This document shows positions 1 to 64,000 of a stretch of DNA of 64,000 bases, one piece after another; within the stretch, counting starts at the first letter, position 1, and every line of letters starts with the position of its first letter. The notes beneath the pieces are model-generated. The model was not told the DNA's origin. It ran no database searches and saw only the letters and a program-made list of their open reading frames with translations. The position numbers and the translations under genes were made by a program. Source of the stretch: Octopus sinensis (lineage: Eukaryota); assembly GCF_006345805.1 (NCBI RefSeq), contig NC_042997.1, positions 12,648,001 to 12,712,000 of the forward strand. Direction: 5' to 3'.

Positions 1-50
1 ACATACACACACATACGCACGCACACAGACACACACACACATCACAACAC

Positions 51-267
51 ATATCACAATAAACTACTACTCAGAGTTTCACACATTCTCATTAATCGCA
101 AAGTCTAGACTGAAAATGTCAGACGAATGGGAATGTGAAACTCTGAATAGCAGTTTATTGCGATATTTTTGTAATGTTTTGGCAGCTTTAGTAATAATAA
201 AGTATATTACTCCACCAGTATTCGAGTTCTATTTTTACCCATCAGATTTATGAGATTACTTTGATAC

Positions 268-270
<3 letters not shown>
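51..270 (+). mobile_element. Foldback remnant of a hammerhead/Penelope-type element, with only the 3' half of an HHR
   Basis: 51-102 (atatcacaataaactactactcagagtttcacacattctcat) is the inverted copy of about 126-165. The left arm read on the minus strand gives GAAAC-TCTGA-GTA. Flanked by CA and TA tracts. Confidence 0.45.
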
Positions 271-314
<44 letters not shown>

Positions 315-387
315 ATATATGTAAGTATGTATGCATGTATGTATGTATGTATGTATATATATATATAATATTTTTTTATTCTGTGAA

Positions 388-600
388 TTCATTCAGTCAT
401 TTGATTGCAGCCATACTGGAACACCGCTTTAAAGAGTTTTCGTCGAAGAAATCAGCCCCAGGATTAAATCGTTACAAGTCTAGAACTTCTTCTATCGGTC
501 TCTTTTACCGAGTGGCTACCTTACGGGAACATAAACACACCAACATCGGTTGTCAGGTGATGTGGGGGAAGAAACACAGACACAAAGACACACACACACA
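388..600 (-). mobile_element. SINE family A, diverged 3' half
   Basis: cagtcatttgattgcagccatactggaacaccgc...aaacacaccaacatcggttgtca matches the family A copies such as 3436-3822. Confidence 0.75.
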
Positions 601-742
601 TAATATTTAAACATATATATATGCGTTATATATATATTATTATATATAATATAATATAAATATTACATATATACAACAATATCTGTTTCAACACAGGGTC
701 TAACATCAGGAAATTTGTAATACAATATTTAAACGCAATTAT

Positions 743-776
<34 letters not shown>

Positions 777-779
777 ATA

Positions 780-1279
780 CTAGCAGTATCGCCCGGCGTT
801 GCTCGGGTTTGTAAGGGAATAACTATATAACCATTTTTAGAGAGTGATAGCCAACAAAGCAAAAAATGCATTGAAAATGGAAAAAAATTATGGGTAATTT
901 TTTTTTAAATCGTTTTACTTCATCGTAGACATTTTTAGAGAGTTACTTCCCTTATATAATAGCGAAAAAATGCATTAAAAATGGGAAAAAATGATGGTAA
1001 ATTTTTTTTTAATCGTTGACTCATCATAGACATTTTTAGAGAGTTACTTCCCTTATATAATAGCGAAAAAATGCATTAAAAATGGGAAAAAATGATGGTA
1101 ATTTTTTTTTAAATCGTAGACTCATAGTAGACGCGCGCTAATACCCAGAAGGGCTCGATATGAATCACGACTATAAGATACCCGGTTTTGGTTAAACTGC
1201 AACCGCAAAATGTGGGAGTAGTTAGGAATCTAAATCGTAGGAGACAGACAGCACACAACCTCACTTTTATATATAAAGA
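780..1279 (-). mobile_element. Non-autonomous Helitron, subfamily 1, with an internal tandem duplication of about 105 bp
   Basis: On the minus strand it starts TC(tttatatataaaag) and ends with hairpin CCCGAGCAACGCCGGG followed by CTAG. Inserted between A and T with no TSD. Confidence 0.85.
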
Positions 1280-1468
1280 TTTGGTATTAGTCAACAATTG
1301 TTTTGTGTACGCGAGAAAGGTAAACTGTTAGAGACATTCGTTAGATTCTTATGCTTGAAACAATAGTTTTTATTGAGAAGTGATTTAATTTCTCGAATTT
1401 ACTTGCCCTTGTACTGTAATGCCGTTATTTAGACTCTACTTCTTACTGTGTTTGCATTTAGAAACCAA

Positions 1469-1842
1469 CTAGCAGTATCGCCCGGCGTTGCTCGGGTTTG
1501 TAAGGGAAGCACTATAAAGCATTTTTAGAGAGTTTATAGCCAAAAAATGGAAAAAAATTATGGTAAATTTTTTTTTTTTTAGTTAAAAAGGTCGAGTTGC
1601 GTCTCCTAGACAGTCTGTGGTTTGTGTTTCTGATTCTCGACCCCATGTCGAATTTATCGATTTTTTTCAGAACTGGGGGAACTTTTCAAAATTTTCGCTG
1701 TGTTAGTTTTGAATTATGACATTGGGCTATGTGTGTGTCAAGTTTCATCAGAATCGGTTGAAAGCCTTGGTCAGGGTGAGGGTACAACCTAACAGACACA
1801 CAGAAACACACACAGACAAACTGCCTTTTATATATAGAGAGA
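1469..1842 (-). mobile_element. Non-autonomous Helitron, subfamily 2
   Basis: Same 3' hairpin and CTAG, 5' TC, different internal sequence; nearly matches 43080-43448. Confidence 0.85.
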
Positions 1843-1849
1843 TATATAT

Positions 1850-2010
1850 CGCGATTCTTTCAGACCCCGTCTACTAAATCCACTCAGAAGGCTTTGATCG
1901 GTCCGAGGCTATTGTAGGAGACATTTGTCCAAACTGTCACGTTATGGGACTGAACCTGAAACCATGTGGCTGCGAAGCAATATATACTTCGACACCCACA
2001 CGTGCACATA
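1850..2010 (-). mobile_element. SINE family A, diverged 5' half
   Basis: ccgtctactaaatccactca...gggactgaacctgaaaccatgtgg is homologous to the family A head. Confidence 0.65.
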
Positions 2011-2851
2011 ATACCTGAACACGGGGGGGGGGGCTATATATACATACAGACGCTAAACGCATTAACATACGCAACATACATAGAGAAAGATAACTTTTGC
2101 CCACATATAAACACCATACACTTACACACTGTTTGGGCACACACCACGTGAAAAAGCGCACCTCAACCGTTACACACAGCACACATACACTTTATAGATT
2201 CACAGATTTACACACACACACGTTAGGGTCACTAAACCCCTATTCACACACACATGCACACACACCATTCTCAAATACACACGCACACGTGCACCTTCTT
2301 TTGGAATCACCAGCGTTTTATCTCCCTTTCTTTCAACTCCTCATTATTATTATCTCTCTTTCAAACACTTTTTTGCAAATCATTTGCCATGCTGGACCAG
2401 TGAAATGTACAAATTTTTTTCATACTCTTTCTCGCTCTCTCTTCATTTTCTCTTCCTTTCTGTTGAAGAGCGTAGGCTCGAAACATAAAAGACATTTTTA
2501 TTTTCCCGAGCGTCAAACAACTGCACATGCTTGTTGTTCATGCTCTTGTCTTCGTCTCTTGTTTTTCTATAGGTTTCAAATTTATGTGTGTGTGTGTGTG
2601 TGTGTATAAATAAAATTAATATAAACACCTCTTTGCAATGTTTCACCAAAATGGAGAACACCTACTTTGCTAGAAATAAGAGCTAAACCGCTGTAGTGCT
2701 GTATTTAATGCATATGAACAAAAACACACGCTAACAAGGATAATAATCAATCGGCACTTTTCGGAAGATTATGGTCCCTATCAGTGTATGTTTTCGTTCA
2801 TGTGCTGTTTAGCTCTCATCTCTAGCATTATAGGTGTTTCTTAATATCTTA

Positions 2852-3140
2852 GTCACGTTTGTTAGACTTTTGGGGAGGAGGGAAAACGAGATCGAACCAC
2901 CTCAAGTGTAACTGTCCGAAATGGTCGTGACTTCTGGCACTCGACTGATGAAAGAAAGCCAAGAATGAGCCATCTTTTTTCTTTGCCTTCTAATTGTTGT
3001 TTCTCTTTCCGTCTTTGTGTTGTCTATCTGTCCGAACGCTTTAATGACCTCTATTCCGTTCTTGTTCGAATTATATATATATATGGAACAAAAGCGGAAT
3101 AGAGGGCATTAAAACGTTCGGACATATAGACAACAGAAAG
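2852..3140 (+). mobile_element. Decayed hammerhead/Penelope-type element plus an inverted tail copy converging on a short TA tract
   Basis: Stem gtcacg(2852)/cgtgac(2926) brackets gtcc-GAAA. About 3005-3065 is inverted at about 3084-3142. The tail is homologous to 16560-16650. Confidence 0.4.
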
Positions 3141-3144
3141 GCGA

Positions 3145-3207
<63 letters not shown>

Positions 3208-3435
3208 GTACAGGATGCAAGTACCTCTATATATAGCACACTGCTGACATCGGCGGTAGGTAACACCTCACCCTCACAACGCATATACAATCAATTCAAA
3301 GCAAAGAATTCATGACTATTCTCCTTTCATTTCTTCTCTTATGTTATTGATTTCTGCCTTCACTTTTGCTCTTCCTATCTATATACGCTCATTTGAATTG
3401 ATCGAAATATGAAATAAACCCCTCCCATATTGTAT

Positions 3436-3663
3436 CTCTTTTACTCTTTTTTCTCTTTTACTTGTTTCAGCCATTTGACTGCGGCCATGCTGGAGCACCG
3501 CCTTTTAGTCGAGCAACTCGTTCCCGGAACTTATTCTTTTTGTAAGCCCAGTACTTATTCTATCGGTCTCTTTTTGCCGAACCGCTAAGTGACGGGGACG
3601 TAAACACACCAGCATCGGTTGTCAAGCAATGCTAGGGGAACAAACACAGACACACAAACATAT

Positions 3664-3694
<31 letters not shown>

Positions 3695-3822
3695 CATATA
3701 TACGACAGGCTTCTTTCAGTTTCCGTCTACCAAATCCACTCACAAGGCATTGGTCGGCCCGGGGCCGACACTTGCCCAAGATGCCACGCAGTGGGACTGA
3801 ACCCGGAACCATGTGGTTGGTT
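3436..3822 (-). mobile_element. SINE family A, slightly 5'-truncated
   Basis: tRNA-like B box (ggttcagtccc on the minus strand), central TA/TG tract, (agtaaaag)n tail. Confidence 0.9.
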
Positions 3823-4069
3823 CGACCATAAACCCCACAGATCTTTCTGATTGGTGTAAATTGGTAAATATCCCTAGGCTAAACATTCATTAGAGCCAAG
3901 GCACTACTGTAAGATTAATATTTCCCTTAAAAACCATGGATTTTACAAATCATAATTGTACTATTCTAAGAATGGGGAATACAACAACTAACGTATGGAG
4001 TTTGTGGAATCGTACGAATTATAGGATTTACCAATTTCTATCCAAAGTTTTTGTTATTATGTATACATA

Positions 4070-4243
4070 GGCGCAGGAGTGGCTGTGTGGTAAGTAGCTT
4101 GCTAACCAACCACATGGTTCCGGTTTCAGTCCCACAGCGTGGCATCTTGGGCAAGTGTCTTCTGCTATAGCCCCGGGCCGACCAATGTCTTGTGAGTGGA
4201 TTTGGTAGACGGAAACTGAAAGAAGCTTGTCGTATATATGTAT

Positions 4244-4285
<42 letters not shown>

Positions 4286-4526
4286 TATATATATTTAATA
4301 TATGTATGTGTGTGTGTGTTTGTGTGTCTGTGTTTGTCCCCCTAGCATTGCTTGACAACCGATGCTGGTGTGTTTACGTCCCCGTTACTTAGCGGTTCGG
4401 CAAAAGAGACCGATGGAATAAGTACTGGGCTTACAAAGAATAAGTCTCGGGGTCGATTTGCTCGACTAAAGGCGGTGCTCCAGCATGGCCGCAGTCAAAT
4501 GACTGAAACAAGTAAAAGAGTAAAAG
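4070..4526 (+). mobile_element. SINE family A, full length, tRNA-derived
   Basis: Head ggcgcaggagtggctgtgtggtaag (A box), B box, central microsatellite, tail agtaaaagagtaaaag. Confidence 0.92.
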
Positions 4527-4541
4527 GGATATATGTACACA

Positions 4542-4762
4542 GACGCAGGAGTGGCTGTGTGGTACGTAGCTTGTGTACCAACCGCATGGTTTCGGGTTCA
4601 GTCCCATTGCGTGGCACCTTGGGCAACTGATTTCTACTGTAGCCTCGGGCCGACCAAAGCCTTGTGAGTGGATTACATAGCCGAAAACTGTGTGTGCGCG
4701 CGCGCGTGTATGTATTTTATATTGCGAGTGGACCTGGTAGACAGAAATTGAAAGAAGCCCGT

Positions 4763-4798
<36 letters not shown>

Positions 4799-4800
4799 AT
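4542..4800 (+). mobile_element. SINE family A, rearranged 5' half
   Basis: gacgcaggagtggctgtgtgg...gtagacagaaattgaaagaagcccgtc. Confidence 0.8.
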
Positions 4801-5220
4801 GCGTGTGACTTAATTGCAACTGACATTTTCTTGAAATGAGCTGACCTGGGATAGACAGCAATCATTTTCAGTTTTCGTGAGTTGTCTTCAAATGCTGTTA
4901 TATTTCTCAGTTCTGGATCAAATTTTCCAGCATAATAACGAAAAATATATCTTCATAGGCGTTTCTGATATTGATACAAGACCACGTTAATGAGAGAAAA
5001 AGGTGTTATATAGTGCAGTTAAATTTCAATATATTTTGTTTTTTATATATATATAGAAAGAAAAAATTGAACTTAAGATAAAAAATGCCATAACTCTATA
5101 AATTTAATAATGTGACCGTATTACATTCATTTACGTGGTTGCCAGCCAACCCACCGTCTTAAATAGAAGGACACATCAGATAATGCAATGCCCATTAAAG
5201 AAGCATTAGTATCATGGAAG

Positions 5221-5580
5221 CACTCCGTCGGTTCCGACGACGAGGGTTCCGGTTGATCCGATCAACGGAACAGCCTGCTCGTGAAATTAACGTGTAAGTG
5301 GCTGAGCACTCCACTGACACATGTACCCCTAACGTAGTTCTCGGGGGATATTCAGCGTGATACAGAGAGTGACAAGACCGGTCCTTTGAAACAGGAAGTA
5401 AGAGTGAGAGAGAGTTGTGGTGAAAGAGTACAGCAGGGATCACCACCATCCCCTGCCGGAGCCTCGCGGAGCTTTAGGTGTCGTCGCTCAATAAACACTC
5501 ACAACGCCCGGTCTGGGAATCGAAACCGCGATCCTACGACCGCGAGTCCGCTGCCCTAACCACTGGGCCATTGCGCGTCC
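5221..5580 (-). mobile_element. SINE family B, tRNA-derived
   Basis: Minus-strand head ggacgcgcaatggcccagtggttagggcagcggactcgcgg...gtttcgattccc. The 3' part is shared with 36962-37285. Confidence 0.88.
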
Positions 5581-6049
5581 ACATTAGTATCATAGAGCAT
5601 GAGGTACCCGTTTATTCTCTCTTAGATTTAACGTAATCAAAAACGTTAAATTCCGCAGCGTAAGATATATTGTCTTGTACTCCAAGCTTGAGTCTGCTAA
5701 ATTTTCTTTTGTTCGTGAAATTTTTAGAGTATTTCAGACAATGTGATAGTAGATATTCCTAAGAGTGTCATGAGGTTAAACAATACCAGTACCAACATCG
5801 GTAAGAAGAAGAGTGGCAGTGGAAGGGATTCATTTATTCATATTTTAAATCTCAATCAATTTTTAAGAACATATTTTCAGTTTTTAAGTTATACAGTTTA
5901 AAAAATTGTATAGGCTAACAAATTTCATGATATTTTGCACTTATTTGAAGCCAGGTCGCTCCTGAACAAGAAAACATATCATCAAGCATTTCAGCTGCGT
6001 TTTATCACCGACTACCTTATTTGTTATTTTTTAAAAAGTGAATGATATA

Positions 6050-6613
6050 TTGGGTTGTCCGGAAAGTTCGTGCCGATTTATAGTAGCATACATTTCGACT
6101 TATTTTAGAACATGTTTGAGTCCATAAAATAGGATTTGATTACACCTCCATTTAGAGCACCTTTTCGTGGAAGAAGGTTTATGTTCCTATAAAACCTGTG
6201 TTAATTCTGTAACTCTTTAAAACGGAAGATAAGAAAGTTTATTTTCAGCACTTGATGCTTTTCTTTCTCCGTAAAGGGAAAAATGCCCCACAAGCAACCA
6301 AAGAGGTATGCGCAGTTTACGGTGATGTTTCTTTATCCGAAAGAACTGTACGGAAGTGGTTCGCAAGGTTCTGAGCTGGAGATTGTAGCCTTATTGATAA
6401 AGAGTGATCAGGCAGACCATCCACTACAGATGATGACCAAATCAAGTCATTCATTGAGAACAACCCACATTGCACAACCCGAGAATTGTTAGAAAGCCTC
6501 AACCTATCAAAATCCGTCGTTCATAAGCACCTGGTAAAGCGTGGGTAATGGCAAGTATTTATTGACATGTTTCTTTCCTCTAAAAATCGGTACGAACTTT
6601 CCGGACAACCCAA
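6050..6613 (+). mobile_element. Internally deleted mariner DNA transposon
   Basis: TIRs of about 31 bp (ttgggttgtccggaaagttcgtgccgattt / aaatcggtacgaactttccggacaacccaa) with TA on both sides. Confidence 0.93.
6222..6549 (+). pseudogene. Mariner transposase N-terminal HTH remnant
   Basis: Manual translation EDKKVYFQHLMLFFLRKGKNAPQATKEVCAVYGDVSLSERTVRKWFARF*AGDCSLIDKE*SGRPSTTDDDQIK...TTRELLESLNLSKSVVHKHL. Start is ACG, two internal stops, catalytic domain deleted. Confidence 0.9.
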
Positions 6614-7456
6614 TATCTGAAGGAAATTTGGCTTCTATTTCTAGCCACTTCAGGTTCAAAAATAAGTAGAATTCATACTTTTATAGCAGAATCAGAAATA
6701 CTCACACATGCCTATACGTGTAAACCGCTATCACTCATGAAGCAGCGACAGAAATCTATCTACTTTCGCCTTCACCACCACCACTACATAAAACAAACGA
6801 GAATACTTATCACTGCATCTCTTCTCCATTACTAAATATATATAGAGAGATATATTAATATAAATTATTCTACTGATTCTTCCGTTTTATTTTACACACT
6901 TTAAAAGTAACGTTTCTCTAATTTTTTTCCTATTTCTTAGAACTTATATTTCTTCTCGCTCTATATCATCCTGCGTTTTTTCTTACAGCCTCATTGCCTT
7001 TGCAAGGATCTTTGCCGCTCTCTTCGTGTGGCAATATTTTCTTTCCCTTCGATTCCCATCTATGCTGATTTTGTATTATTTTTTCATTGTAAATTTTATC
7101 TTCTGTCTATCAGTCTCACTCTATTACTCTCTATATCTACACTAACATTTTCATTCCTTTTCACTGTACATTTGTATATATACACAAAAGAAATTATTTC
7201 ATAAGAAGCAAAAACATATTAACCTGGTGCTCATATATCTAACATTTATCATACGATATTCATATTAACACCAATGTTTCAACTCTCTCTGTGTCTGTCT
7301 CTGTGTCTGTTGGTCGTGCTCTGTTCATCTCAAAAAAAAAAATCATTGGATTATGTGGTCTAAGAAGCGTTTGGAAAGAAAAATAAAGACGGAATGATAA
7401 CGGGAAAGTTTTTGATGATACGCTTGCTCCTGAGGGTTTGAGTTCGAGAACAGGAA

Positions 7457-7656
<200 letters not shown>

Positions 7657-7957
7657 GTTTACTCATTTGTACGTCAGTCTGTATGACTATCTGTCGGTCT
7701 ATCTATCTCTTTTCTAATTAATAAGTATACCAATGTGTGTTTATAAGATTAAAGCATAAACTTTCTTTGTAACTCGCTGCAGGGCATACACAAAAACTTC
7801 TTTCCAGCACGGCTTCAGTCAAATCATATAGCTCATAAAATGGTGCACGTTCTATATTTTGTGGAGGTGTGCTATAATATTTTATCATAGTTTTCACAAC
7901 TCCATCCCTGAGATACAGAAGACAAGCACCCTATAAGGGATACAGTGTTTCTGAGCT

Positions 7958-8135
7958 TATGTATGTATGTATGTATGTATGTATGTATGTATGTATGTAT
8001 GTTTATGTATGTATGTGTGTGTGTATGTATGTATGTATGTATGTATGTATGTATGTATGTATGTATGTATTTATGTATGTATTTATGTATGTATGTATGT
8101 ATATATGTATGTATGTATGTGTTTATGTATTATGT
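7958..8135. repeat. (ATGT)n microsatellite
   Basis: Read directly. Confidence 0.95.
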
Positions 8136-8516
8136 ATGCATATATGGCATTATTTAATTTTATTTCAAGATTTCTTGCTAACAGATAAAGAACCGCTTTC
8201 TAACCTAGATCCCAGGTGGCTTCATTGAAATTTCAACAACACCAACGGGGTATTTTTGCATGTTTTGCGTGTATATGTGCAGTATTCAGAGTCAGTGTAT
8301 GTGCAAAATTGTGTTTTGATGTACCTAGTATTCTTATGTATATAGTTACATGTCTTGACATTCGTATATATATAGTTAAATGATAAAGTTCCGGAAAGAT
8401 TTACAGATTTTTATAGTTTAACGATGGCTTGGATTTGTAATCTTCGAATCAGCTTTCTCTTTTCTGATTTTGAGAAGTGTAATTTCTAAAAATTGGTACT
8501 CATGCAGTCTGTTAGA

Positions 8517-8525
8517 TATGTATGC

Positions 8526-8558
<33 letters not shown>

Positions 8559-8790
8559 TGTATGTATGTATGTATGTATGTATGTATGTATGTATGTAGG
8601 TAGGTAGGTATGTATGCATGCATGTATGTATGTATGTATGTGTGTATCTATGTGTGCGTGTGTATGTATGTATGCATGCATACATGCATGTATGTATGAA
8701 TGTATGTATGTATGTATGTATGTATGTGTGTATGTATGTATGTATGGATGGATGGATGGATGGATGGATGGAGGGATGGGTGGATGGTGG
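8517..8790. repeat. (ATGT)n/(ATGG)n compound microsatellite
   Basis: Read directly. Confidence 0.95.
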
Positions 8791-8844
8791 TATAGATGGG
8801 GGGTTGGATGTATTTTGCTTTTCTTCACATTTTTCAAGTTTTGT

Positions 8845-9580
8845 GATTTGGGACATCGATGTCGCCAGTGAATCGAATGTGGGCGATAGTTGTTCCTCCA
8901 ATACTGATTGTGCTTTCATGGTTTTCGAGTGTATCTGACATGATCCTTTCCAGGAAGATGTTGAAGAGGATAGTTGAAAGTAGAGGTTCCTGACGTACGC
9001 CTATTGTTAGAAGCCAGTTGTCAGTCGTTTCGTAATAATAGATGGCAGTAGTTGCTTTCTCCTCTAGTTGCCTGGTGACTTCGTTTAGCTTTGAGCTTAT
9101 GTCGTACTTTTTTACTGTGGCCCATAGCATTTCGTACCAAATTTTGTCGAAGGGATCTTTTAACTCGATGAAGACGTGCTATAATTTTGTTTGTTGTTCA
9201 GGGAACTTATGTCCAAGGACTCTGAGAATATTTCCTCTCCAGTGCTTTTGTGTATCCTGAAAACAACTTCCTCTTCAGCAATATTCCTTTCTGTTAGGGG
9301 ATTATAGCTTGATCAGAATGATTTTTATTTTTGCTTGAGTGACAGGTGAAACTGATCATGCGGTAGTTATCACACTTCCATTCTGGGGAGAGTTATTATG
9401 AGAGATGGAGTTCATCGTTTGAGCCATATGCATGTTTTACATACTGCACTGCGAATATTTGTTAGTACATTTCCTATGTCTTCTCCTCCTTCCTGGATTA
9501 ATACTTCAAGTATTCTCTCCATTCTACTTGAATCACTACTGATTCAAGAATTAAGTCTTCGAACTTATTCTTCTTGTTCT
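8845..9580 (-). pseudogene. RTE-clade LINE reverse transcriptase fragment
   Basis: ORF 8834-9130 reads IGVRQEPLLSTILFNIFLERIMSDTLENHESTISIGGTTIAHIRFTGDID, a decayed GVRQGCxLSPxLFN...LRFADD motif. The extent beyond 9130 is approximate. Confidence 0.85.
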
Positions 9581-9677
9581 TTGCTGGGGCAGTTCTTTAT
9601 GTTCACGTTGACCGATTCTAATATAGTGCTTATACTCCATAATACGTAGGTGCATGTGTTTTCACACACACACAAAT

Positions 9678-9749
<72 letters not shown>

Positions 9750-10984
9750 CTATATATACGTTCAAATAAATACACACACATAAATTTATAAATATGTATA
9801 ACATGTATATATAGGTGCATTTATATATTTATGCGCATATATATGCATATGTAGAATTATAAATATATGCGTGTGTGTGTATGCGTGTGCGTATGTACAT
9901 GTGTGAGTGTGTGTGTTTACGTGTGTATGTACTTAAATGTATGTAAATTTACATGTTTACACATAGACCCGTATATGTGTGAGTTACATGTATATGAAAG
10001 CAATTGATACGTATTATAGAATATAGGTAATATATTAGAATTGGTCAGCCAGTTTAAAGCCATTGGATTCATCAGGCAGTGGTTTTACTACACATTGAAA
10101 TTTCCAGCCTACATCTTTAGTTACAGATTTTCGATAAAAAACAAGTGGGGTGGAAAAAATTGTCTAACATCTAACTTTATGTAGGCAAATACTTCCTGTC
10201 CTAGATGTATAAGGAATCTTCAAGCAAGATTTTGCAAGCCAGCACGGAGAAGTAACCTACAGAGTTTATATGGTCAAAGATAATGCCTTAGGGTGCGATG
10301 AAAAACTTAGAGAAACAATTTAAGCAATTAATTTATACCTTAATTACCTAACAAGCTGATCGATATGACTAAAGCGAATTGCAATCAGTGCGTGCGATTT
10401 AAGTGGAGGCAAGACTGTGTCAAAGTAGAAAATATATGTTCCAAAACAGTTTTCACATTTGCTAATCAAATACTCAAGATATATGGGTATATATATATAA
10501 GCATATATATATATATATATATGTATACAAGTATGTTTATATATACATGTGTGTATATATAAATGCATATGTGTGAATGTGTCTCTGTGGAGGTTGATGT
10601 ATATGTAGGCGTGTTTGTGCGTATGCGTATGTACAGTCGGTGATACATTTGAGATGGCCACGTTAGGGAATTTAATGTTGTTTTGTGGATTTGGTTGGCC
10701 AGAAGCTTTCCGTCTGTATCATCATTGTGCTCGTCAATTACTCTAATAAATTAATAATTATTATCCAGTTCCTCCACATACACCCACCTACACCCTCACA
10801 CACAAACACACACAAACACGAACTCGCATACACACATATACAGCTATACATATACACACCAGATATGTGTACATGTGTGTGTGTTTGCCAGTATGTATAT
10901 GCCTGTGTATGAATGTGTAACATTTACTATATATTAATGTACATATTTCTTAGACACAAAACAGATTTAGATAGAAAGTTGCAT

Positions 10985-11034
<50 letters not shown>

Positions 11035-11589
11035 ACACACACATGCACACACAAATGCGTGCAACTGGAGAAACTTTTCCAAAAATCTAATTTTCATTTC
11101 CAAGCCATAAGATATTTCAAATTACAAGACGCTGAGAGAAAACCATTAAAGCGTGTAAGATGCACATATAACAAACTATTATAATTGCGATATTACCTAA
11201 AGGACATTTCCACATTTATAATTGAAGATCTAGTAATGAAGTGAAAAATCTCCCTTTGTTGTGTTTACTTCAGTACATGTACTTGTTTCTTGCTGTTGTT
11301 TTAGTTGTTGTTTCACGTTTATTACTGCATGGAGAGCAGTAGTCGGACAGACTTGTATGTGTGACATCATTAGCTTTTTCGATTTTATATATGTTTCATA
11401 CCGTTTGATCCTTAAAAAAAGAAAAACAATATGTAATACGTATGCATCCACATGTATATGTATTTATTATAACACACACACACATACATACACACATGCA
11501 CACACAAAAATGCCTATAATACGAGAGTGTGTTTGCATGCATATATATATGTGTGAGTGTGTGTTGCGTGTATACATAAATATGTACAT

Positions 11590-11604
11590 ATGTGTATACA
11601 CATA

Positions 11605-11676
<72 letters not shown>

Positions 11677-11717
11677 TATATATAACATATATATATATGT
11701 ATATATATATATATAAC

Positions 11718-11762
<45 letters not shown>

Positions 11763-11860
11763 TATATACATATATATATATGTATATATATATATATATG
11801 TATATGTATATGTATATATATGTGTGTATATATATATATATATGTGTATATATATACTCA
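11590..11860. repeat. Long interrupted (TA)n microsatellite
   Basis: Read directly; representative of many similar tracts in the window. Confidence 0.95.
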
Positions 11861-13861
11861 TATTCATACATGTGTGTAAAGACAACAGTTAATGTCATTA
11901 ATGTTAAAATAACAGCAACAACAGCAACAATAGCTCCAATGAATCGATGCAAGGAATCTGAAACAGGGTCACAGAAAAATGCTATGACAGTTCGAGACAG
12001 CATATATAACTTAATAAGGTGGTTCAAAGCCTATTTTGCTTATTTACTTAAATTGCCCGCATTTTGCTCCCTTCTTGTTTCTTTACCTTAACTACTTAAT
12101 TAATACTATATAAGAGTAACCAGATATGCTTTCGGTTTGAACCAAATCTAAGCCATGCAATCCATCGAAGTTTAAGTGTTTTGCGTTTGTTTCGTTTATT
12201 ATTATATTCTTAATTTGAAGTTTTAATCGGATGGAAGCGCAACCTACGTATTCAATAAACCACTTTTGGGGTTTCCGCGGCTGACAACAGATTGGGGGAA
12301 TGAGATCGATAGGGCTGGTACGTATGACTGCAGCAATATGATCTCATAAAGAGACTCAAGAGCCAGCTTAATTCATTAACGTAAAACTCATGCTCTTGCA
12401 GAGACGATTTTCTGTGTATTATGTTATGTTGTCAGATATGACACTGAACTATTTTTAATTTAAACAAGACTTTACACAAAACCACTTACATAGACCACTT
12501 CTTCTCGCTATATGCTTAGGGGAAAGTAGTGTGAGATGGCAGCAATGTCACAAAATATCTCTATATCTCCCTGTATGTTTAAAACTATGAATATTAGAAT
12601 CCATTATAATAATTATTGGTAAAAATATTATTTGTGTCGTGATTTAAACCCAAATTAGTTATGTTGGAAGAGTACAATGTTTGAAGCCCCTGTAGCTTCA
12701 ATTAAACTAGGTCTGAATTCGAGAAAATTTTGCTACTATATCTAGCTTGTCGATAGATCATGTAGCTGCTAATGTTTTGAGAGATCGCTAATCTTAAGGA
12801 AATGCTGATGAGTTAAGTATCTTTAATATTTTTGTATATTAGTTTTAATGCTGTAGCTGCAAGAGATTGATTTCTGCGTATATTAGTTTCTTGTTAAATT
12901 CTATGATTGAGCTGACTTTAAACATTATGTGCAACGAAAAAGTGGTCAAGAGTTTTAAAAATTGTAATATCTATTAGCAGAGCATTTGTTGTAAGATTGT
13001 AATGTTAAAATTATTTTACTGAAATTTGACAGTACAGTAAGACTAGTGTAAATTTAAAGGAAGCAGATTTCAGTTAAGGGTTTTCATTCAAACATTCTTA
13101 AAATAACAAAAGTTAGCAATATATTTTTAGAATATATTTATTTACAAATACGCACACATGGAAAACGCAAAAAAGATGCCAGCACAATAGAATATAAACT
13201 AATTTCACGAAGGTTTACATATGAAAAACTTCAAACACAAAGTATTCACTCATATGCCCATATAGTTTCTTCTTGTTATAAAATAATTCTAAAATATATT
13301 TTAAAAAATCTGTTTCAACATTTCGATTTCCAGAGTTCTATAAATGCTGTGAATAGATATAATATATTTCCCTTATATTGATGAAAGTTGACGTGTTATT
13401 TGTTGAGAGCTAACATAGCCGGAGAGTCAAAATTTGAACTTTGTCAGGGAGTACTTTTAGGTGTAGCGAAAACCAGCGAAAAGTTTTTGATGTAAACATG
13501 GCTGAAAGCTCAATTACTGAAGCAGAATATTTTAGCAGCATTTATAACAGAAGAATATTTTTGCTTATGTGAGTTATTTCCTTGTGTTTCAAATCTTGTT
13601 GCTTTATAAAATATGTTTTGTTCGATTACAATATCTGTGTATATGCGAACGTTTGTACATGCGTATAAGAGTGTATGATTGCCACCGTGCGTACATGCAT
13701 GTATGTGCATGCATTTGACAAATGTATCATATTCTTATTAGTCATCCTGGTAATGAAGTCAGATGAACAGGATATTTTCAAGTTGAATGACTGAAAGTTG
13801 CGTAGAAAGCTATTACATGAAACCAAGAATTTCAGGAGAGAATTGACAAGAATACTGATAA

Positions 13862-14362
13862 TACTCTTTTACTTGTTTACTTGTTTCAGTCATTTGACAG
13901 CGACCATGCTGGAGCACCGCTTTTAGTCGAATCAAATTGACACCAGGAATTATTCTTTGTAAGCCTAGTATTTATTCTATCGGTACTTATTCTATCGGTC
14001 TCTTTTGCCGAACCGCTTGGTTACGGGGACCTAAACACACCAGCATCGGTTTTCAAGCGATGTTGGGGGGGACAAACATAGATATACAACATATATACAC
14101 ACACACACACAGACACAGACACAGATACACACACATACACATATATTTATATACATATATATATATATATATACACACACATATATATATAGATATATAC
14201 GACGGGCTGCTTTCAGTTTCCGTCTACCAAATCCACTCACAAGACATTGGTCGGCCCAAGGCTATAGTAGAAGACACTTGCCCAAAGTGCTACCCAGTGG
14301 GACTGAACCCGGAACCATGTGGTTGGTAAGCAAGCTACTTACCACACAGCCACTCCTGCTCC
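13862..14362 (-). mobile_element. SINE family A
   Basis: Complete head, central microsatellite and tail. Confidence 0.9.
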
Positions 14363-14417
14363 TATAATGTTTTTTTTTTAATCTGAAATATATTAAAATA
14401 TTTTCAAATATTTTATA

Positions 14418-14582
14418 GGCGCAGGAGTGGCTGTGTGGTAAGTAGCTTGCTAACCAACCACATGGTTCCGGGTTCAGTCCCACTGCGTGGCATCTTGGGC
14501 AAGTGTCTTCTGCTATAGCCCCGGGCCGACCAATGCCTTGTGAGTGGATTTGGTAGACGGAAACTGAAAGAAGCCTGTCGTA

Positions 14583-14619
<37 letters not shown>

Positions 14620-14845
14620 TTGTGTGTGTTTGTGTGTCTGTGTTTGTTCCCCTAGCATTGCTTGACAACCGATGCTGGTGTGTTTACGTCCCCGTCACTT
14701 AGCGGTTCGGCAAAAAGAGACCGATAGAATAAGTACTGGGCTTACAAAAAGAATAAGTCCCGAGTTGCTCGACTAAAGGTGCTCCAGCATGGCCGCAGTT
14801 AAATGACTGAAACAAATAAAAGAGTAAAAGAGTAAAAAGAGTAAA
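14418..14845 (+). mobile_element. SINE family A
   Basis: Full length; head-to-head with the previous copy. Confidence 0.92.
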
Positions 14846-15504
14846 TATTCATATTAATAATGATTATTGTGGGAGAGCTGATACGTTAAAACCGGCCTAA
14901 TTCTGTTAATAATACTTATTTCATCAACACATGATCGGTGAAGTGAAAAGTCGATCGAAGTGGAAGGATAATGAAATTGCAATTAAATATTCCAAGAAAT
15001 TAACTACTGAGAACCAACAGCCCACAATTTTTAACACATAGTCACCAAGTCAATTAAGTAACCTTCATATGTCCCTTGATTTGCTAGAAATACTAGGGAA
15101 GACTCATGCAAAACATACTTTGAAGCATTGGATCATGTAATTTTGAACATGTAAAGAAAGAATAATAATATTGCTTGTTCATTTGTGGAATGTTTTTGAT
15201 AAAAGTTTTGCGCAACCAGGAATGATCTGGTGATAAACATCGACAAATTCTACCGTTGTACATAATAAGTGTTTCTAAAACAAGTGCAAAGTCTGAAGTT
15301 TAGATGAAGAGAAGAATTAATCAAATTAAGATCAGTGCTTAGTTGGGAAATTCTTTACTCCAATAGAATGAAATGAAAAACAGTCATCGACAGAATTCAA
15401 ACTGGAAACAGGGCAGCACAGTTCAACACAGCTCTGTATTTTGTCTGACGTTCTAAGAATTCTTATCATGTTCCACCCTCTCTGTCAATCTAATAACTGT
15501 CTAC

Positions 15505-15705
15505 AATTTAGGCACACGGCCAACATATTGTGGGGAAGGTGTTATTAGATTATATTGATCCTTCATTGGTAATTTATTTCGTCGACCTCGATAGGATCAA
15601 GGCTGAGTTGACCTCAGTATGATTTGAACTCAGAATGTAAAATAGCACTAGAGAGTACGGTACGACATTTTGTCCGACGTTTTGACAATTCTGCCAAATC
15701 CACCG
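15505..15705 (-). mobile_element. SINE family C, old and diverged
   Basis: tttatttcgtcgacctcgataggatcaaggctgagttgacctc...tttgaactcagaa is the reverse of the family C core. Confidence 0.55.
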
Positions 15706-16046
15706 TAATAATGCATTCTGATTTTTCCAATTTCCATTTTTATTTTATTTTCTTTTGGTATTTTATGTTACTGTTTGTTAACCGAATGCTAACAATAGTG
15801 AAAGGGTATATTTTTACCATTTGTATCACTTTGCATTTCCATGTGGCTCTTTGTGAATGGAATGCTGAAATAGTGAAAGGGTATAAAATAAACGGAAACT
15901 GAAGATGATCCACCAGTGCCCACGATCCGACTCACCTTAGAAACCTGCAGATACGCAGCAATTGAACGCACAGTGTAAGATCAGAACTTTGATGTGAGTT
16001 TGATGAAGTGCCGCTATAATATCGAAAACTGCAAATATTACATAAA

Positions 16047-16118
16047 TATGTAATCGACTTTACCCCTTTGTCCTTGTTTGTTCCATCTATGTTTAGCCTC
16101 CTGTGGGCGATAAAGAAA
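16047..16118 (+). mobile_element. SINE family C 3' tail fragment
   Basis: atgtaatcgactt...tgtccttgtttg...tgtttagcctcctgtgggcgataaagaaa matches 31148-31226. Confidence 0.65.
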
Positions 16119-16453
16119 AACATTGTTTAAAATATGTGTGTGTGTGTGTGAGTGTGTTGAAAAGTGACACGAATTGATGTGTATTAGGAAAATAAAACAA
16201 AGTAGAGAATGATAAAATAATTTTATTATGAAATACATGTTGTAATGGTTAGTACCGGTTTCCGCCTTTTCAACTTTTTCAACTATGAGTAAAACAAAGG
16301 TGGATATTAATTGAGAAGTAAAAACAATTAAATTGAAGAAAAAACGAAATGAAATATTTTGTAAATATTTCCATAATCTTCGAATAAAATTACTTTAGCA
16401 TTTTCTACTTCGTTTAATTTTCCTTATATATATATGTATGTGTGTGTGTGTGT

Positions 16454-16493
<40 letters not shown>

Positions 16494-16684
16494 CAGGACG
16501 AAGCTCTAATGATAATTGTGAGCTTGACTGATGAACAGAGGTCCACGAATGATTCGTCTTGGTTTTTCCTGTCCGTGTTTGTATAGTCTATCTGTCCGAA
16601 TGTTTTTATTGTCATCCGTCACGTTCTTATTCCGTTCTTGGAATTTATATATCGGTTTGGTAAAACAATGTGTTCTATTCCATA

Positions 16685-16904
16685 ATATGGATCTCAAATT
16701 TTGGCGCAAAGCCAACAATTTCGGTAGAGGAGGCTAGTCGATTACATCCACTCCAGTGCTGAACTGGTAGTTATTTTATCCACTTCGAAAGGATAAAAGT
16801 CAAAGTCGACCTCAATTGAATTTGAACTCTCAAAGCAAAAATTTAAATCAAATGACGCTAAGCATTTTGCCCGGCGTGCCAACAATTCGGTTAGCTCACC
16901 GCCT
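16685..16904 (-). mobile_element. SINE family C
   Basis: Reverse complement of the head ggcggtgagct...ggcacgccgggcaaaatgcttagc and of the core gagttcaaattc...gaggtcgactttg. Confidence 0.8.
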
Positions 16905-17416
16905 TTAGTTGAAAGGAATATGAAGGTATGAACTGAGGAGTAATTTCTGTACAGTTTCCTGCAGACCAAATGACCGAGTGGATTCTCTCGTTGCCTCATA
17001 TGAACTTAAGTGTTAACGTGAGAACTGATATTTGTGACAGAGCTTACATATAGTATACATAAATGGTTACATTCACTGTTTCTAAACAGAATAATTTTAG
17101 GTGGAATATTTGCCAGACATGTGGTTTAATCTGAGACTGTGTGTTGAAACAAAAACTACAGCAGCGTAGAAGACAGAATATTAGGAACATTAACATTGTT
17201 CACTTCATTTACATATTTAGTATTTTGGTGTCAAAATGTTCTACGAAATACAGCCTGTTATTCATAAACATTAAATGTAATGAATGTGAAAGCCATTCAG
17301 ACTATAATAACAAATGCTGGAACCTGAACACCAGTGTCATCTCTCTCTTATATATATATTATATAAGATATATATATATATATATATATATATAATGTAT
17401 ATATATAATATATATA

Positions 17417-17522
<106 letters not shown>

Positions 17523-17803
17523 TTGATAAAAATAGTAAGACAATAAAAGAATGAAAAAGACCTCGATATTATGTAAATAGAGGAATTTAACTGTAAATGT
17601 AATATGTGACAATATTCGGTACCCATGATAAAGATGGCTACCGAATAATTGTCTATCATGGCTACCGAAAAATTGTCACATATTACAATTACAGATCCGC
17701 CGGATAACTGAAGAGATGGCGGCGTGGATTTCCACCTCGGCATCCGAAACTCGGATTTATATCATGGCTACCGAATAATTGTCACATATTACATTTACAG
17801 AAT
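17523..17803. mobile_element. Small HHR-bearing element: inverted arm plus a 106-bp partial tandem, in (TA)n
   Basis: 17591-17632 is the reverse complement of 17757-17800. Direct repeats start at 17654 and 17760. TA tracts on both sides. Confidence 0.7.
17703..17763 (+). ncRNA. Degenerate type I hammerhead ribozyme
   Basis: ataa-CTGAAGA-gatggcggcgtgg attt ccacctcggcatcc-GAAAC-tcggat-ttat. Long stem II; cleavage triplet damaged. Confidence 0.6.
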
Positions 17804-17820
17804 TATATATATAATTATAT

Positions 17821-17855
<35 letters not shown>

Positions 17856-17867
17856 GAGAGAGATACA

Positions 17868-17994
<127 letters not shown>

Positions 17995-18041
17995 AATATA
18001 TGCATGAATATATAGTATATAAATATATATGTATATGTATA

Positions 18042-18336
18042 CTAGCAATATCGCCCGGCGTTGCTCGGGTTTGTAAGAGAAATAACTATATAATCATTTT
18101 TAGAGAGTTACTTCCCTTATAAGCCAAAAATGCATTCAAAATGGGAATAAATTATGGTAATTTTTTTTTTAAATCGTAGATTCATCGTAGACGCGCGCTA
18201 ATATCCAGAAGGGCTCGATATGAATCACGACTATAAGATACCCGCTTTTGGTTAAACTGCACCGCAAAATGTGGGAGTAGTTAGGAATCTAAATCGTAGG
18301 AGACAGACACACAACTTCACTTTTTTTATATAAAGA
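18042..18336 (-). mobile_element. Non-autonomous Helitron, subfamily 1
   Basis: TC...hairpin-CTAG, homologous to 780-1279. Confidence 0.85.
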
Positions 18337-18802
18337 TATATGTATATGTACATATATACATATATGTATATATATATATGTATATTTATATATATATACA
18401 TATATATATATATATACATATATATATATGCGCATATATATATATATATATTATATATATATATATATATATGCGCATATATTTAAGCATACGCACACAT
18501 ATATGTGTATGTATGCCTGTGCGCGAGCGGATTTGTGAGACATGCGAAAATGAAAAGGAAGATGAACAAGGAGTTTCATATATGCCGTGTGTATAGTGTA
18601 TTCGTTGGAGATTGTCGCTTAAACTTATTTCCTCATCAAAAGAACTAAGTACGTAGATATCAATGTTTTAAGCAAAAGTTTGATAGATTTCGAATTATAC
18701 GTCCTTGTGGATGTATATTCACTTTCTTCTCATAGCAAAAGTGGGAGAAAGAGGGAGGGAGGGATGGAGGGAGAGAAAAAGCGAATACTAGACAAGGAGA
18801 CA

Positions 18803-18847
<45 letters not shown>

Positions 18848-19374
18848 AATATACATATATACATATCTATAAGTGTACTGTGCCTATGTGTGTGCATGTA
18901 TATATATGTATGTGTACAAGCGGCTCTGCTGATATTGCCGAACCAAATTTTGTTTTCTACACAAATCAATGATCTCCTTTCCGGCCTAAAGGATTCGATA
19001 GGATGACTAGTTCATACCTTTGTAGAAGACATTCGCTGTCCACAATCTAAAATATTTGCCAATTCGAGAAATAAAGGAGGGAAGAGGGGGCAATTTCCTC
19101 TGAACTATAGATGTTTTCTTATATACTTTAGACAACTTGAAGCGCAGTGAACACGTACATAAGCACACGTTTTACACACACATGCAAACATGCTGTCACA
19201 TCTCTTTAACACACAATAGCATGGTCACTTCTACATACAAAATACACGTATATAATATGATTCATATTTGGGCAGTTTTGTTTTGTGTTCAATATGTATA
19301 TATGTATGTGTGTGTGTATGTGTGTGTATATGTAATATATATGAATACATACAATTTTACATATACATACATAT

Positions 19375-19380
19375 ATTTTA

Positions 19381-19435
<55 letters not shown>

Positions 19436-19487
19436 GTCCCTCCAAATCTTGATATATTATATATATATATGTATATATATGTATATA

Positions 19488-19518
<31 letters not shown>

Positions 19519-19619
19519 TATATGTTATATATATATATATATATATAATTATATATATAAATATGTATATGTATATATATGTATATATATATGTATATAT
19601 ATATATATTATATATATAA

Positions 19620-19673
<54 letters not shown>

Positions 19674-19698
19674 ATATATATATATATAATGTATTATA
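19375..19698. repeat. Long interrupted (TA)n microsatellite
   Basis: Read directly. Confidence 0.95.
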
Positions 19699-20944
19699 TA
19701 GGTTTTCGATTTATTTTGAAAACAGAGAGTTTCCTGTCAAATTAGGCAAATCCGTTCTTTACATTCACAGATTGAGGGTCTTATAATTCTTTTCCTTTTA
19801 TATTCTCCGGTCTTGTTCGACTTGATAAGCCAGTGGTATTCTTTCTTCTTTGGGAAACGGTTCCGGTTGTTGTGTTTGCAGACCCGTGGCAACGATATTC
19901 TTTGACAATCATTCGGCCAATAATTATGATATTAGATTCGTTTGTTCATAGTAATCTGTAATGTTGCTGATGTTGTTTTTGACGTTGATTTATTTTATTA
20001 TTACTATTCTTATTATCGTTGTTGCTGATACTGTTGTTGTCTTTGTTGTTGTTGTCTTTTGTTGTTGTTGCTGTTGTTTGTAATTTATTGATTGATTTAC
20101 TTTTTTCGCATTTTTTATATCTACTATTTTATTCTGTGATTCGTTCTTAAAGGGAAAATAAGTACAACGGTTGACCAACTTAATCTATGAAGAACTTAAA
20201 GAACAGAGATATATGTAGAAGAGATTTTTATTGCGGCATTTAAAGGATTGTTGTCAGGATATATACTTTTTAAATTACAAATTATTTTAAATACATTCCA
20301 ATCTTCCCTGTTTATCATCTTTGCCACATCTGTATGTTGTTTCATATATTGTCCAGAAGAAATATTTTTGCTTCGGTTCACTTGTTTGCGGATAAACGCA
20401 TTGAAATTAAGCACACACATAAATACATTCATAAACGCACACATTCACGTGCAGATATAGACACACAAGAGAAGCCTGTAACAATCAAAATTTTAAGTAA
20501 AAGTTTCAACTACCACGCTTGAAAATTATTGAACTTTTCCCTTTTGTGACATATTTAAGTGTTTCTCTGCATTATTATATACGAGTAAACAACTAAAGAA
20601 ATACTGGCATGTTTTACACTGCGCACTCCATTCTCTTTGCTTCTCGCTCTCTGCCCTCACTAACTTTCCTTTTCCAAATCTTCTTCATTTGGAAAATGTT
20701 AACATATTAACAATATTAAATCTGTGTTAACTCATCACATTCTTGAAATTTGTTTGGGCAAAACTATAATTAAGAGTATCCCAGGTATGATTACTATGTC
20801 GTTGTAGGGGTATACTGGACTACATAATTTTATTTTTTTATTTAGGCGCTTTTTCAAGCCTTGCCAGGATCATGGGACCGAAATCACGGTTTCTATGGCG
20901 TATGTCCCCCCCCCCTCCTGCTTGTCGGAACGCCAGTCCATCGC

Positions 20945-21149
20945 AGCGTTACTTAAGAAACAAGAAAATAGAGTAAGAGAAAGTTGGGGCGAAAGAGTAC
21001 AACAGGGTTCGCCACCAGCCCCTGCCGGAGCGACGTGGAGCTTTAGGTGTTTTTGCTCAATAAACACACAAAATGCACGGTCTGGGAATCGAAACCGCGG
21101 TCCTCCGACCGCAAGTCCACTGCCCTAACCACTGGGCCATCGCGCATCC
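20945..21149 (-). mobile_element. SINE family B, 5' part
   Basis: Homologous to 5400-5580 (gggaatcgaaaccgcg...gccctaaccactgggccat). Confidence 0.82.
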
Positions 21150-23263
21150 ACACATAATTTTATACGCCCTTGTATTAGATGGTGAAATGTTGTTTGAAAG
21201 ATATATGGCTGTTATGTTTAGCAGGCAGTACAATGACATAAATACTCTCTTTCTAACTTGGTATTGGACAAGACAAGAGATAGCAAAAAATGGGTGTTTA
21301 CGATGTTAAGTTAATTCAATTTTCCATTATCAGTGTTTTTGGTGTTTTGTAAGAAAAAAGTTAGGTGGGAGGATTTGCTTGAGCCATATCAAAAGACAAA
21401 GTAGAAAATGTAAAATATGCAGGAGAAAAATTTGAACTCTATCGTCCATAACCTGGTCTTCCGCAACGATTACCTACAACACAAGTCATGTTTCACTATA
21501 TAGTATACGATTAAAGAAATAGTGAAAACTCCAAGCAAATGAAAAACTAAATAAATTAATATAAAAGGCAGTGTTTCGTTGCATCTGGTAATGGAATTCT
21601 CGAAGTGCAGCGGCAGATGGTAGAATAGGTAAAGACTAGGAAAAGGTTCCTAGCGGAATTTATATACAGTCTTTTAGATCTATATACAGTTTTGAATTAA
21701 AACATATTCACTGTAAATTTTCTCTGTAAATTTCCTCTGTGTTCCACAGCAATTACTGGGTACAATATGTTGTGTTCGGCTACACCCTTCGGCCACAAAA
21801 TGAATAGCATTTTACACGTGAAAGAAATCAGATACCAATATTAGAATGCTATTTCTCTTATTGTACTTCTAAGTAACAAAATTTATGTTACATTACAGAC
21901 AGAGGTCAGATTCTACAACGGTAATGCATTTCTCATTATTGCCGTTTAACATGATAAAAGTTCTGATACAAGAAACTTACAGTCAAGTTATTCCAGCTAT
22001 GGCGATTCAAACTCTCACTCTCCTAAGCTGGGCGACCACGTACAGTTTCTCTCATTAGCTTAATGAATTTCATATTTACAGTGTATGAAGATATGAATGC
22101 CTTTGTCAACTGGATCTTTTTCTCATTTACTTTCGAGAACGTTGCACAGATCTTTATAAATTATTCATAGAAATCTTGAGAATACTAGATTTTTTTCCTT
22201 AAACGTTAATACTTACGAGTGATGTCTTGTGTTAAAGCTGTCAATACATGTCATAAATGTCAGTATATTTTCTTATAACTACCCCTTCAGAGCTTTTTGT
22301 GTCGGACATTCCGGTGCATTGAAAGACAGCATTCAGCACCAGAATTGGAAATACAAGGAAGAAAATTAAAATTAAAAATAGTTAAATTTACATATAACAT
22401 ATCAAAATATACAATAACACTCATATTCATGCCGTTTTACTGTGAAATTGAACCACATGAGGTACTTCTATAAATGCTAGTCGTTACAAGTTATAACATA
22501 ATTAAACGGCCACACTGAAATCCTTTGTCCAGATTACAACGGATCCAAGAGATTTTGAAAATAGAAAATAAAATCACACAACAAAATGTTGTCTAGCATA
22601 ATGAAAAAAATCCGACATTGCGGAAGGGATTTAGTAGGTAACATTGATATTTCCTTGTTACTCAGTTTCGACGTTGGAGGATAGAATGCTGGAATAAATA
22701 TCACTATTATTGGTCTAGCAATCCTGCCAAATGCTGCACTGTAGTAAGCACAATAATTATAGAGGGTAATATCTCAGAGTGCAGGATTGCGGATGATATA
22801 AAAGGAAGGAGAGGGTTGAAAAAAAGAGCGGAGCAGAGAGCAAAAAAATACAAAACAAATGTGGTTTAAGTTAGAGGTTCTCAATAAATACAAAAATAAC
22901 GAAATAGCAATTGAATGAAAGTACAATGTAACTGTAGAGTCTTTAAATTTAAAATCGAAGAAATTGCTTCATGTTACGTAGTTTGGGAAGTCATAAATAT
23001 TAATGAATTGAACAAAATAACAAAACAAATATTAATACGTGCATAATAAATTTGATTTTAACAAATCCGCAAATATATACGCCGATATTTTGACATGGAT
23101 ATGAAAAAACTAGTCAAGCGTAGGAATAATCAACGTTGATAGGTTGACATATACAGATATACCCGAGCGCATTCAGGTTGATATCTGTGTGTATGTGTAT
23201 ATGTATGTGTCTGTGTGAGTGTGAGCGCGCTTGTCTATGTGTGCTTTTAATGGGACGAGCGTA

Positions 23264-23307
<44 letters not shown>

Positions 23308-24111
23308 GTGTATATATATCCATGTATACACTCAGACACACACACACAAAACACACACGCACACATATATGCATATATATTTGTATATATGATGTGAATG
23401 TGTGTGTTTGTGTGTATGTATGTATGAGTACCCACATGCATGAGAGAAAATATAGCAAACGATACTGCAGGATTGGGACATTACACAAGATGAGGAAGAT
23501 GAGAGCTGTCCTGTCCTACAGATGAACAACAAAAGTATATGTGTATGTGGGTGCGAGTCTATGTATTTATGTGTGCATGTTTGTGCTGTTTATGTAATAT
23601 GAAAAATATTTACTTGATATTGTTAAAATGTATTATAGCCGTTAACTCTATATATTTTAGAATTATAAACTCTATCCTTACCACCTACTTAAACTAATTC
23701 TACCCGTACTGAATGGGTATAAAACTGAGAAGGGAATCCCATTTAAAACGGCATTATCCTGTTTTTACCTCGGTTTCAAATTCACACTTGAGTGCGCTAA
23801 TAGTCATTCGGATAGGTGTGTGAACTTTATTGCATAGGTAGGGATTTCCAAGTTCATCAATTCCTATAATCTAAACAACAAATATGAAGTTTCTGAAATG
23901 GAACGAGCAATTTTAAGGATTGCTTTGGTCCAGTGCTAGAGTGCCTGTCACATCTACAGGTGATGTGGGTTCAAATCTGACAGGTAGCCTTCGTGTTTTC
24001 CATCAATAAATGTTTTTCAACTCAATATTTACAGACTAGTATTTATAGCCTTACCTGCTTCGAAATTCCCTGCTCCGATATATATATTATATAATATATA
24101 TAATATATAAT

Positions 24112-24255
24112 ATAGGGTTTAGCAACGAATTGCCTACCACATACCGAAATTAGAAATAGCAGTCAAAGTGTTTTTAGCTATTCTTCTACTAAAAGGAGAT
24201 CTCAGTAAAAACAGCAATTTGAAGGCAGACACCAACAGGTAAGAGAGAATACTAT
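24112..24255. mobile_element. Short insert in (TA)n related to the HHR elements
   Basis: accacataccgaaattagaaatagcagtcaaa is shared with about 58995 and similar to 45587-45620. Confidence 0.5.
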
Positions 24256-24439
24256 ATATATATTATATATATATATATATATGATATTATATATATATAT
24301 ATATATATAATATATATATATATATAGTGTAGTAAAAAAAAATTTTAATATGCATACATACAAACATATATGTACGTACCTACATCTACATGTATATATA
24401 CATGCATAATATAAATATTATATACGTGAGTATACAGAC

Positions 24440-24720
24440 ACCACAAACTAAACGTAGAACTCAACGATAAACGAAAACGGAAAACTATTTTTTTACAACA
24501 GAAAAACAGAGACGTAGAACTCAACGAGAAACGAAAACGGAAAAACCATTTTTTTTACAACAGAAAAACAGAGTACAGGACATACTACACAAGGAAAAAA
24601 CCCCTTCATCAGCTGTCACTAGTTCGACTCCAGCGTGTTTCGAAGGCAAGACAGAACACGACTCGTCAAACTAGTCCTTCCTGCGAGAGAATTAAAATAA
24701 AATTACCTCGCAGAGGGGTA
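24440..24720 (-). mobile_element. Decayed Penelope/HHR-type element with a tandem duplication of about 60 bp
   Basis: Minus strand has TTGACGA...cttc-GAAAC-acgct and then CTGATGAagggg. acgtagaactcaacg...aaaaacagag is repeated twice. Confidence 0.4.
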
Positions 24721-25237
24721 TATATATCATCATCAGCGCCAATCAGTGAAATATTATGTTAGTTAAAATATATTTTTGACATTTAACTTTCTAAAGGCAA
24801 ATTCACTACGGTTATCGTGGAGAAAAATTTCTAGTAAAAAAGGTAAAAAAGACTACATATGTCCAGTGCTTCTCTCTAGGGGTCGCCCTGGTGCGTCATT
24901 GGGTCTTTAGCCTTCCCCAATGGGAAATAGGGAAATGAGCAGATTCAAAAGCGCAGCTTTATCTAATGACAATAGACAGCTGTGACTGAGTTGTTCTCGT
25001 CGACCGCAGTAATCAGAATAAAAGTAGTATCATGAGCGTCAAGCAGTGATTAGGAATGCGCAAACTTTGGTTAGTTAAAATATGTTTGGCTTGTGATATA
25101 TCTAAAGATCTAAAATAAAAACCGGGATCAATTTCTTCTGCCAAACCTTTTCAGGGTGGTACCACCGCAAGAAGGCCGCATTCGAGTAACTGAAACAAGT
25201 AGATGGTTATATATATATATAATATATATATATATTA

Positions 25238-25276
<39 letters not shown>

Positions 25277-25965
25277 GGTGTGTATTTTGTGTGTACGTAC
25301 GTATGTGTGTATATGTGTGTGCTTTATATATATATATATATATAAATATATACATATATATACATATATATATATTAATATTACATATATATAAATCACA
25401 TACGTATATATATGCATATAAAAATGCAATGATGTATGTAAAAGATTACATATATATGGAGGCCACAGACGTTGCGAATAAGAAAAATAATCATTTCTTT
25501 GATACTGGAATATAGATTTATTCCATGGAGAAAAATAAATGTATTACGGGACGTTGATGCCAATCCTCATATTATGATTGCTTATGATTATTAATGGCCT
25601 ACGTGAATTCAATTATTTTTAGCGCTGAAAAGCAGCCAATTTTTTTTCACAAAATATTTATAACGGTTATAACGCTATTCGGTACATTTCTAAAGGATAC
25701 AGCCAAATATTAAACTATCGGTATTTCGATATTCTGTACTAGAGAGCAGCTCTTTACAGGGAACAGTCTACAAACTGATAAATTTTTATAACAGAGTCAC
25801 AAAACTTGAAATTTGTGAGTGAGGTTTTTTTCACATCACGAAATCAAAACTTTGAATGGTACACTGCTTTACTGACTTCGGAAGGTTAAATGCAAAAATA
25901 GATGTGAGGAAGATGGAAGATTGTAATTCAAACGTAGAGCGTTGCTATATATATATATATATATA

Positions 25966-25999
<34 letters not shown>

Positions 26000-26003
<4 letters not shown>

Positions 26004-26483
26004 TAATAGTTATCGCCAAGCAAACATGGCAGCAGTCCAGATAAATAGGACGAACTAGCTCCAAGAGGCCATCGTTTCTCTAGCTATGTGACACACAGAA
26101 CTGTGTCATTATAACTTTCGAACAGAGGAGGTCAGCAGCTTCCCCTTGCTGGTCTGACATCCACAAATAATAATCCTTCGAACAGTCGGTCAGCAGCGAC
26201 GCCGGCTGGATTCGGCTACTCCACATTGATAAGAGGCGAACACCTCGAAACTAGTCTGTGGATGCCAGACCAGCAAGATGAAGCTGCTGACCTCCCCTGT
26301 TCGAAGGTTATAAGGTATACAGGTTTGTGTGTCACATCACTAGCTAGAGACGATGGCCTCTTGGAGCTAATCAACGGCAGCATTCGACCTATTTATCCGG
26401 ACTGCCATGTTAGCTTGGCGATAACTATTAATATCCAGTACCACTACCGTAGTCTCCTTTAGAGAGAATTAGAATAATGATTA

Positions 26484-26485
<2 letters not shown>
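26000..26485. mobile_element. Foldback HHR-bearing element in (TA)n
   Basis: Arms 26000-26165 and 26257-26434 are imperfect inverted repeats. TA tracts on both sides. Confidence 0.8.
26220..26262 (+). ncRNA. Minimal type I hammerhead ribozyme with two core substitutions
   Basis: tccaca-TTGATAA-gagg cgaaca cctc-GAAAC-ta-GTC^-tgtgga. Stems I and II are perfect, stem III is the palindrome actagt, and the core is CTGATGA changed to TTGATAA. Confidence 0.75.
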
Positions 26486-26522
<37 letters not shown>

Positions 26523-26600
26523 AATGATATATGTATAATATATGGCGTGTACTGGTACACCGGCGATTATAATTAATTTTATTGTATCGCATTTATCTTT

Positions 26601-26657
<57 letters not shown>

Positions 26658-27488
26658 AATCCACCGCTCTAATCTTGCTCCATAATCTCAACGTGGAGAT
26701 ATTAGATAAGATATTTCTAGATCGATCTTATTTGGGGTTAGGGTGGTCATATTTCAAGAAAATAATCATATGCCAACAGAGTACATATTACCTGTTATAT
26801 GTGACAAGTGTACAAGCAACTGAAAGACGATAAGTATCTCGTTTCTTAGTTATTCGTCCAGCTATAAACAGAAGGCTCAATTACCTCCTACCGCACATTT
26901 ACATATCAGTAAATAATATATTCCTTCACGCACTTCAAAATGTGGAACCTTGAAAACTTCAATGTTATTGATCATTAGTCCGCTCTAACCATCTACAATA
27001 GGAAATCAAAAATATTTGAGTGAGTTTCGAAACCTCGAGCACGAAGACGAAACTAAATATAGTAAATATTTTACTTCACGCATTATTGCTGCAACTACTG
27101 CCATCACGACCATTTTCAGCATTAATATTAATATCATTGGTCATGAATATTCATAGGCATACTCTCTATATCTGGCTATAATTCTATCATATATTCACTT
27201 TAGGCCACTTGTGTCAACTGAAAATTTCTATATACTTATAAATTTTGTATTCGATTTGATTTGATTTTTGCAGCTTCTTTTGGTTTGTCGATACTCAGAA
27301 ATATGTCCCCATTTTCAATGCCTTATTTTTATTTATTTATTTTTTTCAAATTTTAAATTGCAAACGCATCAACAGGAATGTAGTGTCTCACACACACACA
27401 CACACACACAGAACATACACACATACACATTCTTGAATATAAACGTATGCATGTACGTATGTATGCATCTATCTATCTATCATCTATC

Positions 27489-27554
<66 letters not shown>

Positions 27555-27556
27555 AT

Positions 27557-27608
<52 letters not shown>

Positions 27609-27872
27609 AGCAATTAAGGACAACTACTTAATAAGGAAACTTAACAAGAAATTGTCAGGTAGATAGCGTGAAAACCTCATAAGAGAATAAATTCGAAATA
27701 ATTATTTCTTATTGAACATATTAATTTATATATAGAGGGCATTATACATACATGCCAGAGAGCATTATACATACATACCACACGCTAAGAGGGACATTAG
27801 TCATTTCTACCAAAAATATTACTAATCCCACCACCGAATGCAATTTTTCAAAATAAGACATTTAAAAAATAT

Positions 27873-27920
27873 AGACCTGTATCACAGTGATTTCATACTT
27901 ACGTATTCATCAGCAGGCCT
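27873..27920 (-). ncRNA. Type I hammerhead ribozyme (inverted unit)
   Basis: Reverse complement of 28106-28153. Confidence 0.87.
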
Positions 27921-28105
27921 CAATGTATCATAAATAAACGACCCTACCCCGCTAAAGCCGATCAGCTAACTGATCAACATCATCGAAGCACATGGGTGAG
28001 TTTACATATATTACATCCTGTAAATGGCATACTTTTACGAATTGCATTTCGGCAGAGGAAAAGATTTTTCGGAATAAAAAAGGGTCGTTTATTTATGATA
28101 CATTC

Positions 28106-28153
28106 AGGCCTGCTGATGAATACGTAAGTATGAAATCACTGTGATACAGGTCT
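28106..28153 (+). ncRNA. Type I hammerhead ribozyme, intact core
   Basis: aggcctg-CTGATGA-atac GTAA gtat-GAAA-tcactgtga-TA^-caggtct. Stem I 7 bp, stem II 4 bp with GNRA loop, quasi-palindromic stem III, AUA cleavage triplet. Confidence 0.9.
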
Positions 28154-28579
28154 ATATTTTTTAAATGTCTTATTTTGAAAAATTGCATTCGGTGGGGATT
28201 AGTAATTTTTTTGTAGAAATGACTAATTGTCCCTCTTAGCGTGTGGTATGTATGTATAATGCTCTCTGGCATGTATGTATATGCCCTCTATATATAAATT
28301 ATATGTTCAATAAGAAATAATTATTTTCGAAATTTATTCTCTTATGAGGTTTTCAGGCTATCTACCTGACAATTTTCTGGTAAGTTTTCCTTATTAAGTA
28401 GTTGTCCTTAATTGCTAAATTTTTATTCCGAAAAAACGTTTCCTCTCCCGAAATGCAATTCGTAAAAGTATGCCATTTACAGGATGTAATATATGTAAAC
28501 TCACCCATGTGCTTCGTTGATGTTGATCAGTTAGCCGATCGGCTTTAGCGGGGCAGGGTCGTTTATTTATGATACATTC

Positions 28580-28627
28580 AGGCCTGCTGATGAATACGTA
28601 AGTATGAAATCACTGTGATACAGGTCT
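28580..28627 (+). ncRNA. Type I hammerhead ribozyme
   Basis: Same sequence as 28106-28153. Confidence 0.9.
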
Positions 28628-29057
28628 ATATTTTTTAAATGTCTTATTTTGAAAAATTGCATTCGGTGGGGATTAGTAATATTTTTGGTTAGAAATGACT
28701 AATTGTCCCTCTTAGCGTGTGGTATGTATGTATAATGCTCTCTGGCATGTATGTATAATGCCCTCTATATATAAATTAATATGTTCAATAAGAAATAATT
28801 ATTTTCGAAATTTATTCTCTTATGAGGTTTTCACGCTATCTACCTGACAATTTCTTGTTAAGTTTTCCTTATTAAGTAGTTGTCCTTAATTGCTAAATTT
28901 TTATTCCGAAAAAACGTTTCCTCTCCCGAAATGCAATTCGTAAAAGTATGCCATTTACAGGATGTAATATATGTAAACTCACCCATGTGCTTCGTTGATG
29001 TTGATCAGTTAGCCGATCGGCTTTAGCGGGGCAGGGTCGTTTATTTATGATACATTC

Positions 29058-29105
29058 AGGCCTGCTGATGAATACGTAAGTATGAAATCACTGTGATACA
29101 GGTCT
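29058..29105 (+). ncRNA. Type I hammerhead ribozyme
   Basis: Same sequence as 28106-28153. Confidence 0.9.
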
Positions 29106-29533
29106 ATATTTTTTAAATGTCTTATTTTGAAAAATTGCATTCGGTGGGATTAGTAATATTTTTTGGTAGAAATGACTAATTGTCCCTCTTAGCGTGTGGT
29201 ATGTATGTATAATGCTCTCTGGCATGTATGTATAATGCCCTCTATATATAAATTAATATGTTCAATAAGAATAATTATTTTCGAAATTTATCTCCTTATG
29301 AGGTTTTCACGCTATCTACCTGACAATTTCTTGTTAAGTTTTCCTTATTAAGTAGTTGTCCTTAATTGCTAAATTGTTATTCCGAAAAAACGTTTCCTCT
29401 CCCGAAATGCAATTCGTAAAAGTATGCCATTTACAGGATGTAATATATGTAAACTCACCCATGTGCTTCGTTGATGTTGATCAGTTAGCTGATCGGCTTT
29501 AGCGGGGCAGGGTCGTTTATTTATGATACATTC

Positions 29534-29581
29534 AAGCCTGCTGATGAATACGTAAGTATGAAATCACTGTGATACAGGTCT
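29534..29581 (+). ncRNA. Type I hammerhead ribozyme
   Basis: As above, with one stem I change (aagcctg). Confidence 0.88.
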
Positions 29582-29788
29582 ATATTTTTTAAATGTTTTT
29601 TTTAAATGTCTTATTTTGAAAAATTGCATTCGGTGGGATTAGTAATATTTTTTGGTAGAAATGACTAATTGTCCCTCTTAGCGTGTGGTATGTATGTATA
29701 ATGCTCTCTGGCATGTATGTATAATGCCCTCTATATATAATATATATATATATTATATATATATATATCTATATATATATATATATAT

Positions 29789-29824
<36 letters not shown>

Positions 29825-30348
29825 GGTGTCTTCTGAAGTTGGGGTATATATTTCCCATGGACCTACTTCAGGAACTCTGTAGAGTTAGTTGAGATAATGA
29901 TAATTGATTAAGTAACCAGAAGAGGGGATTTGGTATTAATCTTTATTTTGTACAATGGTTATTTCTATCCATCCTGCTACTGTATCTTGTGGGTGAGACT
30001 CAGTTTAAGATGTTGTGTTGCATCCATTTTGCAGTCTGGGTCTAATCAAATACATCCATACATAAAGCTGTGACTCGCTGAAGATCCTGAGTTCTGACTG
30101 TCAAATTGTTATATGCCAATATAGTAAGGGAATGAAACAATGCCACACTTTTCAATTATTTGTAGCAATATTTCATAACCAGACGGCAAATTTTCATAAC
30201 CAGACGGGTATATTACGACATGGCAGCCTAAACTCAGGATGTTTAACGAGACACAACTGTATGTACGGATGGATGTACCTGATAAAACTCAGACTGAAAA
30301 ATAGATACAACACATGTTGAACGGAGTCCCACCCGTAATGGACAGTAG

Positions 30349-30732
30349 CAGTCATTTGACTGCGGCCATGCTGGAGCACCGCCTTTAATCGAGCAACTCT
30401 ACTCCGGGACTTATTCTTTTTGTAAGCCCAGTACTTATTCTATCGGTCTCTTTTTGCCGAACCGCTAAGTGACGGGGACATAAACACACCAGCATCGGTT
30501 GTCAAGCAATGCTAAGGGGACAAACACAGACACACAAACATACACACACAAACACATATATATATACATATATCCGACAGGCTTCTTTCAGTTTCCGTCT
30601 ACCAAATCCACTCACAAGGCATTGGTCGGCCCGAGACTATAGCAGAAGACACTTGCCCAAGATGCCACGCAGTGGGACTGAACCCGGAACCATGTGGTTG
30701 GTAAGCAAGCTACTTACCACACAGCCACTCCT
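30349..30732 (-). mobile_element. SINE family A
   Basis: Near full-length match to the other copies. Confidence 0.9.
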
Positions 30733-30791
30733 TGTACAAGATAAAGATTAATACCAAATCAATTTTCTGGTTACTTGATCAATTATCATTT

Positions 30792-30831
<40 letters not shown>

Positions 30832-30995
30832 AACATATATGTGCATTTATGAATCATGTTGTCTATCTCTGGAAACAGCTGAAATATTGCCAGGGATTGT
30901 TTTATGGGTGTATATCACAGTACCTGAGCATATTTCGACTCGTCTGCTAATAAATATATTTATATACATATATACGGATATTATTTTCTCAAGTG

Positions 30996-31226
30996 AATGC
31001 GAGCTGGCAGAAACGTTAGCACGCCGGGCGAAATGCTTAGCGGTATTTCGTCTGCGTTACGTTGTGAGTTCAAATTCCGCCGAGGTCGACTTTGCCTTTC
31101 ATCCTTTCGGGGTCGATAAATTAAGTACCAGTTACACACTTGGGTCGATGTAATCGACTTAATACCTATGTCTGTCCTTGTTTGTCCCCTCTGTGTTTAG
31201 CCCCTTGTGGGTAATAAAGAAATAGG
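30996..31226 (+). mobile_element. SINE family C (tRNA head, Meta-like central domain)
   Basis: gcgagctggcagaaacgttagc...gagttcaaattccgccgaggtcgactttgcctttcatcctttcggggtcgataaattaagtacc. Confidence 0.87.
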
Positions 31227-31396
31227 TATCTTCAATTCATATTCTCTGCGAACCTTGAAACTGTACCCAGTGTAGCCTTCCCGTGTGACTACCACATGAC
31301 CTTAATACATGTACGTTACAGAAAACTGACTATACTTTCCCTTAACTCACCACGATAGACACAAACACGCGCGCGCGCACGCACAAACGTACATAC

Positions 31397-31435
<39 letters not shown>

Positions 31436-31827
31436 TGTGTGTGTGTGCACGTGTACCATGAAGTATTGTCTCTCATTTTCATAAATGTTTTTTTGATTAT
31501 ATATTTTTAAAATCCAAGACATGAAAATAATTCTAGTTAAGAGTATTACCAGATACTTCACTATTTCAGAGTCAGGACAACTTCTGGAAATCTATCTAGC
31601 AATCAGCTTTTGACCATAGATGTTTTTGTTTTGTTTTGTTTTTGTTTTATTTTTGAGACAGTGGACCTTAGCCAGATTTAAGAAAATATCTGATGATAAC
31701 ATCAACCAGTTTTATATTCATAACTGCCGGCACTGCTTTGGCTTTTAAAGCAAAAAATCAGAAATAGTCACAGAAGCATATACACACATACATATGCATA
31801 TACACACATATATATGATATATATATG

Positions 31828-31931
<104 letters not shown>

Positions 31932-32125
31932 TATATATATAATATATATAAATTGGATGGAGACAAGAAGTGGAACGAACCGACAAATCGAAACGAACCT
32001 GACGCGGGGCGCTGTCAGACAATAATGTGATAATTAAAAATATATGCGTACATACAAACATATATGTACGTACCTACATCTACATGTATATATATATATA
32101 TGTATGTATGTATGTATGTAGGTAT

Positions 32126-32221
<96 letters not shown>

Positions 32222-32595
32222 CATGCACACAGGGTTTTTCGGAATAAATGCCTGAGTGACTATCTAGATAAGCTAAGGTTTTCAGATAAGGAAATCAACC
32301 AGCGAACTCGCACATTTCAAATACAATCTGTAAAGTGAACATGATGAATATGAGAATATAAGAATATAAGAATATAAGACTTTTCTCAAATTTAAGACGT
32401 GATGTCCTTTTTTCTATCTACATTTCAATGACGGAGCTTTGCTTCTCTGTTAGAGACCAGCTCGCTTCTCAGAAGAACAATTAAAATAATTGAAAACGGA
32501 AGAGAATATAAATGCTTCTCTCCATCGATACGTCCGTCTATTTGCCTATGCTATTGCCGTTTAGTTCCAAATCCAGTATAGTCATATTATGTTTT

Positions 32596-32810
32596 GCGGC
32601 AGCGAGCTGGTAGACACGTTAGCACACCGGGTGAAATGTTTAGCGGTACTTCGTTTGTCTTTACGTTCTGAGTTCAAATTCTTCCGAGGTCGACTTTGCC
32701 TTTCATCCATTCGGGGTTGATAAAATAAGTACCAGTAACGTACTGGAGTCGATCTGATCGATTGGCTCCTTCCCTCAAAATTTCGCGGTTGTGCCTAGAG
32801 TAGAAAAGAA
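32596..32810 (+). mobile_element. SINE family C with an alternative tail
   Basis: Same head and core as 30996; different 3' part. Confidence 0.85.
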
Positions 32811-33755
32811 TATTATGTTATGTATTTTAGCAGGTCGCTGCTTTTGTCTTTCGAGAGGTAAAAAGTTCTTCATTTAAGCTTTATTGCAATGATATAAGCG
32901 ATGTGCTTTATATATATTCAATGAGAAATCAAATGTAGTTACAAATTCATAGATGTAAACTAATCATAGAATTTGTTTCTATAATTGGTTCAATTATAAG
33001 TTCATTCTAAGACTACCAAACATTTGTTTGTAGGTCTCTTATTCGGAAAATCAGCTGCATGCAAAGTAAATATAGTTCATGAAGTCAGATAATGTGAGAC
33101 TGCTTCAGTGAAAGCAACATGTTACTAAAACCACAATGTCGGTACAATTATCTTAATGCAAACGACGTTCGACAACAGAAATTTAATTATCGATCTATGG
33201 GCACAGGCACACACACACACATACACACACACATTACGTATAGATATAAGTATGGGGTTATGTGGGTATATGTGTGTATGTGTTTCTATGCAATACATTA
33301 ATCCTGCACTGGCGTCCCGCTCTGTTTCAAGATAACAAGTCTGTAGCATTGTGCGTATTGTTTGTCCGTTTTGTAGTTGTTTCTTTTTACTAAATACCTG
33401 TATATACCTTTCTTTTGTATCTATCTATGAATTACTAGACACACACTTACACATGCATTCACATTACACGCACACAGAAATATATATAAGTACAGATACT
33501 TACATATGTAAAATATTTCTCAGTAAACTGTAATACGTCATATATACTGGAGGCAGTTACATTGCTAAAATGTAGATATGCAAAAGCTCTCAGATACTCG
33601 CAGATTCATTCACACGTACGCATCCTTACACGTACATATGCTTACACTGTGTATTGATATATGTACCAGAAATATATATACATATGTGTATATATATTTA
33701 TATATAAATATGCACATATATATACATATACACACGCATATACACACACACACAC

Positions 33756-33827
<72 letters not shown>

Positions 33828-33834
33828 TGTGTGA

Positions 33835-33892
<58 letters not shown>

Positions 33893-34799
33893 TATATATT
33901 ATATATATATATATATATAGCTCGCATCTAAGTACTGATATATGTTTAATATATACCTACGTATGTCATATAAAAGCGAACAAACGTATAAACATGTATT
34001 TAAGTATTTGTATATGTATATGCATGAATATATACATAAATACATACATATGCACATACAAATATATCCAAATTTATATGTGTGTTTGTGTGTTTGCATG
34101 TGCCTGTGTGTGTGTGTGTGTGTGTGTGTCTGTGTGTGTGTCTGTGTTCGAGTGTGTATGTATGCATGTATGTTTGTGTGTATGTGTTCCCATACAGTTT
34201 TACTTACGATTGTGCGGCTATGTAAGTGTAAGTGTTCTGAATATATAAGTGCGCACACTACTATGGATTCAAATCTGCTCAAAGCTTCCAAAATTTGTTT
34301 GTTACTAAACAATACACAACATAGTTGAACTACCCTACGTGTTTTTTTCTCTTATTCTCTCCACTTGTTTCTCCCGTTTTCTCTTGCTTCTTATTAACCT
34401 CTATCCTACTGGCTTCTTTTCGTTACCATATTAGCTATTATGACCCATGGCAATGCCACTTCATTCTTTACTCTATAGCACAGTAATGTTGATAGGCTTG
34501 GCAGTTCCGGTCCATATACTTGTTGTTGTTAGTGTTGTTATTGCTGTTGTTGCTGTTGTTGATGGTTGTGGTGGTAGTGGCGGTTTGTTATGTTGTACTT
34601 GTCATCGCCGACAACACTCTTATCAGTTTAGTATTCTAGAAAAGATCCTCCTCTCTTTTCTTTCCATCGTTCCCTCTCTAGCTTTCTTCCGCTTACACAC
34701 AAACACGCTTATGTAAATTTATGTATATACATACACATATATAGGCGCGCGCAACTCACACTTGTATATGCCTCACAGTGTCACCCACGCTATATATAT

Positions 34800-34861
<62 letters not shown>

Positions 34862-34894
34862 TATATATGTATATATATATATTTACACATATAT

Positions 34895-34940
<46 letters not shown>

Positions 34941-35523
34941 CATGTGTACATCGACACGCATACACACGCATATATATGTAATATATATACAAATACATAT
35001 ATATGCTTATATATGCAAATATATATATATATATATATATATAGATAGATAGATTCTAGTGTTTGTGTGTATGTATGCAGTTATGCTTGAATATAAACAT
35101 GTACACATATATATTCCCGTGTATGCAAAAAATACAAAAAAAGGTGCATATATATGGTTCTAATTGTAAATATTTCAGCTTATGTATGCGTATAAGCAAT
35201 ATTTTGCACTGCTTGTTTTGGTACAAACGCGAATGCAATATGCCGTTAGGAAGATGTAGACACTAATGTTTGATTAATAATGCTCAGAGATATGATTCTG
35301 GAAATATATGAAATAATTCAATGATGTATGTTCAGGCGACAAGAAAAAAAATAATTTGTCGAAAGTTGCAGGGATAAAAGTACAAAAATATAATTGAGAT
35401 ATTCATGTGAGTAAATGATTTGACTTCGAAAATAGCCTAAAATTCTAACTTAATAACAGCCGTACAAAGGAGTAATGTAGTAAAACTTACACACACACAC
35501 GCGCATATATATATATATATCTA

Positions 35524-35606
<83 letters not shown>

Positions 35607-35704
35607 TGTGTGTATGCATGTATATATATACTACTTCTTAAAAATAAAGTTATGATAGTGAAAGAAGAAAAGAAATCAAGTGCGTTCAAATCAATTCGTA
35701 TTGA

Positions 35705-35737
<33 letters not shown>

Positions 35738-36961
35738 ATATATAGCGGCATGCATACACTTTCAGCACCCTCTCGTATAGAAGCAATGAATAAAGTAAAC
35801 ATCTTTATCGGCATGATGTATAGCATTGAAAAGTCTGAGGTTGCCGTGTTTGATCGCAAAAGGTAATTTTCTACATGTAGTGCGTTAAAACACAATACAC
35901 TTCAGGAGCAGACGAAACGAAACTGTTTTGGAACGATCGCTTGAGTAATAGATGCGCGTTTGGCAACAGACTCAAACATATATCTACGCAGATTACCATC
36001 CACACCTCAACTTGTAACTGCCAAAATTCTACAAAATTCTAGAGGATCCGGCCTCTCAAAGCTACGCTCTAAAGAGCCAACCTTAGACCAGCCAATGGTA
36101 TCACATGATACTAAACAGGTATGATACTAAACAGGTATGAGAACCAATAGTTTTACGAGACTCTATATGCAGCTACCTGGATTCATGTGGAGAATTTCGC
36201 GGCCATCGTAACGACTTATACAACATCAAATGGAATATCGATGACAGCAGCCCTTTTCTCACTTATAACTTGCAATTCCGCCAATTCTGTCCCTGCGAGA
36301 CACTACAGATGCTCCATTAACCTGCAGTAGCTATCAACAGGAGTATGTACTACCTTATTGTCATTCTCAAAAGTTAAAGACAATTCAGATGAAAACACAG
36401 AGATACCACCTAAGCCAGGTTGTCCTACCAAATGAGTTAGTCAATTGTTACCAAACACCAACAAATTTGGTTACTCCATTGTAAAGGCAATTCCTACTAA
36501 ATGAACGAACAATGAGCCACTGACTCTCAAATGGTTCACTGTACCATGTGCAGAGCCCAATACAACGTACTGATGTTACTGAATACCCTATGGTGCAACC
36601 TGTCGTAAAAGTAATTGCAGCATTCTCCCAACAACTTGTTTGAGCCTGTGGGCGTCATAATCTAGAAAATAACAGCAGCTGTCATTTTCACAGCATTAAA
36701 ATCACGTGCTCTGAGCTGACCAATAAAGACCGAAACTCTAGAAGCCGTTTTGAACTTGTCTCAAACATGAAAATTTCCCCTAATATCTGACGATATGTAA
36801 TATATATACAAATACATATATATGCTTATATATATGTTCTATGCACTCCTGAAAGTAATATGGAGCTGAGTCAAACTTTGTGTATGTGTGTGTGTAAGAG
36901 AGAAAGTGTGTGTATATGCATGTGTGTGAGTGTGTGTATGCTTATACATTATATGTGTATG

Positions 36962-37285
36962 AGGGCGCGTGGCTTAGTGGTTAGGGCATTCGGCTCATGA
37001 TCGTAAGGTTGTGAGTTCGATTCCCGGCGACTCGTTGTGTCCTTGAGCAAGACACTTTATTTCACGTTGCTCCAGTCCACTCAGCTGGCAAAAATGAGTT
37101 GTACTTGTATTTCAAAGGGTCAGCCTTGTCACTCTCTGTGTCACGCTGATTATCCCCGAGAACTACGTTAAGGGTACACGTGTCTGTGGAATGCTCAGCC
37201 ATTTGCACGTTAATTTCACGAGCAAGCTGTTCCGTTGATCGTATCAGCTGGGACCCTCGTCGTCGTAACCGGCGGAGTCTTTTTT
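36962..37285 (+). mobile_element. SINE family B variant with a CORE-like segment
   Basis: ggcgcgtggcttagtggttagg (A box), gagttcgattccc (B box), gtccttgagcaagacacttta. The 3' part is shared with 5221-5390. Confidence 0.88.
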
Positions 37286-38335
37286 ATATGTGTATATATA
37301 CACACACACACATATAATATAGTTATAATTTATTAAAAAAGCATAAGAACATCAATTAAGTAATCACATGTATTTGCTTATATAGGTTTACCTGATATGG
37401 AATTTTCCGGAAGGTGATTGACAATGTGAAATATTCTAGCTTCAATAGGGTCTCACGAGAATATATATACTCATATATATTCCTCAGAGCCTCACATCTA
37501 TATACATTCATATTTCTTTTATAGTAAGAATGTTAAACATTAAATAATATGGATGACTTGTAATACAGAATAAATTAATATATTCATAGTCTTAGTTCCC
37601 TATATACAATCCTAAAAGCTAGTTTCTATCGATGTTTCCCTCTCGTAAAAGTGTCTTCCAAAACCATATTGAATTTGCTTCATCAATAACAATTCCTAAA
37701 GTAGACTGATATATACGAACCTATATAGTACTTTGAAAATACAGTTTGTGATGGAAATTATACTACCATAATAGAACCAGAAATTCCTTGAAAACAAAAT
37801 ACACCACCCGTTATCATAATTTTCAAGTAATTTATTATTTCCATTGCATAACTAAAGTAAACGAACAGCATTTCTTAAGTAAATCATCATGTTGTAAATA
37901 ACGTAAATGCTAGGAAACACACAAATCAAACGAATACTCGGGTACATACATAATCACAGTCAGGCACACGCTCGCACACACATGCGTACAAAGTTCTTGC
38001 GTACATGTGATTAGGTGTGTATGTTATCAATCATAGTATTCTTCTGCTTTATCGGTACGTAACACTATAACTATTGCACAAAATCTAAAACAATCTGTTT
38101 TTATATTACATTATACCTTAGAAAATTGACTAGAATACAACTTTCAAGGATGTTTCTCAGCCTTTTATGGGCATTTATGCGCGTTTATGTGTATTAATCA
38201 CAGTATGTTAAGTCTTCTCTATAATGCTCTACAGATCTTATAATTAAAAAAAAAATATCAATGGAAGTTAGATGTATTCAGCAGTTACACATGGACGTAG
38301 ACACATATGCATCACACAGTTGAATATATATAACC

Positions 38336-38383
<48 letters not shown>

Positions 38384-40082
38384 TATATATATATATATAT
38401 ATATGAATATATATATACACATACACCTATATATATATATATATGTGTGTGTGTAGGTTGGTAGGTATTTAATACATATAATATATACCTTATTTCTATA
38501 AATATATATATATTTACATATATATATATATATATATATATGTGTACATACATATTTATAATATACATACAGTCATACATATATTATAAATATATGCGTG
38601 TGCATGTGTGTATGAATTATGTCCACATATAATATAGCCCATTTAAAATATGTGATTATGCGTTATTGTATTTGTGTATATGTCGATATGCACACATTTG
38701 TGTTAATATACTCAACTACCCAAGTACACACGAGCACTTAAGATATTTAACTGATTCTGTATATACATGTATAAAAATATTTTAAAAAATTCCGCTAGAA
38801 CTTGTCACCATCAAATTTAAATGAGATATCTATCAGTTTTAAAGTAAGACGAAAAATTTCTTAGATAATATCTTAAATTTCCATCAAAATATTTTATTTT
38901 TCTATTCCTTCTAAAATTATTCAAATATGTTTTCCTCTCAATTTTAAATTTCTCTATAATTATTTCTTAGATTTTATTTGGTTTTTCAATATCAAATTTT
39001 TATTTCATGCCTATTGTTAATTTTTATTAACAATTTTCTCATATTTCTTTCATATTGATGCCGTCGAGATGTTTCTCCACCCCTTCTTTAAAAACTTGAC
39101 AAAACAAATTCGACACTGATAGTTTGGACAAAATTAAATTTTGTTATTTATAATTTTAGACTTGTGGTTCAAACTGAAGCCTCTTACCATTCTAATTATC
39201 AGCATTAATCTGCAAATTATCATAACGGTGGCCAATTTCCTAATAAAAATATTATTAGAATCCAAAGTGGCAAACAACACATTCAGCTTAATGCCAAATG
39301 TTTTGCGTTTTTCATTTTATTGCTTCTATTTTTAAATAATTATTTTTGAAATTACCAAAAGAGAAGAAATGAAAAACAAAACGCAAAAAAGCAAACGATT
39401 ATTCCATGCATTTTTAATCAATGAGATTCCGTGAAAGAGAGAATTATGTGAGATAATATTTTGAGTCCAAAATATGCAAGTAGAATATTATTAATGTTAA
39501 TGCTTTAATTTAGAATATTTTCAATAAAATTTATTAATTTGTTCAACAATATTTTATTTTACCCCAATTTTGTATCCTAATCATACTGAATCTAAAATGG
39601 TGAAAAATCTAAAAATAGTAGATACAAAATCATAACATGAAATTTCTAAAATTTAAAGTTGAATGAGGAATAATTATGACAATTTCAAAATCATGTAAAT
39701 TAATTTGGCTCAGTAATTTCCTTTTAAAGCTATACAGGAAATTTGACAATTATTATTTAACTTCATATTGGATCATGTACTGCATTTTTTGCTTTTCAAA
39801 TTAGTGTCATAAAGGCAAATACTATAAATAGGCTTTTGACTCGTTCAAGCAAAATGTTCACGGTAAATATGACAATTGCAAGATTGAAGTAATATTCATA
39901 ACGATAGATTACTAAAAAGGAAAGGATATGATACATAAAAAGGAAATAAATGAGCAAAAACTGAAGCTTGGAATAAAATCATATACATGTACACACATAA
40001 CCACTACTACTACAACTACACACACGCATATTCCCACATGCACAGAAGGTTATACCGAAAATAATGCAAAAGTGGATAAATA

Positions 40083-40245
40083 GGCGCAGGAGTGGCTGTG
40101 TGTTAAGTAGCTTGCTAACCAATCACATGGTTCCGGGTTCAGTCCCACTGCGTGGCATCTTGGGCAAGTGTCTTCTGCTATAGCTCCGAGCCGACCAATG
40201 CCTTGTGAGTGGATTTGGTGGACGGAAACTGAAAGAAGCCTGTTG

Positions 40246-40276
<31 letters not shown>

Positions 40277-40489
40277 TTGTGTGTCTGTGTTTGTTCCCCT
40301 AGCATTGCATGACAACCGATGCTGGTGTGTTTACGTCCCCGTCACCTAGCGGTTCGGCAAAAAGAGACCGATAGAATAAGTACTGGGCTTACAAAAAGAA
40401 TAAGTCCCGGGGTCGAGTTGCTCGACTAAAGGCGGTGCTCCAGCATGGCCGCAGTCAAATGACTGAAACAAGTAAAAGAGTAAAGAGTA
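40083..40489 (+). mobile_element. SINE family A
   Basis: Full length. Confidence 0.92.
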
Positions 40490-40729
40490 TAATCCACATT
40501 TTTTTTAACGGATATTGCTCATGTCAGTGAAGTAATTCTTGGTCAGTATATATTTACCGACCGGTTCATCCCTTCGATTCAACTAGTTAGCAGAAGATAC
40601 CGGAATAAAAGTTTTTGAATCATTGATCACATATATCAGATTGAAGGAATCTCAGAATATGTTGAAATCTACCATTCCAACATTCAACATGCCAACTACT
40701 TTTAGATGCCAACTACTTTTAGATGCGAG

Positions 40730-41900
40730 AAGGTGATAGGGTCTTTCCAGTTGGTGAGCGTGAGAAAGCATACGATTTGTGTATATCTGCTCCTGATGGT
40801 GCTTTTAGTTAAGCCAAACTTAGTTCATTGGTTCTTCTCTGCCAACTTTTCTTTCTTCTACAATATACCAAGTCACTTTGCTGGGGTGTTGTCTGTCAAA
40901 CAATGCTAATTTCGGTGTGTGTTGATTGAATCCCTTCTTCATCAATATCAGTCAATTCTGGTGTTTATCAGGGTTTAGTTTTTGCCCACACTCTCTTTAT
41001 TCTAGACATCAAGTACCTACTTTTCGCAGAATCAAATAACGATCAAACCTTCCTAATCTTTGTTGACCGTGCACCCTCTATACGCCACCTATATACCACA
41101 CACCAAATATGAATGTGTGCTTATAAATACAATTCAGAAGATTCCTCAGTGTCGTCTTGGACTCCTTTTTTAACAGGAAACGATCAAGAATTACTAATAT
41201 CAAGAAAACATCAGCGCAGCACACCACTCAGGAAGAACCCTAACAGTCACTCCAAAAGCTTGGTTTCAGTATTACTCATAGTTTCTGTCTGCAGGTGAAA
41301 ACACATTTTTAGCTGAAATGGAACTGCTTCCCCAAAGATAACTCCTGTTTAAAGCCACGAGGTGTTTCAGCAACGTAGGTTCTTTGCACTCTTCACAGTT
41401 CCTGGTAAACTAAATGTTTCAATTTAGATCCAAATTGGAGTATGGCACCAAAATATGACATGGCGTTGTTACAGCAAACACAGGCATTCTACACCGTATT
41501 CGGTAGAAAGCCGCTCGACTACTTGGCATTCTACACCGTATTTGGTAGAAAGCCGCTCGACTACTTGGCATTCTACACCGTATTTGGTAGAAAGCCGCTC
41601 GACTACTTGGCATTCAGTCACTGAATGATACACGTTAGCCACATACCATTGTCATGCTGTCACCTCTCTCTGCCTTCTGTATGTCCACACTAGTAGCTCA
41701 TGATTCTCCAAGCTAGATGATCGCATACTTCCACCACGTAGGCTCTCACTATACACTCACCTCTTTACTTCTCATCGCTGTTGTTGCATCGAATATACCC
41801 TGGCATTGCAGCAGCCATTATTCCCCGTCATTTCCCTGTAGGATGTTGACCGCTTGAATATTTACCCGCAAATGCATAAACGAAATTTTACCAATATCAA
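40730..41900 (+). pseudogene. Heavily decayed LINE reverse transcriptase (CR1/L2/Jockey-like)
   Basis: About 40951 translates VNSGVYQGLVFAHTLFILDI (compare SGVPQGSVLxPxLF). About 41420 translates FRSKLEYG, then LHRIR*KAARLL. Boundaries approximate. Confidence 0.6.
41483..41615. repeat. 3 x 42-bp tandem repeat inside the LINE remnant
   Basis: Units ggcattctacaccgtattYggtagaaagccgctcgactactt start at 41483, 41525 and 41567. Confidence 0.95.
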
Positions 41901-42792
41901 CATAACTGGCCTCACAGAATCTGAAAGTGTAATGGCCCTTGCCCTTCAGTAATTAATAATGCTACTTATGGGGCAATAGCACTGGGATGATTATTGATGG
42001 AATACTGTTACAAAAATTATTCTTATTTCTTTTGTAGATACTAAAAATATACTTCCTGTTACTGATAATATTGCTGCAGCTAACATTTAGAATTTATAAC
42101 ATTCTGCATAAGTTTTTTTTAAAAAAAGGTTGAGAGAGAGGAAGTTAACTATAGGATAAAGTTGTTGTTACAAACTGATAATAGTACACTTCCGTCTCAT
42201 TTTTGCTATTGGTAGATGGTATTGAGTGGTATACTGTACAGAGATGTAGCTGTAAAAATTATTAAAAGGTGGAAAGCATGTATCTATTGAACACATTGAG
42301 TTTGATTGTTATTGTAATACTAAAAGTGAATTCGTTCAGAACATTATTGAAAAATTCTCTGAGCATGTCTAAAGGTTGACTGGTCACATAGTGAAAAATT
42401 TTGAGGCCGCCATCTCTATGTACACTGACGTCTGTGTGGTTGAATGTCCTTCGGATAGAACCTGAAACATATAATTCCATAAGCTCACATTACCCAATCC
42501 TATAATATAAGCCTATGGGCGTATCAATTAGATCGGTACCTTTTTTTAACGGGTCTCTGTGAATAGTAAAGAATTCATAGAGTGCATTCAATTTCAATTA
42601 AAATAATGACCTAAATTTTGTTATTGATTTAAGCAATGACTACATTTTCTTTGTTGGTATAAACAGGGACAGATATAAGTTAATGCATTGACTTTTCCTC
42701 TCTATAGAGTTCGCTTACCTGATATTTACCCGTTATTTATAGTTTTATCCGTTTCGAGTTACCAAAAAGGAACTCTCTCTCTCTCTCTCACT

Positions 42793-42833
<41 letters not shown>

Positions 42834-43060
42834 TTTTTTTAATAAAATTTATGAATAAATGAAAGAATGGAGTTGAACGACAAATTAACAAATTTCCTTT
42901 ATTTTCGACATATGTTTCGAAGGCTGCATATTCCTAATTGTGAAGGAATAAGGAGTACATTATGCCGCTTTCTCATCAGGAAAAACAAGGAATTTATGTC
43001 AACTTCAAGATTCACAAAAACTTTTAGGTGACTGCTTTCACGGAGCGCATAGCGATAATG
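42834..43060 (-). mobile_element. Solo HHR-bearing insert of about 225 bp in (TA)n
   Basis: Flanked by TA tracts; contains the HHR listed next. Confidence 0.7.
42902..42984 (-). ncRNA. Type I hammerhead ribozyme, intact core, extended stem II
   Basis: Minus strand: ttttc-CTGATGA-gaaagcggcata...tatgcagccttc-GAAAC-atat-GTC^-gaaaa. Stem III is the palindrome acatatgt. Confidence 0.87.
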
Positions 43061-43079
43061 TATATATATATATATATAA

Positions 43080-43448
43080 CTAGCAGTATCGCCCGGCGTT
43101 GCTCAGGTTTGTAAAGCATTTTTAGAGAGTTATAGCCAAAAAATAGCAAAAAAATTGAAAAAAATGATGGTAATTTTTTTTGAGAGTTAAAAAAGGATGG
43201 AGTTGCGTCCCCTAGACAGTTTGTGGTTCGTGTTTCTGATTCTCGACCCCATGTCGAATTTATCGATTTATTTCAGAACTGGGGGAACTTTTAAACATTT
43301 TGGCTGCGTTAGTTTTGAATTATGACATTGGGCTATGTGTGTGTCAAGTTTCATCAGAATCGGTTGAAAGCCGTGGTCAGGGTGAGGGTACAAGCAAACA
43401 GACACACAGAAACACGCACAGACAAACTGCCGTTTATATAGAGAGAGA
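43080..43448 (-). mobile_element. Non-autonomous Helitron, subfamily 2
   Basis: TC...hairpin-CTAG; matches 1469-1842. Confidence 0.85.
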
Positions 43449-43954
43449 TTTACATACATAATTGTTTCATATATATTGTTGCATTTTGGGAGGGTCATTT
43501 TTTTCTTACAAAATAAACACATGCACTGCATATTTGTTCTCCACTCCTTTATTACTGTTCTTATTTCAACTCATGTCCATTGTACGGAATTTTTGCGTCA
43601 TACATCTATGACCTCTTCAGTTACACTTTCACTTTTGTGCATGCTCTTGCTCCAATTACTCCATTCTGATCTTCCATGATGTGAAAAATGAAAAGAGGTT
43701 ATAGATGTGTGATGAAAGATTTCCGGACACAATGGACAAGAATTAATATAAGAACAGTAATAAACGAGTGAAGAACAAATATATGGTGCGTGAGTTTATT
43801 TGGCAAAAAACAAAAAGAAACAAAAAATAAATAAATAACCATCATGAAATACAACAATATCTGTTTAAACACATAATCTTGCTACTCAATTGATAAATGT
43901 TTCATATATACATACACGGAAATATATATAAAATTTACATGCATATCGTGGTAT

Positions 43955-44300
43955 TGTGTCGGTTACGACGACGTGAGTTCCAGTTGATCCGATCAAAGGA
44001 ACAGCTTGCTCGTGAAATTAATGTGGAAGGGGCTGAGCATTCTACAGTTTGGAGTGCTCGTGGAGATTCAGCGTCACACACAGTGTGACAAGGCTGGCCC
44101 TTTGGAATACAGGTACGACAGACAGAAGAAGAAAGAAAGAAAGTTGTGATCAAAGAATACAGAGTTCACCACTACCTCCTGCCAAATCTCGTGAATGTTC
44201 AGGTGTTTCCATTCAATAAACACTTACAATGCCCACCCACAGAATCGAAAACGCGATCCTACGATCGCTAGTCCACTAATCACTGGGCCATTGCTCTTCC
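43955..44300 (-). mobile_element. SINE family B, diverged
   Basis: Homologous to 5221-5580. Confidence 0.8.
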
Positions 44301-44326
44301 ATTATGCATATATATATATGTATGTA

Positions 44327-44396
<70 letters not shown>

Positions 44397-44679
44397 TATA
44401 TATTTACATAGGCATATGTGTGTGTTTATGTATTTATGAGTTTATATGTTTGTGAATGTGTGTGTATAAAGATTTATGTAAAGAAAGTCATTACTTAATT
44501 CCAATGTAATTTATCCATATATTTATTGAAATTCATCCTAACTGAAAGTTAATTAACACTCGATCTCATTAGTAAAGTATTCTATATTCATAAGTGACAA
44601 GCCATCCGATATATCATAACATTACATCTTGGCTGTTTAAATATTTACTGTTCCATTTTCACATCAAGTACTTCAGATA

Positions 44680-44850
44680 TCGTGGCAACATGGGGATTAG
44701 TGATTAGATTGTTGCACTCTTGTACGTGAGGTCGTGTTTTTTGATTCCTTGATCTAACGATGAGTTTTATACACGAGCAAAACAATTTCGCGTTGTTACA
44801 GTCCGCTCAATTGTCAATAATGAATAATCCTGTGATGGACAAGTATCTCG
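44680..44850 (+). mobile_element. SINE family B-like, very diverged
   Basis: Remnant head (ttagtgattag...tttgattcct) and ttcgcgttgttacagtccgctca. Confidence 0.45.
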
Positions 44851-45006
44851 TAGAGGTGGGTGATGGAATATATAGGACATAGCGGCCACATTTTTGTTCT
44901 ATTCTTCGCTAAAATGAGTATTTTTTATAACAATAGTGGAAGCAGAGCAATGTGGAAATATGCTTGTACTCTGGTTTACACTCAGACTTACACTAATTAT
45001 TGTGAT

Positions 45007-45049
<43 letters not shown>

Positions 45050-45071
45050 CACACAAACATATATATAAGTG

Positions 45072-45130
<59 letters not shown>

Positions 45131-45134
45131 CGTT

Positions 45135-45356
45135 TCTGTGCCTGTGTTTGTCCAACCACAGTCGCTTGAAAACAATGAGGGCTGGTGGCAATGTGTGTGC
45201 GTATGTCCCCATAGCTTAACGGTTCGGCAAAAGAGACAGATAGAATAAGTGCTAGGCTTACAAAGAAGTCCTGGGGACGATTTGTTCGACTAAGCTCGGT
45301 GCTCCAGCATTGCTGCCGTCAGATGACTGAAACAAAAGAATAAAAGAATGAAGAAT
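45135..45356 (+). mobile_element. SINE family A 3' half
   Basis: ggttcggcaaaagagacagatagaataagt...gactgaaacaaaagaataaaagaat. Confidence 0.8.
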
Positions 45357-45386
45357 ATATATACATTTATATTTGTATGTACATAC

Positions 45387-45441
<55 letters not shown>

Positions 45442-45739
45442 ATATATATATATATAATTTCAACAAGTGAGGGTAAAATTAATTAATTAATCAATTTCAC
45501 CAAGTATTCAGTATGCAAAGGGACCATTTTAGGCGAATTCAAATTATTACATTATATAAAAGGGCTTAGTAAAATAAATTACTTTGCCGCATACTGAACT
45601 CATTAGAAATAGCAGCTAAAAAACTTTTTTAAAACTATTTCTAATACTTAAAGAAAACCTCTCTCATATAGTGCTTGCTCAATTCAACTCACGCAAATAT
45701 GGGGGTAGAGACATTAAAAAATCAAGTGCAAAGGTTATT

Positions 45740-45791
45740 TGAGAACGTACGTTTCAAGATTAGTCAACACGACATTTCTATCATCAGCTCA
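45740..45791 (-). ncRNA. Type I hammerhead ribozyme
   Basis: Reverse complement of 46490-46541. Confidence 0.75.
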
Positions 45792-46489
45792 GAACTCCCT
45801 GGTTTGGATTTGAAAACACTGAAAATGGGAGCATACCCTTTCGGCTTCCTCTCGCTTCTGAAGATCTGCTCCCAACTAACAGTGCCAACAAACCCAAAAA
45901 TGCAAGCGAAGAATTTCTGCTCTCCCCTTTCCACCAGCGTGGGTTAAAATCAGTAAACACTATGCTTTTTTCGGTAAAGTCCGCGGCATTATATAGAGAG
46001 AGATGAATTATAATTTCAACAATTGAGGGTAAAATTAATTAATTAATCAATTTCACCAAGTATTCAGTATGCAAAGGGACCATTTAAAAAAGTTTAAAAA
46101 AAGTTTTTTAGCTGCTATTTCTAATGAGTTCAGTATGCGGCAAAGTAATTTATTTTACTAAGCCCTTTTATATAATGTAATAATTTGAATTCGCCTTAAA
46201 TGGTCCCTTTGCATACTGAATACTTGGTGAAATTGATTAATTAATTAATTTTACCCTCAATTGTTGAAATTATAATTCATCTCTCTCTATATAATGCCGC
46301 GGACTTTACCGAAAAAAGCATAGTGTTTACTGATTTTAACCCACGCTGGTGGAAAGGGGAGAGCAGAAATTCTTCGCTTGCATTTTTGGGTTTGTTGGCA
46401 CTTAGTTGGGAGCAGATCTTCAGAAGCGAGAGGAAGCCGAAAGGGTATGCTCCCATTTTCAGTGTTTTCAAATCCAAACCAGGGAGTTC

Positions 46490-46541
46490 TGAGCTGATGA
46501 TAGAAATGTCGTGTTGACTAATCTTGAAACGTACGTTCTCA
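46490..46541 (+). ncRNA. Type I hammerhead ribozyme
   Basis: tgag-CTGATGA-tagaaatgtcgtgttgactaatctt-GAAAC-gtac-GTT^-ctca. Palindrome aacgtacgtt; weak stem II with a U-U first pair. Confidence 0.75.
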
Positions 46542-46843
46542 AATAACCTTTGCACTTGATTTTTTAATGTCTCTACCCCCATATTTGCGTGAGTTGAATT
46601 GAGCAAGCACTATATGAGAGAGGTTTTCTTTAAGTATTAGAAATAGTTTTAAAAAAGTTTTTTAGCTGCTATTTCTAATGAGTTCAGTATGCGGCAAAGT
46701 AATTTATTTTACTAAGCCCTTTTATATAATATATATATATATATATATATACCTGTATATATGTATGTACATATGTATGCATATATACATCCTGTATGTG
46801 CTGTCCATAATATATTATATACACACACACACCACATATATAT

Positions 46844-46889
<46 letters not shown>

Positions 46890-46940
46890 TACATACATAT
46901 ATACACATATATACATATATATACATATATACACATATAC

Positions 46941-46974
<34 letters not shown>

Positions 46975-46977
<3 letters not shown>

Positions 46978-47766
46978 GTGACGTACCCGATAATTCCCGG
47001 GGAAGCGCGGCTTATCCCTTGTTTTCCTTCTCATAATTGTTTCGTGAATTCAATAACAACAATATAAAGCTTGTAGTCCTTAAAACGGGTTTTCTGCATT
47101 TACAGACACTACCGAATTGTCTTACACAGAATCATGTATTCTGGAATTCACAATTAGTTATGAATACCAAAATTTTGAAGACAGTTATGTAATAACGTGA
47201 AATTACTTCCCCTATAGTAAGAATTCAAATAAAGTAGCCCCGAAAAGAGCTTTAATGCGTTCTCAGAGTGTATAGAACCTAAGAGGAAATACTAATCAGG
47301 TATGTGTTATAAACTCGTGAAGCATGTTACGTAAAAACAGGCTAATCAGATATGAGGTAATAACAATTTTAAGTAAATAAGTCTGAAAAGCGCGTTTCTG
47401 CATTACCAGAGAACATTACCTGTAAATCTGCTAGTATTGGTATATTTGGGAATAAGTCATTAACCGAAATAAATGCCTCCATTGTTTAGGAAAATACTAT
47501 TTACTTGTTTTTGCGACAAAAACTCTAACAGTTCAAATACTAAGAAATAAGCATACTCAATTTCATTTTTACCAAATAATTTAGGAAAATGAATGTGTTA
47601 TTTCCCTTGGCTATATTTAAAGATCCCTTCTAGGGGCCCTATTATCCATTTTTTTCAACAATCTGAGTATGCCATGAGGTTTCCAGACACGATTCTACTC
47701 ACGTTTCAGGTTTCATCAAAATCGACAAACACGCCCAGAGACAGCATTTCCCACATATGTAGAAGA

Positions 47767-47830
<64 letters not shown>
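46975..47830 (-). mobile_element. Old Helitron-like remnant
   Basis: Minus-strand end is hairpin cccgggaattatcggg followed by cacCTAA. gtttcatcaaaatcg at about 47710 resembles gtttcatcagaatcgg of Helitron subfamily 2. Confidence 0.4.
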
Positions 47831-47892
47831 CTTATATAAATATACATGCATATGCATAAACATATACATACGTCCATAAACACACGCATATA

Positions 47893-48033
47893 TAAGGTTG
47901 TCCCAAAAGTTCGTAGAATGTCTTGGAAAATAATGGTCTTTATTTTGAGGAATAATTTTTGTTGTTTTTGTTAGTACTTGGCAAGTAAAAATTCAATTTT
48001 CGCAAGTGTTTACGAACTTTTGGGACAACCTAA
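47893..48033. mobile_element. Mariner-type MITE
   Basis: TIRs taaggttgtcccaaaagttcgta / tacgaacttttgggacaacctaa with TA flanks; TIRs resemble those of 6050-6613. Confidence 0.85.
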
Positions 48034-48447
48034 TATTATCGAATTCACATTCTCAGTGTATGTATTTTGCTTGTTCGTCGTCTCTCTGTGCTGTGGGGCT
48101 TTGTGGAGGACTGCTGTTTCGCCATTTTTGTGTCTTAGCAACATCACGTACATGAAGCGAACCCAAGATGAACAGGATCGGTATGTAAACAGTGTGAGAA
48201 CCATACTCTGATATGCCACTACAGTATGTACATAAGAATAATTTCAATTACGTATGAAAAACAGCGCTAGATTTTGTAAACATTATGAGCGCACATACTT
48301 GATGTATGTGTTTTGGTTTTTTCGGGCGCTTCACTGCGCCATAGCGCTTTGAGAACGACCGCTTCATAGTACTGGGTGTTAAAATACCTGAAAGTCATAG
48401 ACAGACAAGAAAACTCACCTCCAGTCCCACACAAGAGAGATTGATGC

Positions 48448-48693
48448 TGATATTACGCCATTTTGTGGCTTATCAACATCACGTACCTGAACAGAAGCAA
48501 CCGTCAGTACACTTCCTGGGTTGATTTCGAAGCGTGTTCAGCTGAAACACGATGCTTACGACAAAATCGAATGATATTACGCCATTTTGTGGCTTATCAA
48601 CATCACGTACCTGAACAGAAGCAACCGTCAGTACACTTCCTGGGTTGATTTCGAAGCGTGTTCAGCTGAAACACGATGCTTACGACAAAATCG
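48448..48693. repeat. 124-bp direct tandem duplication
   Basis: tgatattacgcc...acaaaatcg at 48448 and 48572, apparently identical. Confidence 0.95.
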
Positions 48694-49361
48694 TTACGAA
48701 TCTCTGTCTACACATCAAGCTTTTTAGTTGACCCGACTTTAAAGCGAAAGACGCGATACTTTCCAAACTTGCACAGTAGGATTAAACTCGAAACCACATG
48801 TTCAGGAATCGAACTTCTTAACCATAGCCAAACTTACATGTTACATGTTACATGTACATCCGTCTGTTGATGAGTGTAAATGTGTGGGTGGGCGTGCGTG
48901 TGTGCATTTGTGTGCTCGTGTAAGTAAAGAAAAAAAAAAACTAACCTAAGTATGGAAGTAAATCAGTTACGAATAAAGAAGTGAATTCAATAGGTTTTTC
49001 TGATACCGGGTATTGTCACTGAAAACAGGAAATAGCACTGAATACAAATTATTTAATAATGTTACTGGAAAGGAACAGCTACACAGAGCAAAGTGAAACT
49101 TTAACAGCAGCTTCGGAATGGAACAACTAAAATAAAATAATAAATATCTGTCTCGAATACCTTAAACAATACTGAAGTGAGCAAGAAACAACAGCGTCAA
49201 AAAATTCACCTCCGTTTAATATTCCAGTATCGGAACACTAGTTATTAGAATTATAAAAACAAAATGCAACTTCGTACATATATTATTCGCATGTCTGTTG
49301 TTGTTCTTTCTTCGCGTGTGTGTTTGTGCATCTGTGCGTGTGGGTGTTGTGTTGTGTTGTG

Positions 49362-49401
<40 letters not shown>

Positions 49402-49537
49402 GGAAACAAATTTTCTTCTTCCAAAATGTAGGAAACATTATTTTCCACTGAACATTTGAATAATTTGCACGGAAAGAGAAGCGATCTCAATGTTTAATAA
49501 CAGTTATTCATAGAAGCAATTCCTCATATACATACAT

Positions 49538-49612
<75 letters not shown>

Positions 49613-49702
49613 CATATATATAAATATACATATATATATAGATATACATATATATATATATATGTGCATGTATATATGTGTATATATATATAACGTGTGT
49701 AA

Positions 49703-49738
<36 letters not shown>

Positions 49739-50839
49739 CATACATATATATAAGTATATATATGTATATATGCGTGTGTATGTATACATATTAGGTGTGT
49801 ATATATTCATACAGTCATACATACATACCGCGCCACGCTTGTTAGTATGTGTGATTTTGTTTTGAGAATATATCTGTTTGGGTACGATAGTTTAGTCTGA
49901 GTTGCTGAACTGCTTGTGAAAATTTATACATGTGTGCTTTCTATAAGTGGTGTTACCGATGTTTTAAAACTCCGGCTTCCGTCCATTATATTATGGACAC
50001 AATATGTGTATATGCGTCTATAAAGATTTGTGTATGTGTATGAGTGTTTACACGCGCGTACATGTGTGTGTATGAGTGTATTTGGTCATGCTTTTTATGT
50101 GTCTTTTGTATTATTACTGTTATCTATGTACACGGCGTCCTGTGCTTCTGCAGACTACAAAAAATATTTCAGTAGGAATAATTTTTTCCCAAAAATGTAC
50201 AATTTCTCTAACATCCTATTTTGTTATTGTTGAACTGCAAGAAATTATATTATTGTACATCATAATATTTGAAAGAAAACGAAAGAAAATACACTACCTT
50301 AGGATATTTGGTAAAATATCCGTATATTAAACGAATTGGTGTCAAGATTTAAGCAAAAATGATGGGTATTTGAAATTCGTTTTATATTGAGCGTGTGTAT
50401 TTTACTGAAAGAAAGGAAAACAGCATAACTGATAAATATGGAAAAACATATTTGATCAAATTACTATTGGCAGCGTAAACATTTTCTCCGGCTGCAATTT
50501 CTGCGTATGCCGAACTAAAATATTATAATCGAGGCAGCATATTCAATAATTGATTATTGGTGGTCATTATACTTTCTAATTCATATACAATGGAATGCTA
50601 AAAATGTGTCTTATTTATGTGTGTGTGTACGTGTACGTATATCTGTTGGTAATGTGTTTATGTTTATATATATAAATATATATACACATACATTTACAAG
50701 TATTCCTCAATATAGCTATATACATAAAATATATAATACATACATATATATATATGTGTTTGTGTGTGTGTGTATGTATGTGTATGTAAAAGTATATTTG
50801 AATATACTTGTTCATATATATACATATATATATATACAT

Positions 50840-50896
<57 letters not shown>

Positions 50897-51491
50897 CAAA
50901 AGCGGTATATATATCATTATATATATATATGATTATATACCTATACACACATAAGCGGTATATATATATCATTATATATATATGATTATATATCTATACA
51001 CACATATATATATACATACATATATATATATATATATGTACATAGATATGAAAATATACATAAACATATTAACTTATATATAAATATGCATACATACTCT
51101 CAAACAGTCGCATGCACCCCACATATACAGAGGAATGTGCGTGAATGTGTGCTTCTCTGTGTGTGCGTACACGATCGTGTTTGTGCGTGTGCGTGCGTAC
51201 GTGTGTCTGTTTGTTCACTATACAGCGGAAATCAGAAGTGAAGCAATGTAAATATTAGAAAACATCACATTGGTTTGATTAGGAATGAAATCACATACGT
51301 TGACTACCTCTACTGTGTGAGTAAAGGTGAGAAAGGTCATACTGGGATTATTTCTACGATCAATAACCCATAGCTACTACTTATAAAAGCAGTCAAGAAT
51401 TTAGCTAATAATATGGATTCAAATGCAGAAATATAAAAATTATATTCTCCCTCACAGTTCAAGCTTAGTAAATGACAAATTATTGCATATA

Positions 51492-51885
51492 GGCGCAGGA
51501 GTGGCTGTGTGGTAAGTAGCTTGTTTACCAACCACATGGTTCCGGGTTCAGTCCCACTGCGTGGCATCTTGGGCAAGTGTCTTCTACTATAGCCTCGGGC
51601 CGACCAAAGCCTTGTGAGTGGATTTGGTAGACGGAAACTGAAAGAAGCCCGTCGTATATATGTATATGTATGTATGTGCGTGTATGTTTGTGTGTGTGTC
51701 CCTAGCATTGCTTGACAACCGATGCTGGTGTGTTTATGTCTTCATCACTTAGCGGTTCGGCAAAAGAGACCGATAGAATAAGTACTGGGCTTACAAAGAA
51801 TAAGTCCGGGGGTCGAGTTGCTCGATTAAAAGCGGTGCTCCAATATGGCCGTAGTTAAAATGACTGAAACAAGTAAAAAAAAAAA
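51492..51885 (+). mobile_element. SINE family A
   Basis: Full length. Confidence 0.92.
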
Positions 51886-52530
51886 CATATGCTATGAAGT
51901 GGAGAAGGAAGCCAAATTCGTATTCCCTCCTCTTATGAGGAGCTAAAAACTCAGAAGTAGTTTAACTGAAATATTATATTTTACTTATATTTCAATACTT
52001 ATATTTCAATCCAAACTGGCGGTCTATAGTATTTTCCTTTATCTTAGCTCTGTTTATTTATGATATATTAAACATAAAAAAAAATATTGTGTTAGTGAAT
52101 GACAAGCCCTTAGCAGCACAAATATAGAAATTGGAATATGTTTTCCACTATGGTACTACCCTGATTAAGGACTACGTTTTCAGCGGCTCATCTGTGTGTT
52201 TCATTAATATGGCACTGGGTGTATTTCTACTAATGCATTTCGGGTACACGAGAACTTTAGATTAATATTTTTTTCTGGTTCAAGTTTTAAATATTTCTTT
52301 CTTGCAGGTTGTTTCATGCCATGTTGTTTCTAAATGTGTTATTTGCGATTCTTGTCATTATATTCTCTGCTTCAAATGAAGTGATTCAGGCCCGCATAAT
52401 ACGTAATGTACTGTTAGTATCATCATATTCCAGATATCAGATGTTACTCTAAACCTTCTGTGAAAAAGTAGTAATGCATACCTGAAATCAAACTGTACAT
52501 ATTTATATGCATATATATAAATAAATACAT

Positions 52531-52572
<42 letters not shown>

Positions 52573-52573
52573 A

Positions 52574-52621
<48 letters not shown>

Positions 52622-52627
52622 TATATA

Positions 52628-53233
52628 TTCAACAACATTGAGGAACGGCCCCAATAGGCCATTCGACCCACTAGAAAGAGCAGCCAAGACTCAAACCGCT
52701 AAATAGTAGTAATTCAGAAATTAAAGGAAAATTAAAAAACATTTACCCTATTTATCTTTAGACAATGCATTGTTTCGACGTTCTTTATAGCAAACCAGCC
52801 TAATTAAATTAAATTAAATTTAATCAAGTCAATCTACCAAAGGCCCGTCTCATCGGTAAAGAAGCCAGGATGAATAGATATATACGAGGCAGCAGCATTT
52901 GTGCCTCGGGAATATATACCCTAAATTTTCAAAACCACTGTAATCGCGCCAACTTATCAGCAGCAAATATAAACTGCTGGTTCAATTTCAGAATTAGTCA
53001 GAAAATCAGTAATTAATCAATATAAGGGTAGTAAAAAATTCAATAGAAATTTTTTGCCACCAGCGGTCTAGTGAGAAATAGAAAATAGTCACAGACCATG
53101 TATATAATTTCAACAACATTGAGGAACGGCTCCGATAGGCCATTCGACCCACTAGAAAGAGCAGCCAAAACTCAAACCGCTAAATAGTAGTAATTCAGAA
53201 ATTAAAGGAAAATTAAAAAAACATTTACCCTAT
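52628..53233 (-). mobile_element. Retrozyme-like / pseudo-LTR partial tandem with a 481-bp monomer, in (TA)n
   Basis: 52628-52751 is repeated at 53109-53233. HHR inside; TA tracts on both sides. Confidence 0.85.
52755..52862 (-). ncRNA. Type I hammerhead ribozyme variant with a CCGAUGA core and a large stem II insertion
   Basis: Minus strand: tcttta-CCGATGA-gacg[about 65 nt]cgtc-GAAAC-aatgcatt-GTC^-taaaga. Palindrome acaatgcattgt. Confidence 0.8.
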
Positions 53234-55829
53234 ATATATATATATATATGTGTGTATAGATGCATAGATACATGTAAATATGTGCATCCGTATATTTATA
53301 TTTATGTATGTATATATGTATGCGCATATAAATATATATGTGTGTGTGTGTGTGTGTCTGTGTATGTGCAAATATATATTGAAGGAGAAATTTAATGTGT
53401 TACGTGATTTTTGAAACAGCCGTATCTAGCTACGTTTCTATCTCTTGAAGGCTGTGTTGTCATTTAGTAAAAACATCGTAGGTTAGGAATAATACTTCAT
53501 GTCATGTGTCGCGTTGTTCTTTTAATTTTGGATATATAATAGAATAGATAATCCTTTAGATTTCTTCTCTTGAATAACCACTTCATATAGAAGATCGTAA
53601 AGCTGAATTATAAATGATCCTATGACACTGCCTTTATGTATACATACATGCGTACATAAATACATACATATAAACATACTTACATATGTGTATGTGTATG
53701 TGTACGTGTGTGTGTGTGAATGTGTGCGTACGTGAGTGTCATTTTGTGTTTGTATGTATACATGTCCGTAATGCATGTTTAGTTTTTGTTGTTACATTTT
53801 TGTGCAGAATAATGTAACATAGAAATCTTTGTTTCCATGTTTCATACCTCTAGGAGTGTCAGTATATTATTCTTTTGTCATATGTTGTCAACAAAAATGA
53901 ATTCTTTCGTATGAATTACTTCAGCAAATGTTTCCAAAGTTAGTTCTCGCTCACGGTTAATATAGTAAACAAGTTCAGAAATATGTTTTCTCAAGTATAA
54001 ACCTCAAAAAGTCGTGTTTCTCAAGGACATTAACGTACCCAATGCTTTAACAATAGTTTGGACTTTAGTTAGGTCAGCGCAAAGAAAGATGTCTGTAATT
54101 GTTGTTACATTACATATATGATGCCTGCAGAGTTTAATCACTGGTATTGTCTGACTAGATGCATTTCAAAGTCCTCACTAACAACGTTTAACATTATAAA
54201 AAGTACACATTTGTACAGCTGTCTGATGTATAGGCTGGGATTTTGAAGATAAAGTCGCAGGTTTTGTATTGAACTTCAACAATATGACAAGGCCGATAAT
54301 GAACCCCTTCTGATAAAGCACTGACATAAGTATTAGATCTAACAATACTCATGGTGATTAAGTTAAACTTTTATTGTGATATATCACACATAGAAAAAAA
54401 AAACAAACCTCAGCCTATTGCTTAAAGTAATATCGGAATGACGTAAAGATTTATCTCTCATAATTTAAGTAAAACCAATAATTATTCTTTCTTTTTATAG
54501 GAAAGTTTAGCATTTGATGTGCTTTAAAACATAGATTTCCATCCGTCGTTTACAGAAGACTATATATTTGACCAGAAAAGAAAATAGGCAAAAAACAAAA
54601 CAGCAACTTCGAACACTCATGCTGAAAACTGTTTTTTTTTTTTCATATGTCAGCATTAACCAATGAAAATCTTGAAAATCTGCATGACGAGAAATTGAGA
54701 TATGTTTTTAATTAGTCTTCTTAATTTCATAATTAATTTCCTTATAGAATGAATATTTTATATCTTTAAAATCTTATACAAGTCGTATTAACTGAGACTT
54801 GTAAATCAAAGCAGTGGGAAAAAAGTAGAAAATTTCTTACATACTATAGTATAATTTTTAATCTTTTCACTAACAAATAATCTGGTCTGCATTCTTGCCA
54901 ATATATAGAATGAAAGGTTTCTCATAATCTTATTTGATTAATTTGTAAGAACGACAGAAGATCACTGAAAGGCAAGATTCAATAGAGATCGTAAAATATA
55001 TATGCATGGCTATGGCGTAAACATGTGACGAAGAACAAATGCAAAAGGATGTCTTCTGAAAGCCAAAATTCTATCCAGGTTTATTTCATTGTTTTGGTTT
55101 TATTTCATTCTTTTTGTCGTACTTAATTTATAGAAGGTATACAAAAAGACAGGTTGAACATCGTAGATTAATGTTGGCTGGAGAAAGAAAATGCATTCCT
55201 TAGTTATAGTAACACACACACGCACGCACGCGCACACACACATGCACACACACAAATTATATATCTATTTATCTATCTATCTATCCAGATATCTATCTAT
55301 CTATCCAGATATCTATCTATCTATCCAGATATCTATCTATCTACCTATCTCTTTATCTCCCTATCTATTTATCGCTCTCTCTCTCTATATATATATGTAT
55401 GTATATAGTTGTATATATATATATGTGTGTGTTATTAAATATGGAGTAAATATATATATATATATATATACATATGCATGTATGTATAGTACACACACAT
55501 GTGTATATTTATATACAGACATATAAGCGTGTGAGTATATACGTGTGCGTACGTGAGTTTATTCCCTCTACTAATGCATTCTGAAGTTTTACGAAGTCTT
55601 GAATCTGTGCGAACACATACGCATTAACTACAATTTTTCAGCTTGACACTACATTCTAGAAATAGCAACCAAATCTTTCCTCAAATCACATTTCACAATC
55701 GTCCAATAATGTAAACACTTAGATTCATAGTTTCAATGAGTTTGAAAGAAAAGGCGACTGAAATGTATTTCATAATACTTGTGGTGTAGAAATTCTGATC
55801 ATGGATCCGCCGATTTTTCTATATATCGA

Positions 55830-56160
<331 letters not shown>

Positions 56161-56179
56161 AAATATATATATATATATA

Positions 56180-56442
56180 ATCGTTTAGCGTCCACTTTCC
56201 ATGCTGGCATGGGTTGGACGGTTCAACTGGGGTCTGGGAAGCCAGAAGGCTGCACCAGGCCCAGTCTGATCTGACAATGTTTCTACTGCTGGATGCCCTT
56301 CCTAACGCCAACCACTCCATGAGTGTAGTGGGTGCTTTTTACGTGCCATCGGCGCAGGTGCCAGACGAGGCTGGCAAACGGCTACGATCGGATGGTGCTT
56401 TTTACGTGCCACTGGCACGGAGGCCAGGCGAGGCTGGCAACA
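56180..56442 (+). mobile_element. Short interspersed repeat with an RTE-like tail motif
   Basis: GC-richer insert between TA tracts. ggatgcccttcctaacgccaacc resembles RTE-associated 3' ends; ggtgctttttacgtgcca occurs twice. Confidence 0.5.
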
Positions 56443-56827
56443 GATATATATATATATTACTGTAAATTATAAATTATGATGTTTTTATTCCGTCATCTGA
56501 GGGTTCGTCACATTTATATTCAGCGCAATGCAATATGAGGCATCTGAATAATTCTGAATTTCTTGATGGGGGATAATCCAAGGAAGCTGTTTGAGTGACT
56601 TCTTTTTATTTATATTTTGTTTGCGGTATCGATTAGGGACACTATATTGTAGTGATATTCGAATCAATCTACTAATTAAAATCAACCACTGTTTACGTTT
56701 GCATTAGAACACTACCATTCAGTTAACTAATGCTCTTCAGTTTAGTCATCTACACTAAATGATGAGAATGTTACTTCTATTCGAAATTGTCACAAAGCTT
56801 TAATCATTATATGAGTGTTTATATGCA

Positions 56828-56916
56828 GGAAGTAGTAGTAGTAGTAGTGGTAGTAGTACTAGTAGTAGTAGCAACAGCAGCAGCAGTAGTAGTTGTAGTA
56901 GTAGTATTAGTAGGAT

Positions 56917-56958
<42 letters not shown>

Positions 56959-56977
56959 CAGTAGTAGTAGTAGTAGA
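56828..56977. repeat. (GTA)n trinucleotide microsatellite
   Basis: Read directly. Confidence 0.95.
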
Positions 56978-57212
56978 GGTTCTTCAGGTAGCTGTTTTTA
57001 CACTCAGGGCTCATTTCAATGCTGGTCACACAGAATTATTTGGAAATAATTCCAAATCATAAGCCAGTCATGATTTTAGAGGTAACTGATTATTGCTAAC
57101 ATCATTAAAACGAAAAGTGGTTGTGAAATTGGAGGCTCAGAAGATTTGTTTGCTACCTACTCTTTATAAAGTAACGTGAAAAACATGCGAACATTTCAGT
57201 TTTATTGGAATA

Positions 57213-57612
57213 CTAGCAGTATCGCCCGGCGTTGCTCGGGTTTGTAAGGGAAATAACTATATAAGCATTTTTAGAGAGTTATAGCCAAAAAATAGCAATA
57301 AAATGCATTAAAAATGGGAAAAAAAATGATGGTAAATTTTTTTTTAAATCGTTGACTCATCGTAGACATGTTTAGAGAGTTACTTCCCTTATATAATAGC
57401 GAAAAAAATGGATTGAAATGGAAAAAAATGATGGTAATTTTTTTTTTAAATCGTAGACTCATCGTAGACGCGCGCTAATACCCAGAAGGGCTCGATATGA
57501 ATCACGACTATAAGATACCTGGTTTTGGTTAAACTGCACCGCAAAATGTGGGAGTAGTTAGGAATCTAAATCGTAGGAGACAGACACACAACTTCTCTTT
57601 TATATATAAAGA
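57213..57612 (-). mobile_element. Non-autonomous Helitron, subfamily 1
   Basis: TC...hairpin-CTAG, A^T insertion site. Confidence 0.87.
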
Positions 57613-57890
57613 TATGTATAATTTAACTATTACGCAGGGAAGCTGCCTTTGTAACGAATATCAATTTGAGCATCCAGTTTAACATGGATTTGTTGCTAAA
57701 AGTGCTGTAGACTTCAGTAAACGCCAATACGTCAAGATAATATAGTTTAAAACTTTAATAGATTTTTGATCTGTTGGTGCTTGGGCGCCTTTTGCTGAAG
57801 TCACTTGATACACCAGTTCTATTCGTCGGTGCTGACGAATAAAATCAACAAAATATCCATGAAATGTTGGAAGTGTAGCTAATAAATATA

Positions 57891-58296
57891 TACCTTTTTA
57901 CTTTTTTACTTGTTTCAGTCATTTGACTGCGGCCATGCTGGAGCACCGCCTTTAGTCGAGCAAATCGACCCCGGGACTTATTCTTTGTAAATTCTATCGG
58001 TCTCTTTTGCCGAACCGCTAAGTGACGGGGACGTAAACACACCAGCATCGGTTGTCAAGCAATGCTAGGGGGACAAACACAGACACACAAACATATACAC
58101 ACACACTTATATATATATATATATACATATATACGACAGGATTCTTTCAGTTTCCGTCTACCAAATCCACTCACAAGGCATTGGTCAGCCCCGGTCTATA
58201 GCAGAAGACACTTGCCCAAGATGCCACGCAGTGGGACTGAACCCGGAACCATGTGGTTGGTTAGCAAGCTTCTTACCACACAGCCACTCCTGCGCC
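57891..58296 (-). mobile_element. SINE family A with a small internal deletion
   Basis: Full head and tail. Confidence 0.92.
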
Positions 58297-58855
58297 TATT
58301 TTAAATATGCATATTTAAAATAAATAAGTGATGTAAATATATGTTGAAAATATACATAGAGATATATATGAAAAACGCTGCGACCACATATTTCACCGTT
58401 TCGAGGTCGAAAAATAACTATCAATTTATAACTGGCACGAGGCAATCAAAGCATACACTCGTCTAAAATGTGTGGACCGTGTGCCGAAATTTGAAACCAT
58501 CAGTTTTAGAAGTTTGACAGCAATCAATCAATCAATCAAACATTCAATCTATCGATCTGTCTATCTGTCTGTCTGGCTGTCTGGCTGGTTGTCTGTCTTT
58601 CTGGCTGTCGTGATTACAGTTTTCTAAATTGGAAACTATACTTTGGTCTCAGCTAAAACACCGAGAAGTGGGATTTGGTATAAAGAGAAAGTGTAATTTA
58701 AATTGTTAAATATATCCGAGTTTCCATAATAGCAAACTACTGGGTGTAACCGGACATTAGTGGCAAAACAGCCACATATAGAACCTGAAACATAAAAGAC
58801 GCTGTTTTATGGGGTGTCTATTTACTTCTGTCCTGACTGTGTACACATAAACATC

Positions 58856-58886
<31 letters not shown>

Positions 58887-58964
58887 CCACGTCCTCGCAT
58901 TGTTGTGTTTTTTTTGTGCTTTCTTGTTTGGATTAACTATATATATGTGTATATATATATATAT

Positions 58965-59171
58965 AATTATAATTGGGTTTCAGCTAAGTGCTTCACCACA
59001 TACCGAAATTAGAAAAAGGAGTTAAAAATTCCTTTTCTAAATCGAATTATAATTATGTGGATAATTTTACCTACGAAAGGCTATTTTAAGGTACCGATCT
59101 ACTTGGTAAAATTATTAATTAATTGATTAATTGATTAATTAATTCGATTAATACATTTCACCCTTCTATTA

Positions 59172-59175
<4 letters not shown>
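58965..59175. mobile_element. Short foldback insert in (TA)n related to the 555-bp element
   Basis: acttggtaaaattattaattaatt...tttcaccct resembles 46222-46258. Internal hairpin ttagaaaaagga/ttccttttctaa. Confidence 0.5.
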
Positions 59176-59226
<51 letters not shown>

Positions 59227-59346
59227 CTTCCACGCTGCAATTGTTTTCGTTCCTGCACACGATCTCAGATCAGGTCACCTCCTATGCAAGTACATCTCCG
59301 TAAATCTCTCTCTCTATATATATATATGTATAATTACAAATTAACA

Positions 59347-59635
59347 GAGGCGCACGACTGCGTGGTTATGGTTTGAGCATCGGGCTCACAATCATGGGTT
59401 AGAGATTTCGATTCCTAGACGGAGGTATGTGTTGTCTCCTTTAGCAAAATTCTTTATTTCACGTTGCCCCAATTCACTCATCTGTAGAAATGAGTTACGG
59501 CTTTTGCCTTTCTTTTGGATAACATCTACGCCTTGGATTGGAGAGAATGGTACGCATTGGTGACTGCTGGTCTTTCATAGACCAACTTGCCCGGACTTGT
59601 GCCTCGGAGGTGAACTGTCTAGGGGCAATCCCATT
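59347..59635 (+). mobile_element. SINE family B-like, diverged
   Basis: gaggcgcacg...tttcgattcct...tttatttcacgttgccccaattcactca is similar to 36962-37090. Confidence 0.6.
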
Positions 59636-59713
59636 ACTGAAAGGGGACTCCCACTTTACCTCTATATTAACAGAACAAACTTACACAGAGTACAAAGATA
59701 CAGAAATTTTCAA

Positions 59714-59900
59714 AGGGGGACGGCTTAGTATTACAAGTGAGACTGCTGTTTCTGCGGTCTCGGAGTTACATTATGATGTTTTCAGATGTAGTTTCCAAAA
59801 ATATGCAATCAGTAAGGGAAGTAAATATCCATCGTGTACATCCGGCCTCTGTCTTCAGGGTCGAGAGATTAAAACCTTGTAGAACCATATCGTCTCCCCT
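59714..59900. mobile_element. Possible Kolobok-type MITE
   Basis: Termini agggggacg / cgtctcccct flanked by TCAA / TTAA. Confidence 0.35.
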
Positions 59901-60119
59901 TTAAGCTTCTATGCCTGTGTAAGTTTGTTAGGTTTATATATAAGCATCAACATATTTATACTTGAATATTCACCCATTGATAATTTTAAGTCTTTGCTTT
60001 CTCGCTATTTACATGTATATATGTATGTATTTTTGTATATCTAACTGAAACAGTTTTACTTCTTTTTGAGCACTGAGATCTTTAGCATCATTATTAGCGT
60101 CTCCCTCCCTCTCTATCTG

Positions 60120-60187
<68 letters not shown>

Positions 60188-60216
60188 TATATTATTATAT
60201 ATATATATATATATAA

Positions 60217-60248
<32 letters not shown>

Positions 60249-60417
60249 CATATATATATATGTATGTGCCCCAGCAAAATGGCGGTGCCCCAGCATGGCC
60301 ACAGCTCGTAAGCTGAAACTAGAATCAATCAATATGCGTATATATATACATATATATATATATGTATGTGAGTGTGTGTATGTGGCGTATGTATGCGTAT
60401 GTGTCTATATATATATG

Positions 60418-60450
<33 letters not shown>

Positions 60451-61255
60451 TAAGAGAGAGAGAGAGAGAGAGATATTGCTATACATATATATATATATGT
60501 ATATATGTAAATATATATATGTATATTTGTACATGTATGCATATATATGTGTATGCATACTTATATACATAAATACATATATACATACATTCATACATAC
60601 ATACATACATACATACATACATACATACATACATACATACATTCACACATAGTAAACTGCGTGAAGCATTGATAATATTGCGTTCGTTTATAAGCACGCG
60701 AAATTATGTTAGTCTGTGTGTGCATCTCTGATTCTTGTTTTTTAAATTGTAATTTGCGTTGTTTCTTGGCATTCTTCATAGTTATCTTTATCTATTGTTA
60801 ACAAGACATCAAGGCTTATTACACTGACCACCAGTAAATTAAGTAAGAAGTAGATTCCGAACTTCCTTCGGGATACCGCAAAAATAATAATATGCCAAAA
60901 TTCCCTACAAAAAATACCATCAACTCCCGTGTAATTTCTTGTCAATGTCATAAGGGAAATCAAAAGCGTCCATATTACAGAATATGGCTCCCTGTAAGCC
61001 AGTGCTTATGTGCGAAAAAATGTAGGTATACATATATATCTATGCATTCATGCAGGCAAGCCTGTACATCTAATTATATATCGAATACTTATAATATATA
61101 TATATATACATATATTTATAATTATGGATATAAGTATATATACATATCCATGTATACATATGCATGCATATATATATACATATATATACATATATACACA
61201 CAAACATATAAGCATATGCGCATATTTATATGCATATATACACACAAGTATTCGC

Positions 61256-61316
<61 letters not shown>

Positions 61317-61526
61317 AAGAGAGAGCAGGACAAGAGAAAGATCGAAATACCTTCTGTACAAAATATATTTATACGGTTATAATTATACGTACATATGTAG
61401 CACCGAATGCCTGTGTGTGTGTGCGTGTATATATGTAAACGCACACGCAGGCTTGCTCACGTGCTCGTACTCTTACAAACACAGTCTTATATACACATGC
61501 ATGCAGGGTTACATGTTCATACATAT

Positions 61527-61564
<38 letters not shown>

Positions 61565-62046
61565 ATATCGTATTCAAATGCCTTATCAGAGCTAAAGTAC
61601 ATACGTGAAAGACCAGATTTCCTTCTGTAGCCGAGCCACGTGAAGATGCTTTGTGCTTGTAAAACAATCGTATCACTTTCACAAATGTCTCGGAATGCTT
61701 TTTTTTTTTTATTTCCTTTCATTTCTTTCAGAAGATACCACAACACAGGTATATCGAGTGTATTCTTTGCATAATTTCTTTCATTGTTCTATCTCACACA
61801 ATAGATAATATCTTGTTAACTCTTTTCCGCCAAAAGCTGATAGAGATCATGCTTACGAAAGAATATGCACCGAAGATTACGAAATAAGAATCGGCGATAA
61901 CTATATTGAAAGTGTCGTACGAAAGCATCTAAATTACGCGCATTTCATTTAGCTGTTTACATAGATGTTATACACATATGCAGTTTACATAAGTTTATAA
62001 ACACACACATACATACACACATACACACACACATATATGTCAGTGT

Positions 62047-62100
<54 letters not shown>

Positions 62101-62288
62101 GAAGGTATATATGTATATATGCACATTTACATATGTACCTACACACATACACACACATATATGAGAGAGAGATAAGAATCTGTGTTCGTCTGTGTGAGTA
62201 TGTATATGCATGTAGATACATTTATTTACGTATATGTATTCATAAACATACGTGCATACATACACACACATATACATACATATGTATA

Positions 62289-62357
<69 letters not shown>

Positions 62358-62471
62358 ATATTTCGGAATGGTCATTTTGCCAGTTTAGCCAATAAAAACA
62401 CATGCACTATATATTTGGTGTTATTTTGCTTCAGTGTTATTTATTTTTTACATTAATCTTAATCTTATTTC

Positions 62472-62516
62472 GGCCAGAGTTCTTTCGTCACACTCCTGTG
62501 ACCGCATCATTGGTCC
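62472..62516 (-). ncRNA. Hammerhead-like motif in the PLE 3' region, variant or damaged core
   Basis: Minus strand: ggacca-ATGATGCG-gtcaca ggag tgtgac-GAAAG-aa-CTC^-tggcc. Confidence 0.55.
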
Positions 62517-62920
62517 TTTGTTTTCTTCTTTATTATTTGTGTCTCTCCTTACTAACCGTCAGCCATTTTGTATTTCTATTGTATGTCTTCATTTGCGCAT
62601 GCTTATATCTCTATGTGCGTCTATGTTTATTTAGTGTGTGTATGTGGGGGATGCCTGTAATATTTGTATCTTCTGTTTATATACGTTCATGTAATTTGTA
62701 TTTTGTTTTTGTTGTTGTTGTTTTTGTTTATTCTTATTTTGTTAATGTGTTTACATCCACTTATTATTATCATTACATATGCTTGTATGTATGTATGTAT
62801 AACAACAATACTAGTAATAATTATAACAATAAATCGAATCGAAAAAAAAATATATATAGTTATTTATTTCTATTTGTTTATTTATCTGTGTATTTATTAT
62901 GTGTTCGGGATCCTCTATCG

Positions 62921-63834
62921 TCATATGTAGTGGTGTGTGCTAGTGTTCCATTCTAGTTTTCTATTCAGGCTAGGTTTATTTCCTATTATGTGTGTAGCTT
63001 CTGTAATTTGTCTGATTGTTGCATCTGTTCTATGTGTGGACAATATTTTAATTTCTATATTGTTGATTGATCCCCTGTGTTCCTGTTCAGCGTGTTGGTA
63101 CAGAATCGATGAGCTTTTACCTTCCTTGAGTTGTCTCCAATGTACATTTACCCGCTCTCCTATGCTTCTTGCCGTCTCCCCTACGTATGTCGTTGTCTTG
63201 TTACTGCATCGTCCCTCTATACATCTTATACTATAGACTACATTTCTGGCTTTACAGTTTGTTTGTGGGCTAAATCTACATAGAGTACAGTACTTATCCG
63301 TACAGGGGGTTCTACTAAAAGGATAGGTTCTACCAATTATAGATTTGATAGGGTTGCCTGGCTTTTTAACAACCTTAATTCTTAGCTTAAGTTTGTCTAG
63401 GGTCCTTCTAAAGCGGTACGCCAGTTCACCACCAGGGGTGGTGTCAACGAACATGACACTCTGGTATTTATGGCTATCATACCAAGAGTTGGCCTTCCCT
63501 ATTTTCTTTTTGTCCTTTCTATAGTGTTCCATGACTTGTTCCTATAGAGTGGGCAAATGCCATTCCTATCATTACATAATATATTATCAAATTTCTTCAT
63601 GGCTCCTTTGTATACTCTGATCCTTTCTTTATGGCTGTAACCAGAGAACTGCATGCGGTGAATGAAATATTGTATGTGTCTCTTTAACTCTTTGGGCTCG
63701 CACATGCGTGACACATTTCTCATTATAATATTGAATTTGGCATTGTCCGCAATGGCTGAGTTCCGATGGATCAAGTATTTTGAGGCCATAGATCTGGCAT
63801 AGTATGAATAATAAAACCCAAATCCTTCATTCAC
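62921..63834 (-). pseudogene. PLE polyprotein remnant: RT thumb, Cys-rich linker and GIY-YIG endonuclease, frameshifted near 63500
   Basis: ORFs 63499-63834 (MQFSGYS...PLYRNKSW) and 62921-63532 (MFVDTTPGGELA...CTDKYCTLC...NVVYSIRC...YVGETARSIGER..H...HAEQEH...RQITEA..I...PSLN) join into one frame. Confidence 0.9.
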
Positions 63835-63863
63835 ACTATGCCAAACCTGGCTAAGCTAGCAGG

Positions 63864-63907
<44 letters not shown>

Positions 63908-63920
63908 ATATATATATATG

Positions 63921-64000
63921 TTGGTCCACCGCATGGACCCTAAGTAAGGCATGTGTAAAATTTGAATGAAATCGGTTGGGTAGTTTTCGAGTTTTAGTGT
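63921..64000 (-). mobile_element. Helitron-like internal fragment running off the window edge
   Basis: gtgtaaaatttgaatgaaatcggttg resembles gtgtcaagtttcatcagaatcggttg of subfamily 2. Confidence 0.35.

Follow-up and report, generated by a model that had tools for sequence, protein, structure and literature searches.

Two head-to-head copies of a hammerhead-like unit in the Octopus sinensis genome resemble a retrozyme with a PLE-like integration footprint

How do two inverted copies of one repeat unit, each somewhat longer than the unit and each beginning at a different point of it, come to lie head-to-head in a genome, and from what kind of RNA template were they copied? The question is raised by a locus in a 64,000-nt stretch of Octopus sinensis DNA (contig NC_042997.1, positions 12,648,001 to 12,712,000 of the forward strand), which is referred to below as the window and from whose first base all coordinates are counted. 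The original prediction, made from the sequence itself, described a 555-bp hammerhead monomer arranged as two circularly permuted, inverted partial tandems and proposed that a circular or multimeric RNA had been copied twice. We consider the locus to be a non-autonomous PLE-type element primed at both ends of its DNA target from two recurring sites (probability roughly 0.85). The full version of this reading, in which both DNA ends were primed on one uncut linear multimeric RNA of at least 2.3 units, is in our view an even bet; the weights attached to the explanations are judgements, not computed posteriors.

Self-comparison of the window revealed two divergent inverted arms of one ~555-nt unit, ~99% alike and ~1.15 units long apiece. 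The two inverted, more-than-unit partial tandems were thus borne out; as to the unit itself, its inverted arrangement stood, while its period turned out to be 556 nt in the left arm and 554 nt in the right arm, and an unpaired spacer of 108 nt lies between the inner arms. The components of the locus are as follows, with unit position 1 defined as the first base 3' of the predicted ribozyme cut (46538).

45355-45456, no strand: left (TA)n tract, the inferred target, whose final TATA forms a 4-nt microhomology with the template
45453-46087, minus strand: left arm of 635 nt (1.14 units) with its RNA sense on the minus strand, running from unit position 213 to position 291 of the next unit
45740-45791, minus strand: left copy of the type I hammerhead-like motif, which is predicted to be cut between 45744 and 45743
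46009-46085, minus strand: terminal redundancy of the left arm, a second copy of 45453-45529 with 99% identity
46083-46103, no strand: inversion junction, with the TTTAA microhomology at 46083-46087 and then a 10-nt duplication
46088-46195, plus strand: unpaired spacer between the inner inverted arms
46093-46729, plus strand: right arm, 637 templated nt (1.15 units), RNA-sense on the plus strand, running from unit position 110 to position 192 of the next unit
46490-46541, plus strand: type I hammerhead-like motif, right copy, predicted cut 46537/46538
46636-46679, plus strand: long hairpin (unit 99-142), inside whose upstream copy the inner end of the right arm lies
46723-46974, no strand: right (TA)n or TA-rich tract, the inferred target

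The left arm runs past one unit by 79 nt and the right arm by 83 nt; the terminal redundancy of the latter (46087-46179 against 46641-46733) has 97% identity, and the arm measures 647 nt if the junction duplication is counted from 46083. In both arms the hammerhead-sense strand points outward from the centre, giving the head-to-head arrangement. A join near 46086 with a short duplication had been foreseen and was found: TTTAA is common to both templates and 46083-46092 is duplicated as 46093-46103, a scar that we read as two cDNA 3' ends joined together. Away from this junction the arms differ by two substitutions (45467 and 45530), both private to the outermost left copy, and by one 2-nt indel near 45880. 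A target-site duplication was not found at the locus, which has (TA)n on both sides, and the 64-kb window holds no further full copy of the unit. A partial copy of a SINE-like family (~45090-45360) lies directly to the left of the insertion. RNA folding prediction for the whole locus gave helices of 327 and 207 bp (534 predicted bp in all), and on paper the arms could form dsRNA, provided that the locus is transcribed, which agrees with the dsRNA potential ascribed to it originally.

Each arm contains one hammerhead-like motif, and the type I core (CUGANGA, GAAA, NUH and helix I) is present in the unit. The right copy has a 4-bp helix I, the CUGAUGA core at 46494-46500, GAAA at 46526-46529, a GUU triplet and a stem III that is a perfect palindrome, ACGUACGU (46529-46536); its helix II is weak, with U.U at the base and 3+3 bp, so that U follows A9 and U precedes G12. 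The coordinates of the left motif were mirrored from the right copy through the inverted repeat. Rfam returned neither a hammerhead nor any other credible family for the unit at the gathering score or at E<=10, and the more regular motif in a 476-nt unit described below likewise escaped it; miRNA matches in Rfam were rejected as fold-back or TA noise. The predicted hammerhead identity accordingly has a counterpart in the motif anatomy of both arms and none in Rfam, and the name hammerhead-like is used here in that anatomical sense. A descriptor that was drafted after the motif had been seen, and that called for stem I of at least 4 bp, the core, GAAA and UH with helix II pairing left out, found a match in 93 of 20,000 dinucleotide-shuffled units; requiring a palindromic stem III as well lowered this to 11 of 20,000. 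GUU is a poor hammerhead cleavage triplet. In the folding predictions the catalytic-like fold of the monomer reaches -2.1 kcal/mol against an MFE of -6.6 kcal/mol, and the stem III self-dimer reaches -9.8 kcal/mol; these values suggest that self-cleavage would proceed as a dimer only, if at all, and the ribozyme is probably slow or dimer-dependent.

The unit as a whole is more structured than its shuffles on both strands (z -5.4 for the sense and -4.7 for the antisense strand, 30 shuffles each). A GC-rich branched RNA element with a 7-8 bp closing stem (46408-46454, plus strand, mirrored in the left arm) sits ~40 nt upstream of the ribozyme core. The unit appears to be non-coding: none of the four ORFs scanned had a Pfam match, the Atlas score of the 110-aa antisense ORF was at shuffle level, and comparison of the 90-aa sense ORF with the longer proteins of the protein collection gave no homolog, which is weak evidence.

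A key question is whether the outer ends of the arms mark arbitrary points of the unit or defined sites. A scan combined with self-comparison identified four informative companion insertions in the 64-kb window, all in (TA)n.

27604-29740: 476-nt hammerhead unit, an inverted arm of 1.004 units head-to-head with 3.5 direct units
52628-53232: 481-nt unit, a single arm of 1.26 units with the variant core CCGAUGA
58964-59176, no strand: short two-arm relative of the 555-nt unit (E 1e-7 and 3e-6)
24114-24253, minus strand: short single-arm relative (E 9e-8 to unit 83-183), ending at an R-type site (see below)

The 476-nt unit has no significant overall similarity to the 555-nt unit. Its regular type I hammerhead motif is present in five copies; the arms measure 480 and 1660 nt and are separated by a gap of ~123 nt, being not adjacent, and homopolymer noise in the array suggests an imperfect consensus. 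The 481-nt unit combines a very long helix II with a palindromic stem III and a GUC site, and the 5' end of its arm falls ~10 nt beyond the point at which the upstream unit is predicted to be cut, a placement compatible with a linear template cleaved by its ribozyme. A small inverted and partial-tandem element in TA-rich sequence (17525-17806), with a minimal hammerhead-like motif at 17708-17749 flanked by two 42-nt repeats, was left out of all end counts, its ends not being resolved.

Alignment of the arm ends revealed two types of start site, represented in the 555-nt-unit locus as follows.

45453-45501, minus strand: L-type start site, a 13-bp hairpin (45472-45501) and then a ~20-nt motif ending in a TATA patch
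46693-46729, plus strand: R-type start site, a small hairpin closed by GGC/GCC and then a TATATA patch (6-nt microhomology with the target)

The two sites are 99 nt apart in the 555-nt unit and ~125 nt apart in the 476-nt unit. Matching sites terminate the arms of four other insertions, namely the two short relatives and the two dissimilar hammerhead units. The ends comprise four of the L-type and four of the R-type, the latter consisting of a hairpin and then a short CCC-pyrimidine-TATA motif; every two-arm locus (3/3) has one of each, and an L-type end also occurs in one single-arm insertion (52628, the 481-nt unit). At 58964-59176 the R-type site terminates the 81-nt minus arm, whereas the 132-nt plus arm extends from the R-type site to its end at the L-type site. 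All eight tabulated arm 3' ends, from five loci, abut TA runs, compared with 5.6% of window positions. The idea that the 481-nt unit is without an R-type site and for that reason has a single arm was dropped, since a similar motif is found at its position 213.

The similarity of ends within a type was assessed on the upstream sequence against 6000 random position pairs, the anchors of the start sites having been picked after the sequences were viewed. No random pair scored as well as the L-type end L1 against the end of the 481-nt arm (A3), 5 were as good as L1 against the L-type end of the 476-nt unit (L2), 114 as good as L2 against A3, and 94 as good as the two R-type ends R1 and R2 against each other. 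Across types (L against R) 1364-5314 random pairs were as good, which means no match. The test for a hairpin before the start is modest per site, with 4/60 to 24/70 background positions as good. A profile built from the L-type ends failed to recover its own member at 59100-59172, whose L-type assignment comes from blastn and pairwise alignment. TA patches are rare in the unit (a 4-nt alternating patch starts at 10/554 positions and a 6-nt patch at 2/554), and both outer ends of the 555-nt-unit locus lie at TA patches that match the target; L2, one of the five long-arm ends examined for microhomology, has 2 nt of it at most.

These data suggest that the permutations noted at the outset are two defined starts 99 nt apart and not arbitrary entry points, and the recurrence of ends at two sites led us to reject random entry on a circle. 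What stands of the predicted circular or multimeric template is an RNA copied across an intact ribozyme junction; arbitrary entry gave way to the two recurring starts.

Another important question is how two such starts could produce the inverted arms. In the full version of our reading, a tandem donor array elsewhere would be transcribed into RNA of at least 2.33 units, the weak ribozymes of which leave it uncut, a PLE GIY-YIG endonuclease would cut both strands in (TA)n, and a Penelope-type reverse transcriptase supplied in trans would prime from both ends of the cut. One DNA 3' end would pair with the TATA patch of the L-type site (unit 291) and the other with the TATATA patch at unit 192, the R-type site of the next unit upstream, each pairing patch coming after a hairpin; here the geometry is that of the arms themselves and the chemistry is putative. 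The left cDNA would then extend for 635 nt and stop 20 nt before the second primer, the right cDNA would extend for 637 nt and stop within the long hairpin, and the cDNA ends would join via TTTAA with a 10-nt slippage duplication, of which the sequence scar is visible.

When laid out on a linear multimer, the right arm, a 20-nt gap and the left arm together occupy 1292 nt, or 2.33 units. The gap is counted modulo one unit, and the left arm stops short of the start of the right arm, as in twin priming. Since the arms are adjacent and non-overlapping on such a multimer, one RNA copied once in two stretches suffices, and the template need not have been copied twice as had been proposed. The short relative at 58964-59176, whose L-type arm starts from the R-type site and overlaps by ~10 nt, has the same geometry without the extra unit. 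Adjacency of this kind has a chance of 0.074 per locus under uniform stops and holds in two of the three two-arm loci. At the 476-nt locus, all three informative columns place the inverted arm with the outer units and not with its physical neighbours; this grouping favours one RNA, because the outer units are the neighbours of the inverted arm on such an RNA, but it could also come from later duplication or consensus error.

Several observations speak against one linear multimer. The 476-nt inverted arm of 1.004 units is the signature of one turn of a circle, and the ~123-nt gap at that locus leaves its arms apart. Five of the eight arms reach at least one unit, four of them at 1.00-1.26 units, as a circle predicts, although the initial detection of arms through their ribozyme is partly responsible for this excess. 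The adjacency could reflect structure- or protein-defined stops on separate RNAs, and the variants may be consensus errors or post-insertion changes. The starts of the Anolis PLE protein are reported as not homologous to the target (PMC11167929), and PLE tails are given as 30-40 nt (PMC8557442), compared with 99 nt here. No tandem donor array for the 555-nt unit was found in the 64-kb window. Finally, the arm lengths are near-equal here (635/637) and unequal at the other two-arm loci (81/132 and 480/1660), and the near-equality has no explanation unless the two syntheses ran together. Two arguments that had been considered were abandoned: that all arms exceed one unit, three short arms having been found, and that the private variants of the left outer copy prove a multimer, their placement being equally uninformative under a long multimer or a circle.

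The strongest alternative, which we regard as a serious rival although the less likely one, is a circular monomer template: a multimer is cut by its ribozymes, monomers are ligated into one or two 555-nt circles, and each target end primes at one start site and copies one turn plus ~80 nt with strand displacement. Both arms of the 555-nt-unit locus overshoot, by the 79 and 83 nt given above, and the 476-nt companion arm closes almost exactly one unit. Animal retrozymes, moreover, are reported to form abundant circles despite weak ribozymes, one of which has U.U at the base of helix II (PMC7229834). The unit also folds well as a circle (the sense z value above), but folding does not single out a circle, because the antisense strand folds almost as well. 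Apart from requiring strand displacement, a circle leaves both the 20-nt adjacency and the geometry of the short relative to coincidence or pause sites. The overshoot varies across the loci (2, 79, 83 and 124 nt, and ~2.5 turns), so that a constant overshoot was rejected, and the variants shared among copies of the 476-nt unit are not star-like unless a later duplication is assumed.

In a bolder form of the circular template, in our judgement improbable, one 555-nt circular RNA, bound by a dimeric RT related to telomerase, was the template for both DNA ends, with the two active sites in lockstep. The arms would then measure 635 and 637 nt because the two active sites chase each other round the circle, and the hairpin with its TA start site would act as a telomerase-style alignment template. 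If this were true, the locus would be a direct genomic record of an animal circRNA retrotransposed by rolling-circle copying from two primers.

A further model, to which we give little probability, is dual priming on two linear transcripts of one donor, partial-tandem or dimeric, with one copy made from each start site and 5'-truncated at structure-defined stops. Both substitutions do lie in the sole segment that would derive only from the downstream unit of a dimer, and dual priming is a described alternative for the same architecture (PMC2837659). The 2-nt indel, however, falls in a part that both arms would have copied from one and the same unit, and neither the equal arm lengths nor the presence of one site of each type at 3/3 two-arm loci is explained.

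Self-priming or snap-back, in which the cDNA of the right arm, or else an antisense RNA, bent back at TTTAA with a loop of 108 nt and served as its own template, is very improbable. This model has been proposed for PLE head-to-head repeats (PMC3846280) and agrees with the junction microhomology and the hairpin-rich sequence, but the left arm runs 99 nt beyond the outer end of the right arm, which calls for an extra template switch. Moreover, the outer end of the left arm is a start and not a stop, because arms of three other loci end at the same site.

A chimeric-read or assembly fold-back artefact, feared from the beginning and suggested by near-identical inverted arms and the noisy 476-nt array, has a negligible probability because comparison of the 3-kb flanks gave no mirror symmetry, with matches of 43 and 28 nt only, and because the 108-nt offset of the inner arms is not expected of a simple read fold-back. 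In addition, both ends lie at biologically recurring sites and the geometry is repeated at two diverged loci. The two-arm insertion is real and young.

The proteins that could have moved such an element have one candidate source in the window.

62921-63866, minus strand: 5'-truncated PLE-like ORF split over two frames; it begins at a (TA)n tract and encodes a CX4CXXC motif as well as a GIY-YIG-like domain

Its Pfam GIY-YIG match (E 0.0056) is below the cut-off, and it has an Atlas score of 0.97 to clusters with 13-18% GIY-YIG; judging from the motif as described in PMC8557442, it is probably Neptune-type. The fragment is a possible driver: it indicates that such machinery is present in the genome, not that this family was the mover. 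No DNA-level or tblastn link was found between it and the 555-nt unit. Thus, of the pattern that was originally named as contrary evidence, fixed ends attached to a coding PLE, the recurrence of 3' ends at two sites was found and the link to a coding PLE was not.

Other repeats were also recorded in the window. A weak reverse-transcriptase match at 8837-9178 on the minus strand (Pfam RVT_1, E 0.0042) is probably a decayed LINE. An abundant SINE-like family of ~400 nt, many pairs of which are 80-93% alike, includes copies at 3439-3822, 4067-4537, 13861-14837, 30349-30732, 40080-40492, 51489-51885 and 57889-58301, and presumably resembles octopus SINEs. A second dispersed family, whose members contain ~101-nt tandem units and frequently adjoin TA tracts, is represented by 777-1299, 1467-1849, 18008-18346, 43058-43455 and 57210-57631. 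An exact 124-nt tandem duplication (48448-48693, 100% identity) arose either very recently or in the assembly.

Two questions are described as open in PMC7229834, PMC8557442 and the 2026 preprint (bioRxiv 10.64898/2026.07.22.740005): the way in which animal retrozymes move, and the reason for the tandem and inverted structures of PLE insertions. If our reading is true, a retrozyme-like RNA bears a PLE integration footprint, which links passenger to driver by mechanism and not by co-occurrence, and the RNA template of such animal elements becomes testable. It also names a compact cis element, a hairpin with a TA patch, two per unit and common to otherwise dissimilar families. With at least five such insertions in 64 kb, one genome may suffice to decide between circle and multimer by counting. 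Each two-arm copy is, in addition, a ready long hairpin that could seed silencing if transcribed.

The element resembles a non-LTR retrozyme that would be moved by PLE proteins and would leave a PLE-like integration footprint. As in non-LTR retrozymes, the unit is without a recognisable gene and has a type I hammerhead-like motif (PMC7229834; bioRxiv 10.64898/2026.07.22.740005); its 555 nt fall inside the 51-972 bp reported for retrozyme families; and it is structured, as is the RNA of metazoan retrozymes, for which PLE proteins have been proposed as movers. The U.U at the base of helix II recurs in axolotl HHR_Amex2, a weakly active retrozyme, and the palindromic helix III in axolotl HHR_Amex1; axolotl retrozymes with weak ribozymes accumulate multimers (PMC7229834). 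In contrast to retrozymes, the locus consists of two inverted 1.15-unit arms and not of a direct array with at least two ribozymes, it has a GUU triplet, and its two recurring start sites are shared across families. The preprint regards as active those elements with at least two consecutive direct units carrying complete ribozymes. With one motif per arm, the 555-nt locus is probably a derived copy and not an active retrozyme array; the 476-nt locus, with at least two consecutive ribozymes, makes a better candidate for an active one. The inverted anatomy was not found in these retrozyme accounts, the available text of PMC7229834 containing the word "inverted" 0 times and that of the preprint once.

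The minimal hammerhead of PLEs (PMC4209133) is matched in its palindromic 15.2-16.2/loop 3 and its short helix I (4-5 bp), but not in its G10.1-C11.1 pair and 7-8 bp helix II. PLE-type motifs with a palindromic stem III and a short helix I work as dimers (PMC4209133), and more-than-unit copying from a circle has already been proposed for PLEs and retrozymes (PMC4209133, PMC7229834). The closest architecture is that of EN+ PLEs (Penelope/Poseidon, Neptune and Naiad), in which a partial tandem is accompanied by an adjacent head-to-head inverted copy (PMC8557442, PMC3846280). There, as here, the 3' extension of one arm equals the interval between two starts, the starts lie downstream of the ribozyme, and the bias towards (TA)n, seen here at all tabulated ends, hides target duplications. 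The differences are that the 555-nt unit has no RT or endonuclease ORF, that the extension is 99 nt (~125 nt in the 476-nt unit) and not 30-40, that the ribozyme lies mid-arm and not in the duplicated (pLTR-like) part, and that the inverted copy itself exceeds unit length.

Purified Anolis PLE protein, predicted to be dimeric, cleaves both strands and extends them; its synthesis begins internally at two sites, the interval between which is the "tail", and unprocessed RNA is its dominant substrate. Its starts are not homologous to the cut DNA, whereas those described here appear to pair with the target (PMC11167929). L1 twin or dual priming (PMC2912911, PMC2837659) likewise yields opposed cDNAs from both target ends with internal microhomology priming, and leaves microhomology at the junction and a short deletion between the arms (here 5 nt and the 20-nt gap, respectively). 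The locus differs from L1 in the absence of a poly(A) tail, in that both primings are internal at recurring sites, in its tandem template and in the lack of a visible target duplication. In the literature searched, which largely excludes subscription papers and with them key Penelope work, we found no description of twin priming for pLTR elements or of two start sites shared across retrozyme families. The architecture itself is a described PLE trait, and the new aspect is the longer two-start platform shared between families.
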